Origin: Candidatus Entotheonellaceae bacterium
Lineage (GTDB): Bacteria; Tectomicrobia; Entotheonellia; Entotheonellales; Entotheonellaceae
Reading direction: 5' to 3'
DNA: 64,000 bases
NCBI GenBank assembly: GCA_965238075.1
Contig: OZ250173.1
Span: 1,376,001-1,440,000 of the forward strand
Shown here: positions 1 through 64,000 of the stretch, piece by piece
Position numbering within the stretch: the first letter of the stretch is position 1
How the letters are laid out: each line of letters begins with the position of its first letter
The notes under the pieces: generated by a model
What the model was told of the DNA's origin: nothing
What the model saw: the letters and a program-made list of their open reading frames with translations, nothing else
Databases searched by the model: none
Made by a program: the position numbers and the translations under genes

Positions 1-1809
1 CGACCCCGAACCGGCCGACACGCTCACCGAGCTGCCGCCCGAGACGTCTACCCGATAATCGGTGATCCCGGGGTTCCTGTCCCACTCCAGGTAGATTCGG
101 CCGTCGTCCGGCGTCGCCACCAGATTAGCCGGCGCGGGCCACAGTGGCGTGGCAGTCGCGGTGGATGCCGCGCCGTAACCCCACCAGTTCACCGCGCGCA
201 CCGCCAGCGTGTACCCGGTGCCGTTGGTCAGACCGGTCACGGTAGTGGTGGTCGTGCTCTTGCTGCTGTCGCTGATGTCGGTGAAGGTCGTGCCATTGTC
301 GATGCTGACCTGGTACTTGTAGATCGAGTCGTCGCCCGGATCGCTCCAGGACAGAGTGGTCTGGCGGTCGTCACCCTCGGTGGCCGTGAGGTTGTCCGGG
401 GCCGGCATGGATATTGGTCTGGCCGTCACGGTGGGTGATTCCTTGCCGTGCAGCGCCCGCACGCTGAAGGTGTACAGGATGCCGTTGGTCAGTGGATAAA
501 CGATGTCGGTCGTCGTCGAACCCGATCCGCGAGGAAGGAATATGCCTTTACTCCGGTCGCTGCCTACGGCAGTGATCCAATAATCGCCGATGGCGGCGTG
601 GCCGTTGTTCCACTCCACAGTGACCCGACCCTGGCCCGCCGTCGCCACCAAACCGGTCGGCGCGGGCCACAGTGGAGTGGCCGTCACGGTGGATGCCGCG
701 CCGTCATCGGTATTATTCACCGCCCGCACCGCAAACGTGTACTCGGTGCCGTTGGTCAGACCGGTCACGGTGTAGCTGGTCGTGGTGTCATCGCTGCCGC
801 TGATGACGCTGAAGGAGCCACCGTCGGTGCTGTACTCGTACTCGTCGATTGTGCTGTCGCCCGGATCGTCCCAGGTAAGACCGATCCGTCTGTCACCCAC
901 CTCGGCCTCGAGCTTCGTCGGGGCGGCCGGCACCGGTGCAGGCGTGGCGGTCACGGTGGATGCCGCGCCGTTACCGCCAGCGTTCACCGCCCGCACCCCA
1001 AACGTGTACTCGGTGCCGTTGGTCAGGCCGGTCACGGTGTAGCTGGTCGTGGTGTCACCGCTGTTGGGGATGTCGGTCCAGCTGCCGTAGGTCCCCGTGT
1101 CTGTTTTCCGGCGATACTGGTACTTCGTGATGGTGTTGTTGGCCGGATTGGTCCAGGACAGAGTGACCTGGCCGTCATCCGGCGTGGCCGAGAGGTTCAT
1201 TGGGGCGGCCGGGGCGCGAATTTGCCCATTGACCCTGATTTGTAACACAGTGAAATTAGTCGAACCCCACCCGGTTGAGCCCGGAGTGCGCGTGTGGCGT
1301 TCATTCCCGATGCTCCACCCGATGGCCGAACCGGAATCTTGGAGGGCAGATGTCGTATTGTCCCATTGGGGGTAACTAGCACTGCCGTTAGGCGCGAAAA
1401 CCATTTGCACGAAGTATTGGGTGTTTGCATTCAGACTGGCACCGGCAGGGGCGGTGAACGTTCGGAGTCCCGCCGCCACGTTGGCCGGGTTGTTCAAGGT
1501 ATATAGCGTATTGCCCCCCGGATCGCCCGATCCGTTGTCACCCCTCACCGTTACCGTCAGGGTTCCGCTACCCGGAGCCACGCCTACGCCCAACTCGATA
1601 CTTGTCAAGGAGTAGCCCAGTGTATTCTGGCCCGTGGTGAACCCCTGAGCATGATCACTGGGAGTTACGGGTGTCTGACCGGCGTTAGATTGGCCCGTGT
1701 TGCTCACGAGCACGGTCTGGGCGTGCACTAGCGCCGGAAAGCCAAGCATCAGCGTCGCGGCGGCGAGGAATACGCCGATGATTGTCAGCCGCGGGTCTTT
1801 GCTCCGCAT
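1..1809 (-). CDS. Secreted fibronectin type III repeat protein, 3' end runs off the window
   Basis: Not in the ORF track because it has no stop. Manual translation from ATG at 1809 gives MRSKDPRLTIIGVFLAAATLMLGFPALVHAQTVLVSNTGQ (signal peptide, then a VSNTGQ domain), followed by at least 4 FN3 units (LSW..P..Y.Y..TTSYTVTGLTNGTEYTFAVRAVN). The frame is open to position 1. Confidence 0.85.
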   Translation of the reverse strand, partial: MRSKDPRLTIIGVFLAAATLMLGFPALVHAQTVLVSNTGQSNAGQTPVTPSDHAQGFTTGQNTLGYSLTSIELGVGVAPGSGTLTVTVRGDNGSGDPGGNTLYTLNNPANVAAGLRTFTAPAGASLNANTQYFVQMVFAPNGSASYPQWDNTTSALQDSGSAIGWSIGNERHTRTPGSTGWGSTNFTVLQIRVNGQIRAPAAPMNLSATPDDGQVTLSWTNPANNTITKYQYRRKTDTGTYGSWTDIPNSGDTTTSYTVTGLTNGTEYTFGVRAVNAGGNGAASTVTATPAPVPAAPTKLEAEVGDRRIGLTWDDPGDSTIDEYEYSTDGGSFSVISGSDDTTTSYTVTGLTNGTEYTFAVRAVNNTDDGAASTVTATPLWPAPTGLVATAGQGRVTVEWNNGHAAIGDYWITAVGSDRSKGIFLPRGSGSTTTDIVYPLTNGILYTFSVRALHGKESPTVTARPISMPAPDNLTATEGDDRQTTLSWSDPGDDSIYKYQVSIDNGTTFTDISDSSKSTTTTTVTGLTNGTGYTLAVRAVNWWGYGAASTATATPLWPAPANLVATPDDGRIYLEWDRNPGITDYRVDVSGGSSVSVSAGSGS

Positions 1810-1867
1810 CACGCCCTGAATATCCGAGCGGTCCAATGCGCGACGACCCCTAGGATGAGCGGTCCGG

Positions 1868-2161
1868 TCAGGATTTTTCTTCGCAGATTGGCGCGTCAAC
1901 AAAGTTGGGGGCCCTCCTTGTTCTGTTTTCAGCCATTGTACTGGGTCTCGTATCTGCCTTCTTGTCCGAAGCGCTAGTCCCCGATTCGTCTCCGCCGGCC
2001 TTCACCCACTCGTCCACTTCCGAGAGCCTGAAGCGCAGCAACCGTCCCACCCGGCGAGCGGGAAAGCCTTTCGCGGCGACCCAGCGGTAAATGGACACCT
2101 TAGTCACCTGCAGATGCGCGGCGACCTCGGCGATACCGACCCAGGCTTCTTCAGTGGCCAT
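1868..2161 (-). CDS. Excisionase-like helix-turn-helix DNA-binding protein (HTH_17)
   Basis: WVGIAEVAAHLQVTKVSIYRWV..KGFPARRVGRLLRFRLSEVDEW. Confidence 0.8.
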   Translation of the reverse strand: MATEEAWVGIAEVAAHLQVTKVSIYRWVAAKGFPARRVGRLLRFRLSEVDEWVKAGGDESGTSASDKKADTRPSTMAENRTRRAPNFVDAPICEEKS

Positions 2162-2211
2162 CTTCGCCGGACTCCCATAACGAAAAATAATGAAGTATTA
2201 CGAGAATATAT

Positions 2212-3503
2212 GGGTGCCTCGAAAAATAACTCGCTGGCGGACAGAAGTGGCGTGAATGGCGCTGTCGCGTCACTGGCGACAGAGAATGAACGGTGGTTTG
2301 CGCGGTGATGTCGCGTCCCGACAGGGGCCATGGCCCTTTCAAAGAGGGCATCCGGCACCCACCCCGCTGCACCCTTTACCCTGAATCCACCATCGACAAC
2401 CGTTGCAATTGAACCAGGCGCCGCATGTTGTAGGCGAGGTTCTTAAGACCTAATCCGCGCCCGCGCCCGTACAAGCCCGATGCTGCGAACCAACGTCCCA
2501 CCCATGTCGTTGCGCTGCGCGCCGAAGACGTGTTCCACCCGTGCCCGAAACCGTGAACGACTCTTGTTGCCCGCCTTCTCCCAATCCCGCAACGGGTGGT
2601 TGCGATAGCCCTTGCGATGTATCCGACTTGTCAAACCCTTGGCCTTCACCTTCGCTTCAATGGCTTTCGACCGGTAGGCGCTGTCCGCCCAGACACCGCC
2701 TGCCGTGTTGTTCGGCGTCAGCAGGTCATCAACCGCTTGGCTGTCGTGGACCGCCGCGTCCGTCACCCGGTAACGCCGTATCAGCTTGTGCCGACGGTCG
2801 ATGTTGACATGATTCTTGTAGCCATAGTGGCTCTTGCCATGCTTCTTTGTCCAGCGCGCATCCGTATCCTTTTGCCGACGCTTGGCCGGCTTGTCGGCCC
2901 AGGCATCGGGTGTCTCACCCCGCTTGATCTGCTCATTGTCGTCACGACGATTGCGCTGGATGGGGACCGCCACAATCGAAGCATCAATGATCTGGCCACC
3001 CATTGCCTGGTAGCCCTGGCTTTTCAGGTAAGCGTCGAAATCCTCGAACAAGGCATCGATGAGGCCAGCCTGTGACAACTGCTCGCGGTAGAGCCACACC
3101 GTCTTGGCGTCCGGTACCTTGTCTTCGAGTGCCAGTCCCAGGAAGCGCACGAAGGAGAGGCGGTCGCGCATCTGATACTCGACCTGGTCATCCGACAGAT
3201 TGCACAGGGCGCACAGAATGATCGCTTTGAACATGACGATGGCGTCCCAGGGTTTGCACCCCGCATTAGACTTACGCTTGTCGGGTGGCTTGCGCCAGAC
3301 TTTCTCCAGGCGGTTCCTGAACGCTTCCCAAGCAACCAGCGCATTGATCCTTACTAATGGATCGGTTTTGGCATCCAAAGCGGCGTCGCGATTCTCGATA
3401 TCGAAAAAGCCCATCTGACCCATGCTCAACTCCCCCGGCTCTTTGGCAAATGTGTCTCAGTGATTCTAAACCAAGTGGGAGATGAGTATTATTAGAGATG
3501 CCC
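2212..3503 (-). mobile_element. IS5-family insertion sequence
   Basis: Contains an IS5 transposase. Imperfect terminal inverted repeats: gggtgcctcgaaaaa at 2212 versus gggcatctctaataa (reverse complement ending at 3503), 10/15 identical. No clear target duplication. Confidence 0.65.
2376..3429 (-). pseudogene. IS5-family transposase with a C-terminal frameshift
   Basis: Motifs MRDRLSF..FLGL, IIDASIV, DTDARWTKK, YGYKNH, WADSAY, RARVEHVF. The ORF stops at 2443 (RARIRS*), but the conserved GLKNLAYNMRRLVQL continues in a shifted frame to TAA at 2376. Confidence 0.8.
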
Positions 3504-3553
3504 TGCCGTAATTGCACTATCGCATACATAGCAAAGATTGGCTTATCGGCCGC

Positions 3554-4945
3554 TTACTCGTGGTCCCCGGCGAAGACCGCCTTGTTGATGGTCGCGTGAA
3601 CGCCCCAATTGCCGTCCACGACCTGGGTGATGCCAAAGTCCACCGCCACGGACATGAGCGAGATGGCTTCATCTTCGCTGAGACCTCGGGTGGTCATCAG
3701 AAAGTGGCGCATCTTGCGGAAGGCATCGCGCATTGCCTTGTCCACCGACGATTGGCTGTAGATTTCCTGTTGGGCTTTGTCACCGAGCTCAACCAGGTAG
3801 TCGGCCTAGCTGAAACCGTGCACCACCCAGGCATCCGGGGTTTCGAGGAGGGGGTAATAAAGCGCCTCCAGGTCGGCGCCCGGCAGATTTTCCTGCTTGT
3901 GAACGGCGATCTGAATGATGCCGGTGAGAGACATTTCGATGGCCGTGCCGGCGAGTTCGGAATCACCCTGCGCGGCGTGTGAATCACCCAGCGACAACAG
4001 GCCACCGTCAACAGCGACCGGATAATACATCGTGGCATTTTTGCCGATGCGCCAGTCGTCAATGTTGCCGCCGAAAGAACTCGGCGGGATGGAGTCGACG
4101 ATGTCGGCTTCGTCCGGTGCGAGACCGATGACACCGAAATGGGGCCGAATGGGCACGCGAACGCCTTTCAAGACGCCATGCTGCTCGGTGACGAGACTGT
4201 GATCGACCGGCACCCCGGGGTAGTCGATGATTTCGTGCAGCACGCCGAACGGGTCGACCTGGGGCACCCAGCGAAAGCTGTAGACCGCCTTCGCCCAGTT
4301 CTTGTTGCCAGCCGTGTCTACCTCGTAAATCGTAATCACTTCACGCGGCTTGGGCTCCTCGATGAGGTCCTGATAGTGGTAGCCCCACCACGCCGCCGCA
4401 TTGCTGCCGAAGGACTTGCCGCCATACTTCGGATTTCCGGACGGACGCGGTTGCACATCGAGGATACGAACCTCAACGATGTTGCCGAGAGCCGCACCGC
4501 ACACATAAATGGGCCCGGTGAGAATGTGGACACCGAACCCTTCACCGCCGCCACGGCCATAGACCGATGCGTCCAGCGGTCCGGCCCCCCGGCGCTTGAC
4601 GTTCTTCTCGTCGGCGGTCCAATGATAGACGCTCTCCGCACCCGGGTCGCCTTTGACCATGCGATCCAAGTCGTCCCCGGCATGATGGGTCAGCGTCTCC
4701 ACGGTGACGATATCTCCCGAATGAATGACCAACCGCGGGGCTAACGATTTGCTGAAGTATCCCCAGTGCACCGTCTTGTCGTTGGCGGGTAGGTAGTGGT
4801 GCCTGGCTGCTGTCGGCGCCTCAGCGCATTGCGGCGGCTCGGCCGCGACGACGACCTGTAACGGCAGCAGCGCCAAGGCGCCGGCAAAACACGCCGCAGC
4901 AAAGCGCCGCGGCCAGCATTTAGACTTCTGTTCCGTCATAGACAT
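3554..4945 (-). pseudogene. Signal-peptide-bearing acetamidase/formamidase family protein interrupted by an in-frame TAG
   Basis: Motifs TVHWGYF, GVHILTGPIYV, GGNIDDW, LGDSHAAQGDSELAGTAIE. After TAG (3806-3808) the same frame continues ADYLVELG...AMRDAFRKMRHFL...ITQVVDGNWGVHA to TAA at 3554. Confidence 0.8.
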
Positions 4946-5000
4946 CGCATCCTCTTGTTTAGGGAAAGTCTTGGGCGTTTCAGATAGTCCTTAACATCGG

Positions 5001-5015
5001 GCAAAAGTCGTGCCA
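5001..5015 (-). promoter_or_regulatory. Sigma-54 (-24/-12) promoter upstream of the acetamidase
   Basis: Minus strand reads TGGCACGACTTTTGC, matching TGGCACG-N4-TTGC with exact GG-N10-GC spacing, about 55 nt upstream of the start codon. Confidence 0.65.
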
Positions 5016-5316
5016 TACGTATCAACAGGACCCGGATACGATCGAGAATCATCTCCGTATCTTTACAAAATAAAGAGTTACACGTCCTCGCCGGGGAGGG
5101 GAAGGGGCGCTCAAAACGGTAAGACAAAGCCAGAATGATCTGACGACATTGTCGGCTATGCACGAATCTGGAAGTGCGAATCGTAGCCCAAACCGTCTTT
5201 TTTGTCGGATTGATACTGAATTCTGTCAGTACGGAACCCGCCTGGACTCATACCGGGCGATGGAGTAGCATCGGTGGCCTTGCATCCGCCCCTATTCCAT
5301 TGGCCCGGAGGTCCCG

Positions 5317-7668
5317 ATGTCCCGCCGACTGACGCCATCCGATTTACGAAATGCCCTGCCCGACGTGACCTCAACGCTGAAGCTATCCGGCCTGGAAAAG
5401 CCGGTCGACATCTGCCGCGACCGCTGGGGCGTGCCGCACCTGCAGGCGGCTACCGAGCAAGACGCCTTCTTCGCTCAGGGGTTCGTGACGGCCCAGGACC
5501 GCTTGTGGCATATGGATTACGACCGACATCGGGCACTGGGGCGCTGGTCGGAGTTCGCCGGGCCGGACGCCTTGCCGGAGGACCGGCTGATGCGGCGGTT
5601 TCGCGTCGAGCGGGCCGCGCGCATGGATATCGAGGTGACGAGCGGCGCGGCGCGGGACATGCTGGCGGCATACAGCGATGGGGTAAACGCCTTTCTCGCC
5701 AGCACCCGCACGCTGCCGGTCGAATACACCTTGTTGCAGGCCGCCCCGGAACCGTGGGAGCCGTGGCACTGTCTGGCCGTCTACAAGGTCCGTAACATGC
5801 TGATGGGAACATTCGAGATGAAGCTGTGGCGGTTGCGGCTGGCCCTCGGGCTCGGCGTGGAGCGGGCTGCGGCGCTGTTCCAGGGGTATCCGCAGGGCAG
5901 TCTGGTGACGGTGCCGCCGGGCGAGGCGTACGACGGGCCGCCATTGTCGTGCCTCGACGAGCTGGCCGCCGCCGCAGCCGCCTGCAACTGGCTGGGCGAG
6001 GTGGACGCCGGCAGCAACGCCTGGGTGATTTCCGGCGACCGCACGGCCTCCGGGTTGCCGCTGGTGGCGGGAGATTCGCACCGCGCCCTCGACACGCCCA
6101 ACGTCTATTACCAAGTGCACATGGCCTGCCCGTCGTTCCGCGTCAGCGGCTACGCCCTGCCTGGTGTCCCCGGCGCCCCGCACTTCAGCCACAACGCGTA
6201 CGTCGCCTGGGGTATGACGCACGGCTACGCGGACTATCAGGACCTGTTCATCGAACGCTTTCGCAGCCGCGACGGCGTGTTGGAATACGCTTGGCAAGAC
6301 GATTGGCAACCCGCCGAGACCGTCGACGAGGCGCTGCACGCGCGCGACGGCGCGTCGGAAACCTTGCAGGTGGTGGCGACTCGCCACGGCCCCGTCATTA
6401 CCGGCGATCCGCATGCCGGACACGGCCTCGCCTTCAGCCATCCCGGCACCAACAGCGGCACCCCGTGGGCCAACACGCTGTACGACTTGCTGCGGGCGCA
6501 CTCGGCGGACGAGGCCGAGGAGGCGCTGCGGCCCTGGACGGAGCCGGTGAACAACTTCGTCTACGCCGACGTGCACGGCGAGTTCGGCTACCGCTACCGC
6601 GGACGCATCCCCATCCGCCCCATGGCCAACGCCTGGACCGCCGTCCCCGGCTGGGACGGCCGGCACGAATGGCAGGGCGATATCCCGTTCGAGGACATGC
6701 CGCAGACCCGCAATCCATCCGCCGGCTACGTCGTCACCTGCAATCAGGGCGCGGCGCCTGCCGATTATCCGTACTACATCAACACCTACTTCGGCGCCGA
6801 CACGCGCGCCCGGCGGATCACGGCCCGCCTGCAAGAGCTGGCGCCCGGTGCGGCTGCGGTGGCGGACATGGCCGCGGTGCATGCCGATCGCCTGTCGCGC
6901 CCGGCGCAGATATGCCTGAAGATACTCGCGCAAACGCCGCTGCCGGCCGACCCCCGGGTTGCCGAAGCGCGCGACCGGCTACTGGCCTGGGATTGCCGTA
7001 TGGATCGCAACTCGGTGGCCGCGACGATCTACGCCGCCCTGCGCGCCTGCTGGCTGGAGGAGATTCTGAAAACCGCCCTCGGGCCGTTCGCCGACGAGGC
7101 CATCGGCACTGCCGGCACCGGCCGCGGCGGCCCGACGCACGCTCTGCAACTCTATACTCGCGCCGTCCACGCCATGGCGGCGAACGACCCCGCGCCCCTG
7201 CCGCCCGGCCAGACCTGGCCGCAATGCCTGGAGGCCGCCCTGCACCGCGCCGTCGACGACCTGCGCCAGCGCCTCGGCGACGACGTGCAGACTTGGCAGT
7301 GGGGCACGTTGCACCGCACCCGGCCCCAACACCCGCTGTCGCGTGTCTTCCCCGATTGCGCCGACCTGCTCAATCCGCCGCAGATTCCCGCCGGCGGCGA
7401 CGGCGATACGCCGCAACAGGGCGGCAGTTGGACCACAGAGCGCTTCGTCCTGACATCGCTGTCCGTGAACCGCTACATCCACGACCCCGCCGACTGGCGC
7501 CGTTCCCGCTGGGTCGTGCCGCTGGGCGCTTCGGGCCACCCGGGCAGCCCCCATTACGCCGACCAGGCCACCCTGTGGGCCGAGGTTGAGACCGTCCCGC
7601 AGCTGTGGGAGTGGGACGACATCACGGCCGCGGCCGAAACCCGTCAGCGCCTGCTCCCGGCGCCCTGA
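5317..7668 (+). CDS. Penicillin acylase family Ntn-hydrolase
   Basis: RDRWGVPH, AQGFVTAQDRLW, autocleavage/nucleophile motif GSNAWVISGDRTASG.PLVAGDSH, C-terminal GASGHPGSPHYADQ. Confidence 0.92.
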   Translation: MSRRLTPSDLRNALPDVTSTLKLSGLEKPVDICRDRWGVPHLQAATEQDAFFAQGFVTAQDRLWHMDYDRHRALGRWSEFAGPDALPEDRLMRRFRVERAARMDIEVTSGAARDMLAAYSDGVNAFLASTRTLPVEYTLLQAAPEPWEPWHCLAVYKVRNMLMGTFEMKLWRLRLALGLGVERAAALFQGYPQGSLVTVPPGEAYDGPPLSCLDELAAAAAACNWLGEVDAGSNAWVISGDRTASGLPLVAGDSHRALDTPNVYYQVHMACPSFRVSGYALPGVPGAPHFSHNAYVAWGMTHGYADYQDLFIERFRSRDGVLEYAWQDDWQPAETVDEALHARDGASETLQVVATRHGPVITGDPHAGHGLAFSHPGTNSGTPWANTLYDLLRAHSADEAEEALRPWTEPVNNFVYADVHGEFGYRYRGRIPIRPMANAWTAVPGWDGRHEWQGDIPFEDMPQTRNPSAGYVVTCNQGAAPADYPYYINTYFGADTRARRITARLQELAPGAAAVADMAAVHADRLSRPAQICLKILAQTPLPADPRVAEARDRLLAWDCRMDRNSVAATIYAALRACWLEEILKTALGPFADEAIGTAGTGRGGPTHALQLYTRAVHAMAANDPAPLPPGQTWPQCLEAALHRAVDDLRQRLGDDVQTWQWGTLHRTRPQHPLSRVFPDCADLLNPPQIPAGGDGDTPQQGGSWTTERFVLTSLSVNRYIHDPADWRRSRWVVPLGASGHPGSPHYADQATLWAEVETVPQLWEWDDITAAAETRQRLLPAP

Positions 7669-7682
7669 ATCCGGAGACCCGC

Positions 7683-7991
7683 ATGCCGTACCAACTGTTG
7701 CCTATGGATAATTCCGCTGCCCCGCCCCTCGATATTTCCGACCGCCTGCGCTCCCAACTGGTGTACTTCATGACGCCGCCGGACGAGCCGCAGGTGCCGC
7801 CACTGGGACCGAATGATTATTGGATCGACGCCGTTGAGGCCGCCGAGTGGTTCGCGGATGGCGTATTCGAGTTGGTTTCGCCACTGGACGGGGAGCGCCC
7901 GACGAGCATCGAGCTGTCCGAAGAGCAGGAGGTGTTGTTCGAGTGGCTCACCGGGCACGCGATTCAGCACGTGCGGGTGGCGGAGGGGTAG
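7683..7991 (+). CDS. Hypothetical protein
   Basis: GGAG ribosome-binding site just before ATG 7683; acidic, protein-like sequence directly after the acylase. Confidence 0.55.
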   Translation: MPYQLLPMDNSAAPPLDISDRLRSQLVYFMTPPDEPQVPPLGPNDYWIDAVEAAEWFADGVFELVSPLDGERPTSIELSEEQEVLFEWLTGHAIQHVRVAEG

Positions 7992-8502
7992 CAGTTTCTT
8001 CCAACACGCGGATATCCGGCAGGTGGCGGTATTGTCCGTTAAAATCCATGCCGTAGCCGACGATGAACAGGTTGGGGATGGTGAAGCCGCGGTAGTCGAT
8101 GTCAACAGGGACCTCACGGCGGGCCGGTTTGTCCAGGAGGCTACAGATGCGCAGGGAGGCGGGGCGCCGTTGCCGCAGGTAGTCGCACAGGTAGGTAACG
8201 GAATGGCCGCTGTCGACGATGTCCTCGACGAGCACCACGTCTCGGCCGGTGATGTCGGCGCGCAGTTCGTGAAAGACCTCCATCCGGCCGCTGCTGATCG
8301 TGCCGCTGCCGTAGCTGGACAGCCCTACGAAGCCGATTTCCACCGGCAGATCGAGCGCCCGCGCAAGATCGGCCAGGAACACGAAGGCGCCTTGCAGCAC
8401 GCCGATCAGCACGGTCGGTCCGGCGGCGTAATCGCGGCGAATCTCACCGGCCAGCCGCGCCACCGCCTGGTCAATACGCTGGCGCGAGATCAGCACGTCC
8501 AT
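7948..8502 (-). CDS. hpt: Hypoxanthine phosphoribosyltransferase
   Basis: GVLQGAFVFLADL, SSYG, PRPP motif VVLVEDIVDSGHS, LLDKP, FIVGYGMD. Confidence 0.93.
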   Translation of the reverse strand: MDVLISRQRIDQAVARLAGEIRRDYAAGPTVLIGVLQGAFVFLADLARALDLPVEIGFVGLSSYGSGTISSGRMEVFHELRADITGRDVVLVEDIVDSGHSVTYLCDYLRQRRPASLRICSLLDKPARREVPVDIDYRGFTIPNLFIVGYGMDFNGQYRHLPDIRVLEETATPPPPARAESRAR

Positions 8503-8515
8503 CGGCTGACAGACC

Positions 8516-8986
8516 TCATTGCGCTGCGATACGCATGACGACGTCCCACTCCTGCTGCGTCACCGGCTGCACCGACAGGCGGCTGCCCTTGCGGATCACC
8601 ATCATCGCTTCCAGACCGGGGATGTCCTTCAGCGCCGCTAAGGTGATGGGCGTCTTGAAGGTGCGCACGTAGCCGACGTCGACCATCAGCCAGGTCGGCT
8701 GCGCCGAGTCGCTCTTCGCGTCGTAATAACGGCTGTTAGGGTCGAAGGCGGTGTCGTCGGAATAAGCCTCGCGCACCACTTCGGCAACGCCGTAGATGCC
8801 CATGGGCTTGGCGTTGCTGTGGTAGAAGAGCACGCCGTCGCCGAGCCGCATGTCGTCGCGCATGAAATTGCGCGCCTGGTAGTTGCGCACCCCTTCCCAG
8901 GACGTCGAGCCGTCGCGCTGCAGGTCGCCGATCGAGTAGACGCTCGGCTCCGATTTCATCAGCCAGTAGCGTTTTGGTTCGGCCAT
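8516..8986 (-). CDS. EVE domain protein
   Basis: YWLMKSEP, WEGVRNYQARNFMR, VLFYHSN, SRLSVQPV. Confidence 0.92.
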   Translation of the reverse strand: MAEPKRYWLMKSEPSVYSIGDLQRDGSTSWEGVRNYQARNFMRDDMRLGDGVLFYHSNAKPMGIYGVAEVVREAYSDDTAFDPNSRYYDAKSDSAQPTWLMVDVGYVRTFKTPITLAALKDIPGLEAMMVIRKGSRLSVQPVTQQEWDVVMRIAAQ

Positions 8987-9032
8987 GAAGCCCCCTCCCC
9001 AATCTCTCCCTCGCACAGGAGGGGCATTTGGG

Positions 9033-9503
9033 CTATACGGCTGGAGCGCTGCTGTCCCGCACGCCCTGCACGGCGTCGGCGATGTCGGCCACGTCGAGCA
9101 CCATTTCCATCAGCGTCACCTGCTCCTCATACACCTCGGGCGACACCTGGCATTTGATCGCCTCCTCGGTGACGTGGTAGACCGGCAGCCCCAACGACGT
9201 GCCGGCCAAGGCGCCGGCCCACGAGGGATCGCCCTCGGTCACCGTCAGGGCGTACAGGCGGCTGCTCTCGGCGGTCGGCGTGCCCAGCACCACCACCATG
9301 TCCTCGCGCGGGTATTGCTCGGCCACCCGCTTGATCTCCTCCTGACCTTCCAGGTCAAGGGCGCCGGCGGCCGTTCAAACGAAACAATGGGTCACCTCCA
9401 GCACCACCTCGGCGCCGGCGCTCGTTGTGCATTGCGCGATGGCGCCGCCCTGGATGCCGTCGCGCTCGCCCAAGGCGATAACCTTCTTACCTTGCAGTTG
9501 CAT
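9033..9503 (-). CDS. grdA: Glycine/sarcosine/betaine reductase selenoprotein A, Sec at codon 43
   Basis: ATG 9503 with AAGGAG ribosome-binding site gives MQLQGKKVIALGERDGIQG...THCFV-[TGA 9375-9377]-TAAGALDLEGQ...TVTEGDPSWAGALAG..LGLPVYHV. Canonical GrdA CxxU motif; 156 aa on read-through. Confidence 0.92.
9341..9360 (-). promoter_or_regulatory. Putative SECIS hairpin of grdA
   Basis: mRNA reads ccu-UGACCU-gga-AGGUCA-gg, starting about 15 nt after the UGA, with G in the apical loop. Confidence 0.6.
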
Positions 9504-9537
9504 GATGAATCTCCTTTCGGGGTTGTCCGTTGGCGCC

Positions 9538-9744
9538 TAGAGCGCTTTCGGAGCAAGACGGTTTGCAGGCCGGGACTTTCCCCTCACCCCAACCCTCTCT
9601 CGCCGGGGGAGAGGGAGCAAAAACCCCCTCTCAGGGTAAAGTCAGCCTCTTGATCCCCTCCCCCCTCCGTGGCGGAGGGCCAGGGAGGGGGCGTATGAGC
9701 CGACCGGTATTTCCACCGGTGCAATCAGATACGTAAATGCTCTA
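9538..9744. mobile_element. MITE-like repeat, copy 1, between grdA and grdC
   Basis: Ends are TAGAGCGCTTTCGG...CGTAAATGCTCTA with internal ccctcaccccaaccctct...gagaggg palindromes. Collinear with the reverse complement of 18699-18884. Confidence 0.7.
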
Positions 9745-11190
9745 ATCGTTGCGCTCCAAAAGCAATGACACGCCGTCGGCCATCTGCGTCATACGGCCGA
9801 GGAACAAGCTGCCCTTGGCGAGCAGCAGCACGCGCTGCAGGTCGCCGCCGCGCAGGCCGTCCACGGCGTGGCCGAGAAAGGGCACCGCCGAGGCGATATG
9901 CCCCTGCGTGGGTGAAAAGCCGGGCATGCCGTGCGCGGCGACGAAATCCGGCACCTGCGCGCGGGTGATTTGCTTGCCCATCGCCGCCAGGCCCGCGATG
10001 ACGCGGTAGTTGAGGAGCGGCACGTTGCCGCTGCCCGCCGGCTCGGTGACCTCCGGGTTGTGCAACTCGGTGGCGTACTTGTCGATGTCGCCGAAGCTCA
10101 GCCCCAGGCGCTGCAGAGGCTCGCTGACGAGTTGCTCGAAGATGGCCTTCTGCGACGGCCCGGCGGCCACGGTGTGGCGGCCCAGGGAGTCCAGTCGGAG
10201 TCTCGGTGAAGCGCCGTCGTCGCCGCTGACCAGAATGGCTACCGCAGCCAGCACGTCCTCCAGAATGGGCTGGTCGTGCTGCACGTGGCCGCGGTACTTC
10301 ATGCCCAGTTTGGAAAGCGCGCACCCCCCAACCACGACAACGTGCGAAAACACCCGGGCGCTGACCAGCCCGCCGGCGATGGCCAGGGCGTGCAGCGGGC
10401 CGCAGCAGAAGCCCTTGATATCGACGCCGGTTGCTGCCTGGCAGCCGCTCATTTCCGCCACCGCCTTGGCCAGGTTGCCGCCGCCGCGCTGGTAGCGGTC
10501 GCCCACCGCCTCCTCGCCGCTATTGAGTACGTAGGGGATGTCCATCGGGTCGATGGGCAACTGCGCCAGCAGGGTGCGCATGGCCAGGACGGCGGTCGTC
10601 TTGCAGGCCAGATTTTCGAGCAGCACGTCGGCGGCGAGCGTGGCATCCACCTCATGCGCGGCATGGAAACAGCCGATGCGGGAACCGTCGCGCAGGAAGA
10701 GCGGCAGGGCGGGCATGTCGCCTGTCAACCGGGCATCAAGATCGGCCTGCGAAACGCCCTTGCCCAATTGCTCGAGGTCGGCCGGCGTGCACAGCGGATG
10801 GACGTCCAGCGCGGGGCGGATGGACTCGATGAAGCCCGTATCCAAACTTACGAGATTGAAAACGTCGGCGATTTTCAGCCAGCCGTAAAACTCCTCCTCC
10901 GGCATGATCTCGCCGTGCGGCCCCCAGCGCTCGCCGCAACCGGCGTGCCGGAACCATGGCGTCGGCAGGCTGGCGAGAGCGTCCGGGTGGATGGCGCCGA
11001 GAAAGGCCTGGTTGGGTGGGTAGGCCGCGGCGTCGGCGTAGCCGCGCAGGTGGGCTTGCAGGGTATCGGCCACCGCCGGGTCGCGGTCGATGTCGCGGCT
11101 GGGCTTGGAGCCGTAGCGTACCAGCCCGGGGGTGTGGGCCAGGAAGAATCGCACCCCCCGGATGACGGGCTGCGCTGTCATCTGCTGCAT
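9742..11190 (-). CDS. grdC: Glycine/sarcosine/betaine reductase component C, FabH-like subunit
   Basis: YPPNQAFLG, HEVDATLAADVLLENLACK, SGEEAVGDRYQRGGGNLAKAVAE, GFCCGP, KLGMK, YATELHNPEVTEPAGSGNVP, GMPGFSPTQGHIAS, KGSLFLGRMT. Confidence 0.9.
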   Translation of the reverse strand: MQQMTAQPVIRGVRFFLAHTPGLVRYGSKPSRDIDRDPAVADTLQAHLRGYADAAAYPPNQAFLGAIHPDALASLPTPWFRHAGCGERWGPHGEIMPEEEFYGWLKIADVFNLVSLDTGFIESIRPALDVHPLCTPADLEQLGKGVSQADLDARLTGDMPALPLFLRDGSRIGCFHAAHEVDATLAADVLLENLACKTTAVLAMRTLLAQLPIDPMDIPYVLNSGEEAVGDRYQRGGGNLAKAVAEMSGCQAATGVDIKGFCCGPLHALAIAGGLVSARVFSHVVVVGGCALSKLGMKYRGHVQHDQPILEDVLAAVAILVSGDDGASPRLRLDSLGRHTVAAGPSQKAIFEQLVSEPLQRLGLSFGDIDKYATELHNPEVTEPAGSGNVPLLNYRVIAGLAAMGKQITRAQVPDFVAAHGMPGFSPTQGHIASAVPFLGHAVDGLRGGDLQRVLLLAKGSLFLGRMTQMADGVSLLLERND

Positions 11191-11212
11191 GCGTGTTCCT
11201 CGGGCGGCGGGG

Positions 11213-12502
11213 TCAGTACTCGATACAACTCATGCTGGTAAAGCCGTAGTGGTCGTCGTGGCGCGGTGGCGGCGGCAGTTGCCCGGCGGCCGGCACGCGC
11301 TGGTCGCGCAGCGGGCCGATGTCCTTGTACTGCAGGCCGATGACCCGTTCCACCGGCGGCAGGTCAGGCACCTCCAGCGTGCGCGTCTTGAAGAAGCTGG
11401 TGCTGACGATGGCGTTGGCCTCGGGCAGCGGCTCCAGCATGGTCGGGGCGGCCTCGGTGGCGTCGTCCTCGCTGGTCAGGAAGACGGTCTTGATGCCCAG
11501 TTGCTCGCAAGCCTGAATGGTGCGGACGACCTCGATGAACTCGTTGCCGCCGGCGTCCCAGGTCACCATCGCGCCCTGCGCGCCCAGGAGCTTTGCCAGC
11601 TTCGCCGTCTGGTTGGCCATGAGTTGCTTTTCGTGCTGCGTGGTCCACTCGGTACGCAGCGTGATGACACCCAGGAAATTCCAGTCGACGCCGTGGCGGC
11701 GGTACAGGTCGAGCAGCACGGGGTTGTTGGCCACCGTCCACGACATGGCAAACGCCGTGCGGTACGGGCCGGTGAGGGCGCCGTCGAGGATTTCGTTGGG
11801 GTGCAGGAACCATGGCGGCGTCAGTTGGGTGAGGCCGTAGGTGGTGGTGCAGAACGCCGTCGGCGAGCCGGACATGGCCTGCGGCGAGTGCACGCACCAG
11901 ATGTAGATCACGTTAGGGAGGTCAGGGTCGACTACGCGCAGTTCGAACACTTCCTGCTGCGGCGGGGTGAGGTGGCGCGTCGCCGCCGCGACCTGATCGT
12001 TGACCACCAGAGCCGCCTTGTGCACGGCGTCGTTCTGGGCTTCGTTGCCGAGGCCGGGGTCGGGTTCGACGACCGCGCACAGGTGGATGAGTTGGCTCAG
12101 CGGGATGAGTTCCGACCACGGACCGGACATGTCGAGGTAGACTTCCACGAAGTCGCCGCCGGCGTCGTGCCAGTTGACGCTCGACACCTCGGTGATGCCC
12201 ATGCCGGAGAGGCGGTGCGTGCGGCCTTCGCCTACCGTGGTGATGGCGCGGCCAGCGGTGCCGGGGTAGATGACGCCGGGACCTTCCACCTTGATGCGCG
12301 GCTCGATGACATCGCGCACCGGCCAGATGCGGGCGGAGTCGCCGGGACAGGCGATGTCCAGATCGACGCTGGCGATGCGGGGGTCGGCGTGCACGGCTTC
12401 GATGACGGCGTCCTTATCGACCTGCAAATGGCCGTCGGCGTAGCGGGTTTCGGAGCCGAAGGTGATGCGCTCAACGGGGAAGGTGCCCATCTCAAGACGC
12501 AT
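11213..12502 (-). CDS. grdE: Glycine/sarcosine/betaine reductase component B subunit (GrdE/GrdG/GrdI family)
   Basis: MRLEMGTF, DIACPGDSARIWPVRDVIEPRIKV, VGEGRTHRLSG, HPNEILDGA, NNPVLLDLYRRHG..NFLGVI, CEQLGIKTV; overlaps the 3' end of grdB. Subfamily uncertain. Confidence 0.85.
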   Translation of the reverse strand: MRLEMGTFPVERITFGSETRYADGHLQVDKDAVIEAVHADPRIASVDLDIACPGDSARIWPVRDVIEPRIKVEGPGVIYPGTAGRAITTVGEGRTHRLSGMGITEVSSVNWHDAGGDFVEVYLDMSGPWSELIPLSQLIHLCAVVEPDPGLGNEAQNDAVHKAALVVNDQVAAATRHLTPPQQEVFELRVVDPDLPNVIYIWCVHSPQAMSGSPTAFCTTTYGLTQLTPPWFLHPNEILDGALTGPYRTAFAMSWTVANNPVLLDLYRRHGVDWNFLGVITLRTEWTTQHEKQLMANQTAKLAKLLGAQGAMVTWDAGGNEFIEVVRTIQACEQLGIKTVFLTSEDDATEAAPTMLEPLPEANAIVSTSFFKTRTLEVPDLPPVERVIGLQYKDIGPLRDQRVPAAGQLPPPPRHDDHYGFTSMSCIEY

Positions 12503-13841
12503 GCGCCACCTCCTGCTCCGGGGTCATTTCCAACGGGTCGAACAGCGTCGGGCCGGGCACCGGCGTGCAGATGGCGTCGAGGGCGGTGCGCACGATGCGC
12601 ATGCCGTAGGCGTAATCCTTCTCGGGGCCGAGGTTCGGGTCGCCGCACACGTGCTCGATGCGCGAGCCGCGGATGACGCGGACGGCGCCGGTGGTGAGGG
12701 CGAGGTCATAGATGGCGGAGATCATGCCGACGGGGATACCGGCGCGCTCGATTTCCTTGGCGATCGTTGCACCGCAACGATTGCAGGTGCCTCACGTGGC
12801 CACCAGGAGACAGCCGTCAACCCCGCTGTTGACGAGGTCCTGGGCGATGCTGCGGCCCAAGTCGCACGACATGGCGACCGGCGTGGCGACGCCCGGCAGC
12901 GCGTAGATGGAACTGAAGACGCCGCCGATTTGGCCGTCGGCTTCCAGGTCGCGCAGGAAGTTGAGGGGCAGGATGTAGTTGGGATTGGAATTGACGATAT
13001 GGTTGAAATAGCCGGCGTGGTACGCCTCCCAATCGGCGTCGGAGAGGCTTTGCAGCTCGGCGACCGAGTGGCGGTAATACCGGCTGGCGTTGGCGGCGAC
13101 CTGCTTGTCCGGGTTGCCCTTGCGCACCAGGCCGCCGGTGGTGACCATGGCGATGGTGGCTCGCGACAGATCAGTGACGGGCACGGCGGGCTCGACTTTT
13201 TCCGGCGCGTGGATGGGTACCTCGGTAACAAACGGCTGATCCTTGAGCTTGGCCAGCAGCATATCGAGGGCGCGCTGGTAGCCGGGGCGTTGACGGTCAT
13301 GCACGCGCCGCACGCCGCGCGGCATGTAGCCGTCGATCTCCGCCGGTCCGAGCGCCTCCCCGCGGCCCAGCTTGCCTGCCAGCCGCACCATGGCGGCCAG
13401 CGCCTGCGGCATGTCGGCGGACGTTTCGCCGGTCGGCACCATGACGACGTCCGGCCAGCCGCTCAGCGCCCCCGGATTGTCCGGGTGCATGCCGCTGATA
13501 GCCTTGATGCCCAGCGCCTGTGCCGTCTTGCAAACCTCGGCGCACGCCAGCCCGTAGCGCCCGGAGCCAAACGCCGGCCCCGCTACCAGGATGTCCGGCT
13601 TCAGCGCCTCCAGATGCCCCTTGATGGCGGCCACGGCCTCCGCTTCCCGCTCGTTGAAGTAGTTGTCGCCGCAGACCAGCGTGCCCACCACGCTGCCCGC
13701 GCCGCCCAGCGCCTGTTGCAGCGCCCGGCCCGCGCCTACGGGCTCGTTTTCGAGCGACACCCCAACGTTCGCCGCGTCCTCGCCGCCAATACCGCCAAAG
13801 AACTGATTCACGTAATGCACCACGCGCAACGGGCTGTCCAT
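12492..13841 (-). CDS. grdB: Glycine/sarcosine/betaine reductase selenoprotein B, Sec at codon 350
   Basis: VVHYVNQFFGGIGGED, CGDNYF, AGPAFGSGRYGLAC, VTTGGLV.KGNPD, then LLVAT-[TGA 12792-12794]-GTCNRCGATIAKEIERAGIP, in frame to the stop at 12492. Canonical UxxCxxC motif; 449 aa. Confidence 0.93.
12763..12781 (-). promoter_or_regulatory. Putative SECIS hairpin of grdB
   Basis: mRNA reads AUCGUUGC-ggu-GCAACGAU, a perfect 8-bp stem starting 10 nt after the UGA, with a G-containing loop. Confidence 0.65.
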
Positions 13842-13998
13842 GCGTTCACCCTCCTCGACTGTTCAACCCCATGTCTCCGACGCCCAAGGCGGCAGCATTC
13901 TGGATGAACGGCCTGTGCAGGTCAAGGCGGTGATCTCTCTTCGCAGCTGCGGCTGAATAAGGTGCAGAGCCAAGAAAAGCGATTCACCGTTCTGGAAT

Positions 13999-14589
13999 TC
14001 AAGGCCGATTCGTAGATGCCTCGGCCACGCCAGCCAGCAGATTTCCCAGCAGACGCAGGCCATGGTTGTTTTCCATGGTCAGAATTGACTCAGGATGGAA
14101 CTGCACGCCCTCAATGGGCAGGGCGCGGTGGCGGATGCCCATCACCACGTCGCCCCAGGTGGCGGTCACTTCGAAAACGTCGGGAATCGCGTCGCCGACC
14201 AGCGAGTGGTAGCGACCCACCGGCAGGGGTGACGGCAGGTCCTCGTAGATGCCTTGGCCGTAATGGTCAATCTCGCTCTGCTTGCCGTGGTAGGGGCGCG
14301 GCAGCACCCGTAGCGTGCCGCCGAAATACTCGATCATCGCCTGATGGCCCAGGCACACGCCGAACAGCGGCACGTGCTGGTGGAATTGATCAATGTAGGC
14401 CAGCAGGTTGCCGGCGTTGGCAGGCGTCGACGGGCCTGGCGAGAAGACCAGCAAATCCGGCTCCGACGCCGCCACGATGTCCACCGGGATGTCGTTGCGG
14501 TACACCCGCACGGTGCATTCGAGGCGGCGAAAGTAATCGACCAGATTGAAGGTGAACGAATCGAAATTGTCGATCATGGTGATGTTCAT
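13999..14589 (-). CDS. trpG: Anthranilate synthase component II (glutamine amidotransferase)
   Basis: IDNFDSFTFNL, SPGPSTP, GVCLGHQ, GRYHSL, GVQFHPESILT. Confidence 0.92.
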   Translation of the reverse strand: MNITMIDNFDSFTFNLVDYFRRLECTVRVYRNDIPVDIVAASEPDLLVFSPGPSTPANAGNLLAYIDQFHQHVPLFGVCLGHQAMIEYFGGTLRVLPRPYHGKQSEIDHYGQGIYEDLPSPLPVGRYHSLVGDAIPDVFEVTATWGDVVMGIRHRALPIEGVQFHPESILTMENNHGLRLLGNLLAGVAEASTNRP

Positions 14590-14604
14590 GGAAATTCCCC
14601 CCGT

Positions 14605-16227
14605 TTACTCGACGCCATCCAGCGCTTCAAGTAAAGCCCTTGCCTTGGCCTCGGTTTCCGCGTATTCGGCGGCCGGCTCCGAATCGAACAACAGCGTCGA
14701 GCCGACTCGCACGCGCACGTCGTAAGCGGGCGCCGCGCCGCTCTGCCGCCGCACCAGGTGCGCCGTGCGGATGATGATGCCGGTGTCGAGCTGGCCCGAG
14801 AACGTCAGGTAGCCAACGTTGCCCCCGTAGTAGCCGCGGCGGCTTTGCTCGTGGTTCTCGATGTACGCCATGGCTGCCGCCTTGGGCGTTCCTGTCAGGG
14901 TGCCGGCGTTGAGGCAGGCGATGAAGGCGTCGAAGGCAGACAGCCCGGCGGACAACTCGCCTTCCACCTGCGCCACCGTGTGCATCACGCGCGAGTATTT
15001 TTCGACGAAACGATAATCCGAGACGCTAACACCCGGCTCGCACACTCGACTGACGTCGTTGCGCGCCAGATCGATGAGCATGTCGAGTTCCGACTTTTCC
15101 TTCTCCGAGTTCAGCAGCTGCATCATGTTGTGATAGTCGGTGAGGCTGTCGGTGCCGCGCGGCATGGTGCCGGAAATGGGCCGCTGCTGCACCACGCCGC
15201 CTTCCACACGCACGAACATCTCAGGTGAGGCGCCGACCAGCGCCTCGTTGCCGTAATCGACGTAGAACTGGTATGGAGACGGATTGATGGCGCGGAACCG
15301 CCGGTATAGCTCCAGGGGGCTACGGGTATATTCACCCATGAAGCTGTGCGACAAGACGACCTCGAAGAATTCGCCCTGGCGCATCTGCTCGCGCGCCTCG
15401 TCGACCGCCGCCATGAAGGCGTCGCGCCCGGTGTCCGATTCCAGCTTGTGGGGGATGCGATGGCGCTCGGCGGCGGGTGTCGGGGCCGCTGGTTTCAGGC
15501 TGGACAGCCGCTCGCGCACCAGATCGACGGCGGAGGCGGAACTGTCCAGGAAATCGTAAATGATCAGCGTTGCTCGTTCCTTCAGGTGGTCGTAAAACAG
15601 CAGCATGTCCGGCATGAACAGCCGGAAATCCTGGCTGGGGCCGGGTTGCAGACGATCGGGCAACGGCTCGAACAGGCGTACAAAATCGTAGGCGAAAGCG
15701 CCGTACAACCCCAGGAAGCGGTCGTCGCAGCGAAAGTGCCGCAGCAGCGTGCGCACAATCTGCGAGATGTTGTTAAGGAGCAGCCGTTCGTCCTCGGCCA
15801 CCGGACGGCGTTCGCAGGGCACGGTGCCGGTCAGCGCTCGGTCGCCGCGCTGCAGGTCCTGGCAACAGGCGAAGTCAACGTCGGCGAGCGGCTGCCGCAG
15901 CATGGCCCGACCGCGTTCATTCAGGGCGCGGATGGCGAAGGCATCTTCCTTGCCCTCGACCAGCACCGGCGGGTCGATCACCGCCAGGGAGTAGCGGCCG
16001 TAGACGCGCGACACGTCGACCGACTCGTACAACACGCCCGGTGTGTTGGCGTTGAGGTGTTGGTAAAGCTCCAGGGGAGGCAAGTCGTCCCGGCTGAAAT
16101 CGAACGTCAGCGTCAGGCGTCGGAGGTTGCCGCGGCCGTCGCCGTAGGGCAGAACCTCCTCGCTGACCGGTTGCCGCAAGAGATACTCGTGCACGTCGCT
16201 GGCCGTCATGAAGGGTGTGCTTGTCAT
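14605..16227 (-). CDS. trpE: Anthranilate synthase component I
   Basis: LYES, YGRYS, GEFFEVVLS, INPSPYQFY, GASPEMFVRV, PISGT..RG, KEKSELDMLIDLARND, YSRVMH, AGTLTGTPK, DTGIIIRT; Trp-rich leader upstream. Confidence 0.9.
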   Translation of the reverse strand: MTSTPFMTASDVHEYLLRQPVSEEVLPYGDGRGNLRRLTLTFDFSRDDLPPLELYQHLNANTPGVLYESVDVSRVYGRYSLAVIDPPVLVEGKEDAFAIRALNERGRAMLRQPLADVDFACCQDLQRGDRALTGTVPCERRPVAEDERLLLNNISQIVRTLLRHFRCDDRFLGLYGAFAYDFVRLFEPLPDRLQPGPSQDFRLFMPDMLLFYDHLKERATLIIYDFLDSSASAVDLVRERLSSLKPAAPTPAAERHRIPHKLESDTGRDAFMAAVDEAREQMRQGEFFEVVLSHSFMGEYTRSPLELYRRFRAINPSPYQFYVDYGNEALVGASPEMFVRVEGGVVQQRPISGTMPRGTDSLTDYHNMMQLLNSEKEKSELDMLIDLARNDVSRVCEPGVSVSDYRFVEKYSRVMHTVAQVEGELSAGLSAFDAFIACLNAGTLTGTPKAAAMAYIENHEQSRRGYYGGNVGYLTFSGQLDTGIIIRTAHLVRRQSGAAPAYDVRVRVGSTLLFDSEPAAEYAETEAKARALLEALDGVE

Positions 16228-16404
16228 GGTTTCGTCCCCACAGTTACTGTCGTTGCAAATGCTCACTGCCTGCCCCGTGCGGCCTGCACGTCGGGCTGCG
16301 CCGCCACAGGGAACGCGCTTCTGCCGCAAGTGGGCTATGCTTCGATTAAATGATGCCGTACCGGAAAAGGAGCGGAAGAACCGAAACGTCGGGATGGGGC
16401 AGAC

Positions 16405-16524
16405 TTACCAGCGCCACCAGCGGAGGGGACGCCATCGCAAGGCACACAGCGGGTAGGAAGGGGTATGGCCGGATTCGAGAGAGACATCGGGGCCTGTGGC
16501 CGGATAGGGCGCTCGCAGGCTCAT
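16405..16524 (-). CDS. trpL: Putative trp operon leader (attenuator) peptide, 39 aa
   Basis: AAGGAGA ribosome-binding site then ATG 16524: MSLRAPYPATGPDVSLESGHTPSYPLCALRWRPLRWWRW*. Four Trp in the last 9 codons, about 180 nt upstream of trpE on the same strand. Confidence 0.75.
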   Translation of the reverse strand: MSLRAPYPATGPDVSLESGHTPSYPLCALRWRPLRWWRW

Positions 16525-16711
16525 GGACGTTCTCCTTACGCGGAACCGTAAACGCATTAAACGATTGCGGGCGACTATACAGAGGGCCATGGCGCCTGTC
16601 AATCCCGCTGTACCGGAGCCTGTTTTGACTTTCCGCTTGCCCGGCATGTAAGCTGCGTGGCACATTGAGCATTACCGATTCCTGATCTCTGACTGGGGGA
16701 GGATCCGGCCC

Positions 16712-17602
16712 ATGCCACTGGCAGCCATGAACGACGGCACCCGCTTGTACTACGAATCCACCGGCAGCGGCTTCCCGCTGCTGTTCAGCCACGAGTATGC
16801 CGGCGATTACCGTAGCTGGGAGCCGCAAGTACGCTATTTCGCGCGGCGTTACCGGGTGATCGCGTACAACGCCCGCGGCTATCCCCCGTCGGACGTGCCG
16901 GAGGACGTCGGTTCATACTCGCAGGCGCGCGCCATGCACGACATCGCGCAGCTCCTGGAAGCGCTGCAGGTGCCGCAGGCGCATGTGGTCGGCCTGTCGA
17001 TGGGCGGCTACGCTACCCTGCATTTCGGTCTCAACTATCCGCAGATGGCGCGGTCACTGGTTGTGGCGGGATGCGGCTACGGCTCGGTGGCGGGCGACCG
17101 GCAGAAATTCCAGCAGGACTCGGCGCAGGTGGCGCAGCGCATTGAGCACGACGGCATGCAGGCCACGGCTGCCGTGTATGCCAAGGGTCCGACGCGGGTG
17201 CAGTTTGAGGACAAGGACCCACGCGGCTGGCAGGAATTCGCCGATCAGCTCGCCGAGCATTCGGCCACCGGCGCGTCCCTGACGATGCGCGGCGTGCAGG
17301 GTCAACGCCCCTCGGTGTACGAGTTGGAAGACCGGATGCGGCAGTTGCAGGTGCCCACCCTGATCGTTACCGGCGATGAGGACGAACCGTGCCTGGAGCC
17401 GGGGCTGTTCATGAAGCGCGTCATTCCAGCCGCCGGCCTCGTCGTTGTGCCCAAGACCGGCCACACGATCAACCTGGAGGAGCCGGAGTCGTTCAACCGT
17501 ATCGTCAGTGACTTTCTGACCGCTGTGGAATCCGGCCGGTGGCAGGCCCGTAATCCGGCCTCCCTGAGCACCTCGGCCATTCTGCCCGACGAGCAACGGT
17601 GA
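16712..17602 (+). CDS. Alpha/beta fold hydrolase
   Basis: LLFSHEYAGD, YNARGYPPS, nucleophile GLSMGG, GDED, TGHTINLEEP. Confidence 0.9.
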   Translation: MPLAAMNDGTRLYYESTGSGFPLLFSHEYAGDYRSWEPQVRYFARRYRVIAYNARGYPPSDVPEDVGSYSQARAMHDIAQLLEALQVPQAHVVGLSMGGYATLHFGLNYPQMARSLVVAGCGYGSVAGDRQKFQQDSAQVAQRIEHDGMQATAAVYAKGPTRVQFEDKDPRGWQEFADQLAEHSATGASLTMRGVQGQRPSVYELEDRMRQLQVPTLIVTGDEDEPCLEPGLFMKRVIPAAGLVVVPKTGHTINLEEPESFNRIVSDFLTAVESGRWQARNPASLSTSAILPDEQR

Positions 17603-17612
17603 GGACTGAGAT

Positions 17613-18701
17613 ATGTCCCGCCCCAAGGCCCAAGACCTGATCGGCGTCGTTGAAAATCCGCCGGAGCACAGCAGCGCCGCGCAACCGGACGCCGTTGCCC
17701 TGCTTTTCGACGCCCAAGAACCGCCGCCCTTTCCCGAGATGAACATCTTTCCTCTGGAATGGCGAGTCGAAACGCCCCTGCTGCAACAGATTTACGACCA
17801 GGCCCGCACCCCCGGCTGGTCACCCCACACCCTGCCCTGGGACACCCTCAAGGCCGATGATTTCTCCCTCGACGAGCGCTACGCTATGGCCTACTGGTTC
17901 ACCCTGCTGTCGGTGTTCGACGGCTCCGGCCCGGCGGTGTTCTCGCGCGCCTTCATCCACACTTGGGAAACGCACCAGGAAGACCCGGTGCGCAAATGCT
18001 TTTTCTCCATCGTGCGCGATGAGGTGAACCACGAAGAAGTCTGCCAGCGCGCCATCCAGATCCTGACGCCCAACGGGCCGCTCGGTTACGAGCCCGAAAC
18101 GCCCCTCGGCCGCCTCGCCCGCAACAACGTCAAGTGGTATTACCACAACGGTTGCCGCTACTGGAGCGGCTTCAAGAGCGGGATCACGAGATTTCAGCTG
18201 CCGATTCTGTTTGCGTCGTTCCTGATGGGGGAGGTGGCGGCGGCGACGCTGTTCCACGGCATGTACCAGCGCACCACGATGCCGGCGCTCAAAGAGGCGT
18301 TCAAGATGATCGGCAAGGACGAGGCGCGCCATATGGCGATCTGCCTGGCCGTGCTGCGCAGCGTGCTGCCGCGCCTGTCCGACGAGCAGCGTGCCGTCAT
18401 CACCCGGCAGATTCGTGCCGGGTTCGTCTTTCTGTCGGGGATTCTGTACGTGCCGCCCACGGACTTCTGGGAGCTTGGCCCCACCTTCCGCCCCGCACAC
18501 CGCATGCTGGAAGAGGCGGCCCGCGCCGCCGGACTCGGCATCCTGACGGAGGACGAGCGGGCCGAGAACTGGCGCGCTGCGGTGCTGCAGCTGAAGGGCA
18601 TTCTGGAGCCGCACGGGGTGGAATTTCCGGCCCTGCCGGAGATCGGCGTCGATGGCAAGACCGTGGCGATTGACCCGCAGGACATCATCCCGGTGTTTTA
18701 G
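17613..18701 (+). CDS. Ferritin-like (diiron) domain protein
   Basis: Two ExxH motifs (RDEVNHEE, KDEARHM) plus intervening GEVAA; 10 nt after the hydrolase. Confidence 0.75.
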   Translation: MSRPKAQDLIGVVENPPEHSSAAQPDAVALLFDAQEPPPFPEMNIFPLEWRVETPLLQQIYDQARTPGWSPHTLPWDTLKADDFSLDERYAMAYWFTLLSVFDGSGPAVFSRAFIHTWETHQEDPVRKCFFSIVRDEVNHEEVCQRAIQILTPNGPLGYEPETPLGRLARNNVKWYYHNGCRYWSGFKSGITRFQLPILFASFLMGEVAAATLFHGMYQRTTMPALKEAFKMIGKDEARHMAICLAVLRSVLPRLSDEQRAVITRQIRAGFVFLSGILYVPPTDFWELGPTFRPAHRMLEEAARAAGLGILTEDERAENWRAAVLQLKGILEPHGVEFPALPEIGVDGKTVAIDPQDIIPVF

Positions 18702-18884
18702 AGCATTTCCGTAATCGCCAACTCATACACCCCACTCCCTAGCCCTCCCCCTCAAGGGTGGAGGGAGCCAGCGAACTAAAGCCTTCCCCACGAAGGGGTC
18801 TGCTCCCTCTCCCCTGGCGGGAGAGGGTTGGGGTGAGGGGGAAGACCTTCGGATCGCAAACCATTTTGATCCGAAAGTGCTCTA
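18699..18884. mobile_element. MITE-like repeat, copy 2 (inverted relative to copy 1)
   Basis: Terminal inverted repeats TAGAGCATTTCCG...CCGAAAGTGCTCTA; internal ccctctcccc...gagagggttggggtgaggg palindrome. Confidence 0.72.
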
Positions 18885-18906
18885 ACCCCGCCCGGAGGCG
18901 CGTTCC

Positions 18907-19623
18907 ATGAAGCTCTTGGTCTTTCAGCATATTGTGTGCGAACACCCCGGCTCGTTGCGGCAGTTCCTCAAGCGTGACGGCATTAAATGGGATGCGGTGG
19001 AACTGGACGCGAACGAACCGATTCCGGACCTGTCAGGCTACGACGCGATGTGGGTCATGGGCGGGCCGATGGACGTCTGGGATGTCGATGAGCACCCCTG
19101 GCTGATACCCGAAAAGGCGGCAATCCGAACCTGGGTGCGCGACCTGCAAAAGCCGTTTCTGGGGCTTTGTCTGGGGCACCAGCTTCTGGCCGATGCTCTG
19201 GGCGGCACCTGTGGGCCCCAGGTCCCGGCAGAAATCGGCCTCATGGATGTTGAGTTGACCGAGGCAGGTCTGACCGAACCGCTGTTTTCCGGCTTGGCCA
19301 CCAGGCAGAAGTGCCTGCAATGGCATTCGGTGCGGGTAGCTCAGCCGCCTGAAGGTGCGGTTGTGCTGGCGTGGTCGCCGGCGTGTCCTGTCCAGGCGAT
19401 GCGCGTCGGGCCGAACGCCTGGTCGATGCAGTATCACGTGGAGGTAGAGCCCGATACCGTGGCCAATTGGTCTGCTGTTCCCGCTTATCGCGACGCATTG
19501 GTCAGCGTCATGGGCGAGGGCGGGATGGGAACCCTGTCGCACGGTGCTGCGGACAACATGGCGGGTTTTCTGGCGAGTGCGGCAACGCTCTACGACAACT
19601 TCATGCGCCTTGCCAGAGCATGA
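18907..19623 (+). CDS. Type 1 glutamine amidotransferase (GMP-synthase-like, stand-alone)
   Basis: FQHIVCEHPG, VMGGPMDV, GLCLGHQLLA, QWH, MQYHVE. Confidence 0.88.
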   Translation: MKLLVFQHIVCEHPGSLRQFLKRDGIKWDAVELDANEPIPDLSGYDAMWVMGGPMDVWDVDEHPWLIPEKAAIRTWVRDLQKPFLGLCLGHQLLADALGGTCGPQVPAEIGLMDVELTEAGLTEPLFSGLATRQKCLQWHSVRVAQPPEGAVVLAWSPACPVQAMRVGPNAWSMQYHVEVEPDTVANWSAVPAYRDALVSVMGEGGMGTLSHGAADNMAGFLASAATLYDNFMRLARA

Positions 19624-19703
19624 GTAGCCTTGCTCCAAGCCTTGAATGGATTACACGCGGATAAACCACGCCTGATGGAATAACGAAAAGAAAGAATCGC
19701 AAC

Positions 19704-20087
19704 ATGATCGCCGTCATATTCGAAGTACAGGTCGCCCCGGCACGCAAGCAGGACTACCTCGACATTGCAGCAGCGTTGCGGCCCATTCTGGAGCAGGTCG
19801 ACGGCTTTCTGTCCATCGAACGCTTTCAAAGCCTGACCAACCCGGAAAAACTCTTGTCGCTTTCATTCTTCCGGGACGAGGAGGCCGTTCGGAACTGGCG
19901 CAATTTGAGCCAGCACCGGAGCGCTCAAAGCAAGGGGCGGGACGGTATTTTTGCCGACTATCGCTTGCGTGTGGCCGGCGTTATCCGCGATTACGGCATG
20001 TTCGAGCGCGACGAAGCGCCTGGGGACAGTCAGGCCACGCACTCGAGTAAAGAACACCTTGACCCGTCCGACCTATCCGCTCCCTGA
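19704..20087 (+). CDS. Antibiotic biosynthesis monooxygenase family protein
   Basis: MIAVIFEV, DGFLSIERFQSL, LSLSFFRDEEAV..WRN..HRSAQ..GR..FADYRLRVA. Confidence 0.88.
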   Translation: MIAVIFEVQVAPARKQDYLDIAAALRPILEQVDGFLSIERFQSLTNPEKLLSLSFFRDEEAVRNWRNLSQHRSAQSKGRDGIFADYRLRVAGVIRDYGMFERDEAPGDSQATHSSKEHLDPSDLSAP

Positions 20088-20172
20088 GAAATTTCAGCAC
20101 GGTTTGCGTATCAGAAACCTGAAGTGGCACGCCCATGGAAGCCCGTTTCATCAGCCTATCAGCCGGGCGAGA

Positions 20173-20619
20173 CTACAAGGCCTTCAGGCGCTCCAGATTG
20201 GCCGCCCTCAACTCGGCCTCGGTGTGACCGAAGTCATAGGCAGGCGACAGGATCACTTCAGCCGCCGAAACCTCGATGACCACGAACGCAGACATAGACG
20301 GCACGTAATCCCCCCACGCGTCGTTGAAGGCGTCCCGCAGACGTTGTGGTGCCTCTGACTTATCAATGATGGAGCCTTTTCCCGTCACCCGGATTGCCTT
20401 GCGAGAGAGGACGTCGGTGAAGCATATCTCCACCGACGGGTTGGCGCGCAGGTTGGCCAGCGTTCCGGGGGACCGCAGATTGCCGAACGCCAACGTTTCG
20501 TCATCGACGATGACAAAGGTGGCCTTGGGCGACACCGAGGGCGTTCCGTCCGCATTGATGGTCGCCACCGATCCGGCCGAGAAGGTCCGGATCAGCGATT
20601 TCATTTCCTCAGTCAGCAT
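20173..20619 (-). CDS. Pyridoxamine 5'-phosphate oxidase family (FMN-binding split barrel)
   Basis: VATINADGTPSVSPK, RSPGTLANLRANPSVEI. Confidence 0.85.
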   Translation of the reverse strand: MLTEEMKSLIRTFSAGSVATINADGTPSVSPKATFVIVDDETLAFGNLRSPGTLANLRANPSVEICFTDVLSRKAIRVTGKGSIIDKSEAPQRLRDAFNDAWGDYVPSMSAFVVIEVSAAEVILSPAYDFGHTEAELRAANLERLKAL

Positions 20620-20628
20620 TTTTCGACA

Positions 20629-22179
20629 TCAATTGTTGATCCATTCCTTCATGAACCGCTCGTAGCACTCGCGCTCACCGGGCATCTTCACCCAGCCGGC
20701 GAGGTGGCGGGCGGTAGCGAGGAGCAGGCGTTCCCGCGTGTGCGTCGAGTTGTTGCAATACTCTTCGAAGGTGGAGTGGGTGATCTTCTGATTATGCGGG
20801 TCGTCCTGGAACTTGCAGGCGGTGATGGCCACCGTCGCCATGTAGGATTTGCGGCAGGCGCCGGATCTCAGGTAGGCGTTGGCGATGGCGGTCGTGCGCG
20901 GCACGTCGAGCGCCAGAATCGCCTCGTCCAACTCGGTCAGCAGCTCGCTGACGGCGCGGCCCGAGAAGTCGAAGGGGGCGATTTCCTGCTCTATCACCGG
21001 TGTGGAAAGCGCGTTGCAGCGCGCCGAATCGTTGACGAAATTCGCCATCAGGTACAGCGCCCGCGGCTGGTACGGATTGTCGCTGGTGCGCAACCAGTAA
21101 TTAACCACGTTGCAGTAATCGAAGGCGTGCTGCGCGTTGGTGAATTGCCGCGCTACCGTGGTCCGCAGGATCAATTCGGCAGCACCGAGCTGGATGGTAT
21201 CCCCAAGGCTCTTCAGCGACTTGCCGGTGCGCAGGTGGTCGGTGATCAGGTTCCAGATAGTCTGGCCGTCGGCTTCCATGAGCAGCCGCACCATCTCCTC
21301 GCTCTCCTCCGGGGTGAGCGGTTCGCTGTTCGTTTGCTTGAGGCTCTTGCCGCCGTTCTCGAAGGCGTCGATGACGGTCACGCAGGCGGCGTCGTAGATC
21401 GAGTAATAAAGCGGCCCGATGGCCATGTCCGGCACGCCGATGTAGTACACGCCGTGCGCGCGCTCCCAGCCGATGAACTTGGCCAGATCCGTCGTCGCGC
21501 GGGCGCGCAACGCCTTGTGGCCGGTGTTGCGTGCCTTGCGGCCGATGATCGTGTCTTGCAGGTCGATAATGCCGAGAAAGAGTTGCTGATCCCGCAGCAG
21601 GGGCCGGGTCTGCTCGTCCGCCGCCAGGCCGAGATACAGGCCATAGGAGCGCTTCACGTCGCCGCTCATGGTGGCGATCATGTGCTCGTGCAGCCGCTCC
21701 TCCACCGATCCGCTGGTGACGATTGGCTCCTGATGCTCGTTCCACACCACCGGATCCTTGGCCGCGGGCGGCACCTCCAGCCCCTTCATCATGGCGTAGC
21801 GACCGGGGTACTGCCCGAGCAACTGGTTCCAGATATCGAGACCCGACGGGATGTACCAGACACTCTGCAGCAGCGGCAGCAGGCGATACGCCTCCGGCAC
21901 GTAGGACATGAGGCTCACCGAGGTGCGCAGGCCGAGAATCGTATGATCGTTGTTGATCAGCGTGATCTGGCCGTCGCGCACGTTGATATGGCTGGGCACT
22001 TGCACAAAGGGCGCCTCCGCCGCCGTTACTACGCTGAGCGCCTCGCCCACCGAGTGCCCGTGCCGGGCCACCATCTTGAAGAACAGATCGGTGGTGCGGG
22101 GTTGATCGCGCTCAAGAATGGCGTCGGTAAGTGCCTCAAAGCTGGGGTCCTGGCAAATCTCGTCTCGGGTCACTAGCAT
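20629..22179 (-). CDS. Hypothetical helical protein with four spaced His motifs
   Basis: 516-aa ORF with GGAGGG ribosome-binding site and host-like codon usage; motifs NNDHTIL, NTGHKAL, NAQHAFD, DDPHNQK. Confidence 0.75.
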   Translation of the reverse strand: MLVTRDEICQDPSFEALTDAILERDQPRTTDLFFKMVARHGHSVGEALSVVTAAEAPFVQVPSHINVRDGQITLINNDHTILGLRTSVSLMSYVPEAYRLLPLLQSVWYIPSGLDIWNQLLGQYPGRYAMMKGLEVPPAAKDPVVWNEHQEPIVTSGSVEERLHEHMIATMSGDVKRSYGLYLGLAADEQTRPLLRDQQLFLGIIDLQDTIIGRKARNTGHKALRARATTDLAKFIGWERAHGVYYIGVPDMAIGPLYYSIYDAACVTVIDAFENGGKSLKQTNSEPLTPEESEEMVRLLMEADGQTIWNLITDHLRTGKSLKSLGDTIQLGAAELILRTTVARQFTNAQHAFDYCNVVNYWLRTSDNPYQPRALYLMANFVNDSARCNALSTPVIEQEIAPFDFSGRAVSELLTELDEAILALDVPRTTAIANAYLRSGACRKSYMATVAITACKFQDDPHNQKITHSTFEEYCNNSTHTRERLLLATARHLAGWVKMPGERECYERFMKEWINN

Positions 22180-22222
22180 CTTTTCCCTCCAATTGACGGA
22201 TTAGGCGGTGCCCGCAAGCGCT

Positions 22223-22252
22223 GCAGGCCGAATCAACGCAGCGTAATCCGAC
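22223..22252. repeat. Degenerate REP-like palindrome
   Basis: gcaggccgaatcaacgcagcgtaatccgac, similar to GTAGGTCGGATTAGCGAAGCGTAATCCGAC at 62285. Confidence 0.5.
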
Positions 22253-22257
22253 GTTCC

Positions 22258-23334
22258 CTAACTGAGCCGGTCCGGCAATCCGAGCTCGCCGGTGATGCCG
22301 CGGAACCAGTCAATGACTTCCGGGTGATAGGGAATGCCCTTCTGCAGGCGCTCGGCTTCCTCCTCGTGCTCCAGCAAGCCGGCGTAGACCACGCGGTCGT
22401 GGCCCGGCGCCGTCGGCGAATCCATCAGGCCGCGCAGATACTCGTCCATGTCCTGCTTGAAGACGGCTACGTCGCCGAACGCGCTGATTTTATAAGCCAG
22501 AAAGTGGTGGGACGGCTCCTGACGACGGAACGGTCCGGCACCGCTGTTGCCGAGAACGCCGCAGAGGATTTCGAGCATCATGGCGAGCGAATAGCCCTTG
22601 TGGGCGCCGATCTCTCGGGTGCCGCCGAGGGGCAGGACCATCCACTCTTGCGGGATGGGGCCTTCGTCCATGATTGGCGTGCCGTCCTTTTCGCTGATCC
22701 AGCCGGGCAGAATTGAGACACCGAGGCGCTGCGCGAGCTGGATTTTGTTGCCGGCCACGGAGCTCATCGAGGCATCAAAAATGAATGGTGCCTCGCGGCC
22801 GGCCGGTGCCGCCACGCCCAGGGGGTTTAGGCCGACCATCGGTTTGGCGCCGTGCACCGGCACCAGCGCGAGGCCGCCGGTGGTCATGGCGAGGCCGATC
22901 ATGTCGTGCTCCAGAGCCAGGCCGGCGTGATACGCCGCGGCGCCGAAGTGGGCGCCGTTGGTCACGGTAATGGCGCCGATGCCGTAGCGCTCAGCCCGCT
23001 CGATGGCCATGTTCATGGCCTGCGGCCCAATCGCCAGGCCGTGCCCGCGGTCCGAATCCATCGTCGCCACGGCGGCGGCCTCGTGCAAGATCTTCGGCTC
23101 GGGCGTCGGGTTGATGACGCCTTCCCGGAACCACCTGACGTACAGCCGCATCATGTTGGACACGCCGTGCGAATCAATACCGCGCAGGTCGGCGTACATG
23201 AGGACGTCAGCCGCCTGCCGCGCGTCGGCCTCCGGCATGCCCATCTCCTGAAAGATGGCTTCCACCGTCGCCCGCATCTCTTCCTGCGGGACGCGCACGG
23301 CGATGTCTTCCGGGACTTGAAATCGTTCTAGCAT
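22258..23334 (-). CDS. Ldh_2 family (malate/L-lactate/ureidoglycolate-type) oxidoreductase
   Basis: ADLRGIDSHGV, AHFGAAAY, GLNPL, FIFDASMS, LPLGG...HKGYSLAMMLEILCG. Confidence 0.9.
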   Translation of the reverse strand: MLERFQVPEDIAVRVPQEEMRATVEAIFQEMGMPEADARQAADVLMYADLRGIDSHGVSNMMRLYVRWFREGVINPTPEPKILHEAAAVATMDSDRGHGLAIGPQAMNMAIERAERYGIGAITVTNGAHFGAAAYHAGLALEHDMIGLAMTTGGLALVPVHGAKPMVGLNPLGVAAPAGREAPFIFDASMSSVAGNKIQLAQRLGVSILPGWISEKDGTPIMDEGPIPQEWMVLPLGGTREIGAHKGYSLAMMLEILCGVLGNSGAGPFRRQEPSHHFLAYKISAFGDVAVFKQDMDEYLRGLMDSPTAPGHDRVVYAGLLEHEEEAERLQKGIPYHPEVIDWFRGITGELGLPDRLS

Positions 23335-23433
23335 CGTGGAGCCTCGTGGGGTGCAGGTTGTGAAACGTCAAGCAGGTGGGCCAGCCTTGGGCAGCGGCGG
23401 CCTAGAATAGAGGAAACGCCCCCACGGGTCAAT

Positions 23434-24324
23434 TCAGCGTACCAGCTCGGCCAACGCTTGCCGTTGCGCTTCGGGCAGGCCAGCGAGGTAGGCCATGAAG
23501 CGCTTCTCGACCCACGTCGCCCGCACGCCGCCCACGTAATCGCTGACCAGCGCCTTGGGGTGACCGCCGAAATACCCCGTCGTGATGACGCCGACGTATG
23601 AGCCGTCCCGCGCAAACACGCCACCGCCGCTCATGCGCCCGGCCGCCGACGCCTGCACGATGAACTGTTTGTCCGCGTCGTAGTGCGCGTCGTGTTGCCG
23701 AGCCTCCGCCGCAGAAAGAACCCGACCTACCGAATACATCAGCGACAGATTGCCGATCGCCGGCGCGCCCATCAGCAGGACTTCCTGGCCCGGTTGGATG
23801 CTCGCCACACCGGGCAAGCCCGCCTCGATAACATGCCTTATCCGGCCGCGGGCCGTCGGTTCGCCGTTCTCGGCCAGCGCAACGGCAAAATCCTTGTCGC
23901 GCGGCACCTCCTGTTCATACTCCTGCAATGTGATGGGCGGCGCAAACAGCACGCGTATCGGCTGCTGTACCGGCTTCGCCGATCTCAGGACCTCATAAGG
24001 CAACGCGTGCGCCGCGGTCACCAGCACGGCAGTGCCCCGCCGGGTGCGGTACAAAACGACGCCGGAGCCCTGCCCCACGTCCACCAGGCGCTGGTGGATG
24101 CCGCGTACCCAGTCATGGTCGGGATGCTCGGGTGCCGCCAGCACGTCGGCAACGGACCGCAGCCCTTTGCGGTCGAATCTGGCGCCGAGGTCCTCCAGAA
24201 CGGTGGGATCGATCCGGAACGCTGGCTCATCGGCGGGCGTTGGCACCTGTGCCAGAAACACGACGGCCAAGCTTAGGGTGAGGAATGGGATGAGACGCAC
24301 AACGCGTACCTTCGCCGCCGTCAC
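23434..24324 (-). CDS. Secreted trypsin-like serine protease
   Basis: N-terminal hydrophobic signal; triad motifs [35 protein letters not shown] start overlaps the SNF2 stop. Confidence 0.65.
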
Positions 24325-27254
24325 GTCAATAGCGCCAGCAAGTCTTCGCGCGTAACCGCGGCGGCGCCAGCGGCGTCGGCCAGCGCAACGTCAGCCAGCG
24401 CCCGCTTGTGCTGCTGCAGCGCCAGGATGCGCTCCTCCACCGTATCCCGCGCCACCAGGCGGTGCACCAGCACCGGGCGGGTCTGACCGATACGATGGGC
24501 GCGGTCGGCGGCCTGGTCTTCGACCGCCGGGTTCCACCAGGGATCGAGCAGGAAGATGTGATCGGCGGCGGTGAGATTGAGCCCGGTGCCGCCGGCGCGC
24601 AAGGAGATGAGCATGACCGGTGGGCCGCCATCGTCCTGGAAGCGCCGCACCACCTCGTCGCGCCGGCGTGTCTGGCCGTCCAGGCGGGTGAAGTCGATAT
24701 CGGCGGCGCGCAAGTGCGGCTCAACGCGATCCAGCAGAGCAGTCCATTGCGAAAACACCAGCGCCTTGTGGCCGTCGGCGACCGCCTCGCCGAGCACCTC
24801 CAGAAGCAATTCCACCTTGGCCGAGGTGCCCGCGTTTTGGCCCGGCACCAAGTCGCTGTGGCAGCTGGCCTGGCGCAGCCGCAGCAACGCCTCGAACGCC
24901 GCCATGACGTTGCCCCCGGCCTCCAGACGGGCCACCACGTCGTTCAGGGTGGCGGCACGCACCGTGTCATAAACGATGCGCTCGGCGTCGCTGAGCTCGC
25001 AATGCAGCACCCGCTCGGTGCGCGGCGGCAATTCCGGCGCCACTTCCCGCTTGCGGCGCCGCAGGATGAACGGTCGGATGCGCTCCCGCAGCCGCTCGGC
25101 CGCCTGCGGTTCGCCGCCGGCGATGGGCTGGGCGTAGCGGTCCTGAAAATCCTGCCGCCCGCCGAGCAGGCCGCGATTCAGAAAATGGAACTGGCTCCAC
25201 AACTCGTCGAGGCGGTTCTCGACCGGCGTGCCGCTCAGCGTCAGGCGGAACGCGGCGCGCAGCTCAAAGGCCGCCTGCGCCACCTGGCTGTCGGGATTCT
25301 TGATGTTCTGGGCCTCGTCGAGCACCACCGCGTCCCAGCTTTGCTGTGCCAGGCGGTCGCTGTCCAGGCGCAGAATGGCGTACGTGGTCAGGGTGACGTC
25401 GGCCTCGGCGTCCAGGCGGCGCTGCGGGCCGTGGTAGAGCGATTGGCGCAGACCTGGACGGAAGCGGCGAATTTCGTCGCCCCAGTGCGACAGCACGCTG
25501 GTCGGCGCCACCACCAGGGTGCGGCCGCGTACGGCGCACAGAGCCTGCAGGGTTTTGCCGAGCCCCATGTCGTCCGCCAGCATGCCGCCGAGCCCGGCTT
25601 GCCGGATGAAGACGAGCCAGTTGGCGCCGCTGCGTTGGTAGGCGCGCAACGTGGCCTGCATGTCATCAGGCAGAGGCGCTTCGGGGATGCCGGCGAAATC
25701 GTCCACGAGGGTGCGCAGCGAGCCGAATTCCGGCGGCGGCGGTTGCTCCAGTAACTCGCACAGGCGCGCCAGGTCGGGCAGGGCGAATTGGGGCAGCGCG
25801 CCGCTGGCGTCACGCGCCGCCAGCAGGTCGGCCACCCGGTGACCGAACTGCTCCAGCCATTCGCGCGGCAGGGGCGCCCAGCCGCCGCCGGACAGCGGCA
25901 CCAGCGACTCGCCGCTCTGCCAAGCGCGCAGCACCGCGGCGGCGTCCACGCGCCGCGCGGGGCCGCCGGACTCGGGTGGGCCGGATTGGAACCACATCTC
26001 GAAGTTCTGGAAATCGAGCCGCCCCTGCGGCACCAACTGCGGCATCAGCTCAAAGGCGGTGTGCCCGCTGCCGCGTATTTCGCCGCGCCAACCCTTGAGG
26101 CGCCTGGCGGCCCGCACCGCCGCCTCGCCGGTGTACTGCGCCTTGCGCCCGGGCACGAGTTGCAGCGCCTGTCGGAGCTGGCGCGTCAGCCGTTCTTCCG
26201 CCCGCTCATCACGTTTCGGCAGCGGCCCTTGCAGATGCACCAGGCGGTCGGCATCAACGCGGGCCAGGGGCGGCTGGCCGTATACCAGCGTCGGCAACAC
26301 GGTCAGGGCATCGCCGTCGCGGTGTACGTCCAGCACGATGCGCGGCGGCTCCTGCACCACCTGCGGCAGGCGCCGCGCGCGCACCTGCACCGGCAGACGT
26401 TTTTCCAGGGATGGCAGAATGTCGCTGAGCAGTTCGGTGAGTTGATCGCGGGTGAAATGGCGCCCTGCAGGGAGGTCGGCGCGTTCGCGGGCAGTGAGGC
26501 CGGGGTTGGCGACAGGCCGCAGCGTGTCGCCGCATAGCACCACGCCGTTGCCAAACGCCTCGGTGATAGCCGGGTCGCGCTCCACAAACAGCCGGAAGCC
26601 GTCGCCCTGCTCCTCCAGACAGGCTTGCAGGCCGATGAGCTTGGCGAGGGTTTTGATGGGGTTGCCGCCCAGTCGTACGTCCGGGCAAGACGCCAGCGCT
26701 TTCAGCAGCTTTCCCATCACCTCGCGCGGCAGGCGTCCACGCCGGTGTATGCCCAGCGACGATTCGACCGCCAGATCGGCCGGCGTGGCCGCCACCGCGA
26801 TGGATACCTGGCCCTGGAAACGCAGGCCGCCGGGCCTGGTGAGGCTCAGCGACAACGGCGATTCCAGGAGTTGCTCGCGGCCGTCGTAAACGACGTAGCG
26901 CTCGAAGCTCAGAGCGCCCTGCGAGCGCGTGAACGCATAGCGCAACCGGCCGCTGGCCTGCTGCGCCGCGGGGAGGGGCTTGCCCTCCTGCCGGGCGCGC
27001 CGAAAGGCAATCACCGCCGCGGCAACGTGCGCGCACACCGGCTCGTGGTGGCCGCAATCGCACAACCAGTCCTCGTCATCGGGCCACAACGTGACGGTGG
27101 GTTGCACGACCTTATCCTGCGCCACCACCTTGAGGACGATTTCCTCGCCGTCCGTCCGCTCGCTGAGCACGGCGTTGGCGCGGGTGAATTCCACGCCACG
27201 CGACCAGACGTGCGGCGCACAAGCCTGACGCACAACGTCGAACAGCGCTTGCAT
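24321..27254 (-). CDS. SWIM zinc-finger SNF2 family helicase/ATPase
   Basis: CDC..CAH (SWIM), [70 protein letters not shown]. Confidence 0.93.
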
Positions 27255-27282
27255 CCGGTGCGGACTCCTTACGCCGCTGCGC

Positions 27283-27600
27283 TCAGGGCTGCGGCGCGAA
27301 ATCGGGCGACAGCATCAACCAGGTTTTCTGCGACACGATGAGCGGCTGTACCCGCGGCACGTAGTTCTGCTTCCACTCGTCCGAGCCGGTGACCTTGGCC
27401 TTCGCTTCCGCCATGTGGGCGTGGTCGCGGTAGGCCCAGATATGCACCACCTGGTTGAGTTCGCCGATGTCGCTGTAGTACCAGCCGGCCAGCTTGATGC
27501 CGTGACTGAGGCGCAGCGGCAGCGCCACGTCCTTGACGGCGGCCATATAGTCGGGAACGGCGCCGGGCTTCAGCGTGTACATGCGAAAGTCGTAGATCAT
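27283..27600 (-). CDS. NIPSNAP family protein
   Basis: [28 protein letters not shown]. Confidence 0.88.
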
Positions 27601-27666
27601 TGTTGGGTCCCTTTTTAGGAAGAGTATCAAAAACTTCTCAGGATGCGTATCAAACCCGTATGGCGC

Positions 27667-28314
27667 CTACTCTAGTTCGAACACGCGACGAAACCAAGCC
27701 ACAAAGCGCTCGGCCACCGGACTGTCCGGTCGGAAATATTGCGCTCGGATGGCGGTGCCGTATGGCAAGCCGGGCTCGCTTTGCCACGCAAGCCAGGCAT
27801 GCAGCACGGCCTTCTTCTCGTCTACATTTCGGTAATTCGCTCCGTGACGACTTTTCGCTTGGGTTGTCGATTCCCGGGCGTGCGGGAGTAGCGGGTTCGC
27901 TTCCTTGACGAGGGTCCTGAGGAAGTCTTCCAGAGTGCCTTCCTGCTGGTTGTCCGGCATGAGCCAGACACCCACCCGAGTGCGATAGGTCTGGGATTCA
28001 CCCACGAATCCCTCGGGTGGGATGTCTTACGGTAGATCCACGCCCGCCTCTCGCAGCCGTGACGACATTGCCATCTATCGGTTCTGAAGCGACGAATCGG
28101 CGTCCAGCACGAAGCCGATTGCTCGGCCAGTGCTAGCGCTTACGCTGAGGCTCACGTTTCGAAGCAGTTTGTCTTTGTCGCCTGATTTTGTGATGCAAGG
28201 GAGATAATTTGGGAGGGGCCTTTCGTCATAACCAATGCCATGCCTGATAAGAAGATGCAGGATCGCATGCAGGTCGTCGTCACCTTCGACCCAAAGCCGG
28301 GGCCGTTCCGCCAT
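27667..28314 (-). pseudogene. DUF3226 (TOPRIM-like) protein with two in-frame stops
   Basis: LWVEGDDD...GFVLDAD...RVGVWLMPDNQQEGTLEDFL...KAVLHAWLAWQSEPG in one frame, with TAG at 28075-28077 and TAA at 28027-28029. Confidence 0.75.
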
Positions 28315-29420
28315 TACCGGACCTCGATATTTTGTTCAACGGCCGCCTGTATGTCCGTCGCGTCGAAACGGACGGCCTTGTCCAAAGCTCTCTCAATCTT
28401 TTGAGTAGAGACATCCTGGGCGAGGTCCGGGTGAGATTCGACCAGGGACGCAAGACCCCGGAGACAGTCGTAGCTGTGCGTGGTAGCGAACACCTGAACC
28501 GAGTTTCGTCGGGCCGTATCAATAACCAGCCGCCACATTTCTTCCATGACCGTCCAGTGCAGGCCCGTGTCGATCTCGTCAACCAGCACGACACCTTTTT
28601 CTGTCTGTATGAGAGACAGTGAGAGGGCGAGAAGCCGTCGCATTCCATCCCCATAACTGCCCAGAGGCACCCGTCGACCGCCCCCTCGGAATCCCAACAG
28701 AGCGCCAGCCCGACCGGAACGTGCCCGCGACGCGTCACTCGTCAAAAAGTGGATGGACTCAAGATTGTTCTCGAGGATCCTCATGGCAGCGATGACTTCG
28801 GATTCGCGCCCCTCCGTCAGCACCTTGTCCCACATCTCTCGCATGGGTTCGAGATCGAGCGATTCCGGTGTGACGAACTGAACGGGGGGTGGCGGCGTTC
28901 CAGTCTCGGACCACGGTCTCCGATATCGAAGATGTCTCGTCGACAGGGAGCCACTTTCGGTGACGGGAAGGGCGGGCATCTTGAGCGTATTCCCCTCCAG
29001 CTGGAGGACAAGAGGGAAGGACTGGTCTATCTCGTCGTCATCGAAGAGCGCGGACTGGTTCTCGAAATCGGCTAGATGGACCTGAACGGAGACCTGTCCG
29101 TAGTTGTCACTGGAGAGGCGAAAGCCTGTTCCTGGCTCAAGACGATGACTGAAGAAGCAATGTGAAATGTCCGGGCCTCCTTGTTGGTATCTCTCGCTGG
29201 CGTAATTGATCTCACCCCGACGATTTGCCGAACGTATGAGAACGAAAGGGTCCCCCTTCGATACCAGGAAATGTATGGCTTCCAGGATTGACGTTTTGCC
29301 GGAATTGTTCTTGCCGACCAAGAGATTGACACGAGTTAAATCGGCCAACTCGTAATCATTGAATCCGCGGAACTTGTGCAGGTGAAGAGTGCCAAGCATC
29401 TTGTCGTTCCTTACGTTCAT
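28314..29420 (-). CDS. AAA_21/ABC-type ATPase, partner of DUF3226
   Basis: Walker A GKNNSGKT, signature GDGMRR, Walker B LVDEIDTGLH, ATTHS; stop abuts the DUF3226 start. Confidence 0.88.
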   Translation of the reverse strand: MNVRNDKMLGTLHLHKFRGFNDYELADLTRVNLLVGKNNSGKTSILEAIHFLVSKGDPFVLIRSANRRGEINYASERYQQGGPDISHCFFSHRLEPGTGFRLSSDNYGQVSVQVHLADFENQSALFDDDEIDQSFPLVLQLEGNTLKMPALPVTESGSLSTRHLRYRRPWSETGTPPPPVQFVTPESLDLEPMREMWDKVLTEGRESEVIAAMRILENNLESIHFLTSDASRARSGRAGALLGFRGGGRRVPLGSYGDGMRRLLALSLSLIQTEKGVVLVDEIDTGLHWTVMEEMWRLVIDTARRNSVQVFATTHSYDCLRGLASLVESHPDLAQDVSTQKIERALDKAVRFDATDIQAAVEQNIEVR

Positions 29421-29747
29421 ACCAACCAGGCATCCTAACGATCACTGGTCCTGGGGCGCGACTCTAGGAACTCTGCAAGCGTTGGATTTTCAGATTGGTA
29501 GGGTCGAAGTGGGTCAAGCCGTTCCGAAAAACGCGCGGCAGCATGGAGGTACGGAACGGGCGGCAGAACTGTAGCGTCATCGTAATAAATTACCAGACAG
29601 GGCGCAACGGAACCGCCCGTACGCGCCGACATGCGGGCGTTTAGCCCTCGCGGGGTTGGTTTCAAAGCCAGTTGCGCGCGCGTATAATGCCCCGCCGAAC
29701 GCGTGACAATACCGCGTAACCAGCCAATATCCCGAAGGAATCTCGCA

Positions 29748-31055
29748 TTGAAAATCACCGTCATCGGCCTCGGCCACGTCGGCGCCGTCGTCGCTTCCGG
29801 GCTGGCTGCCGCCGGTCACGCCGTCCTGGGCATCGACATCGACCGCAGGCGCCTTGCAACGCTGCAGGCCGGCAAGGTTCATCTCTACGAGCCGGGGCTG
29901 GAGGCCCGTGTCGCCGAGGGGGTGCGCAAGGGCCAGTTGCGCTTTTTGCACCGCGACGAAGTGGACGAGCCGCTGGGCGCCGCCGTCGTCATTGCCACCG
30001 GAACGCCGCCGACGGACAGCGGCGCCGCCGATCTCAGCCAGGTCAAATCGGCCGTGGGCTGGGTCAAAGCCAGGGAGCCCCGGGAGCTGGCCGTGGTGAT
30101 GAAGAGCACCGTGCCGCCCGGCGCCGGCCAACGCCTGTTGCAAAACGACTTGTGGGGAACGGGTATCCGCTACGCCTCGAATCCCGAGTTTCTGCGCGAA
30201 GGGCGGGCGGTGGCCGACTGGGATGCCCCTGATCGCATCGTCATCGGCGCCGAGCCGGGCGATGACCGCGCCATCGCCGTCGTCAAGGGCATGCACGCCG
30301 GCATCGACGCGCCGCACATGGTCACCGACATCACCAGCGCCGAAATGGTCAAGTACGCCAGCAACGCCTTCCTCGCCACGCGCATCTCCTTCATCAACGA
30401 AATTGCCCTACTGTGCGACCGTGTCGGCGCTTCCATCGACGCCGTCAGCGAGGGGCTGGCGATGGACGCGCGCGCCGGCGCCCGTATTCACGCCGGGGTG
30501 GGTTACGGCGGCTCGTGCTTCCCCAAGGACGTGCGCGCCCTGGATTACCTGGCACTGACCAGCGGCGTGAGCGTCGACTTGCTGCGCTCGGTCATCAACA
30601 TCAACAACCGCCAGCGCCTGCTGCCGCTGTACGCCCTGCGCCAGCGCTTCAATGGCGCCCTGAACGGCGTGCGCGTTGGTGTTTTAGGGCTGGCGTTCAA
30701 GCCGCAAACGGACGACGTACGCGATGCCCCGTCGCTGTCGCTGATCCGGGAACTGCTGGACGAGGGCGTGCAGGTTCTGGCGTTCGACCCGCAGGCCAAC
30801 GACACTGCCAGCCGTCAGTTGCCCGCCGCCGTACGCATGGCCGCTAGTCCCACGGAGGCCGCCGAGGGGGCGCAAGCGGTGGTTCTGCTCACCGAATGGC
30901 CGCAAATCGTCCAGGCTGAGTGGCCGCGCATCGCCGCGGCCATGCGCTCGCCCCGCTTCCTCTTCGACGGCCGAAACGCGCTGGACGCCGACGCCATGCG
31001 GGCGTTGGGCTTCGAGTACGCGGGCGTCGGGCGCAAGGGTCTGCCTATCCAATAA
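29748..31055 (+). CDS. ugd: UDP-glucose/GDP-mannose dehydrogenase
   Basis: IGLGHVG, MKSTVPPG, SNPEFLREG, AEMVKYASNAFLA, GYGGSCFPKD, LGLAFKP.TDDVR, FDGRN; probable TTG start at 29748 after GAAGGA. Confidence 0.9.
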   Translation: MKITVIGLGHVGAVVASGLAAAGHAVLGIDIDRRRLATLQAGKVHLYEPGLEARVAEGVRKGQLRFLHRDEVDEPLGAAVVIATGTPPTDSGAADLSQVKSAVGWVKAREPRELAVVMKSTVPPGAGQRLLQNDLWGTGIRYASNPEFLREGRAVADWDAPDRIVIGAEPGDDRAIAVVKGMHAGIDAPHMVTDITSAEMVKYASNAFLATRISFINEIALLCDRVGASIDAVSEGLAMDARAGARIHAGVGYGGSCFPKDVRALDYLALTSGVSVDLLRSVININNRQRLLPLYALRQRFNGALNGVRVGVLGLAFKPQTDDVRDAPSLSLIRELLDEGVQVLAFDPQANDTASRQLPAAVRMAASPTEAAEGAQAVVLLTEWPQIVQAEWPRIAAAMRSPRFLFDGRNALDADAMRALGFEYAGVGRKGLPIQ

Positions 31056-31079
31056 TGCGCTGGGAAGGACTGGAACCAC

Positions 31080-31877
31080 ATGAAGATCGCCTATTTTGAC
31101 TGCTTTTCGGGAATCAGCGGCGATATGACGCTGGGGGCGCTGGTGGATGCCGGCGTGGACCTGGCGGTGATCCGCGAGGAGTTGGCCAAGCTGCCGGTGA
31201 CGGGATACCGGTTGGAGGCGCGCGTGGTCAAGCGCGGCGGCCTGCGGGGCACCAAGGTGGACGTAATCGTGGATGAGGCGGTGCAGCCGGCGCGACGCTA
31301 TACCGACATCGCGGCGATGATTTCCGAAAGCGAGCTGGAGCCCGAGATACGGAAGCTGGCGCTGGCGATCTTTCGCCGCCTGGGGGAGGTGGAGGCGCAC
31401 CTGCACGACGAGCCGCTGGACGCGATTCACTTTCACGAGGTGGGCGCGGTGGATTCAATTGTCGACGTGGTGGGCGCGGCCATCGGCGCACACGCCCTGG
31501 GCCTTGAGGGCGCGGTCGCCTCGCCGGTCAACGTCGGCCATGGTGCGGTGCACACCTCGCACGGTTTGCTGCCGGTGCCCGCCCCGGCCACCCTGGCCTT
31601 GCTCAAGGGGTATTCGGCCTATGCCGGCGATACCCGGCTGGAATTGACCACCCCCACCGGCGCGGCGATTCTCACCACCCTCGCCGACCGTTTCGGACCG
31701 CTGCCGCGCATGACCATCGACCGCATCGGCTACGGCGCCGGCAACCGCGACTTTCCCACAGGCCCCAACCTGCTGCGCCTCGTCGTCGGCGAGGTGCAGG
31801 CCGACGCCGTGCCGGACCACGTTCACCACCATCACCACGACCACGGGCATCACCGCCACGAGCACCATCACGCGTGA
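31080..31877 (+). CDS. larC: LarC-family nickel insertion protein (N-terminal part only) with poly-His tail
   Basis: YFDCFSGISGDMTLGAL, IHFHEVGAVDSIVD, HGLLPVPAPAT, ELTTPTGAAI, IGYGAG..D...NLLR; C-terminus DHVHHHHHDHGHHRHEHHHA. Confidence 0.85.
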   Translation: MKIAYFDCFSGISGDMTLGALVDAGVDLAVIREELAKLPVTGYRLEARVVKRGGLRGTKVDVIVDEAVQPARRYTDIAAMISESELEPEIRKLALAIFRRLGEVEAHLHDEPLDAIHFHEVGAVDSIVDVVGAAIGAHALGLEGAVASPVNVGHGAVHTSHGLLPVPAPATLALLKGYSAYAGDTRLELTTPTGAAILTTLADRFGPLPRMTIDRIGYGAGNRDFPTGPNLLRLVVGEVQADAVPDHVHHHHHDHGHHRHEHHHA

Positions 31878-31960
31878 TGGAAGTGAACCCGGACGGCTCA
31901 GGGCCATTCACGCGCGTGACCCTCAGACCGCGCGCCACGACCACGCCGGAGCGACCGTAG
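31877..31960 (+). pseudogene. Possible OsmC-family remnant
   Basis: MEVNPDGSGPFTRVTLRPRAT resembles an internal strand of OsmC-like proteins (recalled resemblance only). Confidence 0.3.
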
Positions 31961-32177
31961 CCTGCTCCCAGCCCGCCCGGCCCGAGAACTACCGGCAGGC
32001 CACTTTCTTGTGCCCGGGGTTGTAGTCATTCTCTGCAGTATCAGCTTGGTGTTGTTCGTGCGCGAGACATTCCCTGCGGAGCGCGTCGCCGCCCACCTTG
32101 ATCCTTTCCGGCGGGCTCTGGGCCGTGCGGCCATCTGGCTTGCAGGCATCGTGGCGGGTCCGCTGAGCGCAGCGGAA

Positions 32178-32230
32178 TGTCGGATTACGTTTCGCTAATC
32201 CGACCTACAGCTTGATGCGGAAATGCTCTA
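32178..32230. repeat. REP palindrome plus a solo MITE-like end
   Basis: tgtcggattacgtttcgctaatccgacctac (32178-32208), then cggaaatgctcta ending at 32230. Confidence 0.7.
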
Positions 32231-32662
32231 GCGCGGACTTGCCTGCGAAGGACGAATGCGCGGCCAGGCGTGCAGCGCGAAGGCGACGGCGGCCACGCCC
32301 TGCAGGACGCCGCCGCATACGAAGGTTACACCGGCGGCGGGCGCCCCCAAGGCAATCTCGACGGCCGGGTGCAGGGAGACCAGGAGGATGGCGGTGTTGA
32401 GCACCCAGTAGCTCGACCACGCCAGCGCCGTGTTGCCGCGGCCCCGGCCCGCTCCCAGACGCGGCAGAATCCAGTAGCTCACCCCCAGCGCACACTGCGT
32501 GACCCCACCCACCAGCACGAGATAGATGTGTGCCGGCAGCAGCACCCAAAAGAACGGGAAGCGCCCGGTGCCCTTCTGCACCAGAATCAACCCGCCCGCC
32601 AGCATGCCCACCGCCAGACAGATGAAACCGCCGCGCAGGAAGAACCGACTCAGCCTCGGCAT
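32228..32662 (-). CDS. 4-TM membrane protein, paralog of the upstream gene
   Basis: MPRLSRFFLR...PAHIYLVLVGGVTQCALGVSYWILPR; four hydrophobic segments. Confidence 0.75.
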   Translation of the reverse strand: MPRLSRFFLRGGFICLAVGMLAGGLILVQKGTGRFPFFWVLLPAHIYLVLVGGVTQCALGVSYWILPRLGAGRGRGNTALAWSSYWVLNTAILLVSLHPAVEIALGAPAAGVTFVCGGVLQGVAAVAFALHAWPRIRPSQASPR

Positions 32663-32665
32663 GCT

Positions 32666-33088
32666 TCAACGCCCCCGCCCGCGAATGCGCGACCAGATCG
32701 TGATCAGAAACGTCCACCCCGCCGCCGCCTGCAACACCGCCGAGCCCACCAGCAGCCATCCCAGACCGGGTTGCGGGCGGACGCCGTGCCAGGGCTCGAC
32801 AATCACCCGCAGCAGCAAGCCGACGTTCAGGGCTGCGTAAGTGAGCCATGCCAGCGCCGGGTAGCGGTGCGGCTGGCCTTTGGCAAAGGGCGGGAACATC
32901 CAGTGGGCGACGCCGAAAATGAGCTGCATGAGCCAGCCGACGAGCAGCATGTGCCAGTATACCGGCTGCAACACCAGCGGCACGCTGCGCTGCAGACCCA
33001 CCGCAATGAGCAGATAGCCGCCAAGGCAGGAACTGGCAACGAAGTACAGCATGGCAGTTTTGAGAAAATAACGGGTCAGCAGGGGCAT
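32666..33088 (-). CDS. 4-TM membrane protein (heme-copper oxidase subunit I-like fragment family)
   Basis: MPLLTRYFLK...PVYWHMLLVGWLMQLIFGVAHWMFPP...ALNVGLLLRVIVEP. Confidence 0.75.
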   Translation of the reverse strand: MPLLTRYFLKTAMLYFVASSCLGGYLLIAVGLQRSVPLVLQPVYWHMLLVGWLMQLIFGVAHWMFPPFAKGQPHRYPALAWLTYAALNVGLLLRVIVEPWHGVRPQPGLGWLLVGSAVLQAAAGWTFLITIWSRIRGRGR

Positions 33089-33202
33089 GGGTGGTTCTCC
33101 CGCATGGCGGAGGATGGGGCGACGTCAAGCGGTTGACACCTTCTCCGGGGCGATGATACGCTCGCCGCCGTTTTCGGACCCGTATCAGGATAGGAGATAG
33201 AC

Positions 33203-34003
33203 GTGATTTCGACCCGAGACAAGGCCGCCAACCGGAAAAAGCCGTTGCGCGGCTGCGCGCGGCTGTTGTGCCTCGCGGTGCTGTTGCTGGCAGGGTGGGC
33301 GGGACCAAGCTTGCCGGCCCAGGGCTGGTCGCAGCCCGACGCGGCTGTCTTGACGGACGTGGCCGAGCAGCTTGCCCGCTATTTTCCCAAAGTGACTGGG
33401 GAAGTGGTCAAGGTAGAGGACGGCAACATCTACTTGAGCCTCGGCGCCCGCGATCACGTCCTGCCCGGATTGCAACTGACCCTGCTGCGGTCACGGGAAA
33501 CCGCGCCCGCAACCGATGCCGCGCAGGTGGTCAACCGGCTCGAAGAGGCTATCGGCTACGTCATCGTCGAGCAGGTTTTCGAGCGTTACGCGCTGGCGCA
33601 ACTGCTGGCGCTGCCCGGCGCCGAGGCGCAGCGCGGTGACAAGGTCCGCATCACCTCGGGGCCGGTGGTCTTGGGGGTTCTGCCGGTTGCCAACACGACA
33701 ACGCAACCCCTCCCGCGCGGGCGCTGGACGACGGCGCTGCAATCGGCCCTCGAGGCCAACGGGCGCTTCCGCGTGGTCACCGCCAACCGCATTCTCCTGT
33801 GGTCCCTTGAGCACGATGCCCCTCTGGAAAACGGCGTGTCGCCAGATCTCCTGCGTCAGATGGCGCAATCCCTGCGCTTCACCTACGCAGTGGTGGCGCT
33901 GGTCAAGGACGTTGGCGGCGAGCCGGTTCTCGATGTTGCCCTCCTGTCCCCCCAACTGCAGCGCCTCGTCGCTTCGGGTTCCGCCTTCCTGCCGTCGCCG
34001 TGA
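33203..34003 (+). CDS. Hypothetical exported protein (FlgT C-terminal-like domain)
   Basis: Signal peptide; GEVVKVEDGNIYLSLGARD..PG..L...IGYVIVEQVFERYALAQ...GDKVR. Confidence 0.6.
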   Translation: MISTRDKAANRKKPLRGCARLLCLAVLLLAGWAGPSLPAQGWSQPDAAVLTDVAEQLARYFPKVTGEVVKVEDGNIYLSLGARDHVLPGLQLTLLRSRETAPATDAAQVVNRLEEAIGYVIVEQVFERYALAQLLALPGAEAQRGDKVRITSGPVVLGVLPVANTTTQPLPRGRWTTALQSALEANGRFRVVTANRILLWSLEHDAPLENGVSPDLLRQMAQSLRFTYAVVALVKDVGGEPVLDVALLSPQLQRLVASGSAFLPSP

Positions 34004-34016
34004 GCCGCTGTCCCGC

Positions 34017-34883
34017 TTAGTCTGACGGCACGAATCCATTGCCGTTCCACACGAACGACGCGGCGGTTAGCCGGCCATCCTGTCGGGCATGGATGACAAT
34101 TTGTGGCGCTCCTTGCGGCTGCGCGTCGATGCTGATTTTTTCAAATACGCCGCGTGAAACCACCGTCCCGGTCGCCGCCTCCGCGGTCAGCGGGTACGCC
34201 TTGCCAGCGACCACGACCACGACGACGTACCGGTTCTCCCCCTTCTCATAGACGAACAGCAGATCGTCCGGTTTTCCCGTGCCGCGCGCGTCTGCGTAGC
34301 GCAGCACCGAGGGTATGTCGTCCATTTGAAAGGCAGGCGGCGAGCCGTCCCCCGAACGTGGCGTTGCAACGGGCATCCCCAAATCGGCCGCTTTGGCCAT
34401 GTATTCGTGGCTTAGCGCCATGGGCTCAGTTGGGTCCTTGGCGGTCCGCGCCTGGCGCCAGTAAATCAATCCCTGCAGGAAAGCCGCCGCCGGGCTGTCC
34501 GGCTGCATCACCAGCGCCTGTTGCGCGCTTCTCTCGGCGCGCTGCAGCGGCGTCGCCTGCCACAGGAACGGAAAGACGCGCCGCGGCGTCTGCATCATCA
34601 GATAGCCCTGCGCCGCGCCCAGCAGCGCCCGCACCTGGGTGTCACGGCCAAACCACCGGTAGCCCGACTTGAACGCCTCGACAGCCTCGGATAGCAGGTC
34701 CTCTTTTTCCTCTCCGGCCGGTGCCAGGCGCGCCGCCGCCAGCAGGGCATGACCGCGCGCAATTTCCCGGACGGCCGTCGGAGAGCCGTCCGCTGCCACA
34801 ACCGCCGTATAGCCGAAAACGAGCAGGGCTGTTACAATGATTCGCGTCATGCGTTCCGCCATTCCCGACTCCCCACGGGCCAT
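34017..34883 (-). CDS. Hypothetical exported protein with a TPR-like segment
   Basis: Signal-like N-terminus; AERSAQQALVMQPDSPAAAFLQGLIY; start uncertain. Confidence 0.55.
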   Translation of the reverse strand: MARGESGMAERMTRIIVTALLVFGYTAVVAADGSPTAVREIARGHALLAAARLAPAGEEKEDLLSEAVEAFKSGYRWFGRDTQVRALLGAAQGYLMMQTPRRVFPFLWQATPLQRAERSAQQALVMQPDSPAAAFLQGLIYWRQARTAKDPTEPMALSHEYMAKAADLGMPVATPRSGDGSPPAFQMDDIPSVLRYADARGTGKPDDLLFVYEKGENRYVVVVVVAGKAYPLTAEAATGTVVSRGVFEKISIDAQPQGAPQIVIHARQDGRLTAASFVWNGNGFVPSD

Positions 34884-34928
34884 TCCCCGACTCCAAGCAT
34901 CTCAATCCCCGACAATAGAAAGCACGCC

Positions 34929-36107
34929 ATGTATATCGAAAGCTCAGAGCTATTGCGTCGCCTCTGTGCGCAAGCGCGAACCGAAGGACGATTGGCGATC
35001 GACCTCGAATTCATCCGCGAGAATACCTACGTCCCGCAACTGGCGCTGATCCAGATCGCCGTCCGCGACACCTGCGCCATCGTCGATCCGCTGACGGTGG
35101 ACGATTTGTCGCCCTTGATCGAGGTGCTGACGGACACCGACGTTCTCAAGGTGCTGCACGCCGCCGGCCAGGACGTCGAGGTACTGCATTGGCATACCGG
35201 CATGCTCACCCAGCCGATATTCGATACCCAGATCGCCGCCTCCATGGTTGGGCTCGGCGAGCAATTGTCATACGGCCGGCTGGTTGACGCCCTGCTTAGC
35301 GTGTCGCTGACAAAGGGCGAGAGCTATTCGGACTGGCTGCGCCGCCCGCTGTTGCCCTCGCAGACCAAGTACGCCCTGGACGACGTGCGCTACCTGCTGC
35401 CGATGCACGACCAGCTCAGCAAGCGCCTCAATGCCATGGGCCGGGCCGCATGGGCCGCCGACGAGTGCCGAAAATACACCGATCCCGCCCTGTACGAACG
35501 CGATCCGCGCACCCTCTACCGCCGCATTCGCAACGGCAAAAACCTGTCGCCCCAAGGGCTGGCCATTCTGCGCGAGCTGGCGGCATGGCGCGATGACGAA
35601 GCGCGGCAACGCAATCGCCCGCACGGGCGCGTTCTCAGCAACGAAATCCTGGTCGACCTGGCGCGCCGGGCGCCCCAGACGCGCGACGATTTGCAACGCC
35701 TGCGCGGCCTGCCGCAGCGCGAATTGGAGCGCTCGGCAGACGCCCTTCTGATGACGGTGCAACGCGGGTTCGAGGTGCCCGAGGCAGATCAGCCGCAGCC
35801 GGAAAACCGAGACCACCGCCTGACACCATCCGAGGAACTGACCGTGAAGTTCCTTGACGCCAGCCTCAAAGCCTTGTGCCAGCGTGAAAAGCTCCCCGCC
35901 TCGTTCATCGCCAACCGCAACGATCTCGAAACGCTGGTTCGGCGTTATCGCAAGGACCGACTCCCCACCGAGGGCAGCCCGGTGTTGGCAGGATGGCGTG
36001 GCGAGCTGGTGGGCCGGGAGTTGCTGGCCGTTCTCGAAGGGCGCCTCAGCCTCCACCTGCATCCCAAAACCGGCAAGGTCACCTTCACCGCCCGGCATTG
36101 CCGCTAG
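34929..36107 (+). CDS. rnd: Ribonuclease D
   Basis: AIDLEFIRENTY.PQLALIQ, LHAAGQDVE, FDTQIAA, SDWLRRPL, YALDDV, HRDC domain LRELAAWRD, LAGWRGELVG. Confidence 0.92.
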   Translation: MYIESSELLRRLCAQARTEGRLAIDLEFIRENTYVPQLALIQIAVRDTCAIVDPLTVDDLSPLIEVLTDTDVLKVLHAAGQDVEVLHWHTGMLTQPIFDTQIAASMVGLGEQLSYGRLVDALLSVSLTKGESYSDWLRRPLLPSQTKYALDDVRYLLPMHDQLSKRLNAMGRAAWAADECRKYTDPALYERDPRTLYRRIRNGKNLSPQGLAILRELAAWRDDEARQRNRPHGRVLSNEILVDLARRAPQTRDDLQRLRGLPQRELERSADALLMTVQRGFEVPEADQPQPENRDHRLTPSEELTVKFLDASLKALCQREKLPASFIANRNDLETLVRRYRKDRLPTEGSPVLAGWRGELVGRELLAVLEGRLSLHLHPKTGKVTFTARHCR

Positions 36108-36152
36108 GGCGGGCGGGACAAGGCTTGCCAGCCAAGGACGATCAAACCTGCT

Positions 36153-36977
36153 TCAAATGTTTGACCGCGACTGGCAGCCGTCCACGTTGATGCAGGCGCC
36201 GGTCATCAGCGACCCCCGCTGCGAGGCGAGAAACACCACCATCGCCGCCACCTCTTCCGGGTGGCCAAAGCGCCCCAAGGGCATCTCGGTGCGCACGAAA
36301 TTGGCGATGAACTCCGGGTTGTCCTGCTGCCGCCGCTCCCACGAGCCGCCGGGAAACAGAATGGAGCCCGGCGCCACCACGTTGACCAGAATCCCGTCTT
36401 GAGCCAGTTGCTTGGCCAGCGATTTCGACCAGCTGTTCATGCCCGCCTTGACCACGTTGTAGGTCATGGGGCCGCCCGCTTCCCGCCCGTAAATGGACGA
36501 GATGTTGATGATGCGCCCGCCGCCGCGCTGACGCATGAGCGGAATCGCCTGCCGCGAGGCGCGAACGGCCGCGAACAGGTTCAGGTCCAGCGCCAGGTTC
36601 CAGTCGTCGTCGCTGGCGTCCCACGTCTGGCCGCCCCGCGAGCCGCCCACGTTGTTGATCAGAATGTCGATGCCGTCGAACGCCGCCGCGGCGCCGTCGA
36701 TGACGCGCTCGATGTCCGCCGGTTGCGTCATGTCTGCTTGCACGCCCAGCACCACTTGCTGCGCTCGTGCTGCCTTGTCTTCTACGCTCGCTGGCGCTCG
36801 CTGTGCGGCGTGCTGTGCGGCCTCCTGCTCGGTCTGCCGCAGCGCTTCCTCGCCGCGCGCCGAAAAGGCGACCTTGCAGCCCTCGCTTGCCAATTCCAGC
36901 ACGATGGCCCTGCCAATACCCTTGCTGCCGCCGGTAACGACAGCCACTTTGTCTCGTAAACCTAGCTCCATGAACAA
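36153..36977 (-). CDS. Short-chain dehydrogenase/reductase
   Basis: TGGSKGIG, DILINNVG, NISS, YNVVK, INVDG. Confidence 0.92.
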   Translation of the reverse strand: MFMELGLRDKVAVVTGGSKGIGRAIVLELASEGCKVAFSARGEEALRQTEQEAAQHAAQRAPASVEDKAARAQQVVLGVQADMTQPADIERVIDGAAAAFDGIDILINNVGGSRGGQTWDASDDDWNLALDLNLFAAVRASRQAIPLMRQRGGGRIINISSIYGREAGGPMTYNVVKAGMNSWSKSLAKQLAQDGILVNVVAPGSILFPGGSWERRQQDNPEFIANFVRTEMPLGRFGHPEEVAAMVVFLASQRGSLMTGACINVDGCQSRSNI

Positions 36978-37004
36978 AACCCTTTCTTCAGGATGACGTG
37001 GAAG

Positions 37005-37034
37005 GTCGGATTACGCTACGCTGATCCGACCTAC
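37005..37034. repeat. REP palindrome
   Basis: gtcggattacgctacgctgatccgacctac. Confidence 0.7.
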
Positions 37035-37045
37035 ATGTGGAAACG

Positions 37046-38410
37046 TCAGGCACCGACGAGCACGACGTACATGTCCATGACGTTGGTGCCGGTCGGCCCG
37101 GTGAGCAACAGATCGTCGAGTGCCTGGAAGAAATGATAAGCGTCGTTGCGGTGCAGAAATGCCTCGGTCTGCAAACCGAGCGCTTCGGCGCGCGCCACGG
37201 TGCGGCCATCGACCAGGGCGCCGGCGGCGTCGGTGGGGCCGTCGGTGCCGTCGGTGCCGCCGCTGAGTACGACGGTGTTGTCCAGCCCGGCGACGTGCAG
37301 CGCGGCGGCGAGGGCGAATTCCTGACTGCGCCCGCCCTTGCCGTTGCCGCGCACGGTGACCGTCGTTTCGCCGCCGGAAATGACACAGGCGGGCGGGCGA
37401 ATGGGCTGTCCGCTTTGGCAAATTTCCTGGGCAATGGCGGCGTGCATGCGGGCGACGTGGCGCGCCTCGCCTTCAAGGGTGGATGACAGCAGCAGGGTCG
37501 TGTAGCCCCGCGCCTCGGCGGCCTCTTGAGCGGCGCGCAGGGCGAGGCGGTTATTCGCCACGACCACCGTCTGGCCCAGTTCAAAGACAGAATCGCCGGC
37601 CTTGGGCGTTTCGGGCGCGTCTCCCGCCAAGCCCCGCTGCAAATGGGCGCGAATGCTGCCCGGCAAGCGGTCGAGCAGGTCGTAGCGCGTCAGGATGTCC
37701 AAGCAGTCCCGGAACGTCGTCGGGTCGGGCACCGTCGGTCCGGAAGCGATGGCGTCGAGCCGGTCGCCCACGACGTCGGACAGCACCAGGGTGATCAGCC
37801 GTGCCGGGGCCGCCAGGCGCGCCAGTTGGCCGCCCTTGATGCCGGACAGATGCTTGCGGATCACGTTGATTTCGTCGATGCGCGCGCCGCAGTCGATGAG
37901 CAGGCCGGTCATCCGCTGTTTTTCGGCCAACGAAATGCCGCCGCTCGGCGCCGGCCACAATGCCGAGCCGCCGCCCGACAGCAGGCAGAACACGAGGTCG
38001 TCGGCGCCTGCCTGCCGCACCAGTTCCATAGCGGCGTTGGCGCCCTGCACCCCGGCGGCGTCCGGGATCGGGTGGGCCGCCTCATAGAGCCTCACCCGCT
38101 CCACGGGCGCGGTGTGTTCGTACTTCACCGTCACCGACCCGGCGCTGATGCGCTCGCCCAGAATTGCCTCCAGACCCTGCGCCATGACGGCGCTCCCCTT
38201 GCCGGTGCCGACGACGTAAATATGCGCAAAACGCCGCAGGTCATAGGCCACGCCGTCCACTTCCAACGTATCGCCACGACGCACCACGGCGCGCTGCACC
38301 GCCACCATAGGGTCCACGGCGGCCACGCCGGCAGCAAAAATGGCCCGGCTGTCGTCGCGTAACCGGGCCGGGGAGGATGGTGAGGACTGGGTGGGCGGAT
38401 CAAGTGACAT
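37046..38410 (-). CDS. Glycerate kinase, MOFRL family
   Basis: VVGTGKG, AAHPIPD, LLSGGGSAL, RKHLSGIKGGQLA, SDVVGD..IASGPT, GGETTV, TDGTDG, TGTNVMD. Confidence 0.92.
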   Translation of the reverse strand: MSLDPPTQSSPSSPARLRDDSRAIFAAGVAAVDPMVAVQRAVVRRGDTLEVDGVAYDLRRFAHIYVVGTGKGSAVMAQGLEAILGERISAGSVTVKYEHTAPVERVRLYEAAHPIPDAAGVQGANAAMELVRQAGADDLVFCLLSGGGSALWPAPSGGISLAEKQRMTGLLIDCGARIDEINVIRKHLSGIKGGQLARLAAPARLITLVLSDVVGDRLDAIASGPTVPDPTTFRDCLDILTRYDLLDRLPGSIRAHLQRGLAGDAPETPKAGDSVFELGQTVVVANNRLALRAAQEAAEARGYTTLLLSSTLEGEARHVARMHAAIAQEICQSGQPIRPPACVISGGETTVTVRGNGKGGRSQEFALAAALHVAGLDNTVVLSGGTDGTDGPTDAAGALVDGRTVARAEALGLQTEAFLHRNDAYHFFQALDDLLLTGPTGTNVMDMYVVLVGA

Positions 38411-40670
38411 GCGGTTCTCCGCCTTGCGGACCAAAAAAGATGGTTTCCATGGCATCGAGGCACTGCCGGCGCCGTAATGCTTCCGCGCTCGTCATCCCCT
38501 CTACCTGCTGCCGCCCGGCGTGCAGGTAGGTCGACACGGCGTCGCCCACCAAGCCGCGGGCATCTTTGCCGTATGACGCGAGTTGGTCATCCACCCAACG
38601 CGATACCGCCTCCGGCGTGCCTTGGCCCTGCGCATAGGCGAGTGCCCGTTCTTCGAAACCCGGCACCAAGCGCTCAACGAAATCGAGCCGCTTGTCGAGC
38701 GGCACCAAGGCGGAGATGCGCAGCGCATACTCCGGCAGATCGACGCCGATGGTCGCCAGCATCTGGCGGGTGAAGTCATCGGCCAGACGTTGCGCCAGGG
38801 CGTCGGTTGCTGTCTTGCTGCGCGCCAAGGCGCCGTCTCCGGCCTCGATGCCCAGGGGCGGCGCCGGGACTTCCAGGTACAGTTTGTTTTTGGGCTCGGT
38901 GCCGGAGGGTCGGATGATGACGCGCGCGCCGTTGGCCAATTGATACGCCAACACGTTGCGGGCCGCGCGGTCGGTGTCGGAGAGCAGCGGGCCGTGCGCG
39001 CCGCTCTCGTCCCAGTGGTCGACCGCCCGTGTCACCTCCCAGCCGGCGATCTCCTTGGGCGGGCTGTGGCGCAGGGTGTCCTGGATGTGTTGAATACGGC
39101 CGGCGCCCTCGGCTCCGCTCATCACCATCGAGGCGCCGAGGTTGGCGAAGTAGCCGTAGCGCTTGTAGATGTCGTCCAGGTAATCGAGCAGTACCCGCCC
39201 CTGTTGGCGTTGCCAGGCCGCCAGCTCAGCCAGCAGCAGGGCGGCGCCGGCAGCGTCTTTGTCGCGCATTTCCGGGGTCACCAGGATGCCGTGGCTCTCC
39301 TCGACGGCGACGATGAAGTCGTCCAGCGAGGCGGCCACGGCGCCGTATCGTTGCCGTTGCTCGATTTGGTGCAGCACGTTGGCGTGGTACTTGAGGCCGA
39401 CCAGCAGATCGCCGATCAGCGTGCCGCCGAAGTGGGCGGTGATGGGCCGCAGGAGTTCGGTGGTCACCTCGGTCTTGATCACCAGCGGCCGTGCCGGCAG
39501 GCGTCCGAGGTGCTGCAACTGTTCCAGCTTGTAGTGGGTGACCAGGACGGCGATTTCGTTGCCGGTGAGGAAGCGGTAGGCGCTGTCCGGAGTGCGCGAG
39601 CAGGCGCCGATACGATCCGCATCGGGATCGCAGGCCAGCACCGCGTCGGCGTTCAATTTTTCGGCTAACGCCATGCCCATCGCCATGGCCTGCGGCACCT
39701 CCGGGTTCGGGGCGCGGAACGGCACCGCCGGAAAAGCGCCGTCCGGCGTCGCCTGCTCGTCTACCATGACAACCTCAAACCCCGCCCGCCGCAACACCTC
39801 GCCGACCGTGTTGTCGGCCGTGCCGTGGAGCGGCGTGAACACGATCTTGGCGCGCCGCGCCGCCGGTTGCAGCGATTGCGCAACGTTCAGCGCCACGTAC
39901 GCCTCGTGCACCCGCGGCGGCACCGGCGACAGCAACCCGCTGGCCTTGGCGGCGGCGAAATCAAGCGTCTTGACCCGCGTGATGCCCGCCACCTTGTTGG
40001 CCATCGCCTCGTCGTCCGGCGGCACGTCCTGCGCTCCTTGGGCGTTGTAGAACTTGCCGCCGTTGTCGTCGGGATGGTTGTGCGAGGCGGAGATATTGAG
40101 CCCGGCGCTGGCGCCGAGGACGCGGACGGTATAAGACAACTCGGGCGTGGAGATATACGTCTCGGCATCTTCCGGCAGCATGTGCACGGCGATCCCGTGC
40201 GCCGCGTACACGCCCGCCGCCGTGCGCGCAAAATCCCGCGACGTCATGCCGAGCAGCGGATTGGGGAGGTCCGGGTTATACAGCCCGCGCAAGTCCTGAA
40301 ACACTCGCACGTCGTAGGCGATGATCACCGAGAGCGGCGCCCCGGGATGGCGTTCCTGAAGGTAGGCGACGTGCCCCTGCACGGAGGACGCCAGGGTCCA
40401 TGGATTGAAGCGATTCGGACCGATGCCGACCGGCCCGCGGCGCCCCCCGGTGCCAAAGGGCAGGACGCGATAAAAGCCATCCAGCAAGAGCGACCAACAT
40501 TCCGTTTCGATCAGCCAGTGTAGTTGCGCACGATACGGCGTCAAGGCGTCCTCGGTGAGCCAAGAGGCCAGGGCACGCAGGGCGTTCTGCTTAAGCGACT
40601 CGGCCACCTGCAGGCCCGCAAAACCCCGTTCCGCTCGGCGCTGGAAGTCGTCCATGTTGCTCGTCTCCAC
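38400..40670 (-). CDS. Phosphoglucomutase/phosphomannomutase family, with C-terminal extension
   Basis: FGTGGRRG, phosphoserine motif ISASHN, TPLHG, metal loop DPDADR, EESHG, DKDA, RPSGTEPK. Confidence 0.9.
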   Translation of the reverse strand: METSNMDDFQRRAERGFAGLQVAESLKQNALRALASWLTEDALTPYRAQLHWLIETECWSLLLDGFYRVLPFGTGGRRGPVGIGPNRFNPWTLASSVQGHVAYLQERHPGAPLSVIIAYDVRVFQDLRGLYNPDLPNPLLGMTSRDFARTAAGVYAAHGIAVHMLPEDAETYISTPELSYTVRVLGASAGLNISASHNHPDDNGGKFYNAQGAQDVPPDDEAMANKVAGITRVKTLDFAAAKASGLLSPVPPRVHEAYVALNVAQSLQPAARRAKIVFTPLHGTADNTVGEVLRRAGFEVVMVDEQATPDGAFPAVPFRAPNPEVPQAMAMGMALAEKLNADAVLACDPDADRIGACSRTPDSAYRFLTGNEIAVLVTHYKLEQLQHLGRLPARPLVIKTEVTTELLRPITAHFGGTLIGDLLVGLKYHANVLHQIEQRQRYGAVAASLDDFIVAVEESHGILVTPEMRDKDAAGAALLLAELAAWQRQQGRVLLDYLDDIYKRYGYFANLGASMVMSGAEGAGRIQHIQDTLRHSPPKEIAGWEVTRAVDHWDESGAHGPLLSDTDRAARNVLAYQLANGARVIIRPSGTEPKNKLYLEVPAPPLGIEAGDGALARSKTATDALAQRLADDFTRQMLATIGVDLPEYALRISALVPLDKRLDFVERLVPGFEERALAYAQGQGTPEAVSRWVDDQLASYGKDARGLVGDAVSTYLHAGRQQVEGMTSAEALRRRQCLDAMETIFFGPQGGEPHVT

Positions 40671-40717
40671 GTTGAACTTACATCCAGAGGGAAGAAAAAT
40701 GTCGAATCAGCCAAAGG

Positions 40718-40936
40718 TTACCCGACAATCCGGCTACGAGTCTCGGTGACAGGACTGGTGGATACGTCAAAGACCCCAAGCGCCCCGGCCATGCTTTTTT
40801 CCTTGGAGACCTTTGTGCGGCAGGCGGAGGCATCCACTCTCGTTATGACGTGCTGAATTTCTTCCCACAGCTTCTTGCGATGAACGAGCAGGTATTCCTC
40901 GCCGTTGAGATGGGAATAGCGGGCCTTGATCTGCAT
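40718..40936 (-). pseudogene. Truncated BglII/BstYI-family type II restriction endonuclease (N-terminal ~50 aa)
   Basis: MQIKARYSHLNGEEYLLVHRKKLWEEIQHVITRVDASACRTKVSKEKSM, then unrelated sequence; start overlaps the methyltransferase stop. Confidence 0.65.
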
Positions 40937-41871
40937 CAGTGACCCCCATTGGGCTTGCTGGGATCGTAGATGGGCTTGCCCATCGGGCGCGTGCGGAGCC
41001 GGCCGGCGCGCAGTTGGTCGACGCGCTGTCGGGCGATGTCCACGTATTCCGGCACGATGTCGCAGCCGTATGCCTGCCGGTCGTGCATGAGCGCGGCGAT
41101 GACGGACGACCCGACGCCCATGTAGGGATCCAGCACCGCATCGTTCTCATGCGTCATGCAGAGCACCAGGCGCTCGACCGACTCAACGGGGAATTGGCAG
41201 GGATGCACGGTTTTTTCGGGATGATTGCTTTTGACGTTCGGGAATTCCCACACGTCGCCCGGGTTCTTGCCCTTCGGATTTCCCGACAGCTTGCCGATGT
41301 TCGGCCCCTTGAAGTGACGCTTGCCGGGATATTTGGACGGCACCCGAATGGGGTCCAGATTCCACGTGTAGCGGTCGCTTTTTGTCCACCAGTTGATCGT
41401 CTCGTAACGGCCCGACAGTCGCCGTGTGCAGTGCAGGCCGTGCCCAAAGTGCCACACGATGCGGTTGCGCAGCTTGAGACCCTGGGCGCGAAAAAGCGGG
41501 TACAGCACGGCATCAAGAGGCACGATCTCGCCGTCATCGACGTAGTTGCCGACCTGCCAGCAGATCGACCCCTGAGGATGCAATACCCGAACGCTTTCTT
41601 GGATGACGCGGGCCTGTTTGTCCAGATAGTCGGCGAGCGATAGTCTGTCCTCGTAACCCTTGCCGATGTTGTACGGGGACGAGGTGATAACCAGCTTGAC
41701 GTGCCCGTCGGCAAGGCGTTCCATGAAGGGCAGATTGTCCTCGCACGCCAGGATGGGCTCGTTGCGGACGCCGCCGTTGGGCGCGGCTGTTTGAGGCAAG
41801 GTTGGCGGCGTTTCGGGCAGCGGCGCCGGGAAGGACAGATTCCCTTGGGCATTCTCTGTTCTGTCAGGCAT
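40936..41871 (-). CDS. Site-specific DNA methyltransferase (beta class, N4C/N6A)
   Basis: Motif IV ITSSPYNIG (SPPY expected), RNRIVW, HPCQFP, motif I VLDPYMGVGSS; start uncertain. Confidence 0.85.
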   Translation of the reverse strand: MPDRTENAQGNLSFPAPLPETPPTLPQTAAPNGGVRNEPILACEDNLPFMERLADGHVKLVITSSPYNIGKGYEDRLSLADYLDKQARVIQESVRVLHPQGSICWQVGNYVDDGEIVPLDAVLYPLFRAQGLKLRNRIVWHFGHGLHCTRRLSGRYETINWWTKSDRYTWNLDPIRVPSKYPGKRHFKGPNIGKLSGNPKGKNPGDVWEFPNVKSNHPEKTVHPCQFPVESVERLVLCMTHENDAVLDPYMGVGSSVIAALMHDRQAYGCDIVPEYVDIARQRVDQLRAGRLRTRPMGKPIYDPSKPNGGH

Positions 41872-41995
41872 GTGGAATGCGTTCCTCAACCGAGCGGAGA
41901 CAGGCCGCGTACCTGAGCGGCATGGAAGCACCGCAGGTACGGCATACCGTGCCATTGTTACCGTTGTGCCGTCAAACGCCGGAGGTCGCCCCCTT

Positions 41996-42814
41996 TCACC
42001 CGCCCGCATGCAGGCGCCGCCGAGCGAGGAATTGTTTGAGGGTTTGGGCGCAGGCGGCGCCATGGGAGCAGACCAGGCCATGACGGGCGTCGGCGAAGAC
42101 CTGCAGTTCGCTGTGCGGGATGTGACGATGCATCTCGAGGAAAACCTCCAACGAGATGAACGGACTGGCGTTCGGCGCCAGGATCAGGGTTGGGACGGTA
42201 ATGCGCGGCAGCATCGCGGTGAGATCGGTACCCAGCAGCAGATCGGCGAGATCGAGGGTGCTGTCGGCGGAGGTGGCGGCCTGTTCGCGGTGAAACCACT
42301 CGGCGACCGGCGCCGGCACGCCGCTGTCGTGAAACCGCAGGTCCATCATCATGCGCGACCACGCTTCCATGCCGTGCTGTTCGATATAGGCGCGCCACTC
42401 GCCGGCGCGCTGAATCGAGCCGCCGCGATGCGCCGCCGAACACACGGTGAGGCTGTCGAGCGCATCGCCGTGCGCGATGGCAAGCGCCAGGGCCACGGTG
42501 CCGCCAAGCGATTCACCAACCAGGTGAAACGCTTCAGCACCCGCCGCCCGGGCCACGGCCAACACGTCCTCGACCAGTAGGTCCATGGTCCAGGGGAAGC
42601 CTGCCCCCGGCGCCGTGGAGCGGCCGAAGCCGCGCGTGTCGAAGCGCACCAGGCGGTACTGATCCGCCAACACCGGCAACCAGGTGCTCCAGATGCCGTG
42701 GGTCGTGCTCACCCCGTGGCAAAACACGACCGTGCCGGGGTTTTCGACCCAAGGGGGCGTGAGGTCCGTCACCTCGTAGTACAGAGAGCCCGGCTCTCGT
42801 TCCAACCATGGCAT
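41996..42814 (-). CDS. Alpha/beta fold hydrolase
   Basis: VVFCHG, FDTRGFGRS, GESLGG, DARHG. Confidence 0.88.
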   Translation of the reverse strand: MPWLEREPGSLYYEVTDLTPPWVENPGTVVFCHGVSTTHGIWSTWLPVLADQYRLVRFDTRGFGRSTAPGAGFPWTMDLLVEDVLAVARAAGAEAFHLVGESLGGTVALALAIAHGDALDSLTVCSAAHRGGSIQRAGEWRAYIEQHGMEAWSRMMMDLRFHDSGVPAPVAEWFHREQAATSADSTLDLADLLLGTDLTAMLPRITVPTLILAPNASPFISLEVFLEMHRHIPHSELQVFADARHGLVCSHGAACAQTLKQFLARRRLHAGG

Positions 42815-43725
42815 TGCTGCGCTCCTTATATCTTCGGCCTTACCGGTCCGGTTTGATTGTTGCGGTGGCTGTGGACGCCCTCAACCCTTGCATCATAGCG
42901 CGCCCGCCGCGCAAGGTGAAGCCCGTCCACGGCGCTTCAATTGCCGGCCGCATTCACACCAATTTCCACAGCTACAGCCGGCACTATCGCCTGGGCTGGC
43001 TGCAACCCGTCGTGTTGCGCTACCTGCGCTGGTTTCACAACCGCACGCGCGGCACCCTGACGCCGAGCCTCGACCTGCGCGACCGCCTGCAGGACCTGAG
43101 CTTCCGAAACGTCAGCGTTCTCGGGCGCGGCGTCGACGCCCACCTGTTCAACCCGCAACGCCGCAGCGCCGACTTGCGCCGCAAATGGGGCGCGGCGCCG
43201 GACGACCCGATGGCCCTGTACGTCGGGCGGGTGGCGCCGGAAAAGAATATCGAATTGGCGATTACCGCCTTCCGGGCCATGCAGCGCCGGAACGCGGCCA
43301 CCAAGCTGGTCATCGTCGGCGACGGCCCGCTGCGCACCAGGCTGCAACAGAAATATCCCGACCTGAACTTCGCGGGCCTGCGCCGCGACGAGCAACTGGC
43401 CGCCTGCTACGCCTCGGCCGACGTCTTTCTCTTTCCGAGCGAAACGGAAACCTTCGGCAACGTCGTCCTGGAAGCCATGGCCAGCGGGCTGGCTGTCGTC
43501 GCCTACGATTATGCCGCCGCCCGCATGCACGTCACGTCCGGCGAAACCGGTCTGCGGGTGCCGTACGCCGACGCGGATGCCTTTGTCGCCGCGGCTGTGC
43601 GGCAGGCCCGCGCCCATGCCGCGGCGCAGAACTGGCCGGCCGTTGTGGACCGCTTCGCCGCGTTGCTGACCGATATGCCGAACCCGCCGGGGCGTCGACC
43701 CGCGGCGGCCAACGCGCCGCTATAA
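42808..43725 (+). pseudogene. GT4-family glycosyltransferase lacking its N-terminus
   Basis: HTNFHSYSRHY, GRGVDAHLFNP, LYVGRVAPEKNI, FLFPSETETFGNVVLEAMASGL; most of the N-terminal domain is absent. Confidence 0.7.
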
Positions 43726-43784
43726 CGCAGCCCGGATTTACGTGAAGAAACGCCTTGTGACCCCGTGCATGAAAGGAGGCCGAC

Positions 43785-45113
43785 ATGTGGCTTGAAACGA
43801 CACGACAACACTGGCTGGGCTGTCTCGGCCTGGATGCCGCGGCGGGCTGTCAGTTGCAGATGCAGGACGGCTGGCTCCTGTTCGTCGGGCTCGGCTTGGC
43901 GTGGCTGCTGATACGCGGCGGAAGCCGGCTTTTCAACGCCATTTACACCCTCCGCGCCGCTGCCCCTGATGCCCGCGCTGTCGCGCCACCTGTCGTTGTG
44001 GGTCAAACGCCGCGAGTACGACGAGGATGCCTTTTTCCGCGCCGACGGCGCCGCGGCGCACTGGGCGGAGCGCCGCCAGAAGGCCCTCGACCGCTTGGCC
44101 ACGTACTTTCAGACCAAATACGCCAAATCCGTCGACTGGGGCAATGACATCCGCGACAGCTTCTCGGACCTGCGCTTCACAGACGCCAACCGCGTGCCGT
44201 TTCCGTTCATGCGGGTGATACGGGAGAAATTCAACCTGTGCTCGGTGGTGACGGCCTCCAAGGGACCGAAGCTGCGTGACCTGGACGGCCATTGGAGCCC
44301 CGACGTGGGCGGCTCCTACGGGGTCAACGTGGCCGGCTTCGAGCGGGATGCGGTAGGGCCTGGAGCGGGTGAAGGACGTCGGACCGGTTCTCGGGCCGCT
44401 GCACCCGCTGGTGGCCGACAACATCGCGTTGCTCAAGTCGATTTCCGGGCTCGACGAAGTGTCGTTCCACATGAGCGGCACCGAAGCCGTCATGGCCGCG
44501 GTGCGGCTGGCGCGCTTCAACACCCGCCGCAAACTCATTGTGGCGTTCTCCGGCGCCTACCACGGCTGGTGGGACGGCGTGCAGCCGGGGCTCGGCAGCG
44601 AGCGTGCCATCAGCGACTGCCTCACCCTGAAGGACATGCACCCGGCGTCGCTCGACGTGATTCGCAAACGCTCCAAGGAAATCGCCGGCGTGCTCATCAA
44701 CCCGGTGCAATCGTTTCACCCCAACGCCCCGCCGCCCAGCGACGCGGTGCTGCTCACCAGTAACGTGCGGCAAACCCAGGACCTCGCCTCCGACTACGCC
44801 CGCTGGCTGCGGCAACTAAGCGAGGTGTGCCGGGAATGCAACGTGCCGCTGATCTTCGACGAGGTGTACAGCGGCTTCCGGCTGGCCCCCGGCGCCGCGC
44901 GTCGACCTGGTGGCGCAGCAGTGGTTCGGGCTCACGGTGCTGGTGGTCGGGTGGCACGTCGGGTACCTGATGTGGAAGCACAACACGTGGCTGGCGATGA
45001 TCTGGTTCATCAAGCTGGCCACCGATCCCTTCACCGACATCGTGGCCTACTCGCCCCGCTACATCAACGCTGCCAAAGGGCCGCTGCCGGCGCGAGCGAA
45101 CAGAAGCCGATGA
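43785..45113 (+). pseudogene. Class III aminotransferase (GSA-mutase-like) fused to a membrane domain; frameshifted and internally deleted
   Basis: Consecutive pieces in different frames: MWLETT...(43785), MPALSRHL...GGSYGVNVAG (43969), GPVLGPLHP...SFHMSGTEAVMAAVRLAR...GAYHGWWD...LIFDEVYSGFRLAPG (44369-44895), then an abrupt jump to ..WLAMIWFIKLATDPFTD. The PLP-lysine region is missing. Confidence 0.7.
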
Positions 45114-45632
45114 GCGTGGCCCTGTTTCTCGCTGCCGCCCTGCTGCTCGGCTTGGAGCGCCTGTTCTACGTCTGGGTGTGGCGCCATCCCGAGACCTTCT
45201 GCGACCTGTGCCGGCGTCCGGCGCTGTGGTTTCTGGGCACCCCGGTCGACGGTGTGCAGCGGTTCTTCTACGTCTTCAAAGTCATTCAGATCGGCGTGTT
45301 TCTGGTCTGATGCGGCTATTTCGGGGACGGCGCGAGCGGCCCGGCGGCCCATGGCGGCGGGCCTCGTGCTCATCCTGGCGGGACAGGTGCTCAACTTCAG
45401 CGTGTTCTACCGGCTGGGCAAGATCGGGGTGTATTACGGCGTCCGCTTCGGCCATGAGGTGCCGTGGTGCCGCGACTTTCCGTTCTCGCTGCTCAAGCAT
45501 CCGCAATACATCGGCGCCGTCATGTCCATCTGGGGCTTCTTCCTGGTCATGCGGTTTCCACACAGAGACTGGTTCGTGCTGCCGGCGCTCGAGACCGTGT
45601 ATTACGCATTGGGGGCGTATTGCGAACAGTAA
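45110..45632 (+). pseudogene. PEMT-like phospholipid methyltransferase, split
   Basis: MSVALF..LERLFYVWVWRHP..FKVIQIGVFLV-TGA(45308-45310); GQVLNFSVFYRLG..GVYYG.RFG..VPW...FPFS.LKHPQYIGA continues in another frame. Confidence 0.7.
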
Positions 45633-45796
45633 GAAGTTGTTGCTGACCACGACAGGGGAACCGTCGTGTCCTGCTCCGTTCGAGCGTTGCCCTCCCGGGG
45701 GCAATCCTTTATCGTATACGCCGCACCGCCAACCGGGATTACCTACCCCCACCGGCGGTGTTTCCCCACAAAACGGCATTCGCGACGGGAGCAGGC

Positions 45797-46639
45797 ATGG
45801 TATCGGCAGTTGTACGTCAGGAAACCCAATCGGCGCGCGACTTTCTCAGGTCGTTGCGTGAGGAAATTCAGTGCCATCCCGGCGTCGGGCATTCGCTGCT
45901 GGGCCGCATGCTGACGGACCCGCGCACCCGCCACGACTTCAAAATCCTGGCCTCGCAGCACTATCCCCTGGTCGCCAATTTCACCACCTACATGGAACTC
46001 CTGCTGCTGCGGGCGCCGAGCAGCGAAGCCAAGCGGTGGCTCGCCAAGGTGTTGGTGGACGAGTACGGCGAGCGCTCGGATGGCGACGACCATGCCGCGT
46101 CCTACCGGGCCTTCATGCACGCCGCCGGTATCGCGCCGGGCAGCGAGGCGAGCTACCCGCTGCATCCCGAGGTGGTCGGCTTCATCCGCGAGCACTACCG
46201 TATCTGTACGCAGGAACCCTTTCTGGTCGGCCTCGGCGCGGTCGGGCCAGGTCATGAATGGTCCATTCCCACCATGTTCGAGCACGTCATGATCGGCCTG
46301 CGCAAGGCCGGATTCGCTGACGACGACGTGACGTACTGGTCGATGCACCTGGATCAGGACGCGGACCACGGGGCGTGGTTGGAAGAAGCGCTAGTGGCGT
46401 TTTGCGAGACGCCGGAAGCGCGGGAGCAGATTCGCCGCGGCGCCCTGCTGAGTCTCAAGGCGCGCGAACAGTTCTGGTGGGGCGTGCTCGACAAGATCAG
46501 CAGCGAACGCACCAAGGCCATGCTGCCCGGCGTCGCCCCGGCCACCGCCGGCGCCGAGGCTACCCAGCCGACGTATGCCGACCTGCGGCAGGGTCTGGAG
46601 ATTCGCGTCGACCTTGGCGCCGTGAGCGGCACGCCATGA
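45797..46639 (+). CDS. Heme-oxygenase-like diiron oxidase (CADD/TenA/PqqC-like)
   Basis: Ligand pattern DEYG.....DH / GHEW / WSMHLDQDADH (E..H, E, HxxxDxxH); GGGAG ribosome-binding site. Confidence 0.8.
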   Translation: MVSAVVRQETQSARDFLRSLREEIQCHPGVGHSLLGRMLTDPRTRHDFKILASQHYPLVANFTTYMELLLLRAPSSEAKRWLAKVLVDEYGERSDGDDHAASYRAFMHAAGIAPGSEASYPLHPEVVGFIREHYRICTQEPFLVGLGAVGPGHEWSIPTMFEHVMIGLRKAGFADDDVTYWSMHLDQDADHGAWLEEALVAFCETPEAREQIRRGALLSLKAREQFWWGVLDKISSERTKAMLPGVAPATAGAEATQPTYADLRQGLEIRVDLGAVSGTP

Positions 46640-47595
46640 GCTGCCCGACCCCTGCCCTCCTGATGGTGGCGTTCGGCGGCCCGACACCGGGCTGCTGCGA
46701 ACGCTTCACGCCTTGCCCGGGCGAGGCGCACTGCTTTGTCTCCGGCATCCTCGGCCACAACCCGGCGCGCCGCCAGCGCGTCGCCGAAGTGGCGGCCCAT
46801 TATCAGGAATTCGGCGGCTATTCCGAATTCAATGCTTATACCCGGAAGCAAGCCGAGGCGCTGGCCGCGGAACTGGGCTCACGCGGCCTCGACGTGCCGG
46901 TCTGGTGTGGATATCACCACTGGCGGCCATACGTGCGTGAGGTTGTTGCCGATATGAAAGCGGCGGGCGTGCAGGAAATGCTGGTGCTGATCATGGCGCC
47001 GCATCAGTCGTCGGTGAGTTGGGACCTGTATCTGCGGATCGTTGGGGAGGGCATTGAGCAAGCCGGGACGGGTGCCCCGAGGGTGATCGGGGTGGTAGAG
47101 CCGTGGTGGAATGAAGCTGGGTTTACCGAGGCGATTGCCGACCGCATCAGCGAGGCGAGCCGCAACGGGGAGATCAATCTGTGCGCCCCGGACACAGCGC
47201 TCCTGCTCACCGCGCACGCCGTGCCCGAGTCATTATCGCGGACCGCCCCATACTGCAAACAAATCGAAGAGACCGCGGCTCTGGTTGCCGCACAGCTCGG
47301 CGGGCCCGATTACCGCGTTGCCTACCAATCCCAGTCCGGCGATTCGGCCGTGCCCTGGACGCAGCCGATGGTGGAGGACGTCATCGCCGCCTATGCCGAT
47401 GCCGGCAAATCGACCATCGTCGGCAGTGCCATCGGCTTTCTGTGCGACAACATCGAGGTGCTGTACGACCTCGGCGTTGAGGGCCAGCGCCGCGCCGCCG
47501 AGCACGGCCTCCGCTTCGTGCGCGCCGAGTCGGTACACAGCCACCCCGCCTTTATCCGCATGCTGGCCGACCGCGTTGCCGCCAAGCTCGCCTGA
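46636..47595 (+). CDS. hemH: Ferrochelatase with a Cys-rich N-terminal insertion
   Basis: LLMVAFGGP, AAHYQEFGGYS, HWRPYV, LLTAHAVP, AYQSQSG...PWTQP, GFLCDNIEVLYDL; ATGA overlap with the upstream gene. Confidence 0.85.
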   Translation: MSCPTPALLMVAFGGPTPGCCERFTPCPGEAHCFVSGILGHNPARRQRVAEVAAHYQEFGGYSEFNAYTRKQAEALAAELGSRGLDVPVWCGYHHWRPYVREVVADMKAAGVQEMLVLIMAPHQSSVSWDLYLRIVGEGIEQAGTGAPRVIGVVEPWWNEAGFTEAIADRISEASRNGEINLCAPDTALLLTAHAVPESLSRTAPYCKQIEETAALVAAQLGGPDYRVAYQSQSGDSAVPWTQPMVEDVIAAYADAGKSTIVGSAIGFLCDNIEVLYDLGVEGQRRAAEHGLRFVRAESVHSHPAFIRMLADRVAAKLA

Positions 47596-47630
47596 CGGCG
47601 ATTTACTCCACGACCTGCCAGACGACGCCC

Positions 47631-48248
47631 CTACTTCAAAACCCTCCAGTCGCCCCCCGCCGTCCTGCAGGCATAAACCGGCGCTATTCCAGCTTCGAGC
47701 ACCTTGCATTCTGTCAACGTGGTTTCGAGACTTCGGCTTGATCTACCGCGCGGAGGTGCCGTAACGACATTCACCTCCCGCACCGGCGTAACGGACGCCA
47801 CAGGGGCCGGAAGCTGATACGTCACGACAGTCCGCGGCTGCGCTGGCGCCTCATAATAATGGTGGTGCACATGGCGTTCGCGCCGCGGGTGCCGTGGGTG
47901 CACGTATATGGGAGGCTGGAACACCGGGTAGTCGTAATACACGTGTCGTCTGTGCCTCAGATGGCGATGTCCCCGGCGATGATGCCGATAGGGGTCGGGA
48001 TCTACGGCATGATATCCAGCTATTCCCCCGAGCAGCGACCCAACCCCGATGGCAACGCCTCGCTCGGCACCCCTGCCAATTGTCGAGCCGATCGCCCCGC
48101 CGATCACACTCCCCACGATGGCACCGACCACACGTTCGTCATCATCAGAGCCGGCCTGAGCGGACGGACTCACCGCCATGAACGCAACCGCAGCCAAAAT
48201 TCCTGCGGCAAGGGGTCGAAAAGCTTTACCTCGGATCATTACCGCCAA
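47631..48248 (-). CDS. Glycine-zipper 2TM exported protein
   Basis: Signal peptide; VGAIVGSVIGGAIGSTIGRG..GVAIGVGSLLGGIAG; His/Arg-rich linker; C-terminal ACRTAGGDW. Confidence 0.75.
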   Translation of the reverse strand: MAVMIRGKAFRPLAAGILAAVAFMAVSPSAQAGSDDDERVVGAIVGSVIGGAIGSTIGRGAERGVAIGVGSLLGGIAGYHAVDPDPYRHHRRGHRHLRHRRHVYYDYPVFQPPIYVHPRHPRRERHVHHHYYEAPAQPRTVVTYQLPAPVASVTPVREVNVVTAPPRGRSSRSLETTLTECKVLEAGIAPVYACRTAGGDWRVLK

Positions 48249-48279
48249 CCTCCTCTATGGTGTTGCGTATATCCTTGCC

Positions 48280-49707
48280 TCACTGCTGGTTCAACCGGTT
48301 CAAGTAATCCGGTATTCCATCGCCATCCTCGTCGGCAAAGCTGCGCTGGCGGGCCGGCACACGGCTCGCCTCTTCAGGCATTGCTTGACGGCGGCGGAGC
48401 ACCATGCCCCGTGACAGGTCAACGACGTCCGAAATCAATTCGGCGATACTGTATTTGGGCTTGACGGTCACAATCCGCGCAATGCCAACGGAGGTTTCGA
48501 GCTGGTCGAGCCGTTCACCGGTATCGGGATCCAACAGCCAGTCGCCTACCGCAAAGACTTCAAACACGCTGCCCGCTTCAACCGTGTTGCCACCCCGGTT
48601 GACGACGAACTGACCTGGTCCCAGCACTTCTGTCACGCGCGGCGGATAGATGTTCTCCGTCAATTCATCGACCATGCGAACCGCAACTTCTTCCAGAAGG
48701 GCCTCTGCTGCTGCTTCGGGCCTCAGCCCCGGGGGCAGCCTACTGTCGAGGGTAATAGCGGAGGACCATTTGACCTGCCGCGTTGCCGCAGCAAGCACGG
48801 TGAATCGCACCTTTGTAGCCCCGTGGGATCGCTCGATTCGCTCACCGGAGGCTCGGATGACTCGGGTCTCGTTTTCAATTGCGACCCGGTCGATCGTGCC
48901 GTACACCAAGTAATCTGCTCCCATGACTCTGCCGAGCCGGGCCCGTTCGCCGATGCCCACGCCCCCGGATGCGAGGATTTGTTTCTCGGCCTCGTACACC
49001 TCCGGTCGTTGACGATCAAGCACGCCAAACCGCCGGCCTTGCGTCAACAGCTCTTCCACCTTTGCACGGAAACCGTGTTGAAGCTTCCTGACAAGCTTGA
49101 AGTCAACGTCTGTACCAACGCGCACGGCACGGCCATCAACCTGCAACTGTCGTCCACCGCCGACCCCGTGGAGATGAACCTCTTCCATCGGAAAGTCGAG
49201 CACGGCCAGCCGCCGCCGATCCATTGATGGCCCCGGCACCCGGTATACCGAATACCGCACACGAACCGCCGCCCGAATCTGTGAACCAGCGCGCCCTACG
49301 GAAAGGATGTCGTAGCCGTCGAAGCCGCAATTCGGATTCTTGCCGCGAACCTTGATTTGCCGATTGACCTTTTCGATCATCGTCGTACGGTCATCGTCCT
49401 CCACAAGCAGCGACCCGGTCTCCATCCTCGACTCGATGTGAACCCCGCAGATCTGGAATGTCGCCTCTTGCAACGCATTCAGAACTGCCTCCTGTTCGCT
49501 GATTCCCCACCCGTCAACATCACGGGTGACGGCGCGAACCTGCGCATTTGCAACTGATACGAAGAAGGCAGCACATATCGCTACCGTGACGACCCCTATG
49601 ACCTGACCGGCCAGGACGTGTTTTCTTGTACGTTCCATGGCTGCCTCCACCATTTTGACGGCAATCTCGACATCTTCGGCTTCTTCTGGCGCAGCACCAT
49701 ATGGCAA
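48280..49707 (-). CDS. CsgG/HfaB-like protein with FlgT C-terminal domain
   Basis: GISEQEAVLNALQEA, RRLAVLDF, LTQGRRFGVLDR, LGRVMGADYLVYGTI, VVNRGG, DPDTGERL; true start probably downstream of 49707. Confidence 0.7.
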   Translation of the reverse strand: MPYGAAPEEAEDVEIAVKMVEAAMERTRKHVLAGQVIGVVTVAICAAFFVSVANAQVRAVTRDVDGWGISEQEAVLNALQEATFQICGVHIESRMETGSLLVEDDDRTTMIEKVNRQIKVRGKNPNCGFDGYDILSVGRAGSQIRAAVRVRYSVYRVPGPSMDRRRLAVLDFPMEEVHLHGVGGGRQLQVDGRAVRVGTDVDFKLVRKLQHGFRAKVEELLTQGRRFGVLDRQRPEVYEAEKQILASGGVGIGERARLGRVMGADYLVYGTIDRVAIENETRVIRASGERIERSHGATKVRFTVLAAATRQVKWSSAITLDSRLPPGLRPEAAAEALLEEVAVRMVDELTENIYPPRVTEVLGPGQFVVNRGGNTVEAGSVFEVFAVGDWLLDPDTGERLDQLETSVGIARIVTVKPKYSIAELISDVVDLSRGMVLRRRQAMPEEASRVPARQRSFADEDGDGIPDYLNRLNQQ

Positions 49708-49718
49708 TGGGTTCCCTT

Positions 49719-51146
49719 CTAAAAATCCTCCGTTTGGATGTTCTCTCTGCGCAACAACCTTGGGGTCGGTTCTATGGCCTCCTCGTCGGGCGTGGTTTTC
49801 TTAGGAGATGCTCTGTTCGGATTGCGCATTACCTCTTGTGCCCGTTTCGCCGTCGCCACGCCTGTCGGAGACCAAGAGACCGCTACAACCGCAACCTTCT
49901 GTCCATTGGCTGGATGCGGTACAACCCACCGGCCAACCACTGTGAGCCCTGTTAATTCAATGGCGTCGGTGTTTGACTTCAGCTTCTCCATAAAGTCGTT
50001 CCTAATTTCCCCGCTGAAGGCTGCGTCAGCATACTCGGTGGCGGTCTCCTCGCCCTCATCTGCTCTTTCCGATCTCACGGTCTCACCCACGAACCCCCGT
50101 ATGGCACCTATGGCACGAACCTCGGCCCGACTTAATGCCATATCCTCTGCCCTTGCTCGGCGAGATGGTGAAGCCCTGCGCGGTGCGGCCTGACCAAATC
50201 CGACGAATACTTGGTCACCGTTCTCATCAATCAGCTTGTGAACACCCCAACTTGCGGAGATAGAGTCCTTACGCTTCGGCAACCAGTCAGAAACACGGAC
50301 TCTCGCTTTGCCTGTGTTCGCTGGCGCATATCCTCCAGCGACTGCTCGAGCAGCAAGTTCAAGCCGAGGGCTCCACACCAATCCAACGAGAATCTCGTAA
50401 GACTTACCATCTTGCGTTGGCCCTTCTAGCACCGCCATGGGCATGGCGCCAGACACAAAGCTTGAAGACACTGCCGTAATTTTCCTCTCGAAGGTGCTGC
50501 GGAAAGCCTCCTCTTTCTGCTCGCGACTGCCATACTTATCCGGATCATACATCGGATCAACCTGCACGAGCGCCTGGTCGAGTTGCGCTTCCGCGAGAGC
50601 TTGCATCTTTTTCGCAATCCGATCCACTTGCTTCAGGCGTTCGAGGGCTTCCCCTTGACCATCTGACCACCGTGCATTCTCAAGAGCATCATACGAAGTT
50701 CTTTTTCCGGTCTCGATTCCGAGAAACCCTACCAGCGTGACCTTGGCACGAAGGTAAGCAATCTCATATGCCATGCTACGCGACTCATGAAATCCTGGAT
50801 GATCTATCGGAAACTCTACCGTTTGTCGACCATTGGCTATGTATATATCCCGTTCGTTTGCTCCTTCTTGAAGACCTTTTTCGTCAAGGAGATCCTCCCA
50901 ATCTGCCATCAAACCAGCACTGTACATGCCAACGTGCTGGTTGGCCAAATCGTCCGGCAGTCGTTCCGTCGCTTCTTCCGCCGTCGTCGAGTCGGCAGCG
51001 GGCGCCTCCACCTCGGCTGCGACAGCCACCGCATGGCTAACCATCAGAAAAACGGCCAGCATAAGAAGCCCGGCGTGTAGAACGAAGGAACCTTTCCGGA
51101 ATCCTTTCCCAAGCATCAACACAGTCTGCTCGGATTGCTTCTTCAT
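49719..51146 (-). CDS. Exported hypothetical protein typical of LpoB/CsgG lipoprotein clusters
   Basis: Signal peptide; 475 aa; SRSMAYEIAYLRAK, DENGDQVFVGFGQ. Confidence 0.65.
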   Translation of the reverse strand: MKKQSEQTVLMLGKGFRKGSFVLHAGLLMLAVFLMVSHAVAVAAEVEAPAADSTTAEEATERLPDDLANQHVGMYSAGLMADWEDLLDEKGLQEGANERDIYIANGRQTVEFPIDHPGFHESRSMAYEIAYLRAKVTLVGFLGIETGKRTSYDALENARWSDGQGEALERLKQVDRIAKKMQALAEAQLDQALVQVDPMYDPDKYGSREQKEEAFRSTFERKITAVSSSFVSGAMPMAVLEGPTQDGKSYEILVGLVWSPRLELAARAVAGGYAPANTGKARVRVSDWLPKRKDSISASWGVHKLIDENGDQVFVGFGQAAPRRASPSRRARAEDMALSRAEVRAIGAIRGFVGETVRSERADEGEETATEYADAAFSGEIRNDFMEKLKSNTDAIELTGLTVVGRWVVPHPANGQKVAVVAVSWSPTGVATAKRAQEVMRNPNRASPKKTTPDEEAIEPTPRLLRRENIQTEDF

Positions 51147-51223
51147 CGTCTTATGCTCCTATCATTGAGAATTACGCGATACTCAATCGACATGACAACC
51201 TTGTGGCGCACACGTTCCTTGGT

Positions 51224-51862
51224 CTACCAAACAAAATTATCGTTCGGACCCAGTTTGGCGATAACCGCCTCGAACTCCCAGTAGGCCAGGCCGGTTTCAA
51301 TATTGGTCGCCGTCAACTGGAAGTAATAGTCGGCTTGCTGCTTGTTGCCAACCCGGTTGACGCGCTGAATGATTTTTCCAGACAGGCTGAGATCAGGCGC
51401 AACCATCGTACCCCTACCCGCAACCGTGTCCTGGTTGAACTCATCCGAATCCCTGAGCTGTCGAACCTCCATGCTCAGTGCGTCTTCCGGCCCGTCCGCG
51501 CCGACTGCCGTCGTTACCATCACGCGTCCGCTGTTCAGAAGCGCAACGCGCATCTTCTTGACCAACTGGTCTGCATCAAGATTAAGCGTCGTGTCGTTCG
51601 TAATGCGACTGATCGCCATGATCCAAGGCGCCGAGCTCCCGGGCTTGCGGGACAACGGACTGTTCAAGAATGAATCTACAGCCTTTTTGGCGGAATATTC
51701 GAAATCACGATAGTCCAGGCCGAACGTTGTCTCACCGCCTGTTTGTTGACGCGTCGTGTATGTCGGATCACTAAGATTGACGACGCTCGTTGTACCGCAT
51801 CCGGTCAAGCCGATTGACCCGACTAAAATAGCAAGAACGAGTAGTCCGTAGCCTGATTTCAT
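51224..51862 (-). CDS. lpoB: Penicillin-binding protein activator LpoB-like lipoprotein
   Basis: Lipobox LTGC; GLDYRDF..A...VDSFL, ITNDT, RVALLNSG, LSLSGKI, YYFQL...TGLAYWE. Confidence 0.75.
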   Translation of the reverse strand: MKSGYGLLVLAILVGSIGLTGCGTTSVVNLSDPTYTTRQQTGGETTFGLDYRDFEYSAKKAVDSFLNSPLSRKPGSSAPWIMAISRITNDTTLNLDADQLVKKMRVALLNSGRVMVTTAVGADGPEDALSMEVRQLRDSDEFNQDTVAGRGTMVAPDLSLSGKIIQRVNRVGNKQQADYYFQLTATNIETGLAYWEFEAVIAKLGPNDNFVW

Positions 51863-51925
51863 TTGGTGTCTCCTCATATACGTTCTCGTTTACGTTCTCG
51901 TTGGCCCGTCCGAGTGGGGAGATTG

Positions 51926-53845
51926 TCAATTGAGACGAGATGCCGACAGCAGTTCAAGTCGGAATTGCGCAATATCGTCTCTCGGTGCGGTTCCCGCAAG
52001 CATTGCCCGCGCGCGCGGCAGTGCATGAACCACCTGCCAATCACCGAGAATGCTATCCACCGGTTGACCCGCCGCATCCAGCCAAGTGAACCGGTAAGCC
52101 GCCGTCAACTTCCTTCTCGACTGATTGAAAAAGTCGCCTGCCACGCGCAGCAGGCCAGTAGCGTTTCGCGCTCGAGTCATTCGCAGATCGCGCAATCCGC
52201 GACGAGTCAGACGCTTGTCGACCGACACCCAGGGTACCCACCAGTCGCCAGACGAGGGCGCCACTATCACCTCTGTTGAGACCGAAGGCGGCTCTGGCAT
52301 AACTGCGGACGGCCTGTCCTCCTCGGTTACACCAACTGCATCGGACACCTTGATGATCTGAGCCTGTATTCCAGATATCCGCGGCGGTGGGTCTATGGAC
52401 GCTTGTTCCATCCCGCGGCCCATGGCGGCGACGTGGATGGCCGGCGGCGCTCCCGCAGTGACGGTTTTCACGGTGACCAGAGCGAAAGCGGTGGGTGGCA
52501 ACGTTAGATCAATGGCGGCGCCTGAACCAGTCGCGACCAAGATCCGCCCGTCAGCCGGACGCGGGAGACTCGCCACACCAATCGAATGCGGCAGGACGTG
52601 CCACATCCGTGTGTCCGCTCTCGTCGTGGCGGAAATTGCAGCGTTGGCGAAAATGCCGAGCAATGCCCCGGCCAGACCTTGATCTCCCAAGGTCTCGTTG
52701 ACAACGACTTGCGCCAGTGTTTTGACCACGGTCGACGCAATGGCCTTGCCGACGATGGCGTTGTAGCCGGCGCGAAACTCCGTAGCCGCGTAACGATTGA
52801 CATTCAGCAGGGTTTGGGTCCGATATTCCACGCCGTCGGCGCGAATCCCTAGCGTACCTAACGCGGGTCTGCCAACCACGAATTCCGGCAGCGCAATGGC
52901 AGAAAAGATTGGCCCACTCGGCGTGAAGACATTGAATTCGAACCGAAACTCTTCCAGATGCGGCCCAATACCATCCTCGTGAACGATCCAAACCCGTGCC
53001 GGAACATCGCCCAAACTACCAGCGGCCTCCCCCGCTACGATCAGGTCCTCCAGGGCGTGGCGATTCTGTCGGCCATCAAGCACAACCGCGTTGCGGAACA
53101 AGTCCGAAGCGCGATTGGATTCGCCCGTTGCCAGACGGAAGGTGCCATGCAACCAGTCCGTAAACGGGTTGCGGAGATCACGATACTCACCAAGCGCCTC
53201 GACGGCCGCCAAACGTTGCGCAACCGCGCCGTCCGGTTTCATGACGTCATCAAGTGTTCTGTCGACGTTCGCAGATTGCGCATTCTCCTCGGGATCCTCT
53301 GCCCTCAAGGCCTGGACCTTCACGGCAAGCTGTTCGACGGCGTTGGTTTGACGCTGATCCGCTCGGTTCAACTCGACCCGGGCGCGGCTCTCGTCGCCCA
53401 GATGCAGAGCGTTTATCGCCTTGTAGGTGTTGATCAGAACCCCATCATAAATGTTCCCCTGATACGACCGCACGAGATCACTGCTCACGACCGTCAACCC
53501 CGCCCCGAGCAAGTCTTCGAGACTGTTGATTCTGTTTGACTTCCACAGGAGTTGCGATTCCGCGCGGTCGAAAGCAACCTGGGACGACTCGAACGAGCCC
53601 GCTGCTCTCAAGGCCAGACCTACCTGGAGCGACGTGAGCAGGTTCTCCTCGTCATAGTCGAGCGCGTTGTCACCGCCGAGGGTGCCTGCGGCTGCCATGT
53701 AGTCGCCTTGGGCGTATGGACCAAGAAACTCCTGGCTGCCCCGTATATCGGCCATCCCGGCACACCCGCAAACAGCCAGAACCACCACAATGAGACTCCA
53801 GGCGCAGAACCGAGAGATCCAGAACTCCAGAATCGTCTTACGCAT
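51926..53845 (-). CDS. COG3014-family lipoprotein fused to a C-terminal YcfL/DUF1425-like domain
   Basis: Lipobox AVCGC; YQGNIYDGVLINTYKAIN, ARVELNRADQRQ, NPF, ADTRMW..LP; C-terminal NQSRRKLTAAYRFTWLDAAGQPV..W. Confidence 0.7.
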   Translation of the reverse strand: MRKTILEFWISRFCAWSLIVVVLAVCGCAGMADIRGSQEFLGPYAQGDYMAAAGTLGGDNALDYDEENLLTSLQVGLALRAAGSFESSQVAFDRAESQLLWKSNRINSLEDLLGAGLTVVSSDLVRSYQGNIYDGVLINTYKAINALHLGDESRARVELNRADQRQTNAVEQLAVKVQALRAEDPEENAQSANVDRTLDDVMKPDGAVAQRLAAVEALGEYRDLRNPFTDWLHGTFRLATGESNRASDLFRNAVVLDGRQNRHALEDLIVAGEAAGSLGDVPARVWIVHEDGIGPHLEEFRFEFNVFTPSGPIFSAIALPEFVVGRPALGTLGIRADGVEYRTQTLLNVNRYAATEFRAGYNAIVGKAIASTVVKTLAQVVVNETLGDQGLAGALLGIFANAAISATTRADTRMWHVLPHSIGVASLPRPADGRILVATGSGAAIDLTLPPTAFALVTVKTVTAGAPPAIHVAAMGRGMEQASIDPPPRISGIQAQIIKVSDAVGVTEEDRPSAVMPEPPSVSTEVIVAPSSGDWWVPWVSVDKRLTRRGLRDLRMTRARNATGLLRVAGDFFNQSRRKLTAAYRFTWLDAAGQPVDSILGDWQVVHALPRARAMLAGTAPRDDIAQFRLELLSASRLN

Positions 53846-54107
53846 GCCATACCTCCGGATTCTTCCGCGGTGAATTGTGCATGCCCCGCAATTTGGGGTG
53901 CTTCCAGGTGATTTCGCAGATTGTCAAAAGCTCTTTCTCATGTCAATTAATCATAATGGTCGATCAATATATGAGTGAACATCGAAGGGGAAACCGACGG
54001 CGCCTGACATGTCGGCGGCCACTGCGCGCAACTCGCTGAAAATTACCACAAATATACTTGCCGACGTCAGCCATTACATATCTTCGCCATCGCAGTCCCA
54101 CCGGTGT

Positions 54108-54884
54108 TTAATTCGACCCAACGGCTTGACGCTCAATTCCCTCCAGCGTTCCCCGCAGGTCGTTGAACCCTTGCAGAACCCACGACGTCGCCCCGCACAG
54201 GAAAAACTTCGCACCGACTTCGGCGACGTGCGCCATGTTGTTCTGGAATCCCACCGTGCCGGCCGTGCGGCCGCGGTCGATGATGTGCCGGATGGTGTCG
54301 TCCACCACCTTGGTGACCGCCGGGTGCGTGAACTCGCCGACGTGCCCAACGGCCTGCGACAGGTCGCCCGGCCCCACGAAAAACACGTCGATGTGATCCA
54401 CCTCCAGGATGGCATCAAGGTTGTCCAGCGCCTCGGCGTCCTCGATGAACACGACCACCAGCGTTTCGTCATTTGCCCTCTGGAAGTAATCCGGCACGTC
54501 GATGCCCTGGCGGCTGATGTAGATGCCGCGATGGCCGATGGGCGCGAACTTGGCGGCGTCGACCACGCGGGCGGCGTCTTCGGCGGTGGAAACGTGCGGC
54601 ACGGCGACGCCCTGAGCGCCGAGGTCGAGGGCGTGATAGATAAGCTGCTTTTGAGCACGGCCGACGCGCGCGATGGACGTGCTGCCCGACACGTCACAGG
54701 CGCGGGTCAGGTCGCCGATGTTGGTCGGCGAGGCGATCCAGTGCTCGCCCTCCAGCCAGAACGCTTGCGGCTGCAGCGGCGCCAGGCGTTCGATGGCATC
54801 CGGATGGTTCAGCCCCTCGATGGCGATGACGTGCTGGCCGGCGGCCAGCCGCCGTTTGGCGCGGTTCGGTCTGATTTGTGTCAT
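54108..54884 (-). CDS. HpcH/HpaI aldolase family protein, copy 1
   Basis: WLEGEH, ALDLGAQGVAVPHV, KFAPIGHRG, FIEDAEA, FFVGPGDLS. Confidence 0.88.
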   Translation of the reverse strand: MTQIRPNRAKRRLAAGQHVIAIEGLNHPDAIERLAPLQPQAFWLEGEHWIASPTNIGDLTRACDVSGSTSIARVGRAQKQLIYHALDLGAQGVAVPHVSTAEDAARVVDAAKFAPIGHRGIYISRQGIDVPDYFQRANDETLVVVFIEDAEALDNLDAILEVDHIDVFFVGPGDLSQAVGHVGEFTHPAVTKVVDDTIRHIIDRGRTAGTVGFQNNMAHVAEVGAKFFLCGATSWVLQGFNDLRGTLEGIERQAVGSN

Positions 54885-55642
54885 GCCCCACCTCCTGCGG
54901 CAGCTTGGTCGAGTTGCTTGAAACCGGCCTCGATCCACGTGGCAGGGCCGGACATGAAGAATCGCACTCCCAAGTCGTACAGGTGCGCGGCGCTGGCCTC
55001 GGTCACCAGGGCGCCGGCGGTTCTGCCGCGCTTCACGATGCGGGCCAGCGTTTCGTCCACCACTTTCTGCACCCGCGGGTCGCCCGCCATACCGGGTAGC
55101 CCCATGGTTTGCGCCAAGTCGCCGGGGGCCACGAAGAACACGTCGATGTGCTCCACGTCGAGAATCTCGTCCAGGTTTTCCACCGCCACCACGTCTTCGA
55201 TCAGCACGCTCAGCAGGGTCTGGTCATTCGCCAGATTGTGGTAATCCGGCACCCCGATACCCTGCCGGCTGGTATAGGAGCCGCGCTTTCCGAGCGGCCA
55301 GAACTTGCCCGCCTGCACGAACGCTTCCGCCTCGGCGCGGCTGTTGACGTGCGGCACCACGATGCCCATGGCGCCGAGATCAAGGCAGCGGTAGATGACG
55401 CCCGCCTCGTTCTGGTGCACGCGGATGATGGGCGTGGCGCCGATCAGGTCGATGGCGCGCGTCAGGTTGGCGAGGTCGGAGAAGCTCACGTCGCCGTGCT
55501 CGCCCTCCAGCCAGACGCCGTCCGGGCGCGCCGGGACCAGTCGCTCCAGGTGGTCGGCGCCGCTGTACCCCCAGGCCGCAAAGCACAGGGCGTAGCGGCC
55601 CTGGCGGAGTCGATCCTTCACCCGATTCGGGCGTATCATCAC
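54881..55642 (-). CDS. HpcH/HpaI aldolase family protein, copy 2
   Basis: WLEGEHG, CLDLGAMGIVVPHV, KFWPLGKRG, LIEDVVA, FFVAPGDLA; ATGA overlap with copy 1. Confidence 0.88.
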   Translation of the reverse strand: MMIRPNRVKDRLRQGRYALCFAAWGYSGADHLERLVPARPDGVWLEGEHGDVSFSDLANLTRAIDLIGATPIIRVHQNEAGVIYRCLDLGAMGIVVPHVNSRAEAEAFVQAGKFWPLGKRGSYTSRQGIGVPDYHNLANDQTLLSVLIEDVVAVENLDEILDVEHIDVFFVAPGDLAQTMGLPGMAGDPRVQKVVDETLARIVKRGRTAGALVTEASAAHLYDLGVRFFMSGPATWIEAGFKQLDQAAAGGGA

Positions 55643-55877
55643 GGTCCTTCTCCTTCTACCATGCGTTGGCAAGATGCGCTATATTGTGCGAGTTCGTGCC
55701 GCTGGTTGTTAAGGCCGTCGCAGTTTTGGCGTTCGTTCAAGCGCTACCCGGCAACCAGGGAAGTCACCCACCCCACCCTGTAAAAAGGCGTGCCACGACA
55801 GCATACCTTCATCATAACATGACCATGTTGGCCACCGGCTGGAGGGTGTTCGGGCGGCAGGGCCACAGGAGGAAGCA

Positions 55878-58415
<2,538 letters not shown>

Positions 58416-58456
58416 GCACGCGGCGACCGCCTGACCCTCCTGCACGGGGTATTACC

Positions 58457-59125
58457 ATGTTTTGGACGGAGATTTGGCAGGACATCGACTGGCAAGCCGG
58501 CTGGGCCTTTCTCCACAAGGGCGGCAGCCTGATGTACCTGCTGCTGCTGTGCTCGGTGCTGGTGCTGTCGATAACCCTGGAACGGTGGGTGCGCATCCGG
58601 CGCGCCCGCACCAATACCGAAGCGCTGTTCGGCCCGGTCGAGGACATGATCTCCCAGGATGACATGGCCGGTGCCTACGCCCATCTGCGTTTCTTCCGCG
58701 GTCCGCTGGCCGCAGTGCTGCGGGCCGTGTTGGAATCGCGTTCCCGAGAAAAAGCCGACCTGGAAGAAGCCGCCCTGATGGAGGCGAGACGGGAATTGCG
58801 CCTGCTCAACCTGCGGCTTCCCGCCCTCAGTCTGCTCGCCGGCCTGGCACCGCTGCTCGGTCTGTTGGGCACGGTGATCGGCATGATCAAGGCCTTTCAG
58901 CAGGTGGCGCTGGCGCAGGGGGCGGTGAACCCGAGCATGCTCGCCAACGGCATCTGGGAGGCGCTGCTCACCACCGGCGCCGGCCTGAGCGTGGCCATCC
59001 CGGCGGTGATCTTCCACCACGCCCTGGACCAGCGCGTTAAGCGCTGCGCCTTTGAAATGGACTATTTCAGCGCCGCCCTCATCCGCCTGATGGGCCGCCC
59101 GGATCCGGAGTCCATTGATGCTTAA
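58457..59125 (+). CDS. exbB: ExbB/TolQ proton channel
   Basis: KGGSLMYLL, APLLGLLGTVIGMIKAF, LANGIWEALLTTGAGLSVAIPA. Confidence 0.9.
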   Translation: MFWTEIWQDIDWQAGWAFLHKGGSLMYLLLLCSVLVLSITLERWVRIRRARTNTEALFGPVEDMISQDDMAGAYAHLRFFRGPLAAVLRAVLESRSREKADLEEAALMEARRELRLLNLRLPALSLLAGLAPLLGLLGTVIGMIKAFQQVALAQGAVNPSMLANGIWEALLTTGAGLSVAIPAVIFHHALDQRVKRCAFEMDYFSAALIRLMGRPDPESIDA

Positions 59126-59552
59126 CACCAGCGAAGAGCAAGCCCAGCGCAGCGCGGTGTCCGGGCCAAGCCTCATGCCGCTGCTCGACGTGATGTTGCT
59201 GCTGCTGATCTTCTTCCTGCTGGCCTCGGTGTTCGTGCAGCCGACGCTGGAGGTTGATCTGCCGGACGCGGCGCACAGCGAATCCGACACCCCGCAGAAC
59301 GACATCCTCACCATTTCCGTCAGCAGCAACGGCGACGTGTTCATCAACAAGAGGTTCGTGCCGCTTGAGGAACTGCAGGGCCGCATCGAGGCGGCGGTCG
59401 CCGAGGACCCGGAACTGCCGGTGATGGTACGCGCCGATGAGCAGAGCGCTTTCCGGTATTTCGTCAAGGTCATGGACGCCGTCAAAGGGGCGGGCGCCAC
59501 TCAGCTCACCATCGAAACGCAGCGGGCGCAGGAGGAGGAGGCCAGCCCATGA
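59118..59552 (+). CDS. exbD: ExbD/TolR
   Basis: LMPLLDVMLLLLIFFLL, VDLP, VMVRAD, VKVMDAVK.AG. Confidence 0.9.
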   Translation: MLNTSEEQAQRSAVSGPSLMPLLDVMLLLLIFFLLASVFVQPTLEVDLPDAAHSESDTPQNDILTISVSSNGDVFINKRFVPLEELQGRIEAAVAEDPELPVMVRADEQSAFRYFVKVMDAVKGAGATQLTIETQRAQEEEASP

Positions 59553-60991
59553 CCGGCGCGAGTCGGCTGCTGTTGCTGATGTTCGGGTTTTCCATCTTCC
59601 TGCACGTCCTGTTCATTACCGGCTTGCCGCATCTTCCCTGGTTCAATCGCCCCCCCGACATTTACCGCCTGACGCGCTACGTCGTGCGCTTCAACAAGCC
59701 GGTGCCGACGTCGGTTCCCATGCTGACGCAGGTTGCCGTCGCCGAACCGATACCCATCGAACCCGCGCCGGTCGAACCCCTGGCGGACCTGCAAACCCCC
59801 AAGCCGATTGAACGGGTGGAGACTCTGCCCGAACACGCCGTCGAGCCGCTGCTGGCGCCGGCCCCGGTGCAGCCCGTGGTGCCCAAGCCGCCGGAATTGC
59901 AACAACGCGCTGCCACTCAGACGCGGCGACGGGTGGAAACGCGGCCCGAGCAGATCGTGAAACCGCAAGTGGCGCCGATCCCGGTGGTGCAGCCCGTGGT
60001 GCCCAAACCGCCGGAATTGCAACAACGCGCTGCCACGCAGACGCGGCAACGGGTGGAAACGCGGCCCGAGCAGATCGTGAAACCGCAAGTGGCACCGCTC
60101 CCGGTGGTGCAGCCCGTGGTGCCCAAACCGCCGGAATTGGAACAGCGCGCCGCCACGCAGACGCGGCGACGGGCGGAAACGCGGCCCGAGCAGATCGTGA
60201 AGCCGCAGGTGGCGCCGGCTCCGGTGGTGCAGCCCGTGGTGCCCAAGCCACCGGAATTGGAACAGCGCGCTGCTACTCGGACGCGGCGACGGGTGGAAAC
60301 ACGGCCCGAGCAGATCGTAAAGCCGCAAGTGGCGCCGACGCCGGTGAAGCCCGTGATTCCCAAGCCGCAGGAGCAGCGGAAACAACGTGTCAACGCGCCG
60401 CGCGAACACGTTGTCGTGCAGGAGCACCAGCCGCGCCCGGACATTGCGCCGATCGAGCCGCCGCAGCCGGTGGTCGTCAAACCGGTCCCGCGACGCCGGG
60501 CCGCAACGATGCCACGGTCGCACGCCGCCACCCAGACGACCGGCAGGCGGACGCCGAGCCGCGTGGCGGCCACCGTGCCGCAAACCGTCTCGCCCGTGCC
60601 GATTCGTGTGGCGGCCCTGTCGCAACCGCGTCAACCCTCCCCGGCGGCGGTCCTGCAAGCCGAGCGGGAACGGCTTCAGGCCGAGCAGGAGCAGAATGCC
60701 ATTCAGTCCTACCTGAGTCTGGTTTTCCAGAGCCTGGAGAGCCACAAGCGCTATCCCAGGATCGCCGAGCGCAGTGAGCTGAGCGGCCGGGTCGTGCTGC
60801 GCTTCACCGTGCGCTGGGACGGGGAGGTGATGGACCCGCAGGTCGTCGAGGTCGTCGGGCACAACTCGTTCGGCGATGCCGCGAAGCGAGCTCTGAAGCG
60901 GGTCGGCCAATTGCCGCGGTTTCCCGACGAGATTCGGCGTCGTGAACTCCTGATGGAAGTGCCGATTACCTATCGGATTGAAGACAGGTGA
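59549..60991 (+). CDS. tonB: TonB energy transducer with a long repeat-containing Pro-rich spacer
   Basis: TM anchor SIFLH (SxxxH); C-terminal domain YPRIAERSELSGRVVLRFTV..DG...FGDAAKRAL...VPITY. Confidence 0.88.
   Translation: MTGASRLLLLMFGFSIFLHVLFITGLPHLPWFNRPPDIYRLTRYVVRFNKPVPTSVPMLTQVAVAEPIPIEPAPVEPLADLQTPKPIERVETLPEHAVEPLLAPAPVQPVVPKPPELQQRAATQTRRRVETRPEQIVKPQVAPIPVVQPVVPKPPELQQRAATQTRQRVETRPEQIVKPQVAPLPVVQPVVPKPPELEQRAATQTRRRAETRPEQIVKPQVAPAPVVQPVVPKPPELEQRAATRTRRRVETRPEQIVKPQVAPTPVKPVIPKPQEQRKQRVNAPREHVVVQEHQPRPDIAPIEPPQPVVVKPVPRRRAATMPRSHAATQTTGRRTPSRVAATVPQTVSPVPIRVAALSQPRQPSPAAVLQAERERLQAEQEQNAIQSYLSLVFQSLESHKRYPRIAERSELSGRVVLRFTVRWDGEVMDPQVVEVVGHNSFGDAAKRALKRVGQLPRFPDEIRRRELLMEVPITYRIEDR
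59866..60370 (+). repeat. 120-bp in-frame tandem repeat, about 4 copies, inside tonB
   Basis: Unit VQPVVPKPPELQQRAATQTRRRVETRPEQIVKPQVAPxPV; gcccaa recurs at 59881, 60001, 60121 and 60241. Confidence 0.92.
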
Positions 60992-61944
60992 GGAGAGCAA
61001 TCATGCGTGTTGTGCTGGCGATGCTCTGGCTGATCGCGCTGTGCCTGCCGGTAAGCGCGGCGGAAGTCGTGCAGCGGTTTGATACCAACGGCGACGGCCA
61101 GATCGACCAATGGGAATACTACGAATCGGACGTCCTGACACGTCTGGAGAAGGACCGCGACCACGATCAGCGCGTCGATCACTGGGTGACGTACCGGGAC
61201 GGCAAAGCGGTGCAGGCCGAGTTCGATACCAACGGCTCGGGCAAGGCGGACCAGCACGAATTCTACGACGCCGACGGCGCCCTACAGCGCGTGACCAGCG
61301 ACGAGGACGGCGACGGCACCTTCGAGCAGCAACTCTTCTACGGCGCCGACAAGCAGCTTGAACGCCTCGAAAAGGACACCAACGGCGACGGCAATCCCGA
61401 CCAGTGGCAGACGTTCCAACAGGGCAAGGTGGCGCGCATCGCCCTGGATCAGGACTTCAGCGGCAAGCCCGAGCAGTGGCAGTCGTTCGACCCCTCGGGT
61501 AGCATGTCGCTGATCGAGATCGACAGCACCGGCAACGGCAAGGTGGACCAGTGGCACCGCTACACCGACGGCAAGGTCGGGCAGGTGGACATCGACGAGG
61601 ACGCCGACGGCAAAATCGACCAGATCATCCATTACGATGGGGAGGGCCGCATCGCCCGCGTGCTGCAGAACCTCGATGCCGACGGTAAGCCGCACGCCTG
61701 GATGGAATACAAGGAGGGCGTGCTCGCCAGCAGCGCCTTCGATACCAGCAACAACGGCCAGGCCGATCAATGGCACCACTACCACGCCGATGGGCATGTG
61801 GCGCGCATCGAATACGACCAGAACGGCGACGGCCGCCCGGACCAGTGGGAGCACTTCAAACCCGGCAGCACCGAGCCGCACAAGGTCGAGAGCGACACCA
61901 CCGGCGATGGCAAGGTGGACACCGTGTGGGAAACGTCAGGTTAA
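60988..61944 (+). CDS. Exported protein with 12 DxDxDG-like repeats (putative Ca-binding)
   Basis: Signal peptide; repeats such as DTNGDGQIDQW, DTNGDGNPDQW and DQNGDGRPDQW with a 22-23 aa period; start 60988 or 61003. Confidence 0.8.
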   Translation: MRRAIMRVVLAMLWLIALCLPVSAAEVVQRFDTNGDGQIDQWEYYESDVLTRLEKDRDHDQRVDHWVTYRDGKAVQAEFDTNGSGKADQHEFYDADGALQRVTSDEDGDGTFEQQLFYGADKQLERLEKDTNGDGNPDQWQTFQQGKVARIALDQDFSGKPEQWQSFDPSGSMSLIEIDSTGNGKVDQWHRYTDGKVGQVDIDEDADGKIDQIIHYDGEGRIARVLQNLDADGKPHAWMEYKEGVLASSAFDTSNNGQADQWHHYHADGHVARIEYDQNGDGRPDQWEHFKPGSTEPHKVESDTTGDGKVDTVWETSG

Positions 61945-61958
61945 TAAAGGGAGGGATG

Positions 61959-62270
61959 ATGGCCTACATCACGCTGAATAATTTCCAGGTGGCCGAGGAT
62001 CAGGCCGAGGGTTTTGAGCAACGCTGGCGCCAGCGCCGCAGCCGCTTGCAGGGCGTGCCCGGCTTCGAGAGCTTTCGCCTGCTGCGCGGCGAGACGTCCG
62101 AGGGCGCCGTGCATTACGCCTCGCACACCACCTGGGCCTCCAAGGAAGCCTTTGAAGCCTGGATGCACTCGGACCACTTCGTGCAAGCCCACCGCGGCGA
62201 TCCCCTGCCCAAGGGCATGGTCCTCGCCCACCCCCGCCTGCAATGCTTCGACGTCGTGCTGGAAACCTGA
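61959..62270 (+). CDS. IsdG/HmuQ-like heme-degrading monooxygenase (ABM family)
   Basis: GGAGG ribosome-binding site; MAYITLN(N7)NF.V, FEQRW, VPGF, W.SKEAFEAW..S.HF..AH, i.e. the Asn/Trp/His triad pattern. Confidence 0.75.
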   Translation: MAYITLNNFQVAEDQAEGFEQRWRQRRSRLQGVPGFESFRLLRGETSEGAVHYASHTTWASKEAFEAWMHSDHFVQAHRGDPLPKGMVLAHPRLQCFDVVLET

Positions 62271-62284
62271 GCCCGGCGCAGGCT

Positions 62285-62424
62285 GTAGGTCGGATTAGCG
62301 AAGCGTAATCCGACATTCCACTGTGCCCCCTCAGGCTGCTGCCGTCGGGTGACGCCTTCGGCTAACCCGGCCTACTTGAAGCCGCCAATCCACACAAGAT
62401 TCAGTCCGATACGGAAATGCTCTA
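62285..62424. repeat. Inverted REP pair (REPIN-like) plus a solo MITE-like end
   Basis: GTAGGTCGGATTAGCGAAGCGTAATCCGACA (62285-62315), gtcgggtgacgccttcggctaacccggcCTAC (62344-62375), cggaaatgctcta ending at 62424. Confidence 0.72.
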
Positions 62425-63610
62425 GCCGGCCACCACCTCGCGCAGCTTCTGCCGAAAGTGGGAAATGCCCGAGCTGCGCAGGAAGTGGCACGGCTTGTCC
62501 AGCGAGCGGCACAGCTTCTTGGCCGCGCTGGCCGTGCCGTGACTGACGCAGTCGACCGGACAAAACACCACGTTCGCCTGCCGGATGATCCGCGCCAGTT
62601 TCTTGTGCCCCTGATTCGCGCTGCCCTCGTACCGCATGCACAGGCCGCCGAGTTCGCTGATGGTCTGCTCGTAATGGCCGGACGCCTTGGTAAGCCCGCC
62701 GATCAGCGCCACCCGCTTGCCGTGCAGATCGAAGACGGGCCATTCGGGCAGCGGCGGCTCGCCGGGGGCGTCTTCGTTGGCAGAGTGGTCGTTGTTCGAC
62801 GGCAGCGTGCCTTCGTATGAAGCCACCGCGGCCGCAAGGCGCGCAGGGCGTCGCTCAGCCGGGCGACTTCATACTGCAACTTTCTGACGTCACGCAGCGT
62901 GACGCCTTGAGACGCCTGCGCGGCCTGGCTGCGGCGTTGCTTCTCCAACGCCGCGCAGTGCTGCTTGACCTCGTCCAGATCGCCTTGCAAGCGCGCGTTG
63001 TCCTGGTTCATCCGGGTATTCGCGCGCTGCGGGCTCTGCACGTCCTGCCGCAGGTTATCCCGTTCCGTTTCGAGTCGTTTCAGCGTTTGCTCCAGAGCCT
63101 CGCGTTCCGCATTCGCGGCTGCCGGGTCGGCATCGGAGTGGGGTTCGCCCCGGAATTGCGCGAGCAGCAGGCAGTGGCTGCGCAGGTGCAACTCCTCGAT
63201 GAAGAACTGCTCGATCGGGCGCACTTCCGGGCGCGGGTCGCTGCACACCGCCCACATCATGCCCGGCAGCAGGTTCGAAGACTGCACTTGCTCCTCGGCG
63301 AGCACCTCCGTCACCCTGGCGCGCACGGCCAGCGGCGGTAGCTGGGCAATCTGCGACACGAGCGCCGCGTGCCTGCGATTGAGGTAGCGCTGCACCTGCC
63401 TGGAAAACGGCGAATCCCGATGGCAGTGCTCGTGCGCCAGGTGGTAAAGGGCGAGGTCGCTATGGTTGGCGTCGGGCAGGGGATAGGATACTGGTAGCGG
63501 CGGCAGAGTTTAACGATGAGGTCGGGCGTCAAAGAAGCCGCGAAATTCTGGAATAACACCTCACACGACATGGTCCACAACTTGCGCCGGTTCAGGGCAG
63601 AGCTTGGCAT
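62422..63610 (-). pseudogene. DUF2325-domain protein split by two frameshifts
   Basis: MPSSALNRRKLW.. (63610), then ..LYHLAH..QRYLNRRH...MMWAVCSDP...coiled coil, then LHGKRVALIGG...VVFCPVDCVSH....KKLC....KP..LRSSG, in three frames (breaks near 63465 and 62835). Confidence 0.7.
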
Positions 63611-63652
63611 GAGGTCACTCCCCGAATATGGATGGTGTATCCAGTGGTAAAT

Positions 63653-63671
63653 AAAAATGACAATCATTATC
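63653..63671. promoter_or_regulatory. Fur box
   Basis: AAAAATGACAATCATTATC matches GATAATGATAATCATTATC at 16/19 positions, in an AT-rich patch about 45 nt upstream of the DUF2325 start. Confidence 0.75.
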
Positions 63672-63801
63672 AATATAATACATGCCGATTTCGGCCATGC
63701 AAACCCTCTTGAAGGTTGTATGTGGTGGATTACAGGGTGAGATGAAGCCCGTCGTTCGAGTTACTCGGCAGCAGGTTCGCCGGTCGGCAGAGATGCAGGT
63801 C

Positions 63802-63999
63802 TCAACCAAGCTTCAACTCTTCGGAGACCTTGGAAAGCAGCGCGTTGATGGTCTCCACCCCTGTCGTGTCGGGGGCGGATTCTCCCTCTGATTCGATGCG
63901 GACATTGAACCTGAGGGTGCTGCCGGCAGCGGCCTTGGCTATGGCTCTGAGCAACCCGGGGGGCTTGGGCTTGTAAGGGGTTCCTTCACCTTCGCGGAT
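63802..63999 (-). CDS. C-terminal end of a gene entering from outside the window, possibly DUF499-ATPase-like
   Basis: Open frame ..PKPPGLLRAIAKAAAGSTLRFNVRIESEGESAPDTTGVETINALLSKVSEELKLG*; the family guess is recalled resemblance only. Confidence 0.35.
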   Translation of the reverse strand: MREGEGTPYKPKPPGLLRAIAKAAAGSTLRFNVRIESEGESAPDTTGVETINALLSKVSEELKLG

Positions 64000-64000
64000 G

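Follow-up and report, generated by a model that had tools for sequence, protein, structure and literature searches.

A GrdD-less glycine reductase-like selenoprotein operon in a Ca. Tectomicrobia genome

The closest described relatives of the locus are the selenium-dependent reductases of the Grd type. The general complex has a selenoprotein A with CxxU, a selenoprotein B with UxxCxxC that is paired with an E-type subunit, and a protein C composed of GrdC and GrdD, with electrons supplied by TrxA and TrxB. Work by Kohlstock in 2001 reportedly mapped acetyl-enzyme formation in the clostridial enzyme to Cys359 of GrdD. The pyruvoyl-forming site is Cys242 of GrdE, according to PMC9908766, and the thioester-forming step is called unexplained in a review (PMC10298544). 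A B/E pair acting on fluoroacetate, FarE/FarB of Cloacibacillus porcorum, is also known (PMC10838667). D-proline reductase is defined by a short PrdB and a long PrdA, with no A or C component.

The window, i.e., the whole stretch of 64,000 nucleotides that was analysed, belongs to a Ca. Tectomicrobia metagenome-assembled genome (MAG) of one contig that is 93% complete. Its GC content is 62%, in agreement with the original prediction of a high-GC genome. Our analysis showed four co-oriented minus-strand genes, grdB-grdE-grdC-grdA, spanning 9033-13841, with the following features:

12492..13841, minus strand: grdB-like selenoprotein (protein B beta), 449 aa, with U350 in ATUGTCNRC
12792..12794, minus strand: in-frame TGA of grdB, read as Sec350 from sequence and conservation in relatives
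12763..12781, minus strand: predicted SECIS-like hairpin 3' of the grdB TGA, with a similar stem in relatives
11213..12502, minus strand: grdE-like subunit (protein B alpha), 429 aa, with an 11 bp overlap with the end of grdB
9742..11190, minus strand: GrdC of the GrdD-less type, 482 aa, with a FabH/thiolase fold in the model and no C-terminal helical tail
9537..9741, no strand: palindromic repeat element of ~205 bp, inserted in the grdC-grdA spacer
9033..9503, minus strand: grdA selenoprotein carrier, 156 aa, with C40-x-x-U43 (CFVU)
9375..9377, minus strand: in-frame TGA of grdA, read as Sec43 from sequence and conservation in relatives
9341..9359, minus strand: predicted SECIS-like hairpin 3' of the grdA TGA, with the same stem in Tectomicrobia, Dehalococcoidia and one Desulfocapsaceae locus

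The table 11 ORF list splits grdB and grdA at their in-frame TGAs, and the predicted set of four genes, two of them broken at TGA, was confirmed by coordinates, family scores, U350 and U43. All four products passed their family cut-offs: GrdC against NF040746 (605 bits, cut-off 450), GrdA against NF040748 (207, cut-off 130), GrdB against TIGR01918 (422, cut-off 65) and GrdE against PF09338 (263, cut-off 22). The locus has the CxxU selenoprotein A and the UxxCxxC selenoprotein B with an E-type subunit of the general complex. With overlapping loci counted, the TGA was conserved in 106 of 108 GrdA matches, the other two being off the search motif, and in 123 of 124 GrdB matches, the remaining one having TGT. 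Both predicted hairpins are short, have a G-containing loop and lie just after each TGA. The Sec machinery that the original prediction called for is complete, as selA, selB, selC and selD were all found in the host genome. A pseudogene or decaying operon was rejected on account of this full machinery and of the intact frames and Sec codons across phyla.

The glycine reductase locus of Acetoanaerobium noterae (NZ_CP154629, order E-A-B-C-D), which is unannotated and was labelled by gene order and motif, has homologous A, B, E and C subunits, with 41–47% identity to the window for A, B and C, and likewise carries Sec in CxxU and UxxCxxC. However, the window operon lacks GrdD, the GrdC tail and the pyruvoyl Cys in E, and its genome has no TrxB, AckA or Pta; its GrdB has ATU for STU (ATUGTCNRC, against STUGTCTRC in the references), and B precedes E. 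Sarcosine reductase GrdF/GrdG of Peptoclostridium acidaminophilum (megaplasmid NZ_CP007453) belongs to the same families (38% for B, 33% for E), but GrdG retains GNC, unlike the window GrdE, and the branches are separate. The E subunit of betaine reductase GrdH/GrdI also has no pyruvoyl Cys by sequence, as in the window, although its motif is GSFMPCSSK rather than GPYRTAFA. The betaine reductase locus of Enterococcus gilvus (pCR1A, order trxB-trx-grdA-C-D-I-H-BCCT) includes GrdD, TrxB and a BCCT transporter, which the window does not have. FarE/FarB resembles our reading of the window in its unprocessed E and non-amine leaving group. The CxxC that the window GrdB retains as CNRC is missing from FarB (PMC10838667), and the radical SAM gene and antiporter of fluoroacetate reductase are absent from the window operon.

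The two-subunit protein C was not found in the host genome: GrdC was over its cut-off and GrdD was absent. The search for grdD elsewhere in this genome, as originally proposed, was negative with the NCBIfam model and with our own profiles of whole GrdD (best E 0.16) and of its C-terminal Cys domain (best E 1.2); our profiles gave E 1e-20 to 1e-24 on three control loci. A GrdD encoded elsewhere, split, or reduced to a small Cys domain was rejected on these searches. Among 17 Tectomicrobia genomes, 15 had GrdC and none had GrdD over the cut-off. None of 13 further Chloroflexota had GrdD either, and it was found in 6 of 20 Desulfobacterota. Only 1 of 50 genomes with a query-like GrdC had it, and that one was a Synergistota control. 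Weak NF040747 matches occurred in 26 of the 49 other genomes of this set, all of them ≤30 bits and confined to profile positions 109–228. In the Synergistota controls, grdC was followed by grdD in 25/25 loci, and grdD was present in 20/20 additional genomes (45/45 with GrdC in total). Most of the grd sets that we examined outside Firmicutes and Synergistota had no GrdD. The form is not local but widespread, which corrects the original prediction. In Syntrophorhabdus, Smithellaceae and Syntrophobacteraceae, the GrdD-less GrdC is paired with glycine-type B/E. Searches of open-access papers gave no account of a class without GrdD; one paper lists a 'GrdEBCA' cluster, interpreted there as an ordinary glycine reductase.

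The unrooted GrdC tree has 137 rows, 103 GrdD-less (18 of these labelled by locus only) and 34 GrdD-partnered, separated by a single branch with a support of 100. This split was unchanged after removal of the tail columns from the alignment. A C-terminal helical tail of 31–40 aa was found in 33/33 unfused GrdD-partnered GrdCs and in 0/103 GrdD-less ones, of which 102 end in 2–21 aa and one has an unrelated 58-aa tail. By hhalign, the tail is similar to the helix at the N-terminus of GrdD (E 5e-5, probability 67%), and neither helix is present in a protein in which GrdC and GrdD are fused. Judging from this co-occurrence, the tail is likely a docking helix for GrdD. The GrdC split is one evolutionary event, so the tail, the residue changes and the gene loss are not independent.

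The predicted GrdC model (pLDDT 93) matches FabH, OleA and thiolase at Z ~21–23. Cys262 is invariant and aligned to the FabH catalytic Cys, in an alignment with the host FabH that is too uncertain outside residues 200–310 to place CoA-binding residues and of low confidence in the C-terminal half; E375 and H431 are also invariant. By model and alignment, GrdC thus has the fold and nucleophile Cys of the thiolase/FabH superfamily, although identity is only 11–20% and GrdC has a large N-terminal insertion. True FabH genes are encoded separately in the host genome. Since Cys262 and the fold are also present in GrdD-partnered GrdC, they alone are no proof of a new activity. Five conserved residues, K29, K106, R232, Y233 and K298, were gained in the GrdD-less GrdCs; the basic ones could bind phosphate, ACP or GrdA rather than CoA.

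The divergent GrdE of the original prediction was confirmed. It has GPYR248 at the site of the pyruvoyl-forming GNC242, with Arg in place of Cys. This motif was found in 20 alignment rows and in 80/80 metagenome loci, none with grdD. In our trees, which included no Far sequence, both B and E of the window are on their own branches outside the glycine, sarcosine and betaine references, as the proposed comparison with characterised clades required of a distinct variant. No usefully labelled references were among the close GrdB relatives, and a PDB sequence search returned no solved structures of GrdB or GrdE relatives. The window GrdB was below the GrdB, GrdF and GrdH cut-offs. Scores fell short for glycine reductase (TIGR01917, 374 vs 602 bits), sarcosine reductase (NF040794, 402 vs 800; NF040793, 209 vs 780), betaine reductase (NF040795, 359 vs 775), fluoroacetate reductase (FarE, NF053623, 121 vs 675) and D-proline reductase (PrdB, 76 vs 300; PrdA, 34 vs 700).

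Neighbouring genes did not consistently indicate a substrate, the commonest family occurring in 9 of 80 metagenome loci; trpEG, EVE, hpt and an acylase gene are local neighbours. In two deltaproteobacterial loci, the B/E clade of the window lies behind genes for a TctABC importer and for a regulator of the sigma-54 type. The invariant Arg together with this tricarboxylate-type transporter gives a hint of a second acidic group on the substrate, perhaps carried by the leaving group X. An amine or onium substrate had been suggested; our data favour none in particular, and any one named compound would be an improbable guess.

The operon very probably encodes a functional GrdD-less variant that does not act on glycine. 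The explanation that we prefer, by a modest degree of confidence, is a GrdD-independent, thioredoxin-type selenium reductase acting on an X-CH2-COO- substrate, with GrdC passing the acetyl group to CoA. Protein B (GrdB with Sec350 and unprocessed GrdE) would displace X without a Schiff base, a chemistry that we infer from the betaine and fluoroacetate reductases. Betaine reductase, whose E subunit forms no Schiff base because it has no pyruvoyl Cys, appears to be the best mechanistic analogue for this cleavage step. By homology, the carboxymethyl group would move to Sec43 of GrdA. GrdC alone would then cleave the selenoether, hold the acetyl group on Cys262 and transfer it to CoA in the manner of thiolase-fold enzymes. 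It counts against this model that, with the acetyl-enzyme step assigned to Cys359 of GrdD, GrdC would need to take over the step of the lost subunit. The product would be acetyl-CoA, which we consider somewhat probable, and no ATP would be made. In favour of this product, AckA, Pta and PduL are missing from the host genome, and Pta or Ptb occurs in 11 of 59 GrdD-less genomes. As GrdD, the likely docking helix and the glycine-binding site are lost, a different compound is probably cleaved and acetyl-CoA is possibly released directly. Another substrate and another coupling to acetyl metabolism had been predicted as alternatives, and each found separate support.

A single TrxA is encoded in the host genome, away from the operon. 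The trxA proposed as a search target is present, but no TrxB was over the cut-off (best 46 vs 343 bits), and ferredoxin:thioredoxin reductase genes are found in its place. Oxidised GrdA would be re-reduced through these proteins. Terminal oxidase motifs (COX1 HPEVY and CydA, by pattern match) are present. The system would supply a respiring heterotroph with carbon rather than drive ATP synthesis of the Stickland kind. Selenol enzymes of the Grd class are described as oxygen-sensitive in PMC13688921, a property that fits poorly with an aerobic host and counts against the model.

Alternatively, GrdC by itself might pass the acetyl group on to phosphate or to water, and acetyl-CoA synthetase would then activate the acetyl phosphate or free acetate formed. 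Phosphate could be a ligand of the gained basic residues, the host genome has an acetyl-CoA synthetase motif, and AckA is kept in 12 of 45 GrdD-less genomes (about a quarter). However, we found no AckA, Pta or PduL in the host genome, no AckA in 15/17 Tectomicrobia genomes and no PduL in any of the 17. Thiolase-fold enzymes move acyl groups between thiols, and hydrolysis would waste the thioester, so we regard this route as unlikely. That GrdD is replaced in trans by housekeeping PlsX, ACP or an unrelated acyltransferase seems more doubtful: no protein of the host genome comes closer to GrdD than PlsX and an unrelated partner would be invisible to a GrdD homologue search, but plsX lies in a fatty-acid gene cluster (fabD, fabG, acpP and fabF, read by eye), no GrdD-type Cys domain was found in the host genome, thioredoxin is the only frequent neighbour (27/81 loci), and the docking-like tail is lost rather than kept.

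We give little credence to a system that runs in reverse, from acetyl-CoA to carboxymethyl groups for synthesis, or that removes carboxymethyl groups from damaged thiols and amines or from haloacetates in a repair role. No transporter or catabolic gene is adjacent in most aerobic lineages and a B/E pair does act on fluoroacetate (PMC10838667); on the other hand, the TctABC importer and sigma-54 regulator point to an imported substrate, and three B/E pairs in the host genome share one A and one C, a pattern of multi-substrate catabolism. It is hardly credible that the operon is decaying, or that it encodes a conventional glycine, sarcosine or betaine reductase with a grdD lost from the assembly, even though the genomes are MAGs and the host is incomplete. 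The identical search recovered grdD in every Synergistota genome with GrdC, frames and Sec codons are unbroken in different phyla, E has no pyruvoyl Cys and B/E form their own branch; the GrdD distribution, GrdC tree and tail data also contradict it.

Our preferred reading, acetyl transfer to CoA by GrdC, could extend to a widespread second Grd class of respiring and syntrophic bacteria, a proposal that we make tentatively and with some doubt. In this class, found in Tectomicrobia, SAR202 and other Chloroflexota, Binatia and many Desulfobacterota, one thiolase-fold subunit would convert Se-carboxymethyl to acetyl-CoA without ATP, GrdD or acetyl phosphate. The B/E clade of the window would cleave a di-acidic carboxymethyl compound that is common in soil and sea, for which sulfoacetate, iminodiacetate-type opines, thio- or oxy-diacetate and S-carboxymethylcysteine are candidates. 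If true, a way into acetyl-CoA has so far gone unrecognised, and GrdC would be the subunit that carries out C-Se cleavage in all glycine reductases. Genome papers take any grdABCE set as a route from glycine to acetyl phosphate and ATP. Because most of the sets that we examined outside Firmicutes and Synergistota have no GrdD, and many of the genomes with such sets have no acetate kinase, the usual interpretation probably does not hold for sponge symbionts, SAR202 and many syntrophs. With a protein C that naturally consists of one subunit, how GrdC and GrdD share the work can be tested directly. A way to turn a C2 acid into acetyl-CoA without ATP would be of interest, too, for the design of the reductive glycine pathway, as the GrdD-less GrdC pairs with glycine-type B/E as well.

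Two studies provided four RNA libraries with contigs that cover the operon at ~96–99% identity, a kind of evidence that cannot show transcription. In two runs the depth falls upstream of grdB, a drop to which we give no weight. The contigs of two RNA runs skip the palindromic repeat element, which has 57 blastn matches in the host genome, 11 of them ≥150 bp long with its own copy counted. In three other loci, the grdC-grdA spacer is ~40 bp. The element is a passenger outside the reductase system.

The four genes of the operon all lie on the reverse strand, with a repeat between grdC and grdA and an EVE-domain gene directly 3′ of grdA:

13841-12492, reverse strand, grdB, with a single in-frame TGA where Sec is known to lie
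12502-11213, reverse strand, grdE
11190-9742, reverse strand, grdC
9537-9741, palindromic, MITE-like repeat of about 205 bp
9503-9033, reverse strand, grdA, with a single in-frame TGA where Sec is known to lie
8516-9016, reverse strand, EVE-domain gene

The TGA was retained in 106 of 108 GrdA matches and 123 of 124 GrdB matches in the fetched loci, and a hairpin lies 3′ of each. The two Sec codons of the original prediction are thus borne out, and grdB and grdA are real selenoprotein genes. The Sec genes to be sought were all present in the host genome (a single 3.35-Mb contig with 62% GC and 93% completeness): a tRNA-Sec gene and, over cut-off, selA, selB and selD. The repeat has 57 matches in this genome, 11 of them near full length, and is missing between grdC and grdA in some strains. 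Of 81 loci, 10 have the EVE-domain gene after grdA, and all 10 are Tectomicrobia-type.

GrdA and GrdC exceeded their NCBIfam cut-offs; GrdB exceeded that of the general family model only, and GrdB and GrdE scored far under every substrate-specific model. In quick trees, computed on rows other than the Far sequences, the window GrdE fell on its own branch of 20 rows (support 100) and GrdB on one of 17 rows (support 98), both apart from the glycine-type, sarcosine and betaine references against which they were to be compared. Passages of PMC9908766 place the start of the pyruvoyl cofactor at residue 242 in GrdE of C. difficile; the A. noterae reference GrdE has GNC242, whereas the window protein has GPYR248. 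We kept 80 of 318 metagenome loci, many on short contigs; GPYR was found in all 80, and grdD in none within the recovered sequence. Each neighbouring family was confined to at most 9 of these 80 loci. As the only clue to the substrate, TctABC genes and a sigma-54 regulator precede the window's B/E clade in two deltaproteobacterial loci, which, with an invariant Arg, weakly hints at a di-acidic compound. UGSC-family genes lie 3′ of it in two SAR202-type loci (L046:2153-3829 and L047:2530-4206).

The window's genome has two further B/E pairs, with a single GrdA and a single GrdC common to all:

L001:10870-13661 (contig C1:598869-601660), B/E pair with TGA and no pyruvoyl Cys
L002:9936-12568 (C1:2595935-2598567), B/E pair with TGA and no pyruvoyl Cys

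One of them carries TUGTGTRS, its CxxC gone; the other branches as sister to the pair in the window. A short, stop-split PrdB-like ORF pair near a plsX cluster (C1:2325425-2326432) is possibly another selenoprotein.

The minimal cluster is not completed elsewhere. No GrdD was matched in the genome by model search, and our own profiles, built from 28 sequences for the whole protein and its C-terminal Cys domain, found nothing in its six frames; the same profiles detected three held-out control loci at E 1e-20 or better. Among 17 Tectomicrobia, GrdC was found in 15 and GrdD in none. A genome-level test covering 50 of 70 other loci (4 of the 50 apparently from the same genomes as the Tectomicrobia set) found GrdD in one genome, the Synergistota control. 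Unbiased samples had GrdC in 14 of 351 Chloroflexota and in 21 of 351 Desulfobacterota; of those tested, GrdD was found in none of 13 of the former and in 6 of 20 of the latter. GrdC was over cut-off in 45 of 61 Synergistota genomes, and all 45 had GrdD (25 adjacent, 20 by search). With GrdD recovered in all of these 45, assembly gaps are no explanation for the pattern, and GrdD is missing from the window's genome by design. The pyruvoyl Cys of the glycine type was kept in GrdE of the GrdD-less loci L057, L059, L063, L066, L081, L082 and L085 (Syntrophorhabdus, Smithellaceae, Syntrophobacteraceae and Dehalococcoidales): GrdD loss does not depend on substrate type.

In rows of the published Lost City coverage tables (PMC9469722), the grdC ortholog reached 50 and the grdD ortholog at most 1.3, with a grdD value of zero in 6 of 17 sample columns at grdC values of 3.6-50 (KO names from supplementary excerpts of PMC12827605). 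These values agree with the pattern in the genomes. We found no description of the GrdD-less class in the open-access literature searched. Passages of the Lost City preprint (10.1101/2022.01.25.477282) name a 'GrdEBCA' cluster, set apart a GrdB clade of SAR202 and describe reduction to acetyl phosphate; GrdD is nowhere in them, and the published MAG table, as excerpted (PMC9469722), has no grdD column. The predicted undescribed reductase variant stands, with B/E on their own branch, GrdD absent and GPYR248 instead of the pyruvoyl-forming Cys.

The closest GrdC relatives (90-95% identity) are in records labelled Ca. Entotheonella sp. / Tectomicrobia. In a tree of 137 GrdCs, cleared of fragments, of copies with frameshifts and of four duplicate loci, 34 with GrdD and 103 without, 18 of the latter labelled from the locus only, were parted by one branch, which had support 100 in FastTree and in an IQ-TREE analysis of the columns outside the tail. 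All 33 unfused GrdD-partnered GrdCs end in a tail of 31-40 residues, helix-like in pattern. Among the 103 GrdD-less ones, 102 stop after 2-21 residues, and the last has a 58-residue tail of an unrelated kind. The GrdD-partnered tail is similar to the helix at the N-terminus of GrdD, and both are absent from the one natural fusion of GrdC with GrdD in this set, from a genome of the Synergistota (L096:1495-3999), which suggests that they may dock the two subunits. A GrdCD fusion also appears in supplementary excerpts of PMC9751293.

The AlphaFold model of the window GrdC (pLDDT 93) matched FabH, OleA, PqsC and thiolases in structure. Cys262, which aligns with the FabH nucleophile, Glu375 and His431 occur in at least 96% of both GrdC types, and GrdD-less GrdCs have gained K29, K106, R232, Y233 and K298.

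The best reading overall, and a somewhat probable one, is a GrdD-independent reductase whose GrdC passes acetyl to CoA. Gene content, residues and fold are observed, and every chemical step is an inference: B would displace X of X-CH2-COO- with no Schiff base, A would carry the carboxymethyl group, C alone would form acetyl-Cys262 and pass it to CoA, and TrxA with a ferredoxin-linked reductase would restore A. The genome has one TrxA and no TrxB over cut-off; it encodes a ferredoxin:thioredoxin reductase catalytic subunit (L182:1477-1890, C1:1008118), and a thioredoxin gene lies within 27 of 81 related loci. However, the clostridial acetyl-enzyme is reportedly located on GrdD Cys359, the FabH-type fold and Cys262 also occur in GrdD-partnered GrdC, the gained basic residues have no placement in the fold, and the split between the two GrdC types is one event.

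Release of the acetyl group to phosphate or water is rather improbable. No acetate kinase, Pta or PduL was found in the window's genome, where acetyl phosphate would therefore have no ordinary outlet; AckA was found in 2 of the 17 Tectomicrobia and, beyond these, in 12 of 45 GrdD-less genomes, and Pta/Ptb in 11 of 59 GrdD-less genomes. We doubt still more that another partner replaces GrdD. A reverse or repair function is about as unlikely, if not slightly more so, and an ordinary or decayed enzyme is scarcely credible. The system is real, conserved and outside every characterised substrate class.

Pattern matching found motifs of cytochrome c oxidase and of a bd oxidase in the genome. Elsewhere in the window, a 516-aa ORF (20629-22179, reverse strand) matched nothing in Pfam or NCBIfam at the thresholds applied. 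A transposase-like ORF (2443-3429, reverse strand) is of IS5 type by eye, and an AurF-like di-iron oxygenase (17613-18701, forward strand), barely above the Pfam cut-off, adjoins an alpha/beta hydrolase.

Follow-up and report, generated by a model that had tools for sequence, protein, structure and literature searches.

A GrdE-like protein without the processing cysteine in a selenocysteine-dependent, GrdD-less Grd operon of an Entotheonellaceae bacterium

The window that we analysed, a stretch of 64,000 nucleotides from a Candidatus Entotheonellaceae bacterium (contig OZ250173.1), carries on one strand an operon of four genes in the order grdB-grdE-like-grdC-grdA, in which both grdB and grdA hold a selenocysteine (Sec) codon. 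The first gene encodes a GrdB-type selenoprotein B of 449 aa (12492..13841, minus strand; read-through translation), whose in-frame TGA (12792..12794, minus strand) is read as Sec350 within VAT-U-GTCNRCGA, in keeping with the translation and with the TGA found in related loci. The 3' end of grdB overlaps the ATG start of the grdE-like gene by 11 bases, and this adjacency together with the start/stop overlap makes it likely that the two products work as a pair. The grdE-like gene itself (11213..12502, minus strand) encodes a GrdE/GrdI-family (Gly_reductase, PF09338) subunit of 429 aa, which on translation proves to be without the processing Cys; the plus-strand frame of the same interval was rejected as a gene, the coding strand being the minus strand. 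Downstream follow grdC, for the 482-aa protein C beta subunit (9742..11190, minus strand; NF040746, 604.9 bits, cut-off 450), which along its whole length shares 43% identity with the canonical GrdC of Acetoanaerobium noterae, and, after a spacer of 238 bp, grdA (9033..9503, minus strand). The latter is an open reading frame with TGA (9375-9377, minus strand) taken as U, and gives a selenoprotein A of 156 aa with Sec43 in CFV-U that matches Pfam GRDA at 203 bits and NF040748 at 206.6 bits (cut-off 130). The operon thus encodes a Sec protein B, a selenoprotein A and a protein C beta subunit. Both UGA codons are followed by hairpins that are candidate SECIS elements. That of grdB lies 13 nt past the UGA and has an 8-bp stem and a GGU loop (12763..12781, minus strand), with a fold of -17.3 kcal/mol over 53 nt and z -1.66, a modest statistic for a putative role, and that 3' of the grdA UGA (9338..9361, minus strand) folds at -20.2 kcal/mol over 56 nt with z -0.70, a weak one. 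The genome, a single contig of 3.35 Mb that is 93% complete, encodes tRNA-Sec and SelA.

RNA-library contigs from two studies, one of them labelled sponge metagenome, cover the operon from grdA to grdB at 95% identity at least, and one contig (11462-13806) runs across the grdB/grdE-like junction; as such contigs may contain DNA, they give only a hint of transcription, and no weight was given to uncovered stretches or to unequal depth among the genes. Within the grdC-grdA spacer, 9537-9741 is a repeat of about 205 bp that is dispersed through the genome, with 56 more partial matches (66-92% identity); exactly this interval is skipped by one RNA-library contig, and the spacer measures 40 bp in close relatives. 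Other genes of the window deserve brief mention. Near the operon, at 5317-7668, is a gene for a 783-aa PvdQ-like acylase of the penicillin-amidase family, which the closest relatives (L023-L025) also keep. Upstream, 13999-18701 holds a pair of genes for a TrpE-like protein of 574 aa, which reaches no NCBIfam equivalog cut-off, and for a TrpG-like one; arranged back to back with this pair are genes for an alpha/beta hydrolase and for an AurF-like protein (p-aminobenzoate N-oxygenase family). The set is kept in L025 and could belong to a small aminoarene or nitroarene pathway rather than to tryptophan synthesis; we rejected a functional link between the trpE-like and trpG-like genes and the operon, because they are kept in only one of 78 related loci (L025). 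Finally, 48001-52000 has a G+C content of 0.564 against about 0.65 elsewhere and a strong negative GC skew, and may be foreign DNA.

The GrdE-like protein scores 262.5 bits on PF09338 (Gly_reductase; cut-off 22.2), with residues 1-391 on model positions 1-384 of 426, and by this match is a member of the Gly_reductase superfamily of GrdE, GrdG, GrdI and FarE. The pyruvoyl proproteins of this superfamily are cleaved into chains of about 25 and 22 kDa, leaving an N-terminal pyruvoyl group. Alignments to GrdE, GrdG and GrdI references place the counterpart of the GrdE self-cleavage site in the loop E237-P261 (11720..11794, minus strand), which translates as EILDGALTGPYRTAFAMSWTVANNP. Here the protein has TGPYRTAFAMS where GrdE and GrdG have SGN-C-V..C-DK, so that SGN-C is replaced by GPYR(T), and the stretch from DGA to NNP is three residues shorter than in the references (16 vs 19) and has no Cys at all; both members of the Cys pair of the GrdE/GrdG proproteins (SGN-C; C-x-x-C-DK) are absent. 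The sequence-only reading had claimed this absence against the proprotein motif of glycine and sarcosine reductases. The motif agrees with the GrdE and GrdG reference sequences, and the translation and the alignment bear out the claim, the residue opposite the processing Cys being, depending on gap placement, Tyr247 or Arg248 and neither Cys nor Ser. The comparison supports the view that the protein is without any residue that could form a pyruvoyl group at the canonical site. A pyruvoyl group derived from Ser254 was considered and rejected, the Ser/Thr-aromatic position there being conserved in Cys-type members too.

Among the references, GrdE of A. noterae, whose partner GrdB scores 945.7 on TIGR01917 (cut-off 602.2), has the site stretch DGAILSGNCVSACDKNPTYVHMNNP / DGAILSGNCVSACDK, and the two annotated GrdG of Peptoclostridium acidaminophilum have DGAITSGNCVAPCDKVTTFHHLNNP / DGAITSGNCVAPCDK; in PrdA-like references the corresponding stretch is ALT-C-IGP. 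Another protein of A. noterae, in which Phe replaces the Cys (DGAVISGSFMPCSS), was taken as GrdI because its partner reaches 811.6 on the GrdH model (cut-off 775) and because the next gene encodes a betaine BCCT transporter (687.3, cut-off 650). GrdI and FarE both lack the two Cys and are not proproteins, according to PMC10838667; with the Phe of the GrdI reference, this upholds the earlier statement that GrdI is not cleaved. The GrdB partner encoded in the window belongs to the general family (TIGR01918, 421.5 bits, cut-off 65.45) and falls below the GrdB (373.8 vs 602.2), GrdF and GrdH (359.3 vs 775) cut-offs, being about equidistant from the three, with 41% identity to GrdB, 38% to GrdF and 35% to GrdH.

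A word-indexed search returned 1870 proteins, and the best 120 of these 1870, which we used as close homologues, are 74-92% identical to the GrdE-like protein and nearly all 429 aa long. Their names at the source are 'glycine reductase', 'sarcosine reductase' or 'hypothetical', and the cluster names for ten representatives were generic only, with GrdI in none. In species-representative genomes we found 78 related loci (56-96% identity). The closest, at 94-96%, come from uncultured Candidatus Entotheonella or Tectimicrobiota, and the other hosts include Binatia, Rokubacteria/Methylomirabilota/NC10, Dehalococcoidia/SAR202, Nitrospinota and Acidobacteriota, and further Deferrimicrobiaceae, Gemmatimonadales, SAR324 and Desulfocapsaceae. 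The loop DGA-x-[TSN]-GPYR-[TS]-x-F-A-[MT]-SW is present in all 120 of the close homologues (best 120 of 1870) and in the related loci; a Cys two residues before the loop Tyr occurs in 2 of the same best 120, and two Desulfobulbales-type loci have S-C-P-Y-R. That the loop is invariant across homologues and phyla indicates that the loss of the Cys is neither chance nor strain-specific. The gene order is conserved as well: grdB lies directly upstream of the grdE-like gene in 67 of the 69 loci with room for it, and of the 61 loci with room downstream, 45 have grdC and 42 have grdA. The Sec codon of the partner grdB is TGA in each of the 73 loci that hold that part of the gene (5 of the 78 do not) and a Cys codon in none.

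Three Dehalococcoidia/SAR202 loci (L079, L080, L083) have only one grdC-grdA, flanked by two or three GrdB/GrdE-like pairs that belong to different clades; L079 has at 12603-13955 an open reading frame matching the Pfam UGSC family, and in another Dehalococcoidia locus (L035:7436-8383) a SelD-like (AIRS/AIRS_C) gene is found directly upstream of grdB. The genome under study holds three GrdB/GrdE-like pairs with only one grdA and only one grdC. None of the three GrdE-like paralogues has the Cys, and the TGA is found in each of the three GrdB paralogues. In the first pair, the GrdB paralogue (genome 600341-601718; L101:11341-12718) has Sec with no CxxC after it, PAT-U-GTGTRSGA, and its GrdE-like partner reads SGNY at the site; a missing CxxC after Sec is a trait of the fluoroacetate reductase FarB according to PMC10838667. 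The neighbourhoods of the two other paralogue loci in the genome held nothing telling.

Also absent from these systems is GrdD, the protein C alpha subunit, which bears the thiol releasing acetyl phosphate and so forms that product. In A. noterae the canonical operon runs trxB-trxA-grdE-grdA-grdB-grdC-grdD, and its GrdD scores 581.1 (cut-off 350). With this as the control, no model match to GrdD was obtained in the present genome, in any genome of the phylum (17, of which 15 have GrdC above cut-off) or, above cut-off, in four clade-bearing genomes of other lineages; a tblastn search with the A. noterae protein as query found it in none of the 78 related loci. Neither Pta nor AckA was found in this genome. 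The genome being 93% complete, the absence of GrdD, Pta and AckA there is not proof when taken alone, and the phylum-wide count for GrdD is the stronger evidence. With GrdD, Pta and AckA all absent, acetyl phosphate is an unlikely product and some other fate of the acetyl group is suggested. The GrdD model gave weak matches in six control genomes, presumably to their PlsX, and none at E <=0.001 in the 17 genomes of the phylum, where PlsX may be missing or very divergent. The GrdE-like protein is a member of a widely conserved, Sec-dependent, GrdD-less and uncharacterised variant of the Grd system. Literature searches over parts of the published texts found no description of the clade with the GPYR loop, and the marine studies that sought grdH and grdI used clostridial queries (PMC9321204, PMC9999580).

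Does the missing Cys, by itself, point to a kind of substrate? HMMER, run in full against 1.84 billion cluster representatives, gave 1087 relatives at E <=0.001, of which we took the best 150. Once 41 fragments or long forms had been left out, 109 representatives of 380-480 residues were aligned with three paralogues and four references (116 rows); the 109 are the nearest full-length representatives, a sample skewed to the query's side. In this sample from the best 150 of 1087, the processing column holds Cys in 5 of the 109 representatives, and in 8 of all 116 rows (GrdE, both GrdG and the five representatives); Tyr stands there in 43 of 116 rows and Phe in 10 of 116, the GrdI reference being one of the latter. 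A midpoint-rooted FastTree tree of the 116 rows gathers the Cys forms in a 7-leaf clade (support 0.961), with the window protein outside, and GrdE, GrdG and GrdI in a 12-leaf clade made up of the Cys forms, GrdI and three others (0.994), again without the window protein. The latter groups with P0123 (support 1.0), and paralogue C joins more loosely, in a group of 12 leaves (0.825). Patristic distances are 2.78 to GrdE and 3.10 to GrdI, compared to 1.55 between GrdE and GrdI. Judging from these sequences, the enzymes of known substrate are confined to one corner of the family, and outside it absence of the Cys is the rule. Since the Cys-less state is that of the majority, the absence as such points to no substrate class.

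Structure comparison was of little help in placing the protein. A sequence search of solved structures at E up to 1 gave no match to it. The AlphaFold model is a confident one (pLDDT 89.9, pTM 0.91), and Foldseek gave nothing significant with it (best E 5.8e-3, TM 0.25 or less), a wide structural search returning only generic matches to alpha/beta domains over residues of about 190-420 (best Z 5.2). The predicted model has no nameable fold relative, which does not show that the fold is new.

Each of the characterized systems resembles the window operon in some respects and departs from it in others. With GrdE and GrdG the protein shares the Pfam family over residues 1-391, a Sec GrdB-type partner and a downstream GrdA (Sec) and GrdC, and its identity to GrdG is about 34%. 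It differs from them in lacking the Asn-Cys site and the second Cys, in its loop, shorter by three residues, in its position outside the Cys clade (0.961) and in its score on the NCBIfam GrdG model (208.9 vs a cut-off of 780), and GrdD, part of the A. noterae operon, is missing from that of the window. GrdI likewise has no Cys at the processing column, with Phe where the window protein has Tyr, and presumably neither of them is a proprotein (PMC10838667). GrdI, however, keeps the 19-residue loop and groups with GrdE and GrdG, and it has a partner that passes the GrdH cut-off and a BCCT gene next to it, neither of which is seen in the window operon. FarE/FarB of Cloacibacillus porcorum MFA1 are another protein-B pair without the processing Cys and are the precedent for leaving groups other than nitrogen, their supposed role being to supply GrdA and GrdC from an X-CH2-COO- substrate that is not an amine (PMC10838667). 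The window protein differs from FarE by model score (120.8 vs a cut-off of 675), its GrdB partner keeps the CxxC (U-GT-C-NR-C) that is absent from FarB, and no radical-SAM or antiporter gene was seen near the operon. As for PrdA, the homology is distant (TIGR04480, E 1.6e-8; 33.7 vs a cut-off of 700). PrdA is longer, is processed at a Cys and is independent of GrdA and GrdC, whereas both of these are encoded in the window operon.

The explanation that we favour, and consider reasonably probable, is that the GrdE-like protein is the unprocessed, substrate-side subunit of protein B in a Sec-dependent, GrdD-less reductase acting on a compound X-CH2-COO- that needs no Schiff base. It builds on what the sequences show: which genes make up the operon, that the Cys and GrdD are missing, and how well the system is conserved. 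As the Asn-Cys self-cleavage site is replaced by an invariant G-P-Y-R-(T/S) loop, the protein would not hold an amine as a Schiff base, and the likeliest type of substrate would be an alpha-substituted acetate whose leaving group departs without such activation, X being neither NH3+ nor CH3NH2+. By homology, Sec350 of GrdB would attack the alpha carbon and displace X, the carboxymethyl group would pass to Sec43 of GrdA, and GrdC would convert it to an enzyme-bound acetyl group. With GrdD, Pta and AckA all missing, this group would probably leave as acetyl-CoA or acetate rather than as acetyl phosphate. What would count against this explanation is a carbonyl made elsewhere than in the loop of the GrdE-like protein, as could in principle be the case: a formylglycine in the STUG motif of GrdB has been speculated upon (PMC10838667), and the GrdB of the window has ATUG.

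A substrate other than glycine or sarcosine thus appears likeliest, given that the protein has no pyruvoyl residue and that GrdI and FarE, the precedents in PMC10838667, are not proproteins. To this extent the substrate proposed by the sequence-only reading stands; its narrowing to a quaternary amine, a sulfonium compound or a marine osmolyte is not supported in view of the Cys-less majority, the tree, the GrdH score, the missing BCCT gene and the soil and groundwater hosts. There is no positive pointer to betaine or any other compound in the data. Among the related loci, no transporter or feeder enzyme is conserved that would hint at a substrate, and a Pfam scan of the flanks of nine diverse loci found no recurring transporter, regulator or feeder enzyme. 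TctAC with Trx/TrxB was seen only in two Desulfobulbales-type loci, TRAP in one NC10 locus and a rhodanese in L032 only; the transporters that adjoin the operon, TctAC and TRAP, are carboxylate carriers.

A bolder form of the favoured explanation, which we put forward tentatively, would make of these proteins the core of a third, deep-branching class of Grd-type selenoenzymes with neither pyruvoyl group nor GrdD. Its members would cleave a bond between carbon and a heteroatom that is not known as a target of Grd enzymes, in a haloacetate, a sulfur- or arsenic-onium acetate or a tertiary amine, for example, with the invariant Tyr-Arg pair of the loop serving the leaving group and the acetyl group going directly to acetyl-CoA, and the class would be spread through uncultured phyla that are for the most part aerobic or microaerobic (Tectimicrobiota, Rokubacteria, SAR202, Nitrospinota).

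Three rival explanations can be envisioned. The one that survives best, and which we still regard as unlikely, is that of a betaine-type reductase subunit, acting on glycine betaine or on another onium acetate such as dimethylsulfonioacetate or proline betaine, whose charged leaving group requires no Schiff base. An aromatic residue does replace the Cys at the site, as in the GrdI reference, a good OpuAC-type binding protein (184.8 bits) is encoded once in the genome, some 300 kb from the operon, and RNA-library contigs bearing the operon are labelled sponge metagenome, betaine-type osmolytes being common in sponges. Against it, the GrdB partner scores less than half of the GrdH cut-off (359.3 vs 775), which the reference GrdH passes with 811.6, and the protein is placed outside the clade of GrdE, GrdG and GrdI (0.994), farther from GrdI (3.10) than from GrdE (2.78). 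Moreover, BCCT genes occur in 0 of the 78 loci and nowhere in the genome, MttB was not found in the genome, the transporters adjoining distant members are of the carboxylate type, and the clade is common not only in marine phyla but also in those of soil and groundwater (Rokubacteria, Methylomirabilota, Acidobacteriota).

It can also be hypothesized, though we think it improbable, that the enzyme is still a glycine or sarcosine reductase, serving glycine catabolism or the reductive glycine route, in which a carbonyl or some other device away from the canonical Cys activates the amine. In most lineages the GrdE-like protein-B pair accompanies a single grdC-grdA, as a primary enzyme would; GrdA and GrdC pass their equivalog cut-offs, and the GrdB partner keeps UxxCxxC. 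Yet both Cys of the processing motif are gone from a loop that is rebuilt and invariant, the GrdB score of 373.8 is well under the glycine-reductase cut-off of 602.2, the Cys is missing from all three paralogues of the genome, and there is no GrdD, Pta or AckA for using acetyl phosphate. In addition, Nobu et al. count only 107 species, with GrdB filtered by a motif of known glycine reducers (PMC9751293), a filter that may or may not have let this clade through. The third rival is that the protein has no catalytic role and is a degenerate or merely structural remnant of a Grd operon. Losing both a catalytic residue and GrdD might look like decay, but the 56-96% identity over at least 8 phylum-level lineages with an invariant loop, the costly Sec codon kept in 73 of 73 loci, the intact and overlap-coupled reading frames and the cover by RNA-library contigs leave this idea close to refuted and hardly credible.

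In textbooks, the Grd enzymes are a speciality of strict anaerobes, which gain ATP from acetyl phosphate. Here we find the selenium machinery of Grd in a stripped form, with no pyruvoyl group and no GrdD, whose Sec codons are conserved across many uncultured phyla from soil, groundwater, the ocean and sponges, and which is present in RNA libraries. The labels 'glycine reductase' and 'sarcosine reductase' that databases attach to genes of this clade are not justified. Identification of the substrate and product would add a reaction to the cycling of carbon and selenium in those habitats, and the identity of the substrate would show how far the X-CH2-COO- chemistry of the family reaches.
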